NCBI GenBank assembly: GCA_002633005.1
Contig: NMRA01000608.1
Span: 167,850 to 231,849 of the forward strand
Direction of reading: 5' to 3'
DNA from: Phoronis australis
Taxonomy: Eukaryota > Animalia > Phoronida
DNA: 64,000 nucleotides
Shown in pieces: positions 1 through 64,000 of the stretch. Numbering within the stretch: the stretch's first letter is position 1; every line of letters begins with the position of its first letter. The position numbers and the translations under genes were made by a program. Below the pieces are notes generated by a model that saw only the letters and a list, made by a program, of their open reading frames with translations, had not been told where the DNA came from and made no database searches.

Positions 1-3000
1 ATATAGAACATTTTAATACAAGCTTCTGAAAGACATATAATAAATAAAACTTTTACATAAACTTTCCACAACAATGTAATAAAATGAAGACCCTGTCATG
101 AGCCATCCAGGAATGTTCATGCTATAAAACCAACAACTGGAATATTCATAATCCTAAAATTGTCTCAAGTGATATGAACACAAAAAAGAATTTATGATGG
201 ACAGATAAATAAAGTTCTCAAGGCATCCTCAAGGAAGGAGGGGCCAAACCCTTTCTGTGACAATTGGCAGTGGAGTACCTTCCAGTAAACAGACGCTCAG
301 TGGAGTTCCTTACACAGACCTGTGGTATCCTCAAGGAAGGGGGCCAAACCCTTTCTGACTATCATAAGGCATTGGAGTATCTACTATGCAACACTGAGTT
401 ATTCCAGCACTTCGAAGTCCCTTTGACCAAAGTCATCAATCAGCCGAAAGGAGTAGATAGCCTCATCTTCGTTGTAATGGATATTAAACCAAGACAGATA
501 TCCGAGGACCTGAAAGAATACTATAATTCATAATTATTTGAACAGTGTTATGCGAAAATGTTACCCTACTTGGAAATTATGCACATTTTAACAAAGGTGA
601 CATAATACTATTAAACTACAAGGTTGTGAAAAGAAAAAAGAAATAGCTAGATAGGTCATGTCAGTATTTGTCTGACAGTGTCTTAAGAGGTGGTGTTGGC
701 ATATGGTACTTCTTCGCGGACTCCTCAACAGCATCAGGAGCTGAAAAGCACAGTCCGATAGGTGGAGGGGAGAGCCAAAATGAAGGAGGCTTTGACCGTT
801 TGTCTATGAGATCATGTCCAACTGAATAACTGATAAAATGCAAGTAGAATCAGTAGAAGCAGGAAAGTAGAAGGATCTGGACCAAGAGCTAGAAGCAGAG
901 TCTGTTGAGAAAGAAATGTGAGACATGATGAAGATAGAAACTCAAAACAGGAGTGAAATTATAAGAACAAAAATAATGAAGAAAATAACAACTGGTTTGG
1001 TCCACAGTAAATTCCAACAAAGCTTACCTGGAGGATAAAGATCAGGGTGAGATTTATGAACAGTCTAGGCAAACCTCAATTGTTCCGTTAAAAACTATAT
1101 ATACTGGCCCGTGGTCAGAAAAAAAGTTTATCGAAAGCATGTATGTTTCAAAGTAGTGGACCACAAAGTCTTGGAAACACAGGACTGCAGTAGAACTGTA
1201 CATTTGTAATATTTGTTTAATCTAAAATTAAAACATTTTCATTTTCTATCTTGACATATTCTGAATAAAATGTCATGACCAACAAGGCAAGATGGGTGTG
1301 GACTTCTCTGGCAGCAAGCCAACCCAAGTCTATCAGTGGCTTGACCAACAAAAATGTGAAACAAAATAGTAAAAAAAAACTTAAATATAAGAATCATTGT
1401 TCTCACTACGAGAAATGACTGTTTAGTTCTCTTTTACATTGAGTTTTCATCAGCAAAAGTTGAAGTGCTTCAGTATTGTAAACCAAACATTCAACGCGAT
1501 TCACAGGACCACCCCTAGCGGCAGTACCCGGAACTACGAAGTGAGTCAGAAATTCGCCCGATTGTCAGAAATTGACGAAATGTTCGTTTAGAACAAGTGT
1601 TTGAAATAGTTCATTAATGAACCCTTTAGTGCGGAATACAGTTCATTACATTCGCAAATTATTCTATATACCAATAAATTCAGCTCGAAGTTGAAGGTCG
1701 CGGGAACAGGCGACTTTTTCAACTTTTAAGTGCAGGAAAGTGAAAACTACTTACATAATCGTGTTCGCAAGGCTCCCTTTTGTTCTTTCACGAAGTTTCA
1801 CATAAAAATTCGCGAGTTTAGTCTTCTCCTGGGTTGAAAACCAAATAGTACTCATTTTTACCGGCATCCATTTTGGTCTGAAAAATCGGTCACGTCCCTG
1901 CAAAAAACTCGTGCAAAGTATTATTAAACAAATTTTGCGACAAAAAAGATTATCAGATAAGTAAAACAATATATTTTTTCACAGTTTGCAATAATTTTTA
2001 TTCACATTTGTTACATTTTTGAGTTATTTTTTGCCGATTGTAGTGAGCGAATTTAACACGGTGACAGATACGCGAAGCGATTCGCTGAAGAATGCTGTCC
2101 TCGCTAACTCTACTCTACTGAGCTGAGGTCTAATCTTAGCCTTTAGGGTTTTAGGCTTGTCGGTAGACAGTGCCACTTTCTCAAAACTCAACTAGCAGTA
2201 GGGACAGTGGCCATCTATTCTTGGCATTCACATTGCTCATATTCAGCAGGCATATAGGGTTGTATGCAATTACATCGCCCTGGATGCCGCAGGCATACAG
2301 TCGCGATGTACATCCTCACAAAAAGTTACCAATTTCAAAATACAGGAAATAAAATCAAATGAAACATGCATATAAGCACATGGAGTTATAATTAACACAT
2401 TCCATAACTCTGAAGACGATTCAGTCAAGGTAATTTGAACAAATTGATGAAAAACTGTCGCGGTTTGCTCGAGTTTCTCTTACCAGGTGCCATTTTGAGG
2501 AAGTTACGTGAAATCACACATGTTGATGAATAAAAAGTCCAAGGGACACAAATCTTACAAATTTCACCTGATACCTTCCCATGCAATTTTGCAAGTGTCA
2601 TGCGCCAGCGTCACGCGCTTCGCTCAATCTCGCGTTAGCCTTTGCCTAACTCACGTGACATACTTTGTGGTTATCGCGCATGTGGTGAAAAAGTTATGGT
2701 GACCAAAAAAGTGAAGTTGGAATTCTTCGCCAAAGTCACCTTAATTCTCGTAACTAGCTTCATCGAACATATGTGTAGAAGTAGAAAGGACCACTGAAGA
2801 AAGTTATTGCTTTTGTAAGTTATAGTTTTAAGTGTGAAATGTATTTTTGACAAGGTGAAAACTCCTAATCGGTGGCCGGATTTGGCCTACTGCCCGTTTG
2901 AAATACATGGGACGAAATTTGTACAGAAAGCGTTGGGAAGTCTTGTAGCCCCTAATAGGGGCGATTGTATGCCCTTGTGAAAAGTTATTCATTTCAAAAT

Positions 3001-3625
3001 ACAGCGAATAATATCGAATGAAACATGCTGTCATATTTCTACAGGTTCACTATGTAACGGTGCTCGTTGTCAAATAAATCGTACAATTGTAGATTTTTTA
3101 GAGGATTATTGCTGTCACCAATAGTTACACCTTTAATAAAACAATTACAATCTTAAAACTTTCTATCAGTACTAAGCAAACAATACATAATCACAGCAAA
3201 TGACAAATTAATCATCAAATTACACAGCAAAAGTGATACAGAATTCCATTAAATCAACAGAAATTCACCACATGTACACCATCATAGCACACCTTATCTA
3301 TTTACAATAAATCTGACAAAAAATAATGTCATTAAAGCTAACACTCTTCCTAGAGTAAATTAAATTAGTTATTCTGCTGCTAAATTTTTGTAGTGACTTT
3401 ATGCTTTGACTTTCAGCGCCATGAAATAAGATTGTCACCTATTGGCCAATTTCTTTTTTCATTGACTCTTCAAAAAGGCTGCGTACAGTTTACTACAAAT
3501 TATTGGAATTGGTTTTTAGAGTTTTAGCACCAGCAAACCGAATTTCTGAGCAATTTTCCTTTGGTGAAGTTGTCATCACTTCCCAAAAGATGTCGCAAAA
3601 TAGCAAACAGTACATGGGCGTCAAC

Positions 3626-4173
3626 TTGAAAACAATACGTTCATTTCGAATTAACAAAGGACTTCTCTGCAAAATGCAAAACCATGGTGACTACAGCAAT
3701 AAAATTCCATTTATCGTTGCAGCTGCTTTTTCATTGGAATTCTGAAACTTTATTTTCTGGTTTTATCTGGACCTATAGTTAGGTACAAGTGAAGCAAGGT
3801 ACTTGTACCTATAGTTAGGTACAAGTGAAGCAAGGTACTTGGACCTATAGTTAGGTACAAGTGAAGCAAGGTACGTGGACCTATAGTTAGGTACAAGTGA
3901 AGCAAGGTACGTGGACCTATAGTTAGGTACAAGTGAAGCAAGGTACGTGGACCTGTAGTTAGGTACAAGTGAAGCAAGGTACGTGGACCNTTGAAAACAA
4001 TACGTTCATTTCGAATTAACAAAGGACTTCTCTGCAAAATGCAAAACCATGGTGACTACAGCAATAGAATTCGATTTATCATTGCAGCTGCTTTTTCATT
4101 GGAATTCTGAAACTTTATTTTCTGGTTTTATCTGGACCTATAGTTAGGTACAAGTGAAGCAAGGTACTTGTAC
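3626..4173. other. Near-identical duplication across an n join (3626-~3809 vs 3991-~4173), probably two haplotypes or overlapping contig ends
   Basis: TTGAAAACAATACGTTCATTTCGAATTAAC... recurs immediately after the n at 3990 with a few substitutions; the second copy has a single 36-bp unit. Confidence 0.8.
3769..3989. repeat. 36-bp minisatellite, ~6 copies (GGACCTATAGTTAGGTACAAGTGAAGCAAGGTACGT)
   Basis: Head-to-tail copies with no spacers; gives the 12-aa periodicity GPRTLLHLYLTI in ORF 3750-4037; ends at an n at 3990. Confidence 0.95.
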
Positions 4174-4387
4174 ATAATGCTTGAACTTTATTGACATCTT
4201 ATTAATTTAATAATTTTTCAAGAAAAAAACTCCCTGGAAAAATGACAGTATTCCATCCGAAAGTGCCGGTTTCAGGTCGGTGTTGTCAGTACCAAGTTGA
4301 CTCTTCATTTGATAGGTTAATATTTTTCATAAGGTTTTTGATGCTGGGTATTCTCACTGACTAAAGCTCTCTTCGGATTGTGAAGAT

Positions 4388-4505
4388 ATTATCAGGTAGA
4401 TTATAACCCAGGACGCCTCCAGCTTACCATCTGAGGCATGTATTATTATCAGGTAGATTATAACCCAGGACGCCTCCAGCTTACCACCTAAGGCATGTAT
4501 TATCA
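4388..4505. repeat. 57-bp tandem duplication
   Basis: ATTATCAGGTAGATTATAACCCAGGACGCCTCCAGCTTACCA occurs at 4388 and 4445. Confidence 0.9.
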
Positions 4506-4633
4506 AGTTGGGTTTTCCCCTTGTCTCTGCAGTTGTAGAGACTTCTACACTAGGTTTAGCATTACAAGTGTTTTCAAATTGTTCATTGGTAATCTTTACT
4601 ATTTGTTGCAGTGTAGATCGATGTGACCCAGCA

Positions 4634-4696
4634 ATGCCTAAGAAGGTCTTGTCCAGCAAAGACCTGGATGCGCAGTTTGATGCTTTTCTTAAAGAG
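4634..4696 (+). CDS. Probable first coding exon of a host gene, CEP162-like N-terminus (MPKKVLSSKDLDAQFDAFLKE)
   Basis: Acceptor TTGCAG ending at 4611, ATG at 4634, donor GAG|GTAATT after 4696 (phase 0). The peptide resembles the CEP162 N-terminal motif as I recall it (ELDxxFExFxKE). No downstream exons were recognised in the window. Confidence 0.45.
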
Positions 4697-4859
4697 GTAA
4701 TTAACATTTGGCATAGGGTAAAGACAAACTACTAGGTTAAAGGCTGCATTTCACCCTGTTTGTTGAGTAGAAATGAAAATCAAGTTAGGCCTTTTACTGT
4801 CATCAAATCAGTCTCGTAGTATTCCTTGCCATGATGGCTCATTACCAAATTGAGTCACA

Positions 4860-5191
4860 TAGACCGGGATCCCAGAGCTTTTTTGGGCATGAAAAGGTAA
4901 CCAACTTTCTTTGGTGCCACAGTGCTCTGTGGGTATCCTGATGCTTGGAAATGGCCGTCTGGCAAGTTCGCTCTGGTGGGTGTGGTCAGGGGAGCCAAGA
5001 GAATGACACTCGAAAATTGAGCTAGATCAACTTTTCTGGTAACCACTTCAAACTGCCTTGGATACCTACTACGTAATCCACTGTATCAAAATTGGCCACT
5101 GCCAGACAATTTCAGTGGTGGGGACTACCCGCCAGACGAACATATACAGGGTACAAAAATTGAGCTAGATCAATCCAAGAGGTAACCGCTT
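4860..5191 (+). repeat. Left TIR of the Academ element (>=332 bp, cut by n at 5192)
   Basis: Reverse complement of 10836-11167 with only about 2 mismatches seen; internal sub-repeat AAATTGAGCTAGATCAA occurs twice. Confidence 0.93.
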
Positions 5192-5192
5192 N

Positions 5193-8100
5193 ATACCGCA
5201 GCAACTTGAACTGTTTTACCGAACACTTCTCGGTGGCATTACAACATCAAACTCTCAAAGAGAATCCATTGACCGCAAAGTGACCGCAATGGCATCTGAC
5301 GCCATTTACAACGTTACCCGTGGTAATGTGAGGCCGTGGAAGCACACGTCCCTGGGACTTGGTCTGTCTTCTCTGTCAGGTTCAAAACTGTCTTTGCAGA
5401 TTCTAAACAGAGCAGGACATTCCATTTGCTATAAGGAAAGCAAAGGCCTTGAGACTGAGTTTGCGTATTCCATAGAGTCGTATGAACGCGAAGCACCGGG
5501 TGGTATTCGACTCTTTCCAAATCTAGCCACAGCCTCTGTTTGGGATAATAATGACGCACACGTCGAAGCATTAGATGGCATGTCAACACTGCCCGCAACT
5601 GTTGATCATAGCTACCAGAATGTGGTGGAAGAAGAAAGGGAAGATGCTTCTGCTGCACTGTTGTTTCGAGAAGGAAGGAATCGTCGACAGTTTGTGGGGG
5701 TAGAGCGGGAAGTGCGGCCATTCAGAAAATCTTTTAAGGACGTTACTTTGTCAAATATCAACATGAACTCTGCTCAAACACGTGACAATCTTGTCAGAGG
5801 CACTGAAGTAAACTGCAAGAATATACAGCTCAACTTGTTGGATTTCTACTGGTTTTTGAAACTAAGGGAAGGTAACACTCCACTGCATGCTGGATTTAAA
5901 GCAGTTACATACGGGACCCATTGCCTCGTCAAAGGATCTGTTACATGGACCCCATTTCAAAATCACCAACCAACAACAATGTTGTTTAAAAAACTATGAT
6001 CCGCACGATGTATGTAGCCAGAGAGGCTGGGCAAGACTACGCAGTTGTCACATATGACTTGGCTGTTGCTTTAAAAGCCTACGCAATACAAGAACTTGAA
6101 AGACCATTGTTTGATAAGCTGCTGATAATACGCAGGTGGCTTTTTATGGAGCTGTGGGAACCATGGTAAATGGAAGTGGCATAGAGTTCCTTCTTTCAGA
6201 GACTGGTATCTTAGCAGAAGGGTCTATGATGGGCTTCATTAAAGGAAAATTCTATAAAGGTGCACTCGGGTTCACTAGCTTCTTGCTAAAGTTTTGGAGG
6301 GCAAGATGTACCAAAAATTTCTGCATGACTTGGCTCCGGAAGAATATAAATCGTTCCTTACGGTTATGACCGCAGTCCCTTCAGATCCAGAACAAATAGA
6401 GGCAAACCTTGATGATCCTGTAATTACTCAGCACCTCCATAAGTATGAACAAGATTTCTTTCACACAGTGATTAATGGCAAATATGGCAAAACTGCTCAG
6501 TTTTGGGCAACCTACATCTTTCTCATAAANGAGTTTGCGTATTCCATAGAGTCGTATGAACGCGAAGCACCGGGTGGTATTCGACTCTTTCCAAATCTAG
6601 CCACTGCCTCTGTTTGGGATGATAATGACGCACACGTCGAAGCATTAGATGGCATGTCAACACTGCCCGCAACTGTTGATCATAGCTACCAGAATGTGGT
6701 GGAAGAAGAAAAGGAAGATGCTTCTGCTGCACTGTTGTTTCGAGAAGGAAGGAATCGTCGACAGTTTGTGGGGGTAGAGCGGAAAGTGCGGCCATTCAGA
6801 AAATCTCTTAAGGACGTTACTTTTTCAAATACCAACATGAACTCTGCTCAAACACGTGACAATCTTGTCAGAGGCACTGAAGTAAACTGCAAGAACATAC
6901 AGCTCAACTTGTTGGATCTCTACTGTTTTTTGAAACTAAGGGAAGGTAACACTCCACTGCATGCTGGATTTAAAGCAGTTACATACGGGACCCCTTGCCT
7001 CGTCAAAGGATCTGTTACATGGACCCCACTTCAAAATCACCAACCAACAACAATGTTGTTTAAGAAACTATGATCCGCACAATGTTTGTAGCTAGAGAGA
7101 CTGGGCAAGACTACGCAGTTGTCACATATGACTTAGCAGTTGCTTTAAAAGCCTACGCAATACAAGAACTTGAAAGACCATTGTTTGATAAGCTGCTGAT
7201 AATACGCAGCTGGATTTTTATGGAGCTGTGGGAACCATGATAAATGGAAGTGGCATAGAGTTCCTACTTTCAGAGACTGGTATCTTGGCAGAAGGGTCTA
7301 TGATGGGCTTCATTAAAGGAAAATTCTACAACAAGTGCACTCGGGTTCACGAGCTTCTTGCTAATGTTTTGGAGGGCAAGATGTACCAAAAATTTCTGCA
7401 TGACTTGGCTCCGGAGGAATATGAATCGTTCCTTACGGTTATGACCGCAGTCCCTTCAGATCCAGAACAAATAGAGGTAAACCTTAATGATCCTGTAATT
7501 ACTCAGCACCTCCATAAGTATGAACAAGATTTCTTTCACACAGTGATTAATGGCAAATATGGCAAAACTACTCAGTTTTGGGCAACCTACATCTTTCTCA
7601 TAAACCGTGCGCACAGAGATGCGTCAAGACAAATGACATCAGTGGTTATATCAACATTTTCCCGACAATGCTAGAGGTATTCTTTGCCCTGAACCGCCCA
7701 AACTACGCCAGATGGGGAACGTTGTTTTAATTGAAATTTGCAGACCCACAATTGCGCGAAGTGCTGGAAAACGGAGCGTTTTCAGTGCGACGTACTAGGG
7801 ACAACTTCAGTAGATCGGCTGTTGACCTCTCTTTGGAACAGTCCGTTAACAGGGATGCAGCATCGAGCATGACAGGGATAATGGCTTTCCGCAACTCAGA
7901 GAATGCAATGCGTCGATGGTTCCTCTCTATGACACAAAGGGCAATGGCTGTAACTGAACTTAGANTCGTCAAAACGGAAAAGTCTGCTTTGCTGAAAAAA
8001 ATTGAATTGTTCCAGACAGAACCTATAACAGATGGAGATTTTCTACACGACTACGTGAAGGTATTTGATGGCGGACTTCTTCTACATTCAGTCATCTCAC

Positions 8101-9665
8101 AGACGAGAATAGGTGCAACTTACGAATCAGTTGCACGATCGATGTTATCGGTGGTTTGTTCGGGGAGGGCAGAGGAAGCACACTTGTGTCTAGACAAGTA
8201 CGTAGAAAACTCAATTAAGGACAGTGAACGGAAACATCGCGGGGACTTTAATTCCATGTATGCCATAACAGGCATACTATGCAACGGAGCTCACAAACAC
8301 TTCTGAACAACAGCGCGTTCAAGAATGAACTGGCGAAGTTCCTTTTGACGGAATGGAGAAAAGACAATTATTGGCATATGTTTCATGGGAAAACCTTATT
8401 TGTTTCCCACGGTGGTGACTGCTACCAGTTCTTTACCGACAATAACCAGCAAATCATGGTGACAAAGCCTGCCCATCTCCAAGGTGACCACGAGGAAGCG
8501 GATACGCTGATTGCGTTCTACGTCGCAAACATTCCAATCGGTTATGTTATGGTAAGGGCTTCAGATACAGATGTTTTAGTAATCTTGCTTGGTACGCTCG
8601 GACAACAGCGGCGAGAAATAAGGTCCACGACCAATGTTGTCGTGGACTGTGGGATGGGAAATAACATAAGAGTTATCAACATTTCCGACATAGCAAACGT
8701 TCTTGAAGAGCGCAAGTATGGACTTGGCAGAGCAATGCCTGGATATACCATGCCTTCACTGAATGTGACTACACGTCTGCCTTTTATAGGAATGTTATCG
8801 AAATCTTGATTATTGCAGTAGTGACAAGAATTGAATGAATTCGATTACAGTGAGGAGAATTGATTGAATTCGATTAGCTGTGATTACGTCTGCCATGTAA
8901 ATGAAGTCTAAGCAACGTATTATGGTTGCCTCCTTTAAATAAAAAAGGTTTCTATTATGAATTAGTTTTACACGTCATTCCTTATTTTTCAGAAAAGGCA
9001 AAATCAAGCCCTTGGACATTGCTGAAAGTGATGAAAGGTTCATCAATATGTTCGCTAATTTTGGAAATGTGCATGGCAGCATCGATGTCGATTTAGTCGC
9101 TGAATTCGTATGTCACATGTACGCAAAAAGTAAGCTCAAAGATGTTAACGAGGCCCGTTTCGTCAAACTTATGGACATGACTGGCAAAGTTGCTGAGGTA
9201 TGTAGTGATAACCTGTAAATAATATAAATATTCGATTTGATAATGTTTAACTACCTTCAAAGTCAGCTATGCTTATATTTTTTAATTTCCTTTCAGGAGA
9301 ATCCACTTGCAAATGTAAAACGAATTGACTATGCGTTGCTCCCGCCATGTCTCCGTAGCCTGGAGATGAAGATTTGCCGAACTCAGTACGTCACAGCGCT
9401 ATGGACCAGTGCCGCGACAGCATATCCTGGGGATGGACTGACACCAACTGATTATGGTTGGCATGCAACTGAAACTCACACACTTCTGCCAGTTTGGTTT
9501 GAGGGGTCCATTCTCCCTGACATTTTGTTCATTTCGAATGCAGAAGTCAACAACAGTAACCTTGGGAATGAAGCAACCAGCAATAGAGATAGTTCTTTTG
9601 AAGAACTGACAGATTCCGAAGATGATCCATGGAGTGAAGACTCCGACTCTGATGAAGAGGATTAA
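5193..9665 (+). pseudogene. Academ transposase / XPG-PIN nuclease gene, frameshifted and partly missing
   Basis: Motifs WDNND, TYDLAVALKAY, YNKCTRVH, NYARW, DLSLEQSVNR, DGGLLLH, HEEADT, SDTDV, HAFTECDYTSAFYR/KGK, LPPC..RTQYVTALW..PTDYGW, acidic tail. Introns at about 8790-8992 (donor reads GA, apparently mutated) and 9198-9296 (GT..AG). Several frameshifts; sequence missing at n5192 and n7965; ~5456-6529 is repeated after n6530. Confidence 0.85.
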
Positions 9666-9841
9666 TTACGGCACTTTGGATTTGACTAAAACATGCACAG
9701 TGAATAAGTTGGCTCATTGGAATGAGATGAATATTGGTTATAGCAATAAGTCTCCTTTTATATTTTTGTGTTTGTTACTCATGTATGGTGTTCTCCAAAA
9801 AGAATGAACAGACCTTTATGGCACCTGACATTTGGTTCATA

Positions 9842-10811
9842 NNNNNNNNNNNNNNNNNNNNNNNNNNNNNNNNNNNNNNNNNNNNNNNNNNNNNNNNNNN
9901 NNNNNNNNNNNNNNNNNNNNNNNNNNNNNNNNNNNNNNNNNNNNNNNNNNNNNNNNNNNNNNNNNNNNNNNNNNNNNNNNNNNNNNNNNNNNNNNNNNNN
10001 NNNNNNNNNNNNNNNNNNNNNNNNNNNNNNNNNNNNNNNNNNNNNNNNNNNNNNNNNNNNNNNNNNNNNNNNNNNNNNNNNNNNNNNNNNNNNNNNNNNN
10101 NNNNNNNNNNNNNNNNNNNNNNNNNNNNNNNNNNNNNNNNNNNNNNNNNNNNNNNNNNNNNNNNNNNNNNNNNNNNNNNNNNNNNNNNNNNNNNNNNNNN
10201 NNNNNNNNNNNNNNNNNNNNNNNNNNNNNNNNNNNNNNNNNNNNNNNNNNNNNNNNNNNNNNNNNNNNNNNNNNNNNNNNNNNNNNNNNNNNNNNNNNNN
10301 NNNNNNNNNNNNNNNNNNNNNNNNNNNNNNNNNNNNNNNNNNNNNNNNNNNNNNNNNNNNNNNNNNNNNNNNNNNNNNNNNNNNNNNNNNNNNNNNNNNN
10401 NNNNNNNNNNNNNNNNNNNNNNNNNNNNNNNNNNNNNNNNNNNNNNNNNNNNNNNNNNNNNNNNNNNNNNNNNNNNNNNNNNNNNNNNNNNNNNNNNNNN
10501 NNNNNNNNNNNNNNNNNNNNNNNNNNNNNNNNNNNNNNNNNNNNNNNNNNNNNNNNNNNNNNNNNNNNNNNNNNNNNNNNNNNNNNNNNNNNNNNNNNNN
10601 NNNNNNNNNNNNNNNNNNNNNNNNNNNNNNNNNNNNNNNNNNNNNNNNNNNNNNNNNNNNNNNNNNNNNNNNNNNNNNNNNNNNNNNNNNNNNNNNNNNN
10701 NNNNNNNNNNNNNNNNNNNNNNNNNNNNNNNNNNNNNNNNNNNNNNNNNNNNNNNNNNNNNNNNNNNNNNNNNNNNNNNNNNNNNNNNNNNNNNNNNNNN
10801 NNNNNNNNNNN
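9842..10811. other. Assembly gap (N run)
   Basis: 970 N; the four long ORFs spanning it are artefacts. Confidence 1.
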
Positions 10812-10835
10812 GGTGAAAATTTTGCGACTGGTTTC

Positions 10836-11167
10836 AAGCGGTTACCTCTTGGATTGATCTAGCTCAATTTTTGTACCCTGTATATGTTCGTCTGGCGGGT
10901 AGTCCCCACCACTGAAATTGTCTGGCAGTGGCCAATTTTGATACAGTGGATTACGTAGTAGGTATCCAAGGCAGTTTGAAGTGGTTACCAGAAAAGTTGA
11001 TCTAGCTCAATTTTCGAGTGTCATTCTCTTGGCTCCCCTGACCACACCCACCAGAGCGAACCTGCCAGACGGCCATTTCCAAGCATCAGGATACCCACAG
11101 AGTACTGTGGCACCAAAGAAAGTTGGTTACCTTTTCATGCCCAAAAAAGCTCTGGGATCCCGGTCTA
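10836..11167 (-). repeat. Right TIR of the Academ element
   Basis: Inverted copy of 4860-5191, ending CTA followed by ACA. Confidence 0.93.
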
Positions 11168-11341
11168 ACAGGCAGCGCCAATAAAGTCGGAGGGATTTTA
11201 TAGGGGGGTTGATGGTTTTTATGTTCTTGTTGATGGAAATAGACCCCTATCACGACAAGAAATATGACGAGATCATTTTTAAAAGGCTCTTCTTTATTTT
11301 TGTTTTTAGCTAAGCAAGACAGGACGACATGCAACTTTAAG

Positions 11342-11614
11342 CAGTGTTCTCCAAAATAGAAAACTCAACAGGGGTTATAAAATTTAGGAAGATATTTGAA
11401 AATTTATTTGCATGCTGTGTATGTTCTGTACGTTAGTGTGTGGAATCAGTAACAGTGAACTGATGTCAAACCTACAAGATTATCTGTTTCGCGTAAAAAA
11501 TTGTCATTTTCGTCGTTGCGTTAAATTTAAAACTCGACACAGGTGACACAAACTCGTCGCGGCAGAACTGAAACTCGTCACTGCAAGAAGTCAAACAACT
11601 TGTGGAGAACACTG
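11342..11614. mobile_element. Short non-autonomous TIR element (hAT-like CAGTG ends)
   Basis: CAGTGTTCTCCA ... TGGAGAACACTG. Its right portion (AAACTCGTCGCGGCAG...GTGGAGAACAC) has a diverged relative at ~44238-44303. No clear TSD. Confidence 0.55.
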
Positions 11615-12441
11615 TGCAAACGCATATTTTTGCATGTGTTATAAAATACAAGTGCCCGTTCAATCGTAATCCATTTGGCTGTTAGGAACTTCGGCAGTAA
11701 GTTGAACTGTGGTGGCAAATGTTTCAAGAAGTGAAGAATAGTTGGTTAGGGAAGGTGGAAGTTAGAAGCAGCTACGGACCCAGCTACGGATCAAAGAAAC
11801 ATTAGAGCACCTAAGGAAGTCTAAAAACTGGTGTCATTTTTTCCTCACTGTGGTGACAATTTATTGTTTGTCTCAGAATGAACTAACAGCATGTTTTTAG
11901 CCAGAAAGGCAAAGTTTGTTCCAGTCATGTTGATACCTGTGCTCATTGAAGAAATGCTGCCCATATCAAGTTCAGCCAAAGTCTCATTTCTAATTGAAAA
12001 GCTGCACAAAAGCATGTATGCAAGGATAAGCAAGGTTTGAAACACCATGATTTTTTAAGTGATGAGTGAAAACAACCCTGCATCATTTTTGCTCGTCTCA
12101 GGTGGGTTTTCTTTTTTGAAGAAGTGAGCAAGCAAAGAATGCCGTACCACTAACTCTATTTTCAAAAAAAAGAACAAAAAAATGAACTCAGACCAGAATG
12201 AACTAATGCTTTTTAAGCTGAGTTGAGTGCATTTCAGGCAAATAAAATAAGTCACTGTGACAAGAAAACTTCATGGGGTTGGTATTGAGCAGTGGAGATC
12301 TGTCAGTTCTCTAGTCCTGAAGTCACCTCTAGTCTGAGTACTATTTAGGAGCAAGCTGAGACCCGTTTCAATCGGTAACTAGTTTTTGATGTAATTTGCT
12401 GGTGAGAAGGTTGCTCACGTCTGTCATTACTTGTAGCCACN

Positions 12442-12851
12442 CCACCACTAGATTTGTCTGGCAGTGTTCATTCGTGATACCTGGGCTTACGGTGAAAATT
12501 TTGCGACTGGTTTCAAGGGGTTACCTCTTGGATTGATCTAGCTCAATTTTTGTGCCCTGAATATGTTCGTCTGGCGGGTAGTCCCCACCACTGAAATTGT
12601 CTGGCAGTGGCCAATTTTGATACAGTGGATTAGGATCAGTAGTAGGTATCCAAGGCAGTTTGAAGTGGTTACCAGAAAAGTTGATCTAGCTCAATTTTCG
12701 AGTGTCATTCTCTTGGCTCCCCTGACCACACCCACCAGAGCGAACCTGCCAGACAGCCATTTCCAAGCATCAGGATACCCATAGAGCACTGTGGCACCAA
12801 AGAAAATTGGTTACCTTTTCATGCCCAAAAAAGCTCTGGGATCCCGGTCTA
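12442..12851 (-). mobile_element. Orphan terminus (TIR) of a second copy of the same Academ family
   Basis: Follows n12441; matches 10812-11167 with several substitutions and a small insertion; ends CGGTCTA followed by a different flank (GTA). Confidence 0.85.
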
Positions 12852-13809
12852 GTAATAGCGTATGTTTTGTGAAAGAATAAAGATATGTTTAAAATTTATG
12901 TGCCATTATTACGTTGCCACCTTTCTTATGTAAGGTACACTCATTGAAAAATAGCCCCCTGGCCAATTTTAATGAAATTGACCTTTAAATGAGAACTTCA
13001 CAATTATTCCCGGTCCTCAAAAATCTAATACAGTTTTTTTTCTCCTAGTAAAGTGTGTGTCCTGTAGGCAATAAATGAAGTACTCCTTTTCTCTTGTTTT
13101 TCATGGAGACCCATCCCTCTGCTATTCAATTAGATTATAATTAAATTCACCCGTCATCATTATAACACTTATGCAGCAAATTACAATCAAACATCGATAA
13201 ACGTAGCGGTACAGGCCTGACCCATTCACACCACAGACGCACAAAACAGAACAAAAACAATACAAACACATCCACAAGCACATCATAGATTTCACAGAAT
13301 ACAATATCAATGTGAAGTACATGTATGATGTAACACAGGATAGAAAACATAGGAAAATTGATCCTCGTGGCAAGGCTTATTCTCCCAGTATTTTTTATAA
13401 TGAAACTTTATAATAAAAAACAACGGTTCTCATACAAAAACAGGTAGAAAGATTAAGGTTAATTACATTGCAGGCCCCCTACGAAGGAAAAAATTATTGG
13501 GNGGAATTCCTTACAAAGAACTCATAGTAATCATCTTTACAAGAGATACTAGTCTTGTGATAATATGGGAAACAGTAAAATTATGTTATAACTAAACATC
13601 GGAAATAGTCCTTTTGTGTAATTAACAAAATAACGGTCTACACGTTCTTTAAAATTCCTGACTTACTTATGATGGCGGTCAATCCTTCTGTATTTTTAAA
13701 ACTTGTTGGTTGTTTGGGTCGAATGTCTTGATACTGCTGTGCTGTGCATGAATGTTTTGCGGGTTTTTTTTGATGAATTTCGAATCACAACTTCCCTCGT
13801 GAATATCAA

Positions 13810-14520
13810 AAAGGACCCCCCAAAAAGGAGGTACCACACAAAACCAATTCCATATGATTCAATACATGTCACAGATCACTTAATGCCCTATGACAGAAAA
13901 CTTACCCTCTGCAGTGTTCCCGGCAGAAACCCCCAAAAATCTCAACCACTGTATGCCATCAAAATTTGAGCTAGACTAGATTTTCGAAGTACCGGCCAAA
14001 ACTGATTTTAAACGAACAATAGTACCGCACTGAGCACCAAATGACCCATGACAGACAAATTGCACTCTGGAATGGGTCCAGCAGAAACCAAAAAAGGATC
14101 ACCCCCCAAAAAAATGAGCTAGCACATACATTTGAGGTATCACACAAAACCAATTCCATGAGGTTCAGTACATGTCACAGGTCACTAAATGCCCTATGAC
14201 AGACAAAATACACTCTGGATTGTGTCTCAAAAATCTCAACCACAATATATGCTTTGAGGTACATTAGATACCCGAGGTACCGGCTAAAACTGACTTAAAA
14301 CCAATAATCCACCAGATGACCCATGACAGACAACAAATTGTGCACTGGAAGGCGTTCGCCAGAAACTCAAGTACACCGTAAAAGAAGCTAGATCATTCGG
14401 GGTACCACAATAAACAGTTCCATGTGATTCAAATAGATGTTACTGGTTACCAAATACGCTGACAGTTAAAACCCAGTGTGGGTTGTGCTCGACAGCCCCA
14501 GAAATCTCAACTACCGGTAA
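13810..14520 (+). repeat. Array of ~305-bp diverged units, left arm of an inverted-repeat structure
   Basis: GAGGTACCACACAAAACCAATTCCAT...ATGACAGA...AAAAATCTCAACC recurs at ~13828, ~14134 and ~14400; inverted relative to 15650-16240. Confidence 0.8.
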
Positions 14521-15009
14521 GTAATATTAGATAATGAGTTTATACTTTTGGGTCTACTGAGCTCTCACACTGGATGTCAAATGGATGATGGCAGAGAGTA
14601 AGCATTTTGGAAAGTACCTGATAACAGTAAAACTTAGGGATACCAGGAACTGTCTAAAACCAACCCACACAGTGAAGTTTAAGAACGCAGATTCTGTAAA
14701 ATATAAAACGCTACCAAAACTGCCAGCAGAAAGGATACGTCAGCGACAACACATGGCCCCTAAATTTGCGCTAGATCGAGGAACCACGAAAATTATTTCC
14801 AAGGAGCCCTTTCATCCCATTGACTACTAAACAATACGCTGAAAGAAAAGTAACAGACGTGTTTTTAAAAACATTCTTTAATCAAAATAAACTACATGAA
14901 ATAGAGCAACACTTTCAAACAGCATTATAACAGATAATTAAAATCACTGTATCGACGAGAACATCAAGCTACTATATGTTTAATGTCAACAGTAGTTTCC
15001 TGTTAGTTT

Positions 15010-15360
15010 TTAATACGTTTCAATATCAGATTTGTCACTGCTACTCCAGTTTGATTCGGGCTCGCTTGTTTCGTCATAGCCCATTTTCTTTACCTCTTGA
15101 TCGGCTTGATTTTCTTGTAAAAGACCAGCACCTTCAAAAAGGACATCAGGAACGGTAGATCCACAAAACCATTTGGGAGTGTAGTATCCAACTTGTACCT
15201 TCCAACCGTAGGTAAGAGGATCCAAACCGTTTCCAGGATCGGCCGAATCGATTTGGCCCCAAAGCAAGGCAACATAATGGGCTCGTTTCAGCTTGTTCAA
15301 TAGTGTCTTTCGGCAAGGAGGAAGCAATGCGCAGTCAATCTTCTTGATGTTGGACATCGT
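15010..15360 (-). pseudogene. Isolated 3' fragment of a second, divergent Academ-type gene
   Basis: KIDCALLPPCRKTLLNKLKRAHYVALLW..DPGNGLDPLTYGW..PKWFCGSTVPDVLF plus an acidic tail aligns by eye with RIDYALLPPCLRSLEMKICRTQYVTALW..YPGDGLTPTDYGW..PVWFEGSILPDILF at 9297-9665. Confidence 0.85.
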
Positions 15361-15649
15361 AGAATGTTTTATTGACAAGGGACCAACTGTCTAAAAGCTG
15401 ACGAACAAAAACATAAAACCCATGCGCACACCCAGCCTTTAGTTTTTTGGGGGGGGCTCAAATTTCTGACCAAGTGGATCTTTTGCTGACAGAAAAGCTG
15501 GAGGACTAAAAAACGGGGTACCACCCTGAGTACTGTGCGTCTGCGTCTTTTTAGTGGACTTTTTGTCTCGTTTCCACGGACTGTTTGTTTCTCTGAGGCG
15601 GACCTTTTTGTCCACTTCGCCAAATGGGGGGGGGGGCTCGTTCGAGCAT

Positions 15650-16240
15650 ACCGTGGTTGAGATTTTTGAGGGTTTCTGCCAGGCACAATCCAGAGTGTAT
15701 TTAGTCTGCCGGTCATAGGGCATTTAGTGACCTCTGACATGTATTGAATATCATGTCATTGTTTTTTTGTGGTATCTCGAATGTATGTGCTAGCTCATTT
15801 TTAGGAGGTCTTATTTGGTTTCTGCCGGACCCATTCCAGAGTGCAGTTTGTCTGTCATGGGTCATTCAATGTTCAGTGCGGTACTATTGTTCCTTTTAAA
15901 TCAGTTTTGGCGGGTACCTCGAAAATCTAGTCTAGATCAAATTTTGATGGCATACCGTGGTTGAGATTTTTGAGGGTTTCTGCCGGGCACAATCCAGAGT
16001 GTATTTTGTCTGTCATAGGGGTTTTAGTGATCTGTGGCATGTATTTAATCACATGGAATTGGTTTTGTGTGGTACCTCGAATGTATGTGCTAGTTCATTT
16101 TTGGAGCGTCCTTCTGTCGGACCCATTCCAGAGTGCAATTTGTCTGTCATGGGTCATTCGGTGTTCAGTGCGGTACTATTGTTCGTTTTAAATCAGTTTT
16201 GGCCGGTACCTCGAATATGTAGTCTAGCTCATTTCCTGGG
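15650..16240 (-). repeat. Two ~305-bp units, right arm, inverted relative to 13810-14520
   Basis: CCGTGGTTGAGATTTTTGAGGGTTTCTGCC at 15651 and 15955. Confidence 0.8.
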
Positions 16241-16649
16241 CCTTTTGTAAGTCCCCCAGGGGTCACACCCAGAGTGCAGACAACGGCAGACGTCCATTTC
16301 TGTACATACTGAAGTGGACTCTAAATGCTCCCGTGGTCAGATGTTGGTACCTCGTTCATCTATGCTAAGTGCTCTGGGCTGCCGGTCTATATCAGCCAAA
16401 ATGAATTTATTCAAGCCGTTCAATCTCTGTAAAACAGTTATCCCGGCGTCTAAAATCTAACTTTAGTTATTTAACCAAATTTGAAGATTAAGATTTTTTG
16501 GAGCATGGTCCAAGATTATTTACCATACCTCTATATAAAAGGAGACTAGAGTAACCCAAGCAACTGCACAGGGGAATGTCTTTACAGTATAGGTAAGAAC
16601 ATCCAGTGTAGGGCGAACTTCGCTGAATTCATGCGCCCTTTCGTCGGCT

Positions 16650-17022
16650 TTGAGGCCGTATGAACTCGACCCACTTGCACGAAAAATGCTGGAGACGTAG
16701 ATGAGGCACAACCAACTGAGCCAAGGGTTGGTCTAAACACAATGCATTAGCCTACGTGTCGTAGCGCTCGATCGGGGCCTGGGTCGAGGGCCTGGCATAA
16801 CTAGCCCCAGAATAGAAACAGTTTGTTACTCACAAAATTTGCAGCCATACTTCACGAACTCCGGTAAAAGAGTGACTCAAACCACGAGGTCTTGGGTTTT
16901 CAATGACTAGCGAACAGATAACTTACAGTAGACGCCACTATGGACAGTCAGAATATGAATAGTGACTCTCGCTGGTTTGAGCTCCGGACTCCTGTTTGGG
17001 AGACCCGGGTGCGAATCCTGGC
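16650..17022. mobile_element. Possible tRNA-derived SINE relics (minus strand ~16655-16730; plus strand ~16960-17022)
   Basis: On the minus strand an A-box-like TGGCTCAGTTGG is followed ~40 nt later by a degenerate B-box GGGTCGAGTTC. On the plus strand there is GACCCGGGTGCGAATCCTGGC. No full cloverleaf seen. Confidence 0.3.
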
Positions 17023-17169
17023 TTTACTAATGGCTGACAATCGAGCATTGCACGAAGGTGTCTCCTGCTATTCTCCTCTTAGCTCCGTCTTACTAGTGAC
17101 TGTACGTAAGGAAATGAATGAGAACTTGGATATAATGAGAAAGTGATTTCCGGGGCTGTGTTCATATCA

Positions 17170-20100
17170 TTACTCTGCGCGTGTAAACGCAGAGTACTGT
17201 TGTTCCTGGGTTTTCTTCAATTTTATCACTTTGCGCGTGTAAGCGCAGAGTACTGTTGTTCCTGGGTTTTCTTCAATTTTAGTCTTCTTGTTACTCTGCG
17301 CGTACAAGCGCAGAGTACTGTTGCTCCTGGGTTTTCTTCAATTTTACTCTTATTCTTCTTATTCTTATTCTTCTTCCGACAAACTTTGAGGCTTAATAAC
17401 TCCAAACTAGGTGCAGGTACGTTCTTCCAATTCAGCATATGATTTTTGACAACACATAAATTTTGATTTATTATATAATCATATTCCATATTGCACCGGA
17501 AGAGGTCGTTTGGTGCAAAGGTCTAATAATTTTCAAAATGCTACTGCTCCTTCAGTTTTAAAGCTATCTTTTTCAAATTCGGTGCACAGGTATAAGTCAC
17601 ATGACGATTTAAAAAATACTTTTCTAAGTAATCGAATCATCCAATCCGATAAAACAGGTCAAAGGTCATTAGGTGCAAACTAAAATTTTGAGCTAGACAC
17701 TTCAAATTCACAAGTCTGATTGGTACGTCTAATTCAATTCGAAATACAAAGTTTCAGGTCATTTAGTACAACCATGGGGTCATTAGGTGCATTTTTCTTC
17801 AGAAAATTTGTCCTTTTCATTCACCAAGTATTCTGATGTGTCAACCGTTAGACAACTGTGATTCTCAGCATTAAATATACTTTTTACGGACTTTGCAATA
17901 GTTCTACTAAAAGGGCTTGTAATGCACTAGATCGGGTCAATTAGTACAAAGGTCATCTACTTTTGAAAAGGTTATTTCTCCTCCATTTTTCAAGGAATTC
18001 TCTTCAATTCCAGCACATTTGTGTTAACCTACATGCAAATTTAATACCGTACTTTAATAAGCAATAGGGACATCCCACCAGAAAAAATAGGTCAAAGGTC
18101 ATTGAGTGCAAACTAAAATTTTGAGCTAGACAGTTCAAATTCACAAATCTGTCTAATTAAATTCGAAATACAAAGTTTCAAGTCATTTAGTGCAACCATG
18201 GGGTCATTATGTGCAATTTTCTTTTGAAAATTTGTCCTTTTCATTCACCAAGTATTCTGATGTGTCAACCATTTGGCAACAGTGAATCTCAGCATTAAAC
18301 ACACTTTTCATGGGCTTTGCAATAATTCTCCTCAAGACGCTTATAACGAGTCGGATGGGGTCAATTAGTGCAAAGGTCCTCAAAATATAAACATGTTATT
18401 TCTTCTACAATTTTAAATAATCCCTTTTCATATTGGTAAACGGGTTGCTGTCAGTAACTTCCCATAACAATTATTTTAATATGCACGCGCAGAGTCAATT
18501 ATTGTCACGCCGTGACAATAATCTTTCTACTTCTTCTTATTCTTCTTCCGACCAACTTTGACACTTAATCACTCCAAACTGGGTGCAGGTTCATTATTTA
18601 AATTCAGCATATCATTTTTGACAGTACATAAATTTTGATTCGTTATACAATCATATTCCATATTGCACCGGAAGAGCTCAATTGGTGCAAAGGTCCTGTA
18701 ATTTTCAAAATGATACTCCTTCTTTATTTTAAAAACTATTCTTTTCAAATTCCGTACACAGGTATAAGTCAATAAGGCAATTTAAAAAATTACTTTTCTA
18801 AGTAATCGGGCCATCCAATCAGATAAAGCAGGTCAAAGGTAATTAGGTGCAAACTAAGATTTTGAGCTAGACACTTCAAATTCACAGGTCTGATTGGCAC
18901 AGGAAATTCAATTCGAAATCCAAAGATTGAGGTCATATAGGGCAAACATGGGGTCATTAGGTGCATTTTTCTTCTGAAAATTTGACCTTTTCAATCAGCA
19001 AGTATTCTGATGTGTCAACCGTCAGACAACTGTGATTCTCAGCATTAAACACATTTTTCATGGGCTTTGCAATAATTCTCCTTAAGATGGTTATAATGCA
19101 CCGGATAGGGTCAATTAGTGCAAAGGTCATGTAACGTTCAAAATGTTATATCTCTTACGTTTTTCAAGGAATTCTTTTCGATTTCAGCACACTTGGGTAA
19201 GTCAACATGCCAATTGAATACCTTACTTTACTTTGCAATAGGCCTAACTAATCAGAAAAAATAGGTCAAAGGTCATTGAGTGCAAAGTAAAACTTTGAGC
19301 CCGAGACTTCAAAATTATATATCTGTTTACTAAGTGCGATTGAGTTTGAATTCTAAATGTTCAGGTCATTTGGTGCACCTATGAGGTCATTAGGTGCATT
19401 TTTCATCTGAAAGTTTGACCAATTCATTCATCTTGTATTCTGAAGTGCTTAAAGTACATCATCTGTGATTTTTAGCATTAACCACACTTTCAATCGAGTT
19501 AACCATTACTCCTCATCGGGGCTCATAATGCACCGGAAGAGGTCAATTAGTGGAAAGGTCATCAAAAAATTAGTATGTAATTTATTCTACAATTTTAAAG
19601 AATTCCTTTTCATATTGGTAAATGGGTTGCTGTCAGTAACTTTCCATAATAATTCCAGTAATACGCACGCGCAGAGTCCGTTATTGTCACGCCGTAACAA
19701 TAATCTTTCTAGTTCTTATTATTACTATTCTTCTTTAATTTTCATATTGTTATTACTCCTACATTCATTCATTTAGAACAATATTATTCACTGTGATTGA
19801 TAAGATAGTTAAGGGATTTATATTGATATTTTTTGACCCTAAATGCACTAGCATGACCTGAAACGGGTCAACTAGTGCATTTTTTGAAAATGCTTCTTCT
19901 TCTACAGTTTTTTAGATAGACTCTTCGAATTTTGTTAACAAGTAGGGACTAAATAAGCGCATCAGAAATTTACACGGATTTCCAATCGGACCAAAAGAAC
20001 CGAGTTTCCGGGTCAAAGGTCATTAAGTGCAAAAGTGATTTTTGAACTAGACCTTTCATAATCATGCATATGATTACCATTCATAAAGGAAGTTCAGTCA

Positions 20101-23100
20101 AAAACTTTGGGGTCACTGGGTGCAACTGTGGGGTCATTAAGTGCACTTTTCTGTTAAATTTAAGACTTTTTCAATCAGCTTGTACTTAATTAATGCATTA
20201 GTGAGAGCATTCAAATTCATGGTGGTTCAACCAATTGCCGATCAAATTCTATTGATCCCATGGATGTGACTCAAAATGCACCGGATTGCCCCAAAAAGGG
20301 TCAAGGTGTGCAGTCCGTCGAATGGCTTCTCCTCCTACAGGTTTTTAGATAGACTCTTCAAATTTTGATAGCAAGAATGCACTAGAGATCTGCATCCCAA
20401 ATTTACTTGAAATTCCAATCGGATCAAAGGAACCGAGTTTCTGGGTCAAAGGTCATTAAGTGCAAAGGTGATTTTTGAGCTTCAGGTTTCATAATCATGC
20501 ATATGATTACCATTCATAAAGGAAGTGTTTAGTCACAAACGTTGGGGCCACTAAGTGCAGTTTTGTGTAAAATTTAAGACTTTCTAATCAGCTTGTACTT
20601 AAATGATGCATTAGGAAGAGCGTTCAAATTCATGGTGGTTCAACCAATTGGCGATCAAATTCTATTGATAATACGTGTAATGACCCAAAATACACTATAG
20701 GACAGCAAGAGGGTTAACCAATATAATTCTTTGAAGTGCTTCTCCTTCTGCGATTTTTGAGATTGCCTTTTAAATTTCGTGAACAGCTTGAAGCCATATA
20801 AGAGCACCCACAACTTACATGGAATTTCGATCTGATTAACTGAACCGAATTTCTTGGAGAAAGGTCAGTAAGTGCAAAAGAGATTTTTGAGCTAGACTCT
20901 ACATAATCATTTATATCATTTTCATTCGCAAAGGAAATCAATTCACAAATTTTAGGGCCATTAGGTGCAATTGTGGAGTCATTAAGTGCAGTTTTCTCCT
21001 GATAATCTAACTTTTCACTCTTGCTCTTTCATAGTTACCAGGGATATCTCTCTCTTTCACACAAAAGATGCAACTTCTATGCAATATAATGCGCCTGTAC
21101 TCCATTCTGCATGTGCGTACACCACGCGCAGAGTTGTAAGTGTGCATACGCAATTGCGTTCTAGTTCTCTTTCGTATTCTTCTTATTCTTCTTCCGACCA
21201 ACTTTGAGGCTTAATAACTCCAACTTGGGTGCAGGTACGGTCTTTATATTCAACATATGACCTTTTTACATTATATAGACTTTGATTCTTTATAAAATCA
21301 TTTTCCATATTGCACCGGAAGAGGTCGTTTGATGCGAAAGGCTACTCATTCTTCAGTTTACAAGCTATCTTTTCCAAATACGGTGCATAGGTAGAAGTCC
21401 ACAAGACAATTTAAAAAATTACTTTTCTAGGTAATCGAATCATCCAATCAGGTAAAAAAGGTCAAAGGTCATTAGGTTCAAACTAAAATTTTGCGCTAGA
21501 CACTTCAAATTCACAAGTCTGATTGGTAGTCTAATTCAATTCGTAATACAAAGTTTCAGGTCATTTAGTGCAACCATGGGGTCATTAAGTACATAATTCT
21601 TCTGAAAATTTGTCTTTTTCATTCATCGAATATTCTGATGAGTCGACCGTTAGACAACTGTGATTCTCAGCATTAAACAAACTTTTTACGGGCTTTGCAA
21701 TAATTCTCCTTAAATTACTTATAATGCACCGGATGGGGTCAATTAGTGCAAAGGTCATTTAACGTTCAAAATGTAAATATATCTCCTGCATTTTTCAAGG
21801 AATTCTTTTCAATTTCAGCACACTGGTGTAAACTAACATGTCAATCAAATACCCTATTTTACTAAGCAATGAGCCCGTCCAATCGGAATAAATAGGCCAA
21901 AGGTAACAAACTAAAATTTTGAGTTAGAGACTTCTAAATTACATATCTGTTTAGTAAATGCAATTGAGTTTGAATTCTAAATTTTCAGGTCATTAGGTGC
22001 ATTTTTCTTCTTAAAGTTTGACGAATTCTTTCATCTTGTATTCTTAAGTGCTTTAAGTAAGACATCTGTGATTCTTAGCATTAACCACACTTTTAATCGA
22101 GTTTACACTTATTCCCTCATCAGGGTTCATAATGCACCAGAAGGGGTCAATTAGTGCAAAGGTCATCAAAATATTAAGATGTATTTTTTCCTACAGTTTA
22201 AAAGAGTTCTTTTCATATAAGTAAACAGGTTGTTGTCAATGATATTCCATAACAAGTCCTGTAATACACACGCGCAGAGTCCATTATTGTCACGCCGTGA
22301 TTCGTTATATAATCATATTCCATATTGCACCGGAGGTGGTCATTTGGTACAAAGGTCATATAATTTTCAAAATGCTACTCCTTCTTTGCTTTAAAAGCTA
22401 TTCTTTCCAAATTCGGTACCCAGGTATAAGTCAATAAGGCAATTTAAAAAATTACTTTTCTAAGTAATCGGGTTATCCAATCAAGTTAAACAGGTCAAAG
22501 GTCATTAGGTGCAACCTAAGATTTTGAGCTAGACACTACAAATTCACAGGTCTGATTGGCACATGTAATTCAATTCGGAATACAAATTTTCAGGTCATTT
22601 AGTGCAACCATGAGGTCATGAGGTCTTATTCTTATACTTCTTCCCACAAACTTTGATGCTTAATAACTCCAGAATGGGTGCAGGTATGTTCTTTAAATTA
22701 AAGATATTAATATCAGCAATATATAAATTTTGATTTGTTACATAAGCATATTCCTTAATGCACCGGAAAAGGTCGTTTGGTGCAAAGGTCATATAATTTC
22801 CAAAATGCTACTCTTTCTTCAAATTTAAAGCTATCTTTTTGAAATCCGGTGCATAGGTATTAGTCAACAAGACAATTTAGAAAATTACTTTTCTAAGTAA
22901 TCGAGTCATCCAATCAGATTAAACAGGTCAAAGGTCGTTAGGTGCGAATTAAAATTTTGAGCTAGACACTTCAAATTCACACAACTTATTGGCACATGGA
23001 ATTCATATCGAAATCTAAAGTTTCAGGACCTTTGGTGCAACCATGAGGTCATTAGGTGCATTTTTCTTCTTAAAATTTGACCTTTTCATTCACCAAGTAT

Positions 23101-24059
23101 TCCAATGTGTCAGAAGTTAGACGACTGTGATTCTGAGCATTAAATACACGCAACACGGACTTTGCAATAATTCCACCAAAAGGCTTATAATGCACTGGAA
23201 GAGGTCATTTGGTGCAAAGGTCATATAGCTTTGAAAATGCTACTCTTTCTTCAGTGTAAAGGTATCTTTTTGAAATTCGGTGCACATAGGAATTAAAAAA
23301 TATTCTTTTCTAAGAATTCGAGTCATCCAATTAGGTTAAAGAGGTCAAAGGTCATTAAGTTCAAACTAAAATTTTGAACTAGACACTTCAAATTCACACA
23401 TCTGATTGGTACATGGAATTCAGATCGAAATTCAAAGTTTCAGGTCATTTTGGTGCAACCATGGGGTCATTAAGTGCATTATTCTTCTGAACATTTGAAC
23501 GTTTCGTTCACCAAGTGTTTTGATGTGCCAACAGTTGGAGAAGTGTGATTCTCAGCTTTAAACACAATTTTTACGGTCTTTGCAATCATTTTCCTAAAGA
23601 GGCTTATAATGCACCGGATACGGTCAATTAGTGCAAAGGTCATATAACTTTCAAAATGTAATTTCTTTTACATTTTCAAGGAATTCTCTTCAATTTCAGC
23701 ACACTGGTGTAAACCTACGTGTCAACCAAACATTCTACTTGACTAAGCAGTAGGATCATCCAATCAGATCCAAAGGTCAAAGATCATTGAGTGCAAGCTA
23801 AGATTTTGAGCCACACACTTCGAATTTTTGTTTAGTAAAGTGTAGATGAGTTTGAATTCCAATGTTGCAGGTCATTTGGTGCAACTATGGGGTCATTGGG
23901 TGTATTTTTCTTCTGAAAATTTGACCTTTTCATTCACCAAGTATTCTGATATGACAACATTTATACATCTGTGATTCTCAGCAATAATTACACTTTTCTA
24001 CTAAAAGGGATTGTAATGCACAGGATAGGGTGAATTAGTGCAAAGGTCATCCACTTTTG
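17170..24059 (+). mobile_element. Array 1 of non-autonomous Helentron-type (HINE/DINE-1-like) elements
   Basis: 5' hairpin ACTCTGCGCG-N-GCGCAGAGT (three stacked copies at ~17170, ~17226, ~17290), (TTCTTA)n microsatellite, internal AGGTCA-rich subrepeats. 3' sub-terminal inverted copy ACGCGCAGAGT followed by a stem-loop and CTA(G/C)TT at ~18530, ~19712 and ~21165; a truncated end at ~22300. Confidence 0.8.
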
Positions 24060-24061
24060 AT

Positions 24062-24287
24062 GATACACCAGTGAGTTGCATGTGCACTGATAACCTCTTG
24101 ACACGGAACTGTATTTAGAGTGACCTTGGTTATAGCTAGCACAACACTGATACACTGGTTCTTGTACTTCTGCATTACTGCAGTTGGCAATGCATATGCC
24201 ATCAGGTTGTACTACCTCACTAGCTATTGACAAAGACTTTTCCCATCTAGCTTCGGCAGACATTGATTGCTTACGTTTTCTAGGCAT
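24062..24287 (-). pseudogene. 5' fragment of a Helitron/Helentron-type protein with a herpes tegument deubiquitinase-like (peptidase C76) motif
   Basis: Starts MPRKRKQSMSAEARW, then ASYNQGHSKYSSVSRGYQCTCNSL (S-x-x-Q-G...G-x-Q-C-x-x-N-S pattern with the putative catalytic Cys); cut off by the HINE array at ~24060. Confidence 0.6.
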
Positions 24288-24465
24288 TTTGAAATGTACT
24301 CACTGATGTCCTCGTAATACAATACTAGGCAATTTCACAAGCAGCAGCAAAGAATGGAAATTTAAAGACAGCTATCTTTCAGATTATATGACAGTATGAC
24401 ACTCTGTGTTGTAGAACCACAGGAACGGATGCAGTTTTATGGAATTCAGTTTCGACGCCTTTACT

Positions 24466-24680
24466 TCTTTACCACTCGGTTTGCCAAAGAGGTCAACTAA
24501 AATCAAACTGAGCCTACGTTTGGGTGACCTAGTGTGTTTCTGATACCCACTCGGTTCTCCAAAGAGGTCAACTAAAGTCACAGGGAGCTCGTGCCTGGGT
24601 GACCTCTTGTGTTTCTGATAACCACTCGGTTCGCCAAAGAGGTCAACTAAAATCAAACCGAGCTTATGTCTGGGTGACTC
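24466..24680. repeat. Three 75-bp tandem units lying in an open minus-strand frame (ORF 24384-24752)
   Basis: CCACTCGGTT..CCAAAGAGGTCAACTAAA at 24472, 24547 and 24622; encodes 25-aa repeats SPR..L...LVDLFGEPSGYQKH.R. Confidence 0.85.
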
Positions 24681-26807
24681 AAAATGAGCATGTGGAAGAG
24701 CTGAAAAAGAAATGGAAAGAATGATCAGAACATACAAAAGCCAACATAACATAGTTATTAAAGGGACATTTCTTTCATACTATAGATCTACTATGCTAGA
24801 TAGTCAAAACATAAACCACATTAGGCCATCAACAAGTTATGTCACAAACTTTTCCAAATTATGACAGCAAATGCTTTCCATACCAACAGAAACAATTCAC
24901 CAACAACTAATAAAATGTGTCGAAAAGTCGTCAACTTTGACAAAGCTGGCTAACCATTCTAAAATAGGACTGATTCATATCCCTTCCATATGACCTCTAA
25001 TTTCACTTTGATAACAGAAATCAATTGCTCCCATGGCAAGGAAAGATTTGAGACCATCCCGTTAGAGCTAACCAGTGTACTACTATTTTCTTGCTTAGGA
25101 CAGAAATCACCCATACAAGATGGGAAACTGTAACATCATCAAACAGAAAATGCACTTTTTGTATGTGAAACTGCACTGCCTCCTAGACATGTTATCACCA
25201 ATGACGAATATTAACCCCAAAGGGAATTCTGAATACCACTGTGCTATAATAAACTACTATAGTTTCAATTCACAATTGAACAGCAACAGAAGATAGTCTC
25301 AAGAGTTAATTTCATTATGAAACAAGATTTGTTATAATAATGGTCTGACACAAACGACATTTTATGTACTTGACGTGTTTAAGACACATACAAAGAGTTT
25401 CAAATAAAATGCAATGCAATTTGATTCATGATGATTACACCAATGTTCTGCAACACACAAAACAGCTAATGTCTTACTAAACCATGTACTTTAGTACGGT
25501 TCGAGTTATCCTGTTAATTGCCATACCTTTCAAAAGTTATTGTTTCCACTGACTGCAGCTGCTGTAAAACACAAAAGCCAATAAAATTACACATATCTTT
25601 TAAATTGCGATGAATGATTTTGGAAACAATAAAAAACAATATACAAAAGACAAACTGTCATTAAGTATTTAAATATGCAAAAGTGAACTCACTGTGAAAT
25701 AGAGTGATAGTAAATTCAAGATGTGTAATACGCCAAAGACTTAAAAATCACTGAGCTGGCCCCAACAGTCATTTAACAAAACCATAACTATGTTACGCCT
25801 CCTGATTATGATAGTTTTTTAATTCAAGACAGCAGTCATTAGGTTAAAACTGAAATAGCAAAATTTGGAACTGGCCTAAATCAAATTGGTGTTGGCGAAT
25901 GTTCCCATTGAAACAGTCGGTGACCTCTATTCTGCTGTTACCATGAGTAAATATTATCAATAACTACCAGTATTCAAACAAAAAAATGAACAACTTCATC
26001 CAAAACAGGCAAAAATGGTTTTTAGAAACAGCACAGCGATAGGGTGCCTTAAATTTTGTTATGATGACTAGCTTAACTGACAAATGAGGCAAGCAACCCA
26101 TCATCCCTCATTATGTTGATGATGTGCCAGACAATAAGAGACTTTCAAGAAGCAATAGGGGCTCATCATGTGAAACTGGTGACACTTATTGGTTGTTTTA
26201 AGAGGTACTTTACCATCACGTGATAGTAAACTTTGTGAAAAACCCCTTCATAGTATTTATGATTAGAAGTGAAACACGTCGTCATTCTCTAGAGGCCACT
26301 AATATCCGGTCCAACATGATCAGTCATTAGTTCCCGCATTGTCATGATTTTGAATTAAGTGGTTGTAAAATAAATTTTTTGGAGGAATACTAGACTTAAA
26401 GTGAATTGATTATTTCTAAAATCAGAAAATCCAAGTAGCAAATTTTTTGCAGTTTGAAATTGATGTTTTATTGAAATCCGATGTTTGTTAGTAACTAGTT
26501 GTACACTAAAGCCAGTCGTAGAATAAGTATCCCTCCAAGCATCTGCGTAGCTGTATGTGCATGTTCTAACTCTTAAACTAAGACTGCACACAGGCATCAT
26601 GCCTCCCAAGAACATCGTCTCAAATCAATGCTGAAATAAAAATACATTTTAAACCATGGGATATCTTCATTGATCATTACTCTGAAAATATGAGAAAAGC
26701 CCCTACTCCAAAGGGCCATTTACTGTATGTACAAAATAAGCATGACTGTGTCATGACTATAAATGAACTATCTAACTGCCTCTCCGTTTCATGTCACTTT
26801 CGAACTA

Positions 26808-26939
26808 CAGTCAAACCTCATTACAATGAAGCAGGTATAGCATTCGACTTCACGTCCCAAGTCAACTGTACTACATGCAAATTGGGTACAGCCTCGGTTC
26901 AGAAGGTCCTGAGAGATTCATTGTAATGAGGTTGGGCTG
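26808..26939. mobile_element. Tc1/mariner-pogo-type MITE
   Basis: TA|CAGTCAAACCTCATTACAATGAA ... TTCATTGTAATGAGGTTGGGCTG|TA; TA target duplication. Confidence 0.8.
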
Positions 26940-28385
26940 TAATAGTCCTTCACAGTACTCAGTTCTGAGTACAAGTTCTTCACACTACATAACAAAAAAC
27001 CAAGAGCTTGTAACCATATTATGACCCTTCATAGTACATCCATAGGCTCTCTGAGGTAAGGGCAATACGCTATGCTGCTTCTTTAAACCGAAGAGTCAAT
27101 ATTGCGAAAATAAACCAAACCTCCATGTAATGCACTACTAATTTAGGTACGCAAAATTATTATCTGCAACAGAGGAACAAATTTCAAATTTTACCAGATA
27201 ATTGTTGCACATTTGAAAGAAAATTAACTAGAAACCTCATTAAAAATTTTAATCATTTTGAAATGCAGCAATTGCTCAACAGGAAATTGGTTTATAACCC
27301 ATACCAACAGCCACTGTCTTACTTTACAAGGGCATACAATGTCAGGTCTACACTTTTCAGAGTGTTTGTCAACACAATGAATTCTACACTACCATACTTA
27401 GTTGAAAGATGCCTCACCACATGTGGTACAAATTTAACTAAGCATGTCATCCATCAGGATTCAAATGGGATATATTAACAGACTGTTTATGCATAGCCTA
27501 AAAGCATCTTCTGCTTCTACATAAAATTAGGCGTACAACACAATTTGTGTATTACCTTCCGTGGAAACCAATGTATCAACTCAACAGCGAAGTGTGGGCT
27601 TTCTGAAACAAAAGTTAACAAATTAAGGCAACTAACTTCACATGTACCCTTTCTGTGACTTGAGTTAGGACTCATTCAGCAAGAGTTTAGGGTCAGATAA
27701 GTGTGCAAATTATTATGATGAATTATGTCTAAGGAAAACTAAAAAAAAAACGTCTTCCAACTGTGCTACTGCCTTGATGGCATACTCATCTCACTATGTT
27801 TGTCATAATTCAAAACATAGATTAAAGTGGATGTCAGGATGACGACTCACGATGAGTGGTCTACCTGGTAGTTAAAATGTATTATGACTGCTTAGGCCAA
27901 ATGACATTGAGGTCAAAAGATGCTTCTGCAAAAACAATGTTTACAAACAGCAATAGCAAAAATTCAGGAAAATAAGGTCGAATCACTAAATGCTGAAAAT
28001 GTGTGCTGCAGCGCCAGATATTTGCACTTTTGTTATTAAAAATTGGTCAAAATCCGTAGACATATTTAGCTGTGAGGTGCATCCACAACACACTGAAGCA
28101 CGGAATCATGCTTAGTAACAACAGAAACCCATAAATTGCCTTACTCCGACGCCAAAACTGCACTGGGATATTCACAAAACTAGTAGAAATAAATGAAATG
28201 AATGAAATACTGTTGATACCCACCAACTTAGCACTACCTTAGACTAAAAACACATTGTGTCAACCGGATACATAACAGTCATCTAAAACAATACGAAACA
28301 AACACATTAGGACCACATAGAACATGCCCATGTCAGCAATAAATAAAAGAAATTTTTTTCTTGCAATCTCATTACTAAAGACTTG

Positions 28386-28632
28386 GAGCCATTCCAACAA
28401 AACTGACTTAGCTAAGACAAATCTTAAAGTTTAGTAAATTTCAAAATAAAAGTTAAATTTTTCTCAAAACCAATCCAGGAAAGAGATCTTAAGTTTGACT
28501 TAGGAGTTTGACATAAGTTTTGTCTTAATTTTGACTAACTTACCGAATGTGGAAGTTTCAAAGTTTGGAAGTTAAGAAAAATCTTTAAGTTAAGTCAAAA
28601 ATGAACTTAAGTCAGTTTCTTGGAACAGGCCC
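28386..28632. mobile_element. PIF/Harbinger-like MITE
   Basis: Imperfect TIRs GAGCCATTCCAACAAAACTGACTTAG / CTTAAGTCAGTTTCTTGGAACAGGCCC; 3-bp flanking repeat TTG; many internal CTTAAG motifs. Confidence 0.55.
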
Positions 28633-29647
28633 TTGATGTACTTAAGCCTATTTGAGGACCAATGAAACAACAAAGGTAACCTTGACCTTTTAAAGGGGCA
28701 CATGCCCCATGCTGTGTGATTTTGTAGTTGTCTACTCATAAATTTCTGATAATTATTCTGGAACCTTTGAAATTTTCCAAGTTGGTGGCGATAATTTCAG
28801 AAAAACATGCTAATAGGTCAATTGATCCACAGGGTCTAAAATCTCTGGATTAAGTTAGAGAACCTATCTCGGTGCAGTCAACGTCATTTTACTAGTAATG
28901 TGCCAGTTAAATCCAAGCTAAGCAACTCCATTGCATCAATGAATTTTTGTCACTGACGCGCGATATGAGTCCTACTGCATGACCGTGACCCTAAAATTTC
29001 TCTGAATTGGCCCTTTCATAGTGCAAGAAAATCTGAAGAGCACAATCTCACAATTATGTCTGCCCTATGAAATCCTACAATCAACATGTTTCCACAAACC
29101 ACAACACAGAAGAAATGGAACTGGTGAATATTTAGTATGCAGCAGTGTGAAGCATGCCATTCGATCATTCATGTACAGGTCCCCCATTCGTGCAAACCCA
29201 GCCTCATCTCGGTGTTGTTGGCAGATTATACTAGTAACCTTGTATGTTATTGTTTGATTTTGCAGGCTTTCAAAGAAGTATCTCAAATTCTCTATTTCAA
29301 GGAATGCACCTGTAGGAAAGAAATCTCAACTGTCAGAGTATTTGTCAAAATTCAACCATTTAGAGAGTGAACCCTGACAAAATGCAACCCATCCAGAGTA
29401 ATTCTGTGTGAAACTTGCAACTTTCACTTTAAGACAGTTTTGTTCCAGAGACCCTTGTGCCAGGAAGAGTATTTTGGCTGGCACGTTTTTGAGCAGGAGA
29501 ATTTGTCGTGAAAAAGTCACATCTTCCACGGGAGTACCCCCCACACACGTGCCGGTTATTACCATATAACAACAAACAATGAACAACTGTGCTTATTTGC
29601 TTAATCAACAACTTGACTTAGGTGGTGTAGCGAGCGTGATTTGCAGA

Positions 29648-30891
29648 CAGGGTTTCCCCTGCGTGCAAACTTCTGGGCGGCCCGCCACGCTCCTTTTTGG
29701 CCCCGCCACGCGTAAATCATTCTCAAATTAATCGTAACACACCTAATCGTGACGGGGAAACTGCACCGCCACGCAAACATCGCTAGTAAAAATGTTCGCT
29801 AGTAAAAATGATCGCTAGTAAAAATGATTGCTGGTAAAAATGAGCACTGGTAAAAAAAGAGCGCTAGTAAAAATGAGCGCTGGTAATAATGAATAAGTAC
29901 AAGTCACACGGCACCTTTCGCAGTTTGTGGATCGAAGGGAAAAAATAATAATTTTACAATGGGATCTTGAATTGTGCCCACGTTAAACAATCATTCAATC
30001 CCCAATCCCCTTTCGTAACTCGTTTCTGCCTGGTTATCCGACAATGCACAAATACTTTTAAGTATTAAAATACAGCCGGGGACCAGGCAACGACTTCGAT
30101 ACGTATTTTCTTAAATGGGAAAGCGCCAGAGCTCGCTAATGAAGTAAGAAACAGTAAGATTTGTGCTTCATTCATTTTATCGTGTTCGAGTTTACAAAAG
30201 ACCTTGTGAATCATACTGCAGGGCGTGACATCCAACTGTTTAATCAACCATAGCCGTGCGCCAAAACGACGATATTGAATGTTAACCAATCTCAGATTCG
30301 TCTGCATGGACTGGATTATTACATCGTCTGCTACGCCGGTCAACGCCAATCCACTATCACTGATTAATGTTTAGCAAGACGATATCAACGGAGGTTTCGT
30401 TACACGAATTAGTTTATTAGGTCTACAAAGTTCAAATATTTTTGTTCTATGTTTGCCACTTCGTGGATAACTGAATTTTAACACTGTTTTTTGAACTCAA
30501 GTGCGACAGAGATCACACTTATGCCGGACACTTCATTGCCAAATTGTCTTTCGAAGTGTCCTTTACCCACATACTTCCACTACATGATGCTTGGGTTAGG
30601 TCTTGTCTATGATGTCTATGATGAGCAAACTGTCCCCAATTTCATCTAAATTTCAAATTTTGTCTGGGGAAGGTCTCCCAACCCTCCCCCCCGATGAGAG
30701 GATCTCACTTCATCCCATGCTCGCATGTGACATCGGGTTCCCAATCCGCGTCGAGTATTCACCACCACGCTCCTTTCGAAACCCAGGCTATAGGGGGATC
30801 CCACTTCTCATATACGCCTGCAGCAACGGGCTGTGCATCCCGTTTTGGCCATTCACCACCACGCCCCTTTCAAAACCCAAGGGAAACACTG
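29648..30891. mobile_element. Non-autonomous hAT-like element with a 5-bp TSD (hAT5-type)
   Basis: Ends CAGGGTTTCCC / GGGAAACACTG; GCAGA directly flanks both sides; subterminal CCGCCACGC/CCACCACGC repeats. Confidence 0.7.
29781..29893. repeat. 16-bp minisatellite, ~7 copies (CGCTAGTAAAAATGAT)
   Basis: Read directly; lies inside the hAT-like element. Confidence 0.9.
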
Positions 30892-31709
30892 GCAGAATTG
30901 GTAGTAGCCGGTTATAACGATCCATAAATTCGGGCAGCAGTTTCGTCATAGACTTACACATGGTTTCATTTATAAGTTGTCAATGTCGGTGACTGAAACG
31001 AGCACGTTATAACTATTCAGTGACAACGTGTAATATTTGGCAGTGGTTGCTTGATTCTCAAAATTAGGGATCGTTGTATCCGACAAGTGTCCAGAAAAAT
31101 ACTCACGCTATGGGTACAACCTCAAGTACAACAAGCAAGATATGACAACCAGGAATAACTGCGAAATTACTAAGTAGGGGCCTACCGTCTTTCGACTTTG
31201 CGAAAATTAACCGTTTGCGCATGCTCAGAATGACGTAACCTTCTGCACTGTCATATCCACCACCGCAAAATTTTCCACTTAGAATTATAATGTCCCGCAC
31301 AATTTAACGCACGTGCGATGCTCCGATTACTGGTACACGGGGGATTTTTAAAAATGCACTAAACCATTTTAATATCCCGAGTGATTCTCGACAATTTTTG
31401 GAAGGGAGTGCAGCTGGAAACTTAGGCTTATACCGGGGTGAAAAATGAGAATCCCGCTAGCTGCATGTAGCCTATTCAGTTGACGCCCAGCATACTGGCG
31501 CGGCAGTGGATTACCCGGATGCTCCATTTTAATTATATACGCAAGACGGGCATTTTCTCAGTTTTTACAGGGGACAATGGTTACTTTCACACGTGTACGC
31601 CCATTGAGCTGGGCGATTTCGTGTTGCTATCAGTCATGTTTTCACTGAGACAAGTTGTTCCTGCAACCTACAGTTCCCTTTTGAAGAGTATAGTGTTGGA
31701 AATGACACA

Positions 31710-31845
31710 TGCAGCACTGATAAAGTGGAGGCGCTAAAGCCCCCTCAACTGAACCCCCTGTGGTGCACCGCCTATAGACCATGTGTGGCGTAGCACTGAA
31801 AAAAGTTGGGGGCTATAGTCCCCTCAGCCGCCTATGTGACACCCT
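31710..31845. repeat. Short dispersed repeat (two tandem copies); an inverted third copy lies at ~36335-36400
   Basis: AGACCATG.G.GGCG.AGCACTGAAAAAAG...CCCC.CAGCC.CCTATG matches the reverse complement of 36335-36400. Confidence 0.6.
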
Positions 31846-33159
31846 TAGAGAGTTTCTCATTGTGGAAAGTCACCCTGGAACGGCACATTCCATGAAATTC
31901 CCCTCTCTAGGTTCTTTTCAAATAGTCACTATCTTTTGTAAGTATGAATCAGTTGCGAATCTTAAGTATAATCACCGGAACTAATTTGTTTGTAATTAAA
32001 ATTATTGCATCAGCCGGTGAACTGATACACCAGGAGTAATGAGTCTACATCCAAACTGTAAACAAGTTAACTGCGTAATTAGGTATTGTTCATTTCGGGT
32101 GCTAAAAAAGGCGATTTTTTGTTTTGTTCAAGTGAAGTGAAAATTTGAATAAAAAATTGATTTGCTAAAAAACATTTTATTTTGTATTTTGTTGCCACAT
32201 TAACAAAATATGTATGTCACGGTTGCATTAAATCGCGTCGTTTGAAATATGTATCTTCAGCAGTTTTGGTTGACAATTTCATATTCACCATTAATTGCGT
32301 GAGACTATAAAAGCACAAACTGCTCAATAAATAAGTAGTACATCTCAAGAATTTAGAGATGATGTCGGTAAAAAAGCGAACGTCACGTTCTTGGCTTTGA
32401 GTGAGACTGAAGATAGGTCCAAAGAAGAAAGGCAATGGCACAGCGTAGATGTGATAACGAAAGAGGATCAACAAGGAGTGTTGATGGGAACAACAAATCA
32501 TGGAGTGAAGAAAAACGATTTTTTTTCGGTAACAAATATAAATGCAAAAAGAAACGGCATTCTTCACAAACTCAACGTCTGAGGTAAGTGTCTTCAAACT
32601 TTGGAAGTATAAATTATACATTTTATTAAAGTTCGAAATTTTTTTATTGCATTTTGATGTAATTTTGTAAAAATGATTTTAAAACACAAAAAAGTTCATT
32701 AGCCCCTTTTCGCCGTGTGTGAATTGATCGCGATTTTTGTTAATTACTCCAGTTATTCGACGCCAAGCCGTTCCATGTGCCCGAACATACCTTCGATGAA
32801 TATAACAACCCGTCGAACGTGGAAATCTGAGACATCGGATCCTTACCCATAAAAAGACGCATGTCGGTGCAAGGATACGTTAGTGCTGTAAGCACGTTTC
32901 TACACGTATTGGTTATTAGTACATTAGTGATGATTGGCAAACCGACTAAAACATTACAGATTTGCATACGTTTATTATGCAAGTCTACCTTGGATTGTTG
33001 ATTACGTCAGTTTCGTTTACACAACTGTGACAAATTAATATTTTACTGAAATCTTCTTCAATGCATTTCCAATATGCTAAATTATACCATGACACTTGTT
33101 GTTGCATTGGTTAAGCGAAGAACTTAGGAACAGGTGTATGGTTGGCCGTTGAGGGGAAA

Positions 33160-33434
33160 GTGTCGCCGTAAAATTACGCTCGTAATTACGAGCGTAGTTT
33201 AAATTGCAGGAATGTCGCCGTAAAATTACGCTCGTAATTACGAGCGTAGTTTAAATTGCAGGAATGTCGCCGTAAAATTACGCTCGTAATTACGAGCGTA
33301 ATTTAAATTGCAGGAGTGTCGCCATAAAAATTACGCTCGTAAATTAAATGGTGAAAATTTTCGCCGTAAAATTACGCTCGTAATTACGAGCGTAAATTAA
33401 ATAAGGAAATGTCGCCGTAAATTACGCTCGTAAA
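33160..33434. repeat. Left subterminal array: 52-bp period with palindromic core TACGCTCGTAATTACGAGCGTA
   Basis: Units start at 33162, 33214, 33266 and 33318, followed by shortened units; perfect 22-bp palindrome (30 bp in the third unit). Confidence 0.95.
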
Positions 33435-33498
33435 ATTCCTCAAGAACGTTCCAAATTTAAACCAATCAATGGTAACCTAACATACTCGAAAAACCAAT

Positions 33499-36400
33499 AT
33501 GGCTACGAATGGACACGGAGATGACTTTCTGTTGAATGTGCAGCGAATTGTAAATGACATGTGTCGACGAATTTCTACGCCTCCCGTGGAAACAGGTGTC
33601 CTCAATTCAGTGACACTGAGGTAAGTTTCTCTCACCAGGGTGAGGTATGCTCAGGGGCGGATTCAGGATTTTGAGTTAGAGGCCGGGGGGGGGGCAGGGC
33701 AAAGTATTAGCCAGGATTTTGCCNGGCATGACCCCCTTGGCACCCGTCTAAATCCGCCACTGATGCTGGTGGAAAATTAACACACCAACAAATTCAGTGA
33801 CTGTACTTAAAAAAATTGTCTCAGAGTCAATGTTCCATTGATTACGAAAATTCTGTACATTTGTCTCCCTGACTGTTAATCATCTTACTAGCGTCGGGGT
33901 ACACATGTATCCGGCGTCTGCAATTTGCTGAATGCTAACGCAATCACAGCTATACCCTTCATTTGACTTACTGTTTGTGTCCGAGACTGAAATGGTTAAG
34001 ATCGATCAATTTTTATTTAGGGACCGACTGTAGATACATTGTCGACTTTACTAAAGGAACTCGACGATAAATTTGCTGTATAAAGACTACGCTTATTGTT
34101 GTCAACGCGTAACGGGGAACTCTATCTTGACTTGGCAAAAATGCTATGATCACTTTAGAATCATGCATATGTATCGATTAACGAATTGTGCTTCACATCA
34201 TACCTCACAGTTGTACTAGGTCGACAGGCAGCCTAAGTTGGGAAAGGAGCATGAACGAAATTGAAATTAAACTGTCGCTGTCTATCTGTTGACAGGGTCT
34301 ACATTACATGTTATTTCAGATGTGAACAATTGATGACTAATGTGCTTAGAGCCAGTGGCAATCTATGCACAGAGAGCGAGTCGGAGCGTATTACTGGTCT
34401 CCTGTCACAACTACGTCATGAGGCAAAAACATTACTGGAAAGTAATAACACAGGTACCTTGTCCAACAAAGCAGTTAGGTTCTTAAAACCTTCTGTGCAA
34501 ATAAGGCTCATGTGCCTACATCCATTCGCACAATCACCTATTCTTCAATATTTACTCTGACTCTGTACATTTGCAATTGTTTTCTGTGAAAAAATAAATT
34601 TCTTGGAGAAATTTTAAGAAATAAACTTGTTTTAAAGTGTAACGCATGTTATAGTTTTGATCTATGGAAAATTAAATATCTGTACTCTGGTCAATTGTAG
34701 CTCTATCTGGATACGCAGCACCTTGGAAGTGTAATGGGAAAATAGGAGGTCCAAAGAAGAACATATCCAAAGAACAACTCCTGTTTTTAACTAAAGCAAA
34801 GATGGTCAACCGAGCCATAGCGAATTGCCTGGGTGTGTCAGTGGACACTGTAAAATCGAGACTTAGGTAACTTTTAGTTGGAAATGCAGCCTAAAATGCC
34901 AAGATGATGAAACTATGCTTTATTTCTGTTCATAAAGTTTGGTTTTAATGCTATTACTAAACTTGATCAAATAAGAGAGAAACCGAATATCAATGGAGAA
35001 CATTAAAACATTTAGAAACTGATATGTAAATTAAGCTCGCACTAAACTGACCATACTTCCTTAGTGTGGGATTCCGCTTCTCCAAGTTGAAACGGGGTGA
35101 TTTGTAGGCCTAGTTTACCCCCCCAAATCGGAATCTGTATGCAAATTATCTTGAATAAGAAAGTTTGAAAATGAAGTTTATTCTCATTTGATAGAGATCT
35201 ATATGAAATATTAGAAAAAGGTTTGATGCCTTTGGTAATTACATTTAATTTAGATATGAAATCATTCACGAAAATACCATGCCATTCACCTAAATATGTA
35301 GTTTTAGGTATCTATTGCACTCGCTACTGATGCTGTTACTGTAAATTAGCTAAGTGTGTTATTGTTGCACGGATTATGGCTATACTTTTGTTGCCAGACA
35401 ATGTCATACAGTTTTTTCTTCACAGCCTCTTGAGGAATTTTCTTCACCAAAAGAAAATTATTTTGCCAACTTTTGTTTCGAATGTATTTCAGAGAATATG
35501 GTATTTTTAAAAGAACCCCATGTGATCTGTCTAACGAAGACTTAGACATGGCGGTTGAACGGGCCATTGAAGGAAACAGAAAAATCGGCCCAAATGATGT
35601 GAAAGCTCGCCTACAAGGCAAGCTAGGGCGTTTTTGTACCACGATCAAGGGTCAGAGCACTTCACAGGGTTGATCCTGCCGGATGCGCCATGCGCTCAGT
35701 TGGTGCACAACTACACAGGCGCACTTACAATGTACGCGCCCCCAACTCTCTTTGGCATATAGACGGGAACCATAAGTTAATAAAGTATATGTTAATTTGG
35801 TGAGGTACTCTATTTTCGTACTTTTATGCTACAAATGCCTAATTCAAGAGTGCAGCCTTTGTAACAATGCGTGCAGTCATTAAAATATTTCCCATTTGTA
35901 AAAACAAAAAGCTTAATGTGCGTGAGATTGTGTCAATTTTATGTCAAGTTTTAAAAAATTGAACTACTCTGTCGGCTTTTCATTACGTTCAAGCGTTTAC
36001 CTCTACGTTCATTCCCATTTACTGCTTTTGACATTACTTCCAGATGGGGCATAGTTATTCATGGTGGGGTGGATGGCTACAGTAGGTTGATCACCTTTAT
36101 GCAGGCAGCAAACAACAACAAGTCAAGCACAGTTTTTCAAGCCTTCAAGGGAGCCATTGAAGAGTAAGCATATATGCACAAAGAGGCAACTACATTAGAA
36201 TATTGAAAGGACAATGCGTTGTGCGAAGAACACTCACCAAAGACACACACACACAAGGCACACACGCACACATTCATTGTTGCAGTATATTGCAGTCTCT
36301 ATATCAGAGTCGAAATCTAAACTGCAGTCTAAATGACGGCGCACCATAGGGGGCTGGGGGATATACCACCGCTTTTTTCAGTGCTGCGCCGCCCATGGTC

Positions 36401-37411
36401 TTATCTGCATTCCCTAAACCACATTACCAGCGAAACTTGTGACCATACATGCTCATCTGGTTCACAACCTGATAGAATTTACAGAGTACCTTAATTGAGT
36501 TCATACAATAGACAAACATTTGAGAAATCAATCCTTTGGCTTTTTAAATGACTAATTGTCACTAAATAGTGCTCCTTACATGGTCGGTTTTTATGTAGTT
36601 TTCATATTTACAAATGTTATTATTGATCAGACTTAGCCTGTTATTCTACCTCACCCACAGTTAGTTGCTTATCCAGATGACATTTCAATAGGCTGTACTG
36701 CAGTAAAAGACAACCACTTCTTACCTAGAGACCAGCATCATGTTATGCGGTTGCCATATATAGGCAAATAGATGACAAGAATGTTTTCATCATTTCAGGT
36801 ATGGGTGCCCATCAAGGATAAGAGTAGACCTTGGAGGCGAAAACAATGCAGTTTGCAGTTACATGGAGGAAACGAGAGGGACGAGCAGAGGGAGTGCACT
36901 ACGTGGGTTGTCTGTTCACAATCAACGTATCGAGAGGTTATGGGTGGACCTGTGGAATGGCGTAACCAATGTATTTTATGATTTGTTCCAATATTTAGAA
37001 AGTACCCAGATGCTCAGTGTTGACAACAACAATCACCGATGGGCTCTTCAATACATATTCCTCCCAAGGATCAATGAGCAGATACGAGATTTCACTGAGC
37101 AGTGGAACAATCACGGTTTGAGTTCTGAAGGTATGGCTACACCTAAACAGCTCTTCATTCAAGGTGCGTTGGCAAATGTTCATTCCAACCTCACTGGAGT
37201 GAATGACCTGTTCAACCCCGCCTATCAGCAAGCTGTGAATGAACCTCTGGTGGAAAATGCGCAGCAACTAGTGGACACTCCCTCAGCACGTTGTCCCATT
37301 TCTGATGAGGATCTGCAGGTGATGAGTCTAACCATCAATCCAACAGAGAGCTCGTCTGACCATGGTGTTAACCTATACTCAGTTCTCAGTTTTATTGATG
37401 AACACCTGTAA
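33499..37411 (+). pseudogene. Spliced IS3EU-type transposase (HTH + rve/DDE integrase core), 6 exons, single +1 frameshift near 35625
   Basis: Exons 33499-33620, 34320-34453, 34701-34866, 35493-35784, 36044-36163 and 36799-37411, all GT-AG with compatible phases; total 1447 nt = 3n+1. Motifs IANCLGVSVDTVKSRL (HTH), RVDP, YNVRAPNSLWHIDGNHKLIKWGIVIHGGVDGYSR, YGCPSRIRVDLGGEN, SVHNQRIERLW, WNNH. Confidence 0.9.
33652..33762. mobile_element. 111-bp hAT-like MITE with 5-bp TSD in transposase intron 1
   Basis: CAGGGGCGGATT ... AATCCGCCACTG flanked by ATGCT on both sides; contains one n. Confidence 0.75.
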
Positions 37412-39062
37412 CACACCAGGGTCCTCTTCCTGGGGCTAAACAACTGAGAACCCTTTGGATACATGAAGTTGTACCACATGAGTATTTGAACAAAACCACT
37501 TTCTTGTTGTTCTGCTCAACGGATTTTGATGAAACTTTTTCATTTCAGTTTACGATATCAAAGTGACACCACAGAACTTTGGTGCGATAGTGACTTCTCC
37601 ACCTCCTTGTCTTTCTCGTTTTACTATTTTCACTGATCCACTTGAAAGTAACCAAACACATCAAGTTGTATTGTAACCTAGTATGTTTTCCAATACAAAG
37701 GTCTGTCCTTTGTGTGCACCAACGTTTACGTTATTTAACTCAATGAAAGTGAAAGTTTCACCAGTGACAGAAAGTGCGGGAACACATTGTTTAAGAATTT
37801 AACACCATTGTTCATTTTGTGAGGAACACCTCTGTAGAGGATGTCCTATATGTCTAAGAATTTTTAAATTAGTGTAGAACGTGTTTAAATCGTACAGAAT
37901 TAATCAGACCTGGCTTCGATTTTCTGGAATCATTATTATTTATTCCATAATAAATGCCATTCGAGTTTCAGAAGTACGTACTTTGTTTCGTACTTTATTT
38001 CGAGGACACTTTGGATTAAATCATGAAAATGCAATTACAGCTTTGCAATGGATCTTTCAACACTCCAATGAATATTCATGATTTCTTACTTTTGCTGTAA
38101 AAGTTATTAACCAAAAGTACTATAAATTAGCAACTCAGCAAAGAACTTCAGGGTCTATATTCTGCCAAATTATACAAAGATCCTGCAAAGGGTTTAGAAG
38201 ATAAGACAATACATGCGGAAAAAATCGCTAGGGATTACCTACAGTGTAGTCGAGCATGTCCAAACATTAACATCAGCTGCCACATTCTCATTACAAACAA
38301 ATCTGGCAATTCTCACAATATTTTTGACAGATTGGTGGATACAGAGGTTGACACTAAAAACAGACTCCAAACTTAAAAATCAACATTATGTCCCACAGCA
38401 TACGTCAAATCTGTTTGAAAATGGGAAGGCATTGTTGTTTCCTTAATAAAAATGTACTTGCCAAGTTTCATGGAAATCCATCATGAAAATACACGAGAAA
38501 ACCTAAAAAAAGGTACCATCAGCTGGATTGTTCTGAAAGTAGTCATTATCTGTAGTCAACTTCCTAAAAACATATGCCAAATTTCACACAAAGTTCTTGC
38601 ATAGGGTTAATGGAATACAGCCACAGACACAGACACACAAAAATCTCCACTAGGGAACCCCTTCGAAAATCAACATCATCCTCACCTCATCAGGCACACA
38701 TCTGCAAATTTTCGTATTGATCCTTCAATCGGATTGGAAAATACAAACTTGAAAATTTTAAAAATGGACAAAAGGTGGCAAAAATTCATTGTCTCCTGAA
38801 CTGAAGCCTTTTTGCGAAATTTTATGAAAATCCATCAAAATATTTCGCAAGTACAAAAAATAAAATTGCCACTAGAAGGCATAGCAGTACTCAGATCAGT
38901 AAAAAATTCCTGGTGGTCATCTTCAAGGAACACATTTGTCAAGTCTCATAAAGATCCTGCAATGGAGGAATTACATCAGCGGATGCACAGACAGAGAGGA
39001 CTGGCAATATGCATACACATATCAATAGGTGGGTGCATAATAAAAGCTTTTCTATTGGAACT

Positions 39063-42000
39063 TTATGCCTTTCCAAATCCATACGACTCGGTGAGTGCAC
39101 GAGACATCACCACTTTAAACTCGTCTGGATCTGCCACACCTCTTGGAAAATACATCTTCAGGGAACATGTTGATGAAAAGGGATATCTCATCACACCAGG
39201 AGTCTGGTCAAAAAACTCTACAGTGATTTTCCAATCAAACCCCATTGGTGGTATGTGACCTGCACCAGTCACAAAGGTAAGGAGGTCAGAAAGGGTTCCA
39301 TCACCTTTATCTGAAAACAGAAAAGATGCGTATTTCTTAAAAATATTGGCAAAAGACCACCATCTATACCAGAAATATACACACACATTTGATGACAACT
39401 GACAGAGATCATGTCTGAAGAGCCATTAGCTTCTGAGGCATACTTGCTTTTCAAGATTAGAGTAGAGTGTAAATTCACACCCCATATGAGCCTGCATGAA
39501 AGATGAACCTATCACTTCACAAGGCTCAGATCTAGATCTACGTAAACACATCAGTAAGCCAAACACACACTATGTTATAGTGCCAGGCAGTTTATGTAGG
39601 CATTTTTAAGCAACGATTTTTTACTTAATTTACCAGTATGAATACTTGAGAAAGCAAATTCTTTTTATCTGTAGGAGATGTGATATTGGGATTTCCCTGA
39701 GTTGAAACCTAAAGCAGTCATTACCTGCTGTTTTACAAAGTTCACGTGAATTATAAACTTACCGAGAAACTCCAATTTTTTTAACGACTGAAGGGGCACC
39801 TGGTACCAATTGGCTCATTAGCTAATAAAGCTAACATAAGGAACAATGTTAAGCTAATCATAAACAAAAAGACATGTATTTATATATTTATAAGGCATTT
39901 AGCTTTATTTTCTTCATCCTTAAATCTTTACATCCGTCATGAATTAGTAGAAAAGATTTCATTGTATGTATATAGTACCTTCACAATTTTGAAGGTACAC
40001 CTCAAAGGAGTGAATGGTGTCCTTTTCTTCTTGAAGTTTATTACTCCCTGATTCTGACCACTGAACTTGATAAAGCTCCTTGAATGACTTCCTTGTCAAA
40101 ACCGACTGGGGATTGTAACACAGCAGTTTCCACGAGTCTTTGCATTTCATAAACACATTAGACCACATACGGGAAATTGATTCCAAACCCTCCACGAATT
40201 GGTCGGAGGCCATTTTATTCCTGAAAAATGAATGTTTTGCTACATCATATTTTTTCAGATATGACCTGCTGTGCTCAGTTTGGAGATTTCGAGTTTCCTG
40301 AAGATTGGGTAGTTAGAACTAATTTACTACAGCTGTGTTGTACCTAATCTTGCTCACTATTGCTTTCTCATTACAACAATTTTCTTTCAGTATTTGTTAA
40401 GTTTCCTTATTCAGCAATCTGGGAATCCACCATCGACGTTGCTAATAGGCTTGAAAATTGCGTGTTCAATAAAATAGGCATCCAATGCACCCGACTTGCA
40501 CTGTCTACTAGTAAAGATAAAATGAAGAGTGTTGAAGTGCAATTTCTTCATCGCAAACTTTATATTTCCAGTCGCATTTATCAGTCAGCAAGTAGCGCAA
40601 GTTATGTTGAATGCCAGTAGTTAGCAACACAGTCATCAGACCCAGTTGAAAAGTGTCAGCTGTGGCCTTCCCAGGGTGAAGGAGGCAGGGTCCTTCTGAG
40701 ACTCATAGTACTTAGTGAGTATTCAGCAGACCAGATTAAAAGCTGATTAATAATTTCTCATTAAACATAAACAAGTGCTATGCAGAGCGCTGATTAAAGT
40801 TGTCAATTTCAGAGTAGATTAATTCTGTGAAATGCGTTGAAACTGTTTTAAAACTCACACGCTATAGTTACCATTTTGCAAGGCATCAGTGGTGAGTGGT
40901 GGGCCAAATAGTATGTTTACTTGTCCAATAAGTGTAGTCCCAGAAGCTTTTAATACAGAAGGGAAGTGAGTGTTTCTGAGCTTTAGCCAAACTTCAAACA
41001 CTACATGAGAGAAAAAAATTTACCTGTAAAACACAAAGTAGCGGGCTAGCTTGCCAACAACTTCAGTTCTCCTCTCTATATCGAGGCTTTCGCTCAGATC
41101 ATAGCAGCCATGGTGAACTGCCCATTCACCCAGTTCATCCACAACTCTTGTAAGGGATGCGTGATCATGAATGTCAAGAATCTGAAAAGCAATAAGGCTT
41201 TTTTGAACATTTGAAGTAGTATACTTTGCATCAGTAAAATTGAAATAAAAGCTGTTTAAAAGAAGTACGTACAAATTTAACCAGTTCACTTTTCATAAAA
41301 CTACAAGGTGTGCAGTCAAGGTAAGAGCTGAACAAACAAAGCAAAAATTCCTTGTATGTAAAGGAAGTTCATAATTATAGTATTAGCTATTATTAAGATG
41401 AAGCGATATCTAATTCAGTTTTACAGTCTTCTTCTCTTCAGTTAGCATACATGTTGGCTTTACAGGTCTGATATTCAATATTTTCCATTTTTGGGCTTTC
41501 TAAACACCACATAAGTGCCGAAAAAGAGGACAATGATTAAAATATGACCAAATAAATGCAAATTAAGGGCCATGTTTCTTGGTGAATACGAGTTTGTGAC
41601 CTGTGAATTTTGCAGAAGTGTGTTTCGTGAGCACGAGTCAAGTTTGTGAGTATAGTTGCTGTTTACAGGTAAAAAAGTCATGTTAATAACTAAAGTTCGG
41701 AACTATTTTTACGAGTTCAGGGGTTGAGTTGATACTAATCCTGTACTTCCCGATCATCATTACTTTTACCTTTTGCAGCTTCATCTTTATTTCAATGTCT
41801 GGTATATATGACATCAGGGCATTCGCATCTGTCACTTTCAGACCGACCATAAGCTTAAACAGGTTTTGGCTGAGGCAGTTCATGCCTGGACCACCATGAG
41901 CAATGCTCCAACCCACGAATCTTCCAGAAAGGTAATACGTTTGATTTTCCAGAGCATCGAGAGAAGCCGTGAAAACCAGAGACTTGGGGTTTCCTTCAAA

Positions 42001-43443
42001 AAGGCCTTTGCCACCAGCGATCTCTTTAAGAGGAAGCCTGGAGAACATTATGATATTCAATATATGTTAACATGCAATTCCAAATTTTCATTGTGCAACT
42101 TCAAACTATCAACTTGGAGAAAGTGCTTCCGGGAGACAAAGAAAAGTCCATGGACCTCAAAGTGAGAATACAGCAATCAAAACACACAATGATTGAACAG
42201 CAGCAGTTGTCAGTTAAAAGTACTTTTTTACATTTTAGGGTCCTCCAAAACTTATTAATTTCTGTCAAATCCTGAAACAACTCAAAGACATTTACTAATA
42301 CTTTTCATGCAATAAAATCCGACGTTCTCAAAATTGTTAAAAAATTGTAGAGGTAGCGATCAATATTTTTATAAAGAGAATTTTCAGAATCTTTGAATGC
42401 CTCTTTGGAAACTGTTTTTATATCATTTAAGTCTGGGTGCTCATTGGTAAGGGCGTAGTTGTTAAAGCAGTGGTTGACAACCGTGATTTCAAACTATTTC
42501 AATGCACATGTGCAGCCAAGGGTTCTAAATATGTGCTTCAGCTCAGTATAGTAAGTGCTTTATAAATACAGGGATTGCTATCATTCAAAGGATTTAGAAG
42601 CAAAAACAGAGTATAGTAAATTTTGAGCTTATGTGGGACTTTATTGATATTAATTAGCCAAATATCTTCAAAACTATGGAATTTATTTCAGCAAAAGTAT
42701 ATATTTTCTCAAAACAGAAACTGTGTAAAATATGTTTTACCTTAAACCAATATGTCATCAGTTAGGTGCTTTTTTAGTTAAACTGAATAAAAATAAAGGT
42801 ACATTCATTGCAACATAACAGGAACAATAACATGACCAATTTCATATCACATACAGGTTTATGATAAAATTTCAAAAACACTGTTGTAGATTTCTAAATT
42901 ATTGCTTCGTTTAATGAAACCTGAGATTTTCTCTTTAAAAATTCATATCCTAGTTCTTTGCTCCTCATGCAATTTTGGAACATTTTAAAAACAGTTCCTA
43001 ACAGTGTTTTGGAGAACAGAACATAAAGCATAATACCTGAGCATTTCATGTGAATTTAACCAATGAGATACGAGTTGAACAAAATTTGATATTTTTCTAG
43101 GGTCTCTCATAACCCGAAAGCAAATTTGGACCGCACTTGCCCGGACAAGAAATTTCAAACTTTACCGAAAGAACTCTCTTGTGGGTCCACCATAGTCACT
43201 TCCATCCTCCCCACTGAATTCTATATATGGCTTGCAGCGAAAACTAAAGCATTCTTTCTTTACTGCATGTAAAGCACTTGTAAAGACAGCCCGGCGATTT
43301 ATTATTATGGTGGAGTGGTCGACCTGACTGATGTCAGTCGCAGCAGCCATCCAAAGACTCAGAGTGTCTCCAATCTCTGAGGAAGCTGCAACTTCACTCA
43401 GGCTTGCTTGTATGGCTTCAGCCACCTGGTGGTCCTCTAATTC
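39063..43443 (-). CDS. HECT-domain E3 ubiquitin ligase (G2E3-like HECT) with a UIM-like motif; last five exons
   Basis: Exons 43443-43166, 42037-41770, 41181-41024, 40220-39979 and 39310-39063, all GT-AG with compatible phases; 1194 nt = 397 codons + stop. Motifs ELEDHQVAEAIQASL, IEFSGEDGSDYGGPTREFFRL, LFEG, GWSIAHGGPG, QFVEGL, LLTFVTG..IPPMGF, YPFSSTCSLKMYFP (catalytic Cys position), GFGKA* (Phe at -4). Confidence 0.9.
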
Positions 43444-43553
43444 CTGTTCATTAGGTGATAATTATAAGTATATGTCGTATGTGTTTCTGAAAAAACAAAT
43501 AAATATAGATTATTACATGGCGAAGTCGTTGTCCCCCGTTATCTAGAGCCCGA

Positions 43554-43619
43554 GTGGATTTTGGAGAATTATCGCCCGAGGGGCATTAGCCCCGAGGGTG
43601 ATAATTCTCCAAAATCCAC
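43554..43619. repeat. Near-perfect hairpin (24-bp arms), probably part of a small non-autonomous element
   Basis: GTGGATTTTGGAGAATTATCGCCC ... GGGTGATAATTCTCCAAAATCCAC with one mismatch; the centre contains CCCGAGGG twice. Confidence 0.85.
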
Positions 43620-44655
43620 GAGTCTTTCGTGAAAATGCCAGACAGTTTTCTGAAGTTGCTGGGTACGACATTCTCAGATTTGAACTTATCTTGTTCTTAA
43701 CAGCGACTCCACAGGAACATTGTCTTGGGATTGCTATTTGAAATACTTAAGTGAGTATTTTAGGTAATTTGTAGAGTCGAAACTATATTTTTATTCAAGC
43801 TGCCAGCTCGACGATCGCGCCGGACTAGGCAGCGGCGCATCGGCATTTGCCATCTGGGGTTTAAGCACAATTTTCTGTAGAATGATCGTAATTTAACAAC
43901 GAAGTTTGATAGCAATGCGCCAGTTTTGTTGTTTTGTTGAAAGCCTGTCACAGGCTACAGATACATCACGTAGCGTAAATTTGATGAATCCTAGCTTCCG
44001 ATTTAACCCGTTTCGGAGACCGAGTATCAACCGCCTTGGGTTAGAATAAGCGCCTCCCCCCGAAACGAGTTTTACTGAGCGCCCCGGGCGCCTTATTACG
44101 GCAAATACAGTGCTGTTTAACTGCCTTAGTAAAGTGAACTATGTTTTCAGTTAGTAAAATCAGGTTCTGATTAGATACCTCTAGCTGAAGTCGGCCAAGG
44201 TTTTAAACCTTTTTAAAAAACTTGACGCGCTTTCCCCAAACTCGACGCGGCAAAATTCAAACTCGTTACCGCCTCCAATCAAAACAGGTCGTGGAGAACA
44301 CAGATATTATCATGTAAACAAACGCTTTAGGTTGTGAAAGTCACACTTCTTTGTGCAAGTTTCAAAATTCAAAACCTACTCGCGTGTGATGACCACAAAC
44401 ATTTAAATACAACAGTTAAAAACTTTCAAAAAGAAAAATTAGATATACTACTGTCTCCCCAATTTTGATATTTTGGGTATCATTATTTAGAGAATGATAA
44501 CGTCAGAAGCCTGAGCACGTAAGCGCATCCAACCATTTTACATTAATGGGTGTCAACATAGGATTCTCTCCATGAAGAAACAGTAGAAACTCACTTCAAC
44601 CATATATTTATTAGGGGCTGCTCAGATTTGAACACACACGCCTGCATTTAACCTG

Positions 44656-45211
44656 TGTAACGGGAATCGGTGGAGCGACCAGCACCGATCTACCTAGTTT
44701 CTAAAATGTCGACTGTTCGTAGCCGAAAAAAATATTTGCAGCGTTGTGTACTTGTTCACTCGTTCGAATCGCATACGAGAGAACCATGGTGACAACTTAT
44801 AGAGAGTGAAACAAGAGAGAAGTAGATAAATATACTGAATTTTATTATGCGATATATATGAAACACAGATCTACAAACTTACAACTCATCGCTAACTTCC
44901 GTCGACATCGCAGCTTTAACTTTTAGCCCAAAGAATTTATAAACAAGAAGAATTCGCTAAAAACGTCAAAGTCCAAATTTAAAAGGTCCAAACAGTTAGT
45001 TTTGCTTGGCTGAGATTCCTTGCGGATAGAGTCGAGACCCGGCAGAATCCCCAGTTTTAGCGTGAGGGGCCCATTTTTATAGGCTTATTCGCACCGCGAA
45101 TGTTCCAAATTACGCTAAAATAGGGGTCTCAAGATAAATGTGAAAACCAATCAGAATAGAACTAAAAATTTCGTCATCGGAAGTTCCATATAAGGAATTG
45201 ACCATCTTACA
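44656..45211 (-). mobile_element. Probable solo LTR
   Basis: Ends TGTAA..TTACA. On the minus strand a CTATAAAAA (~45074-45082) precedes AATAAA (~44841-44846). The flanks (CCTG/CCCC) do not give a clean TSD. Confidence 0.45.
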
Positions 45212-45831
45212 CCCCTTTACAATATAATAACACACTCTAGCTTCTGAAACTAAACTGACGACTCGTCCTCACTCACGGCTCCATCAATAGACGGCGCTCC
45301 CGTCACACTTGAAATGCTCTTGATATGGGACAGTGATGCAATACAGTTGGACTGACTCAATCCTCAAGTGCTCACATCAGCTTGTACTTAATAGGTTTAT
45401 TGACATCTAAAAATTAAACACTGGGTTGTTACACTTTCTTGGTATCCCTGAAGTCTTTTGACTCTTGTCCAACCCACTTCCAAGCGTCGAAATTTTTAAG
45501 TCTGTAAGCAGTGGGGGAGCACTCGAGTGACAGTGAAGTCAGTAGGCCCCGTGGGTCACTCAATGACAATTAAGTGCCCATATAGAACTCCCCCCCCTGT
45601 TTGCAGTCTACCAGGTCTGCTAATTGATTAGGGGCATATTGGATCCCGTGCCTGTATAACAAAACCTTGCTAAAAAGTACTGCCTATCTGCAAATTTTTG
45701 GTACACGCCTGCCCTTGTCAACATATGAGTGACCCACCTCCTCGGCCGTAGGCCTAACTAAGCCAAGGGCTGAATGCCATGCATGTAGACTAGTTGGTTT
45801 TTACTGAGAATAGTCCAAATGACAAACTTAC

Positions 45832-45944
45832 GAGTGCCTGAAAGTGGCAGGTGCTGCACTGGAGGCCGCTGTCTCACTCGACTGTTGCTGGGCAGCTCGT
45901 TCTGGCACAATCGCCGACATTTCAGCAGCGATTTGATTCGCCAT
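45832..45944 (-). CDS. Candidate first coding exon of the HECT gene (MANQIAAEMSAIVPERAAQQQSSETAASSAAPATFRH)
   Basis: ATCATGGCG start about 107 bp inside the right repeat block, open to a GTAAGT donor. Exons linking it to 43443 could not be reconstructed. Confidence 0.5.
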
Positions 45945-46050
45945 GATTCACCGTTCCCAGACACGTAACCGGTCAGTGAAGAAGTATTTACACGAACGCG
46001 CGCGACAGTGAGTTGTAAAACCGAACGGCATTGGCTAAGAGTAAACACTA

Positions 46051-46150
46051 AATTACGAGCGTAATTTTACGCCGTAAAAATTAAATTACGCTCGTAATTT
46101 TACGGCGTAATTAACGGCGTAAATAACGGCGTAATGTACATAATTACGTA
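46051..46150. repeat. Right subterminal block of the IS3EU-like element
   Basis: AATTACGAGCGTAATTTTACG, AATTACGCTCGTAATTTTACGGCG and repeated ACGGCGTAA; same motifs as 33160-33434. Confidence 0.88.
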
Positions 46151-46734
46151 ATCAATGTTTCAGGTTGGTGAGGGAAAGGTAATTGTATAACACATCAATA
46201 ACGTCACAAATTTCCTGTGTTGCACTTTACTGAAATAATTCAGTTACCAGGTAAAACAGCTAACTGTCATCTGTTTTTATTACAGCAAAGTCCTAACAGA
46301 GGACCATCGTTGTTTTTATGACCCTGCCATAGATAGGGATGTGTTGAAAGACAAAATCGGACAGCAGTTAGAGTGCGTCACGATTCGGGACCGGTTGATG
46401 CGGTACAATGATCAAGTCCAAGAATAGTAAAAGTTTTAATATAAACTCGAATATAAGTCGTGTATTGTAAAAGTAGTAATTGAGATTCAATAATTAGATA
46501 TATCAAAATGTATTCACTGTGAAGTTTTCTCCTATAAAACACCTAGTACTATAAACACAACTTCAATGACGTAATCGTTTCTTGTCTTTGGATGTCAAAC
46601 AAACTCTTCCAAGTTCAAAAAGCTAATCACGCCAAATGATATGGAGAAATCAGTCTTGTACTCAAAAACTTGCTCGACAAATGGTTTTGACATTACACGA
46701 TAGATGGCGGTGTCGTCCACAACACGCTGACATA

Positions 46735-49700
46735 ATTCTTATTCTTATTCCGACCATCTCTTCCCTCGTAAGGGCTCATAATGCACCGGCAAGGGTCAAC
46801 TAGTGCAAAGGTCATCAAATTATCAGCATGTAATTTCTTTTGCAGTTTTAAAGAATTTTATTTCATATTGGTAACCCGGTTGTTGTCAATAACTGTACAT
46901 AACAATTCCAGCAAAACGCACGCGCAGAGTCCATTATTGTCACGCGGTGATAATAACCTAGATACTCTGCGCGTGCAAGCTCAGAGTTTTACTGTTCTAC
47001 GTATTTTATCTTCTTATTTGTATTCTTATTCTTCTTGTTCTTCTTATTATTCCTTCCTTTTTAGATTGTTATTAATCTTACATTGATTCGTTAACAACAA
47101 TCATATTCATTGTGGTGGATACGGTAATGAAATAATTTTTGTTCATTATAATATTTTCACCCAAAATGCACCGGAATAACCCGAAACAGGTCAAGGAGTG
47201 CATTCTTTTAAAATGCTTCTTCTAGAGGTTTTTAGATTGACTCTTTGAATTTTGCAAAGCAGTAGGGACTAAGGAAGTGCATCCAAAATTTACTTGGATT
47301 TCCAATCGGATAAAGGGAACTGAGTTTCCGGGTAAAAGGTCATTAAGCGCAAAAATTATTTTTGAGCTAGACCTCTCATAATCATGCATATGATTACCAT
47401 TCATAAGCGAAGTTCAGTCGCAAACTTTGGGGTTACTAGGTGCAACTTTGGGGTCATTAAGTGCAATTTTCTGTTAAAGTTATGACTTTTTCAATCAGCA
47501 CGTACTTAGATAGAGCGTTCAAATTCATGGTGGTTCAACCAATCGCCGATCAAATTCTATTGATCACATGGATTTGACTCAAAATGCACCAGATTGATCC
47601 GAAATGGGTCAAGGAGTGCATTCCGTCAAATTGCTCCTCCTTCTAAAGGTTTTTAGAGAGACTCTTCAAGTTTTGTTCATAAGTTGGCACTAGAGATCTG
47701 CATCCGAAATTAACTTGGAATTCCAATCGGAAAAAGCGAACCGAGTTTCCGGGTCAAAGGTCATTAAGTGCAAAAGTGATTTTTGAGCTAGACCTTTCAT
47801 AATCATGCATATGATTATCATGCGTAAAAGAAGTTTAGTCTCAAACTTGAGGGTCACTAGGTGCAACTTTGGGGTTATTAAGTGCAATTTTCAGTTAAAT
47901 TTAAGATATTTTCAATCAGCTAGTACTTAAATGATGCATTAGGGAGAGCATTCAAATTCATGGTGGTTCAACCAATTGCCAATCAGCTTCTATTGATCAC
48001 ATGGTTTTGGCTCAAAGTGCACCGGATTGACTCGAAACGGGTCCAGGAACGCATTCTGTCAAATTGCTTCTCCTTCTATAGGTTTTTAGATATACTCTTC
48101 AAATTTTGTTTACAAGTAGGCACTAGATATCTGCATCCGAAATTTACGTGGAATTTAAATCGGATAAAGGGAACAAAGTTTCCGGGTCAAAAGTCATTAA
48201 GTGCAAAAGTGATCTTTGAGTTAGACCTTACATAATCACGCATATACTTTTCATTCTTAAAGGATATTCAGTCACAAACTTTGGGGTCATTAAGTGCAAA
48301 TGTGGGGTCATTTGGTGAAATTTTCCGTTGATATTCTTAATTTTCACCCTTGCTCTTTCATAGTTACTAGAGTCATCGCTCAATTCACACAAAGGATGCA
48401 ACATTTATGCAATATAATGCGCCTATACTTCACTACGCTTGTGCATACACCACGTTGTAAGTGTGCATACGCAATTGCATTCTAGTTCTTCTTATTATTA
48501 TTATTCTTATTCTTCTTCCTTCCTTTTCAGATTGTTAGTACTTTTACTTTGATTCGCTAACAACTCTCATATTTTCTGTGGTTCATAAGAACATCATTGT
48601 TTTTTTTTTCTGATTATAATGGTTTAACCCAAAATGCATCGGATTGACCCGAAACGGGTCAAGGAGTGCATTTTTCCAAAATGGTTCTTCTACAGGTTTA
48701 TAGATAGACTCTTCGAATTTTGGTAACAAGTAGACACTAGAGATCTGAATCCGAAATTTACTTAGAATTCCAATCGGATGAAGGGAACTGAGTTTCCGGG
48801 TCAAAGGTCACTAAGTGCAAATGTGATTTTTGAGCTAAGCCTTTCAAAATCAAGCATATAATTACCATTCATAAAGGAAGTTCATTAACAAACTTTGGGG
48901 TCACTAGGTGCATCTTTGGAGTCATTAAGTGCATTTTCTTTTGAATTTTGAATTTAAGACTTTTTCAATCAGCTTGTACTTGAATGATGCATTAGGGAGA
49001 GCGTTCAAACTCATGGTGGTTCAACCGATTGACTATCAAATTCTATTGATTTCATGGATTTGACTCATAATGCGAAGGATTGACCTAAAACGGGTCAAGG
49101 AGTACATTCTGTCGAATTGCTTCTTTGACAGCTTTTTAGATAGACTCTCCAGATTTTGATAACAAGTAGGCACTTGAGAAGTGCATCCGAAATTTACGTG
49201 GAATTTAAATCGGATCAAAGGAACCGAGTTTCCAGGTCAAAGGTCATTAAGTGCAAAAGTGTTTTTTTAGCAAGACCTTACATAATCACATACGTAGTTT
49301 TGATTCGTAAAGAAAATTCAGCCACAAACTTTGGGGTCATTAGGTGCAACTGTGTGTTCATTAGGTGTAGTTTTCCGTTGATTTTCTCTTTACTCTTGCT
49401 GATTCATAGTTACCAGGGACATCTCTCTCTTTCACACAAAGGATGCAACTTCCATGTATTGTAATGTCCCTATACTTCACTAAGCACATGCATAAACCAC
49501 GCGCAGAGTTGTAAGTGCGCATACGCAATTGCCTTCTAGTCTTTATTCTTCTTATTCTTATTCTTCTTCCGACCAAATTTGACACTTAATAACTCCACAA
49601 TGGTTGCAGTTATGTCCTTCAAATTAATTAATTAGTTTTAGGCAGTAAATAAAATTTGATTTATTAAATAATCATATTCCATAATGCACGGGTGCAAAGG

Positions 49701-52700
49701 TCATATAATTTTCAAAATCTTACTCCTTTATTTTTAAAGATATTCTTTTGAAATTTGGAGCACAGATATAAGTGAACAAGACATTTTAAAAATTACTTTT
49801 ATAAGCAATTGGGTCATCCAATCAGGTTAAACAGGTCAAAGGTTATCAGGTGCAAACGAAGATTTTGAGCTAGACATTTCAAATTCACAGGTCTGATTGG
49901 AACAGGTAATTCAATTCGAAATCCAATGTTTCAGGTCATTTAGTGCAAACATGAGGTCATTAGGTGCATTTTTCTTCTGAAAATTTGACTTTTTCGTTCG
50001 CCAAGTATTCTGATGAGTCAACAGTTTGACAACTGTGATTCTCAGCATTTAACACTCAAAAGACGAGCTTTTAAAAAATTCTTCCAAACAGGCTTATAAT
50101 GCACCGGAAAAGGTAACTTAGTGCAAAGGTCATATCAATTTCAAAATGCTACTTTTTCATTTTAAAGCTATTCTTTTCAATTTCGGTGCATAGGTATAAG
50201 TCAATAAGGCAATTTAAAAAATTACTTTTCTAAGTAATCGAGTCATCCAATCCGGTTAAACAGGCCAAAGGTCATTAGGTGCAAACTAAAATTTTGAGCT
50301 AGACACTTCAAATTCACAAGTCTGATTGGTACGTCTAATTCAATTCAAAATACAAAGTTTTAGGTCATTTAGTGCAACCTTGGAGTCACTAGGTGCATTT
50401 TTCTACTGAAAATTTGTCTTTTTCATTTGCCAAATACTCTGATGTGTCAAACGATATACAACTGTGATTCTCAGCATTAAACACACTTTTCACGGGCTTT
50501 GCAATAACTCTCCTAAAGACGTTTATAATGCACCGGATAGGGTCAATTAGTGCAAAGATCATCTAATGTTCAAAATGTTACATTTCCTACATTTTTCAAG
50601 GAATTGTTTTCAATTTCAGCACACTGGTGTAAGTCAACATGCCAATCAAACACCCTACTTTACTACGCAAAATACCCAACCAATCAGAAAAAAATAGATC
50701 GAAGGTCATTGAGTGCAAACTAAAATTTTGAGCTAAACATGTCTGTTTAGTAAATGCGATTGAGTTTGAATTATAAATTTTCAGGTCATTTGGTGCACCC
50801 ATGGGGTCATTAGGTGCATTTTTCTTCTGAAATTTTGACCACTTCATTCATCTTGTATTCTGAAGTGCTTAAAGTAAAATATTTGCGATTCCTAGCATTA
50901 ACCACACTTTTAATCGAGTTCACAATTATTCCCTCGTCGGGGCTCATAATGCACCGGAAGAGGTCATTTAGTGAGAGGTCAGATAATCCCTTTCCATATT
51001 GGTGAAACAGGTTGCTGTCAGTAACTTCCCATAACAATTCTAGTAATACGCTCGCGCAGAGTCCATTATTGTCACGCCGTGAAAATAGTCTTTCTAGTTA
51101 TTACTCTGCGCGTGCAAGCACAGAGTTTTGCTGTTCTACGTATTTTATCTTATTCTTATTCTTCTTATTCTTCCCTTTCAGATTGTCATTTCTTTTACAT
51201 CCATTAGTTAACAACAATCATATTCAGAATCCTTGATACGATTATTAAGAGGTTTTCATTAATCATAATTTTTGACACAAAATGCACCGGAATGACCCTA
51301 AACGGGTCAAGGAGTGCATTTCATTGAAATGCTTCTTCTTCTACACGTTTTTAGATAGACTCTTTGAATTTTGTTAACAAGTAGGAACTCCAGAATTACA
51401 TTGGAAGTTTACTTAGATTTTCCATTGGATCAAGGGAACCGAATTTCCGGGTCAAAGGTCATTAAGTGCAAAAGCGATTTTTGAGCTAGACGTTTTATAA
51501 TCATGCATTTTTTTAAATTTAAGACTTTCAATGAGCTTGTATTTAAATGATGCATTAGGAAGAGCGTTGAATATCATGGTGGTTCAACCAATTGCCAATC
51601 TAATTCTACTGATCACTTGGATTTGACTCAAAATGCACCGGAATGACCCGAATCGGGTCAAGGAGTATATTTCGTCAATTTGCTATTTCTTCTACAGGTT
51701 TTTAAATAGACTCTCGGAATTTTAATCACGAGCAGATACTAGAGAAGTGCACCCGAAATTTACTTAGAATTTAAATGGAATAAAGGGAACCGAGTTTCTG
51801 GGTCAAAGGTCATTATGTGCAAAAGTCATTTTTGAGCGAGGCCTTACATAATCACGTATAAAGTTTTCATTTGTAAATGAAATTCAGTCTCAAACTTTGG
51901 GGTCATTAGGTGCAAGTGTGGGGTCATTAGGTGCAGTTTTCCGTTGATATACTTACTTTTCACTCTTGCTCTTTAATAGTTACCAGGGACATCACTCTCT
52001 TCCACACAAAGGATGCAACTTATATGCAACGTAATGCACCTATACTTCACTATGCATGTGCATACACCACGCGCAGAGTTGTAAGTGCACATACGCAATT
52101 TCATTCTAGTTCTTCTTATTATTATTCTTCCTTCTTTTTCAGATTGTTATTACTCTTACATCTATTAGTTAACAACAAACATATTCAGAATCCTTGATAC
52201 GATGATCAAGAGGTTTTTATTAATCATAATTTCTTGACCCAAAATCCACCGCAATGACCGAAAACGGGTCAAGAAGTGCATTTCAATAAAATGTTTCTTC
52301 TTCTACATGTTTTTTGATAGGCTGTTCGAATTTTGTTAACAAGTAGGCACTAGAGAATTTCATCCAAAATTTACTTGGATTTCCAATCGGATCAAGGGAA
52401 CCGAGTTTCCGGGTCAAAGGTCTTTAAGTGCAAAAGTAATTTTTGAGCTAGACTTTTCATTATCATGCATGTGAGAACCATTCATAAAGGAAGTTCAATC
52501 ACAAACTTTGGGGTCACTAGGTGCAACTTTTGGTCATTGAGTGCATTTTTCTGTTAAATTTTAGACTTTTTCAATCAGCTTGTATTTAAATGATGCATTA
52601 GGAAGAGCGTTCTCATTCATGGTGGTTCAACCAATAGCCGATCAAATTTTATTGATCACATGATTTTGACTGAAAATGCACCGGATTGACCCGAAATGGG

Positions 52701-55700
52701 TCAAGGGATGCATTCCATCAAATTGCTTCTTCTCTTACAGTTTTTTTAGATAGACTCTCCGAACTTTGATAACAAGCAGGCACTACAGATCTGCTTCCGA
52801 AATTTACGTGGACTTTAAATCGGATCAAGGGTACCGAGTTTCTGGGTCAAAGGTCATTAAGTGCAAAATTTTGAGCTAGACTTTACATAATCATGTATAT
52901 AGTTTTCATTCGTAAAAAAAATTCAATCACAAACTTTGGGGTCATTAGGTGCAGCTTTCCGTTGATATTCTTACTCTTCACTCTTGCTTTGTCATAGTTA
53001 CCATGGACATTTCTCTTTTTCACACAAAGGATGCAACTTCCATGCAATGTAATGCCTCTATACTTCGCTATGCATATGCATATGCATACACCACGCGCAG
53101 AGTTTTAAGTGCGCATACGCATTTGCGTTCTAGTTCATATTCTTCATATTCTTAATCTTCTTCAGACCAACTTTGACACTTAATAACTTTAAAATGACTT
53201 CAGCTAACTTCTTCAAGTTTGAGATATGCCATTAGGCAGGATATAAATTTTGTTTCATTAGATCATCATTTTCCATAATGCACCGGAATAGGTCGTTTTG
53301 TGCAAAGGTCATCTAATTTTCAAAATGCTGCTCCTTCTTTATTTTAAAAGCTATTCTTTTCAAATTTGGTACACAGGTATAAGTCATTAGGGCATTTAAA
53401 AATTACTTTTCTAAGTAATCGGGTCATGCAATCAGGTTAAACAGGTCAAAGGTCATTAGGTGCAAACTAAGATTTTGAGCTAGACACTTCAAATTCACAG
53501 GTCTGATTGGCACAGGTAAATCAATTCGGAATCCAAAGTTTCAGGTCATTTAATGCAAACATGGGGTCATTAGGTGAATTTTTTTCCTTCTCAAAATTTG
53601 ACCTTTTCATTCACCAAGTATTCTGATGTGTCAACCTTTAGACAATTGTGATTCTGAGCATTAAACACATTTTTCATGGGCTTTGCAATAATTCTCCTAA
53701 AGACGCTTATAATGCACCGGATAGGGTCAATTAGTACAAAGGTCATCTAACGTTCAAAATGTTATATCTTACGCTTTTCAAAAAATTCATTTCAGTTTCA
53801 GCACAATGGTGTAAGTCAACATGCCAATTGAACACCCTACTTTACTACGCAATAGGCGTAACCAATCAGAAAAAAATGGGTTAAAGGTCATTGGGTGCAA
53901 GCTAAAATTTTGAGCTAGAAACTTCAATATTACATATCTGTTTACTAAATGCGATTGAGTTTGAATTCTAAATTTTCAAGTCATTTCGTGCACCCATGGG
54001 GTCATTATGTGCATTTTTCTTCTGAAAGTTTGACCAATTCCTTCATCTTGTATTCTGAAGTGCTTAAGGTAAAACATCTTTGATTCTCAGCATCAACCAC
54101 ACTTTAAATCGAGTTTACAATTGTTCCCCGATCAGGGTTCATAATGCACCGGAAATGGTCAATTAGTGGAAAGGTCATCAAAATATTAACATGTAATTTC
54201 TCCTACAATTTTAAAGAACTCCTTTTCATATTGGTAAATGGGTTGCTGTCAGTAACTTTCCAAAACAATTTCAGTAATGCGCACGCGCAGAGTCCATTGA
54301 TGTCACGCCGTGACAATAATCTTTCTAGTTATTATTACTCTGCGCGTTCAAGCGTAGAGTTGCACTGTTCTACGTATTCTATCTTGTTATTCTTATTCTT
54401 ATTATTAATATTGTTATTATAATTATTCCTTCCTTTTCAGATTGTTAGCACTTTTACTTCTATTGGCTAACAACATTCATATTCACTGTGTTTCATAGGT
54501 TCTTTGGGCTTTTTCTGATTATAATGTTTTGACCCAAAATGCATCAGATTGACCCGAAACGGGTCAAGGAGTGCATTTTTACAAAATGCTACTTCTTCTA
54601 CAGGTTTTTAGATAGACTGTTCGAATTTTGATGACAAGAAGACACTAGACATCTGCATCCAAAATTTACTTGGATTTTCAATTGGATGAAGGGAACTGAG
54701 TTTCCAGGTACAAGGTCATTAAGGGCAAAAGTGATTTTTGATCTAAACCTTTCCTAATCATGCATATGATTACCCTTCATAAAGAACGTTCAGCCACAAA
54801 CTTTGGGGTCATTAGGTGCAACTTTGGGGTCATTAAGTGCAGTTTTCTGTTAAATTTTTGACTTTTCAATCAGCTCTTTTTTACATTATTCTTTATGGAG
54901 AGGGTTCATATTCATTGTGATTCAAGCAATTGCCAATCTCATTCTATTGATCACTTGGATTTGACTCAAAGTGCACCGGAATGACCCAAAACGGGTCAAT
55001 TAGTGCATTCCGTCAAACTGCTTCTTCCACAAGTTCTTAGGCTTTCCGAATTTTGATAACAAGCCTATACTAGAGAAGAATTTATTTTGGATAAAGGGAA
55101 CCGAGTTTCCGGGTCAAAGGTCATTAAGTGCAAAAGTGATTTTTCTGCTAGACCTTACATAATCACGTATGTAGTTTTTGTTCGCAAAGAAAATGCATTC
55201 ACAAACTTTGGGGTCATTAGGTGCAACTGTGTTGTCATCAGGTGCAGTTTTCCGTTGATATTCTTACTTTTTATTCTTGCTCTTTCATATTTACCAGGGA
55301 CATTTAGAGTCAGAAATTTAACAGAAAACTGCACTTAATGACCCCAAAGTTGCACCTAGTGACCTCAAAGTTTGTGGCTGAACTTTCTTTATGAATGGTA
55401 ATCATATGCATGAATAAGAAAGTGCTCATAAGCAATTGCGTTCTAGTTACTCTGCGCGAGCAAGGGCAGAGTTTTACTATTCTACGAATTTTATCTTCTT
55501 ATTCTTCTTATTCTTCTTATTCTTCTTATTCTTCCTTCCTTTTTGGATTGATATTACTCTTACATCGATTCGTTGACAACGATCATATTCATTGTTGTTG
55601 ATACGATGATGAAGGGATTTTTATTAATTATGATGTTTTGACCCAAAATGCACCCGAATGACCCCAAATGGGTCAAGAAGTGCATTTCGTAAAAATGCTT

Positions 55701-58700
55701 TTTCTTCTACGGGTATTTAGATAGACTCTTCAAATTTTGTCAACAACTATGGCCTAGGAAACTGCTTCAGAAATGTACATGGAATGCCATTCGGACAAAG
55801 GGAAACCGAGATTCCGGGTCATATGTTCTTAAATGCCAAAGTGATTTTTGAGCTATACCTTTCATAATAACGCATATGTTTTTCAGTGTTGAATGAAGTT
55901 AAACCACAAACTTCTGTGTCATTAGGTGCAACTTTGGGGTCATTAGGTGCAATTTTGAGACAAATTTTAGACTCTTTTATTTACCTAGTACTTACATGTT
56001 GTATTAGAGAGAACGTTCATATTCATGTTAGTCCAACCATTTGCCAGTCAAATTCTACTGGTCAAATGGGTGTGACCTAAATTGCACTGAAATGACCCAA
56101 AATGGGTCAAGGAGTGCATTCCTTTAAAATGCTTCTTCTTGTAGAGGTTTTTAGATAGACTCTTTGAATTTTGTAAGTAAGTAGGGGCTAACGAAGTGCA
56201 TCCGAATTTTACTTGGATTTCCAATCAGAGGGAACTGAGTTTCCGGGTCAAAGGTCATGGAGTGCGAAAGTGATTTTTGAGCTAGATCTTTCATAATCAT
56301 GCATATGATTACCATTCATTAAGGAAGTTCAATCACAAACTTTGGGGTCACTAGGTGCAAATTTGGGGTCGTTAAGTGCACTTTTCTCTTAAATGTCAGG
56401 CTTTTTCAATCTGCTCGTTCTTACATTATTCATTATCGGGAGGGTTCATATTCATGGTGGTTCAACCACTTGGCAATCAAATTCTACTTGGATTTGACTC
56501 AAATTGCACCGGAATGACCCGAATTGGTGTGTATTCCGTCAAATTGCTTTTTCTACATGTTTTGAGATGGATTCTCCGAATTTTGAAACAAAGCAGATAC
56601 TAGAGAAGTGCACCAGAAATTTACGCGGAATTTAAATCGGATAAAGGGAACCGGGTTTCCGGGTCAAAGGCCATTAAGTGCAAAAGTAATTTTTGAGCTA
56701 GAGCTTACATAATCACGTGTATACTTTTCGTTCGCAAAGGAAATTCAGTCACAAACTTTGGGGTCATTAGGTGCAACTGTTCGGTCATTTGGTGCAGTTT
56801 TCACACTTGCGCTTTCATAGTTACCATGGACATCGCTCTCTTTCACAAAAAGATGCAACTTTTATGCAATGTAATGCGCCTATACTTCACTATGGATGTG
56901 CAGAGTTGCAAGTGCGCACACGCAATTGCGTTCTAGTTATTCTTATTCTTCTTATTCTTCCTTCCTTTTCAGATTGTTATTACTCTTACATCTATTCAGT
57001 TACATCAATCATATTCACTGTAATTGATACGATAGTTAAAGGATTTTTATTGATTATATTTTTTGACCCAAAACGCACTGGAATGACCTGAAACAGGTCA
57101 AGGAGTGCATTCCGTCAAAATGCTTCTTCTACAGATTTTTATGTAGAATCTTTGAAGTTTGTTAACAAATAGGGACTGAAGAAGTGCATCAGAAGTTTAC
57201 ACGGATTTCCAATCGAATCAAGGGAACTGAGTTTCCGGGTAAAAGGTCATTAAGTGCAAAAGTTATTTTTGAGCTAGATTTTTCATATTCATGCATGTGG
57301 CTTCCAGTCGCAAGGGAAATTCAATCACAAACTTTTGGGTCATTAGATGCAACTTTGGGGTCATTTAGTGCACTTTTCACTTAAATGTCAGACTTTTTCA
57401 ATCTGCTCGTTCTTACATTATTCATTATCGAGAAGGTTCATATTCATGGTGGTTCAAGCAATGGCCAATCTAATTCTATTGATCACTTAGATTTGACTCA
57501 AAATGCACCGAAATGACCCGAAACCGGTCAAAGAGTGCATTCCGTCAAATTGCTTCTTCTTGTACATTTTAGATAGACTCCGAGCTTTGATAACAAGCAG
57601 ACACTAAATAAGTGCAACCGAAATTTAATTGGAAATTAAATCGGATAAAGGGAAACGAGTTTCCGGGTCAAAGGTCATTAATTGCAAAAGTAATTTTTGA
57701 GCTAGACCTTACATAATCACGTATATAGTTTTCATTCTTAAAAAAAATTCAGTCACAAACTTTGGGGGCATTAGGTGCAATTGAGTGGTCATTAGGTGCA
57801 GTTGATATTCTTAATATTTAGTCTTGCTCTTTCATAGTTGCCAGGGACATCTCTCTCTTTCACACAAAGAATGCAACTTCTATGCAATGTAATGTCCCTA
57901 TACTTCACTATGCATATGCATACACCTTGCGCAGAGTTGTAAGTGCGCATACGCAATTGCGTTCTAGTTATTATTAATATTATTCTTCCTTAATTTTTCA
58001 GATAGTTAGTACTTTTACATCGATTCGCTAACAACATTGATATTCACTGTCGTTCATACGCATTTTTACGAAATGCTTCTTCTACAGGTTTTTAGGTAGA
58101 CTCTTCAAATTTTGGTAACAAGTAGACACTAGAGATCTGCATCCGAAAAAAATACTTAGAATTCGAATAGGATCAAAAGAACCGAGTTTCCGGGTCAAAG
58201 GTCATTAAGTGCCAAAGTGACTTTTGAGCTAGACCTTTCATAATCAGGCATATGATTACCATTCAGAAAGGAAGTTCAGTAACAAACTTTGGTGTCCGTC
58301 ACTAAGTGCAACTTTGGGGTCATTATGTGCAGTTTCTTTTAAATTTAAGTTATTTTAATCAGCTTGTAGCTGAATGATGCAATAGGGAGAGCGTTGAAAT
58401 TCATATTGGTTCAACCAATGGTCGATCAAATTCTGTTGATCACATGGATTTGACTCAAAATGCACCGGATTGCACCGAAATGGGTCAAGAGGTGCATTCC
58501 ATCAAATTGCTTCTTCTCCTACAGGTTTTTAGATAGACCCGAAATTTGATAACAAGCAGGCACTACAGATCTTCATCCGAAATTTACGAGGAATTTAAAT
58601 CGGATCAAGGGTACCGAGTTTCTGGGTCAAAGGTCGTTAAGTGCAAAAGTGATTTTTGACCTAGACCTTACATAACCAGGTGTATAGTTTTCATTCGTAA

Positions 58701-61171
58701 ATAAAATTCAGTCACAAAACTTGGAGTCATTAGGTGCAACTGTGTGGTCTTTAGGTGCAGTTTTCCGTTGATATTCTTACTCTTCTCTCTTGCTCTTTCA
58801 TAGTTACCATGGACATCTCTCTCTTTCACACAAAGGATGCAACTTCTATGTAATTTAATCCCCCTATACTTCACTATGCACCTGCATACACTAAGCGAAG
58901 TGTTGTAAGTGCGCATACGCAATTTAGCTATTTTTATTATTATTATTATTATTATTATTCCTTCCTGTTCAGATTGTTAGTACTTTTACTTCGATTCACT
59001 AACAACATTCATATGCACTGTCGTTCATAGGTACATCTTTGGTTTTTTTCTGATAATAATGTTTTCACCCACAATGTACCGGATTGACCAGAAACGGGTC
59101 ATGGAGTGCATTTTTACAAAATACTTCTTCTACAGGTTTTTTTATAGACTCTTCGAATTTTGGTAACAAGTAGGTACTAAAGATCTGCATCCGAAATTTA
59201 CTTGGAATTCCAATCGGGTGAAAGGAACTGAGCTTCCGGGTCAAAGGTAATTAGGTTCAAAATAGATTTTTGAGCTAGACCTTTCATAATCATTCGTATG
59301 ATTACCATTTATAAAGGAAGTTCAGTCACAAACAATGGCGTCACTAAGTGCAACTTTGGGGTCATTAAGTGCCGTTTTCTGTTGAATTTAAGACTTTTTC
59401 AAGCAGCTTGTACCTGAATGATGCATTAGGGAAAGCGTTGAAATTCATGGTGGTTCAACCAATTGCCGATCAAATTCTATTGATCACATGGATTTGACTC
59501 AAAATGCACTGTTTGACCGCAAGAGGGGTCAACCAGTATAATTTTTGAAGTGCTTGTTCTTGTGTGATTTTTGAGATTGCCTTTTTAAATTACGAGAACA
59601 GCCTGGTGGCATATTAGAGCAACCACAACTTACATGGAGTTTCGATCTGATCATCTGAACCGAACTTATGGATGAAAGGTAAGTAAGTGCAAAATAGATT
59701 TTTGCGTTAGACCTATTATAATTATGTATATCATGTTCAATAGAAAAGGAAATCCATTAACAAATTTCAGGGTCATTAGGTGCAACTGTGGAGTCATTAA
59801 TTGCAGCTTCCTCTTGATATTCTAACTTTTCACTCTTGCTCTTTCATAGTTACCATCGACATCTCTCTCTTTCACACAACATATGCAACTTTTATGCAAT
59901 GTAATGCGCCTGTACTCCATTCTGCATGTGCGTACACCACGCGCAGAGTAGTAAGTGCGCATACGCAATTGTGTTCTAGTTCTTCTTATTCTTCTTATTC
60001 TAATTCTTCTGCCGACCAACTTTGACACTGAATAACTCCAAATTGGGTGCAGGTACGTCCTTTAAATCCATCATATAATTTTTGACGGTACATAAATTTT
60101 GATTTTTATATAATCATATTCCATATTGCACCGGAAGTGGTCGTTTGTGCAAATGTCATATAATTTTCGAAATGCTACTCCTTCTTCAGTTTAAAAACAT
60201 TTTTTTCAATTTCGATGCAGAGGTAGAAGTCCACAAGACAATTGAAAAAATACATTTCTACGTAATCGAACCATCCAATCAAACAAAACAGGTCAGAGGT
60301 CATTAGGTGCAAACTAAAATTTTGAGCTGGACCCTTCAAATGCACAAGTCTGACTGGAAGTCAAATTCAATTCGAAATCCAAAGTTTCAGGTCATTAAGT
60401 GCAACCATGGGTCATTAGGTGCATTTTTTCTTCCGAAAATTTGTCCTTTTCATTTACCAAGTATTCTGATGTGTCAGCTGTTAGACATCTATTATTCTCA
60501 GCATTAAACACACTTTTTGCGGGGTTTGTAATAATCCTCCTCACGACGCTTATGATGCACCGGATAGGGTCAATTAGTACAAAGGTCATCTATGATTCAA
60601 AATGTTATATTCCCTAGACTTTTCAAGGAGTTCTTTTCAAGTTCAGCACACAGGTGTCAGCCACCTTGCCAATCGAACGCCCTATTCTACTACACAATAT
60701 ACCTAACCAATCAGGAAATAGGTCGAAGTTCATTGAGTGCAAACTAAATTTTTGAGCTAGAGACATCAAAAATACATACCTGTTTAGTAATTGTGATTGA
60801 GTTTGAATTTTAAATTATCAGGTCATTTTGTGCACCCATGGTGTCATTGGGTGCATTTTTCTTCTGAAACTTTGACCAATTCATTCATTTTGTATTCTGA
60901 AGTGCTTAAAGTAAAACATTTTGTGATTCTTAGCATTAACCACACTTTTAATGGAGTTTACAATTACCTAATCATCCGGCTCATAATGCGCCGAAAGAGG
61001 TCATTTAGAGGAAAGTTCATTAAAATATTAACATTAAATTTTTCCTACAATTTTAAAGAATTCCTTTTCAAATTGTTAAACGGGTTGCTGTCAGTAACTT
61101 CCCATAACAAATCATTTAATACGCACGCGCAGAGTCCAATATTTTCATGCTGTCACAATAATCTTTCTAGT
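46735..61171 (+). mobile_element. Array 2 of non-autonomous Helentron-type (HINE-like) elements, ~14.4 kb
   Basis: 5' hairpins at ~46963, ~51101, ~54335 and ~55447. Type-A 3' ends (ACGCGCAGAGT + ATTATTGTCACG-C-CGTGACAATAAT-like stem-loop + CTAG) at ~46960, ~51098, ~54328 and ~61170. Type-B 3' ends (GTAAGTGCGCATACGCAATTGCGTTCTAGTT-like) at ~48486, ~49540, ~52110, ~53133, ~55446, ~56936, ~57967 and ~59979. Most 3' ends are followed by (TTCTTA)n or (TTA)n. Confidence 0.82.
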
Positions 61172-61800
61172 TTTCTACTGCACTTCAAGTTAAGATGCCT
61201 CGATTTTAAATATACCAAAAAGTCAGGCGTTGACAGCTGATTTTCAATTATATAAATCACAACATCCACATATAGTCGATAGAAATGGACATAAGGACCA
61301 GCGTACGCCTCAAACCATGTTTTCTCATGGTGACGTAACAACATGCCGGCTAATACAGGAGCCAACCGTAAACCCATTGCTATATCATCAATTTGGTTAG
61401 AAACCTCCCCAATATGAAATAAGTTTTGATGGTGGCAAATTTAAACAGGTCCATGAGTTCAGCTCGAGAAATCTTTACACTGGGATCGTTTTTCATGATA
61501 CAGTAAGTAGCCAAATGTATGCATTCGTCCACAGGTACACTAGGATAGTAAACAAACTCGCAACATCAAAAGAAGCCATAAACCGATTCGTGAGAACTTG
61601 ACCCCTACGCTCAAAAACAGAATAGAATGTATCACGTGCTGCACAATTCTTATTTATTTACGATTTGAGTAGCTTGCATAGGTACTTGGTAAGGTTATAG
61701 TTGAAGGTATTCAGAGATGAAAAAAGCAGTGTAGGTCTGAATGCAGGATGGTGTTCCTCTGTCGATTTTCGGTAGACCATATAGTCTATCTGGTATTAAC
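61172..61800 (-). pseudogene. Penelope-like element reverse transcriptase relic
   Basis: Frameshifted motifs LYGLPKI, AFRPT..NYNLTKYL, FMASFDVASLFT..VPVDECI, AMGLRLAPVLA, FYRLYVD, YLKSRHLNLK; truncated at the HINE array end. Confidence 0.82.
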
Positions 61801-61958
61801 AGTATATCGCTGAACTCAAACGTGTGATATTTCAGTCAATGAGAAGGATAATAAGACACAGCTTTTCAATCAATGTAAAAAAGACCACGATATTAAGATG
61901 CTGTAGCGAACACTATCAGTTGTCATCACGAGGTATTAGGCAATTTATGCTTACGGAC

Positions 61959-62099
61959 CTGTTTGACAGTACGGGAAAGTCATGTAACCTGGAGCACACG
62001 CATCTGGACAGTGGCCCGTATACGAACTACAGGTGACGCTGTTGTTACAATATCCACATTTCTGCTGACAGTCAGCACCGTAAGACCCACTGGAACATT
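61959..62099 (-). CDS. Single EGF-like (MEGF10/SCARF-type, 8-Cys) exon of a host gene
   Basis: ECSSGSYGADCQQKCGYCNNSVTCSSYTGHCPDACAPGYMTFPYCQT; TTTCAG acceptor, GT donor, 141 nt, phase 1-1 symmetric. Confidence 0.88.
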
Positions 62100-62773
62100 C
62101 TGAAATAGTCCATGTTGAAGACGATGACAATAACACGCAATGAGGACAACTTAAGTCACATGCCATATTAAATCATTGCAGGATACATCATTGAGTCTTC
62201 CCAATATTTGAAAATTCGAACTTCTAGAATATACATATAACTTAAACACTTGAACATCAAAACACTGCTCAGGTACACCGCTTAACGCTAAAATTGGTAG
62301 GAAATTTAAAATGGCATTTAAAAGCCTTCACAACCAGCAGTCGTGACGTTTTAATAGCGGTGTAAAGGACGCAGATCGTTTTTTCACATCCCTTTTTAAG
62401 GCGTGTTAATTTGTAGCCCAAAACGTGAGAAATGGAACATAACCTCCTTTTGGAATCATTCTGCGATAAATATGTCAATTTTATTTTCCAAAAACTCTGT
62501 GTTTAATCCTTTGTGTAAAAAATGTTGTCACTGTCTTCAAAAACTTTTAGCACAGCTAGTATAGGTCACTGCTTTGTACATTGTTCTTGCGATTGGGTGA
62601 ATAAACAATATACCGACATAATTTCACTGTCACATCAGAAGTGAAATTAAAAGTTAAATAAAACCCTTCTATTGGATTTGAATTTTTTGGACTTGATCTG
62701 AAATTGTATGCCTTGTATTAGGGCTAAAGAATATATTCAAACTTACTGCCGCCACCGTTCAATTATGAATTGA

Positions 62774-63076
62774 TGTAACAGAGCAAGTCTCCACTGAACC
62801 TCAAAATATGTTGTTTCTCTCATCAGGCATTCGTTTCAGTTCAATTTGCACATGGTAACGATCAACTTTCCATGAAATCAAAAGAAAGAAACACCCTTCT
62901 CCTAAGCCTGTCGCTGGCGAAGTGCCCGACACATACAGTCGCGCCCACATGCCCACGTAACGAAGGCGCACTGAGACGCAACAAAGACATTAGCATAAGA
63001 ATAACTGAACATTTGCAACTAAGTAAGAATAACAATAAGCGTAAAGTTACGAACGTCCCGTCACATTCTCCCCCCT
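62774..63076 (-). mobile_element. Polypurine tract (63066-63076) and 3' LTR (63065 down to ~62774) of a Gypsy-like retrotransposon
   Basis: On the minus strand AGGGGGGAGAA is immediately followed by TGTGAC. The candidate LTR end GTTACA at 62774 is tentative. Confidence 0.65.
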
Positions 63077-63242
63077 AACAAAAAATGTCGTTCGGACATC
63101 ATTAACATACAATATGAAAACAAAGCGCAGTGAAATGGAAATCATTCAGTCTCCTCGTACTGGCTACAGACATCACAACGCACATTCCACTTTCAGCACG
63201 ACAACGCCTGGCGCGCTCGCAACAGCAGCAAAAGTCAAAATA

Positions 63243-64000
63243 CTACAGACCTACCAAGTCCCTACCATCCAAGATCTCCGACCTATTTACAGTTTTAATC
63301 GGTCCGGCACCATCTGCCGCCCGCACAGAATACACATCGTTTCTCCGAGAGACAATGTGATAAGGAACTGAACCAAATGCATTCTGAATTTTATTCCTCC
63401 TTATGATACTATGGTCTCTCAGAAATACTGTTGCAACAACCGGAAGTGATTGGGCGAACACACGTGTATCATTTGTAGCTTTATTTCTATCATTCGAAGT
63501 GTCAGTAAAATACCGAGCACGCTTCCAAGCGTCTTTCATTTTATCTGCTCTTAACTTTACATACTCATCTGTTCAACCACCTGCCAGATTTGCTGCATCA
63601 AACCGCAGGAGAAAATCCGAAGGAAATTTCGGTTCCCTGCCAAAGAACAAGAAAAACGGAGAGTACTTAGTAGTGCTGTGTGGAGTAGAATTATGCGACA
63701 TCACCAGATCATGTACAGTACATACTCCGGCCATTTACGCTTATGATCCATTGGCAAGGTTTTCAACAGATTATGCAATGTGCGATTAAAACGCTCACAC
63801 TGTGAATTTCCCTCAGGATGATATGGGGTTGTACGGGATTTCTGAATGTCATATAATTTACACAACTGTTTAACCAGATCGCTTTCAAAATTGCGACCCT
63901 GATCGCTATGAATCCTGTCCGGAATACCGAACTTATTGAACCATTGCTCAGTCAGAGCCTTGGCAACAGTCAGGGCAGTTTGATTGCGTGTCACAACAAC
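63243..64000 (-). pseudogene. Gypsy/Ty3-type integrase C-terminal part, frameshifted, runs off the window
   Basis: [39 protein letters not shown]; in another frame YNSTPHSTTKYSPFFLFFGREP; then VFLRDH..KIQ..PYHIV..VYSV (GPY/F-like). Confidence 0.92.

Follow-up and report, generated by a model that had tools for sequence, protein, structure and literature searches.

A decayed IS3EU-type DNA transposon in Phoronis australis with a convergent HECT ubiquitin ligase gene as probable cargo of its lineage

DNA transposons of the IS3EU/GingerRoot type combine an integrase-like DDE core and TA...TA ends with a second gene on the opposite strand, and they give rise to non-autonomous derivatives (Kojima and Bao 2023, PMC10045372; Cerbin et al. 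2019, PMC6839031). TET-bearing IS3EU elements of rust fungi, as presented in the accessible part of Kojima 2025 (PMC12730594), have a TAYGG left end and an alpha-kinase gene opposite the transposase, and escape from silencing has been proposed for them. Enzymes of the ubiquitin and SUMO systems are also known from DNA transposons: in the accessible parts of PMC2836005 and PMC9741609, Ginger1, Mutator and Helitron elements carry OTU, Ulp1 or VTD proteases, which remove ubiquitin or SUMO and lie within the transposase or RepHel protein. For a transposon superfamily that regularly carries a HECT ligase, encoded by a separate spliced gene and with conserved catalytic residues, we found no precedent in print; our literature search, with the Repbase entries, 45 IS3EU families in 2022, outside its coverage, returned no report of a HECT ligase as IS3EU cargo, and "HECT" has 0 occurrences in the main texts of PMC10045372 and PMC6839031 and 0 in the searched supplement of PMC10045372.

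The window analyzed here is a 64,000-nucleotide stretch of P. australis DNA (contig NMRA01000608.1), and its positions 33137-46142 are a decayed copy, of ~13 kb, of an IS3EU-type DNA transposon in which a HECT gene converges with the transposase gene. The locus shares the DDE core, the opposite-strand second gene and the non-autonomous derivatives of described IS3EU/GingerRoot elements, probably also the TA...TA ends, and differs from them in that its second gene encodes a HECT ligase. Unlike the rust-fungal elements described in that source, it has a ubiquitin ligase as cargo, no TET gene and an animal host; unlike the protease domains outlined above, its enzyme is the product of a separate spliced gene and is predicted to add ubiquitin. 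The parts of the element are as follows.

33137..33440, + strand: left end, with a TATGG terminus and about six subterminal palindromic CpG-rich repeats (TAYGG consensus from the accessible part of PMC12730594)
33499..37411, + strand: IS3EU-type DDE transposase gene in six exons (Pfam rva_4, GT-AG borders, RNA introns)
37412..39062, no strand: converging 3' untranslated regions (RNA strand switch near 37955, from stranded depth)
39063..39310, - strand: last ligase exon, with the HECT C-lobe, catalytic Cys and -4 Phe (Pfam HECT E 2e-6; retained in sister copies)
39979..43486, - strand: ligase exons 2-5, with a UIM-like motif and the HECT N-lobe (profile of relatives; weak, strand-correct, exon-biased RNA)
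45832..45944, - strand: ligase exon 1, ~38 codons from a candidate ATG (RNA donor in the joint 39310-45832; frame fits exon 2)
46041..46142, - strand: right end, with the subterminal motifs of the left end and a terminal TA (terminus provisional, 46150 being an alternative; without a matching target-site duplication)

The preliminary description of this DNA had seen the CpG-rich motifs of the flanking blocks nowhere else in the window, and a search of all 64 kb bears this out, the motif being confined to 33164-33430 and 46051-46110. Since the motif is exclusive to these blocks, and since short elements in which 33481/33486 is joined to 45879 are present in both DNA and RNA of the species, we regard the two blocks as the ends of one element. 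TATGG at 33137 fits the TA...TA termini (TAYGG...CCRTA in the fungal families); on the reverse strand the right end at 46142 reads TATGT, and ACGCCGTTAT is common to it and the end of the related locus L014, with no read-based terminus seen. The terminal inverted repeat of the window copy, unlike that of described elements, amounts to a perfect or direct match of only 4-6 bp plus common subterminal motifs (10 left, 2 right); those of four relatives (L006, L014, L044, L069) measure 41 to 400 bp, and the lengths given in the accessible parts of PMC12730594 and PMC6839031 are >30 bp for fungal IS3EU and 100-150 bp for GingerRoot. A further difference from the described elements is that no 6-bp target-site duplication flanks 33137/46142 (CAGGTG vs ATTACG), nor was a convincing alternative found at the window copy, which we therefore label IS3EU-type and not a complete insertion.

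The transposase had been described as a six-exon gene encoding an HTH and a DDE domain. The six exons on the + strand stand (33499-33620, 34320-34453, 34701-34866, 35493-35784, 36044-36163 and 36799-37411, all with GT-AG borders), as does the core, with Pfam rva_4 matches at E 2e-14 and 6e-50; the HTH is weak, reaching only E 0.11 in Pfam. Within the 15 of 42 RNA joints listed, splicing of four of its five introns is seen, each in 4/4 runs (RNA data here being runs that bear the same species label). The reading frame is broken: a frameshift near 35621-35627 leads to a stop after 200 residues, ahead of the first catalytic Asp, and the downstream frame still holds the D, D and E motifs. By eye, in the supplementary alignment of PMC10045372, the core closely resembles the motifs of IS3EU-1_CVi. 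A viral collection searched for relatives of the transposase gave 74 pattern matches, 0 of them confirmed.

The ligase gene runs convergently on the - strand, with HECT-bearing exons at 43486-43166, 42037-41770, 41181-41024, 40220-39979 and 39310-39063. Its product matches positions 8-360 of a 361-position profile of relatives at E 2e-120, the profile having 32 rows with the window's own last ligase exon among them. The five exons were thus correctly recognized in the preliminary description, and we add the sixth, upstream exon, with the candidate ATG as its probable start codon; the frame, described earlier as open, is interrupted at codon 46 by an in-frame TAA (43464-43462), immediately ahead of the UIM-like motif. 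This break holds for the six-exon model, and another upstream exon or acceptor may change it. A tblastn search with 29 relatives gave no match to more N-terminal ligase exons within 44325-45830. HECT ligases receive ubiquitin from an E2 onto a Cys as a thioester, and both the STC Cys (aligned with the catalytic Cys of AREL1) and the Phe at -4 are kept in the last exon, as had been claimed. Among relatives, the Cys is retained in 29/29 rows that cover the column, profile detection favoring rows that keep it, and the C-terminal Phe is retained in the rows that extend to the end. A fold with HECT N- and C-lobes is predicted, from the profile across the whole domain and the model of the relative P0054 (HECT fold, pLDDT 86; top match a HUWE1 HECT-ubiquitin structure, E 1e-12). 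Alignment to solved HECT domains is poor in the central part of the N-lobe (16-20% identity, TM 0.34-0.57), so E2 binding may be altered.

Ahead of the HECT domain a UIM had been reported. The UIM consensus is an acidic patch followed by an L-x-x-A-x-x-x-S helix, and a pattern of this kind is present in 31 of 74 related, non-independent proteins, against 0.135 in shuffles; Pfam gives a UIM match at E 0.03 in the relative P0102 and none in the window ligase exon at E<=1, and a homologue search with the UIM exon as query found nothing.

Convergent pairing with a HECT gene, whose frequency the preliminary description had proposed to count, is a regular property of related transposases. An antisense HECT lies downstream within 6 kb at 35 of 80 related transposase loci (sense at 1) and at 21 of the 28 loci with >=3 kb of downstream flank, 7 of the 28 being without one; upstream there are 3 antisense and 2 sense among the 80 loci, and the best reversed-sequence decoy in the HECT search reached E 1.3. 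A stricter first pass placed an antisense HECT at 26/80 loci and at 18/28 with long flank; the second-round HECT profile included five locus ORFs and is circular for those, each of which matches Pfam HECT at E 2e-3 to 4e-12. The 35 pair-bearing loci span 23 assembly prefixes, and 24 distinct transposase types are paired in this way. At L006, L014, L044 and L069, all from one assembly, both genes lie between TATGG inverted repeats with 6-bp duplications. Two toothfish gene models have a HECT running into an antisense transposase, and both the window and most of the 8 multi-exon loci listed have exon breaks close to profile positions 140 and 270. We conclude that the ligase is very probably a regular cargo of this transposon lineage.

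The transcripts and sister copies of the element in P. australis bear on whether each copy needs its ligase. Two segments of the window copy are involved.

39904..44324, no strand: segment absent from the majority of sister copies, with ligase exons 2-5 inside (joint 39903-44325, depth 101/88/417/26)
44653..45328, no strand: 676-bp segment not in sister copies (joint 44652-45329, depth 105/75/629/22), either inserted in the window copy or deleted from the sisters

On species DNA contigs, sister copies stand at ~10x depth (7-12x) and still have their two ends, the transposase and ligase exons 1 and 6; contig depth does not equate to copy number, and all four DNA runs derive from a single sample. 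The joint 39903-44325 has a 6-bp microhomology, GCTTTA. The HECT middle lies at ~1/10 of the transposase depth because 39904-44324 is missing from most copies, and these sister copies are derivatives produced by deletion, in which only the outermost two ligase exons remain. The opposite event, insertion of this segment with a GCTTTA duplication, was rejected, as the segment lacks TA termini and the exons within it run in frame into an outside exon. A single-copy HECT gene had been named in the preliminary description as evidence against cargo; this species goes partly that way, the middle of the gene having low, single-copy-like depth, yet the first and last exons are multi-copy. Retention of the terminal exons in the derivatives leaves the cargo status intact, and the ligase is apparently dispensable in cis; a supply of ligase in trans may have allowed the deletion family to spread. 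The dominant ligase RNA joins exon 1 to the last exon out of frame (joint 39310-45832, 5/2/21 reads). Exons 2-5 have strand-correct, exon-biased RNA at a depth of ~1.5-3, and no joints between them are among the 15 of 42 listed. The history we envisage is that a full-length founder would have given rise both to a transposase-expressing deletion family without exons 2-5 and to short non-autonomous elements. The species offers a natural experiment in which a family that is still transcribed has spread following the loss of most of the ligase.

Shared clades in the transposase and ligase trees would be predicted if the two proteins co-evolved, and agreement proved partial. Their distances correlate at 0.20 (72/5000 permutations), nearest neighbors agree in 5/25 cases, and several transposase clades recur in the ligase tree, such as L055+L025 and L006+L014. 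One swap is supported: L032 and L065 are sisters in the transposase tree, whereas a sister placement of their ligases is rejected (AU p 0.004; the pair was picked after viewing the trees). For L037/L047, ligase sisterhood is not rejected (p 0.23). Estimates of dN/dS are near 1 or rest on too few changes between copies, dS being saturated between families. Complex prediction for the L053 transposase and its ligase, which has an open frame, run without alignments, gave 0.00 and 0.00, which says nothing for or against binding.

Recurrence of the pair, the element ends, Cys retention, the deletion copies and only partial tree agreement lead us to regard the ligase as lineage cargo that is apparently dispensable in cis and most likely directed at the host. 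We give just under an even chance to this account as a whole, namely a decayed IS3EU-type copy whose ligase is lineage cargo that likely acts on host proteins and is not required for the jump; granted that the ligase is cargo, counter-defense against the host is an even call. In an intact ligase the Cys would take over ubiquitin from a host E2, the UIM-like helix would bind ubiquitin or ubiquitylated proteins and so favor chain extension, and silencing or restriction factors of the host would be the targets. In rust fungi the alpha-kinase occupies the same opposite-strand slot, and for the neighboring TET gene a role in countering methylation has been proposed (accessible part of PMC12730594).

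The ligase might instead ubiquitylate its own transposase, limiting its level or dismantling the post-strand-transfer complex. The tail-to-tail layout is fixed, both genes are transcribed, from opposite strands, in the same three RNA runs, the clades common to both trees and a correlation above chance fit such a link, and the window ligase is nearly devoid of N-terminal sequence that could select a host substrate. However, the supported ligase swap between transposase lineages, the weak overall congruence and continued transcription of the transposase in majority copies without the N-lobe make this a rather unlikely account, at about one chance in four. Less likely again is that the ligase acts where donor and target DNA are cut, tagging chromatin or repair proteins there for clean host repair. 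UIMs read ubiquitin at damage sites, and the UIM-like motif is conserved in many relatives. In the accessible part of Bao et al. (PMC2836005), the OTU and Ulp1 domains that Ginger1 transposases contain are proposed to have a role of this kind. Against it, Pfam detects no DNA- or chromatin-binding domain in the window ligase, and the gene is apparently dispensable in cis. That the protein persists as a ubiquitin or E2 decoy and not as an active ligase would suit the poorly alignable N-lobe middle and is improbable in view of the conserved Cys and C-terminal Phe.

Least probable of all, and only barely credible, is that the window holds a host G2E3-type gene that adjoins the transposon or was recently captured by it, with no role for the element. 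The single-copy-like depth of the HECT middle would suit such a gene, databases call the relatives "G2/M phase-specific E3 ligase-like", and GingerRoot elements capture host gene fragments (accessible part of PMC6839031). Among clusters with a named host architecture, that of G2E3 matches the structure of the relative P0102 far more closely (score 1988) than HERC4 or NEDD4 types do (1115-1255). However, vertebrate G2E3 joins PHD/RING and HECT, whereas the window family lacks PHD_G2E3 and zf-HC5HC2H, is multi-copy and sits inside a transposon; no G2E3 PHD/RING was found in the window exons or listed for HECT homologues, save for a single PHD in a model fused to pogo. Sister copies have both the first and the last exon, the pair spans many transposase types, and G2E3 arose after the chordate/echinoderm split (accessible part of PMC2837046). 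The recurrence counts and complete elements largely refute a host gene, and the earlier proposal that the ligase is transposon cargo and not host G2E3 is supported.

Annotated "G2E3-like" proteins are intermixed with transposase-linked ligases. Our results suggest that, where the genomes of fishes, molluscs, echinoderms and corals have multi-copy "G2E3-like" annotations, these mostly represent genes of transposons. They also put a name to the second gene in many IS3EU elements of animals, present a testable use of the ubiquitin system by a transposon, and suggest a possible source of the HECT domain of vertebrate G2E3. More speculatively, and on balance doubtfully, a large share of animal "G2E3-like" genes may be anti-defense IS3EU ligases, some domesticated in fishes, with the vertebrate G2E3 HECT captured from such a transposon.

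Three repeats also lie within introns of the window copy.

33685..33764, borders approximate, no strand: high-copy short repeat in transposase intron 1 (high depth, loose ends 33685-33723)
36340..36401, borders approximate, no strand: high-copy short repeat in transposase intron 5 (loose ends 36397; inverted match to 31776-31816)
43499..44125, right border approximate, no strand: nested repeats of very high copy number within ligase intron 1 (loose ends 43499)

A joint 39739-43764, with a side of 30 inside a high-copy repeat, was left out of the analysis. The summed contig depth of the repeats at 43499..44125 is 13,800-18,800 (run X1).

The HECT ubiquitin ligase gene that converges on the IS3EU-type transposase in Phoronis australis recurs in the same arrangement in other genomes. 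Among the best 80 of 559 related transposase loci found by alignment search of metagenome contigs, 26 have an antisense HECT at E ≤ 1e-5 with a first profile (18 of the 28 loci with at least 3 kb downstream; none in sense), and 35 have one at E ≤ 1e-3 with a broader profile that was built with five locus frames included and whose best decoy scored E 1.3 (21 of the 28 long-flank loci, the other seven lacking HECT at this threshold; one in sense). Upstream of the transposases, the broader profile found three antisense and two sense HECT matches, in 135 kb of sequence versus 208 kb downstream. The HECT-positive loci represent 23 assembly prefixes, several of which may belong to a single species or campaign, and 24 types of transposase that share less than 90% identity. 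Four loci from one assembly (L006, L014, L044, and L069) are complete elements of 4.6–7.5 kb with both genes inside TATGG inverted repeats and with 6-bp duplications, and their repeated subterminal motifs resemble those of the Phoronis element; two toothfish gene models also run from HECT into an antisense transposase. The preliminary description had read the ligase as transposon cargo, and both the recurrent antisense pair and the four elements enclosing it support that reading.

Other layouts and frames were also encountered. Three Triplophysa proteins (P0053, P0198, and P0201) have transposase and HECT fused on one strand, with several copies of close accession number on one chromosome; these may form a tandem array or have a different layout. 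Some related transposases are followed by other antisense frames, whose membership of the element is putative (L080, 1577–2314; L042, 2665–3741; L061, 14165–15070; L021, 11928–16594). These frames match RING (E 3e-4), an AAA ATPase (E 6e-16), and a Ulp1-like protein (E 1e-3), and two more, of 945 and 604 residues, had no Pfam match.

Co-phylogeny of the two genes, raised in the same description, is borne out in part. The correlation between transposase and ligase distances is weak (0.20; 72 of 5000 permutations). Of seven starred clades in the 18-row transposase tree, L055+L025, L006+L014, and L072+L048 are also found for the ligase; one further clade is undecided. L032+L065, a pair picked after the trees were viewed, is rejected as a ligase clade (p 0.004), and nearest neighbors match between the genes in only 5/25 cases. 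These comparisons read as a lasting association with occasional exchange.

The ligase Cys aligns with the AREL1 catalytic Cys and is kept in all 29 rows covering that column (32 rows in total), and a model of the relative P0054 (pLDDT 86) has solved HECTs as its best structural matches. A UIM-like pattern precedes the HECT domain in 31/74 relatives versus 0.135 in shuffles; the window ligase has such a pattern without Pfam support. In a 40-row tree of 17 transposase-linked ligases (at least 200 columns; the long branch L037 left out) and 23 database proteins, a hand-picked set in which only two fish models are both transposase-linked and closely related to the clade of the window ligase, annotated 'G2E3-like' proteins of fish, frog, mollusc, hemichordate, starfish, coral, and sponge interleave with transposase-linked ligases, and constraining 19 annotated proteins together was rejected (p 2e-5). 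Short-branched HECT clades across distant fishes (P0161/P0269/P0270/P0286, P0250/P0253, and P0297/P0299; one with a Neuralized domain) nest among transposase-linked ligases and are candidate domesticated genes. The model P0262 joins HTH_psq, pogo-type DDE_1, PHD, and a HECT of the ligase's family; the ligase may travel on another kind of transposon as well, or may be a neighboring gene wrongly merged into this model.

The window copy comprises the following features:

33137: left element end, TATGG
33499–37411, plus strand: transposase gene of six exons, one of them HTH-like; its core is of integrase type (Pfam rva_4, E 2e-14 and 6e-50)
43486–39063, minus strand: five HECT exons, recovered by tblastn from many of 29 longer relatives
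45944–45832, minus strand: ligase exon upstream of the HECT exons
46142: plausible right element end

A homologue search gave sea cucumber, sea urchin, mussel, and fish proteins as the best transposase matches (at most 51% over the last exon). Across the 64-kb window, a CpG-rich palindromic motif is confined to 33164–33430 and 46051–46110. The gene pair first described is real; the copy itself is broken in both frames, and no target-site duplication was found at 33137/46142. The assembled transposase stops after 200 residues, and the ligase model, with GT-AG at all borders and phases summing to 450 codons, has a stop at codon 46 besides the final one.

RNA came from one contig set and from a single study's three raw stranded runs, of which 18–19% each was covered. 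Transposase-strand cover reaches ~37950, and each of the four data sets joins at least four introns. At 35621 the reads are 4 bases shorter than the window (3/3, 4/4, and 2/2), and part of them add 3 at 35655; with these changes the transposase has 482 codons. A 4-base insertion at 37199 (12/14 and 12/15 reads in runs X6 and X7; absent from X8 and X5) would cut off the tail after the catalytic core. Ligase-strand cover spans ~37950–39310 at depth 4–26, and the main joint links exon 1 straight to the last exon, out of frame (5, 2, and 21 reads). Over exons 2–5, strand-correct cover of ~1.5–3 tracks exon content (Spearman 0.82, seven bins), yet none of their joints is among the 15 of 42 RNA joints listed, so a full-length ligase transcript is only hinted at.

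Copies were surveyed in four contig sets from one sample, in which contig depth does not equal copy number. Long contigs ~3% divergent from the window cover the transposase and last ligase exon at depths of 104, 95–104, 586–664, and 29–30, whereas near-identical contigs over 39905–43499 reach 10, 9, 50, and 4 in the same runs (ratio 7–12). Because a joint 39903–44325, with 6-base microhomology, occurs at the high depth in 4/4 runs, this drop indicates that the majority of copies are deletion derivatives without ligase exons 2–5. A second joint (33486–45879 in 3/4 DNA runs; 33481–45879 in 3/3 raw RNA runs) is the signature of short non-autonomous elements and places both motif blocks in a single element. 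Its introns contain several nested high-copy repeats. One 4156-base contig (run X3, record 17) matches 40125–43499 with 23 differences, followed by 780 bases without a listed match; it may represent an allele or another copy that lacks the nested repeat and possibly also the stop.

Judged from sequence and transcripts, the ligase is standing cargo, transcribed and with its catalytic residue conserved across the lineage, and the family that makes up most P. australis copies has lost it in cis. It would act as an accessory factor, and because it is exchanged between transposase lineages and lost in cis, a host target is favored over a fixed transposase partner. Our tentative first choice, falling just short of even odds, is counter-silencing, the analogy being the IS3EU elements of fungi, whose cargo includes a kinase and a TET enzyme, as the available text of PMC12730594 reports. 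That the ligase instead drives transposase turnover is roughly half as probable, as exchange and loss in cis fit less well with the transposase as its partner. A part in repair signaling seems improbable, a decoy role more so, and that the ligase is a bystander host gene, set against its recurrent pairing, is the least credible reading.

The term "HECT" is absent from the available text of PMC10045372, PMC12730594, PMC11934779, PMC6839031, and PMC10853768 (on IS3EU, GingerRoot, or Styx) and from the available supplements of the first two; Repbase entries and Reports, Kojima 2019, and the GingerRoot supplements may note it. In the Atlas, one ligase relative has the G2E3 cluster among its close structural matches, and Marin, in the portion available, dates G2E3 to after the chordate/echinoderm split (PMC2837046). 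We hypothesize that the G2E3 HECT may have been captured from a transposon.

Elsewhere in the window, long reading frames at 5169–9665 and 15010–15755 are broken and partly duplicated and look like another decayed DNA transposon; the six pieces scanned had no Pfam match of note, and we presume a resemblance to Chapaev-like proteins. Right of the element, at 47000–50000, a 420–430-bp repeat forms a near-tandem array of six or more divergent copies.
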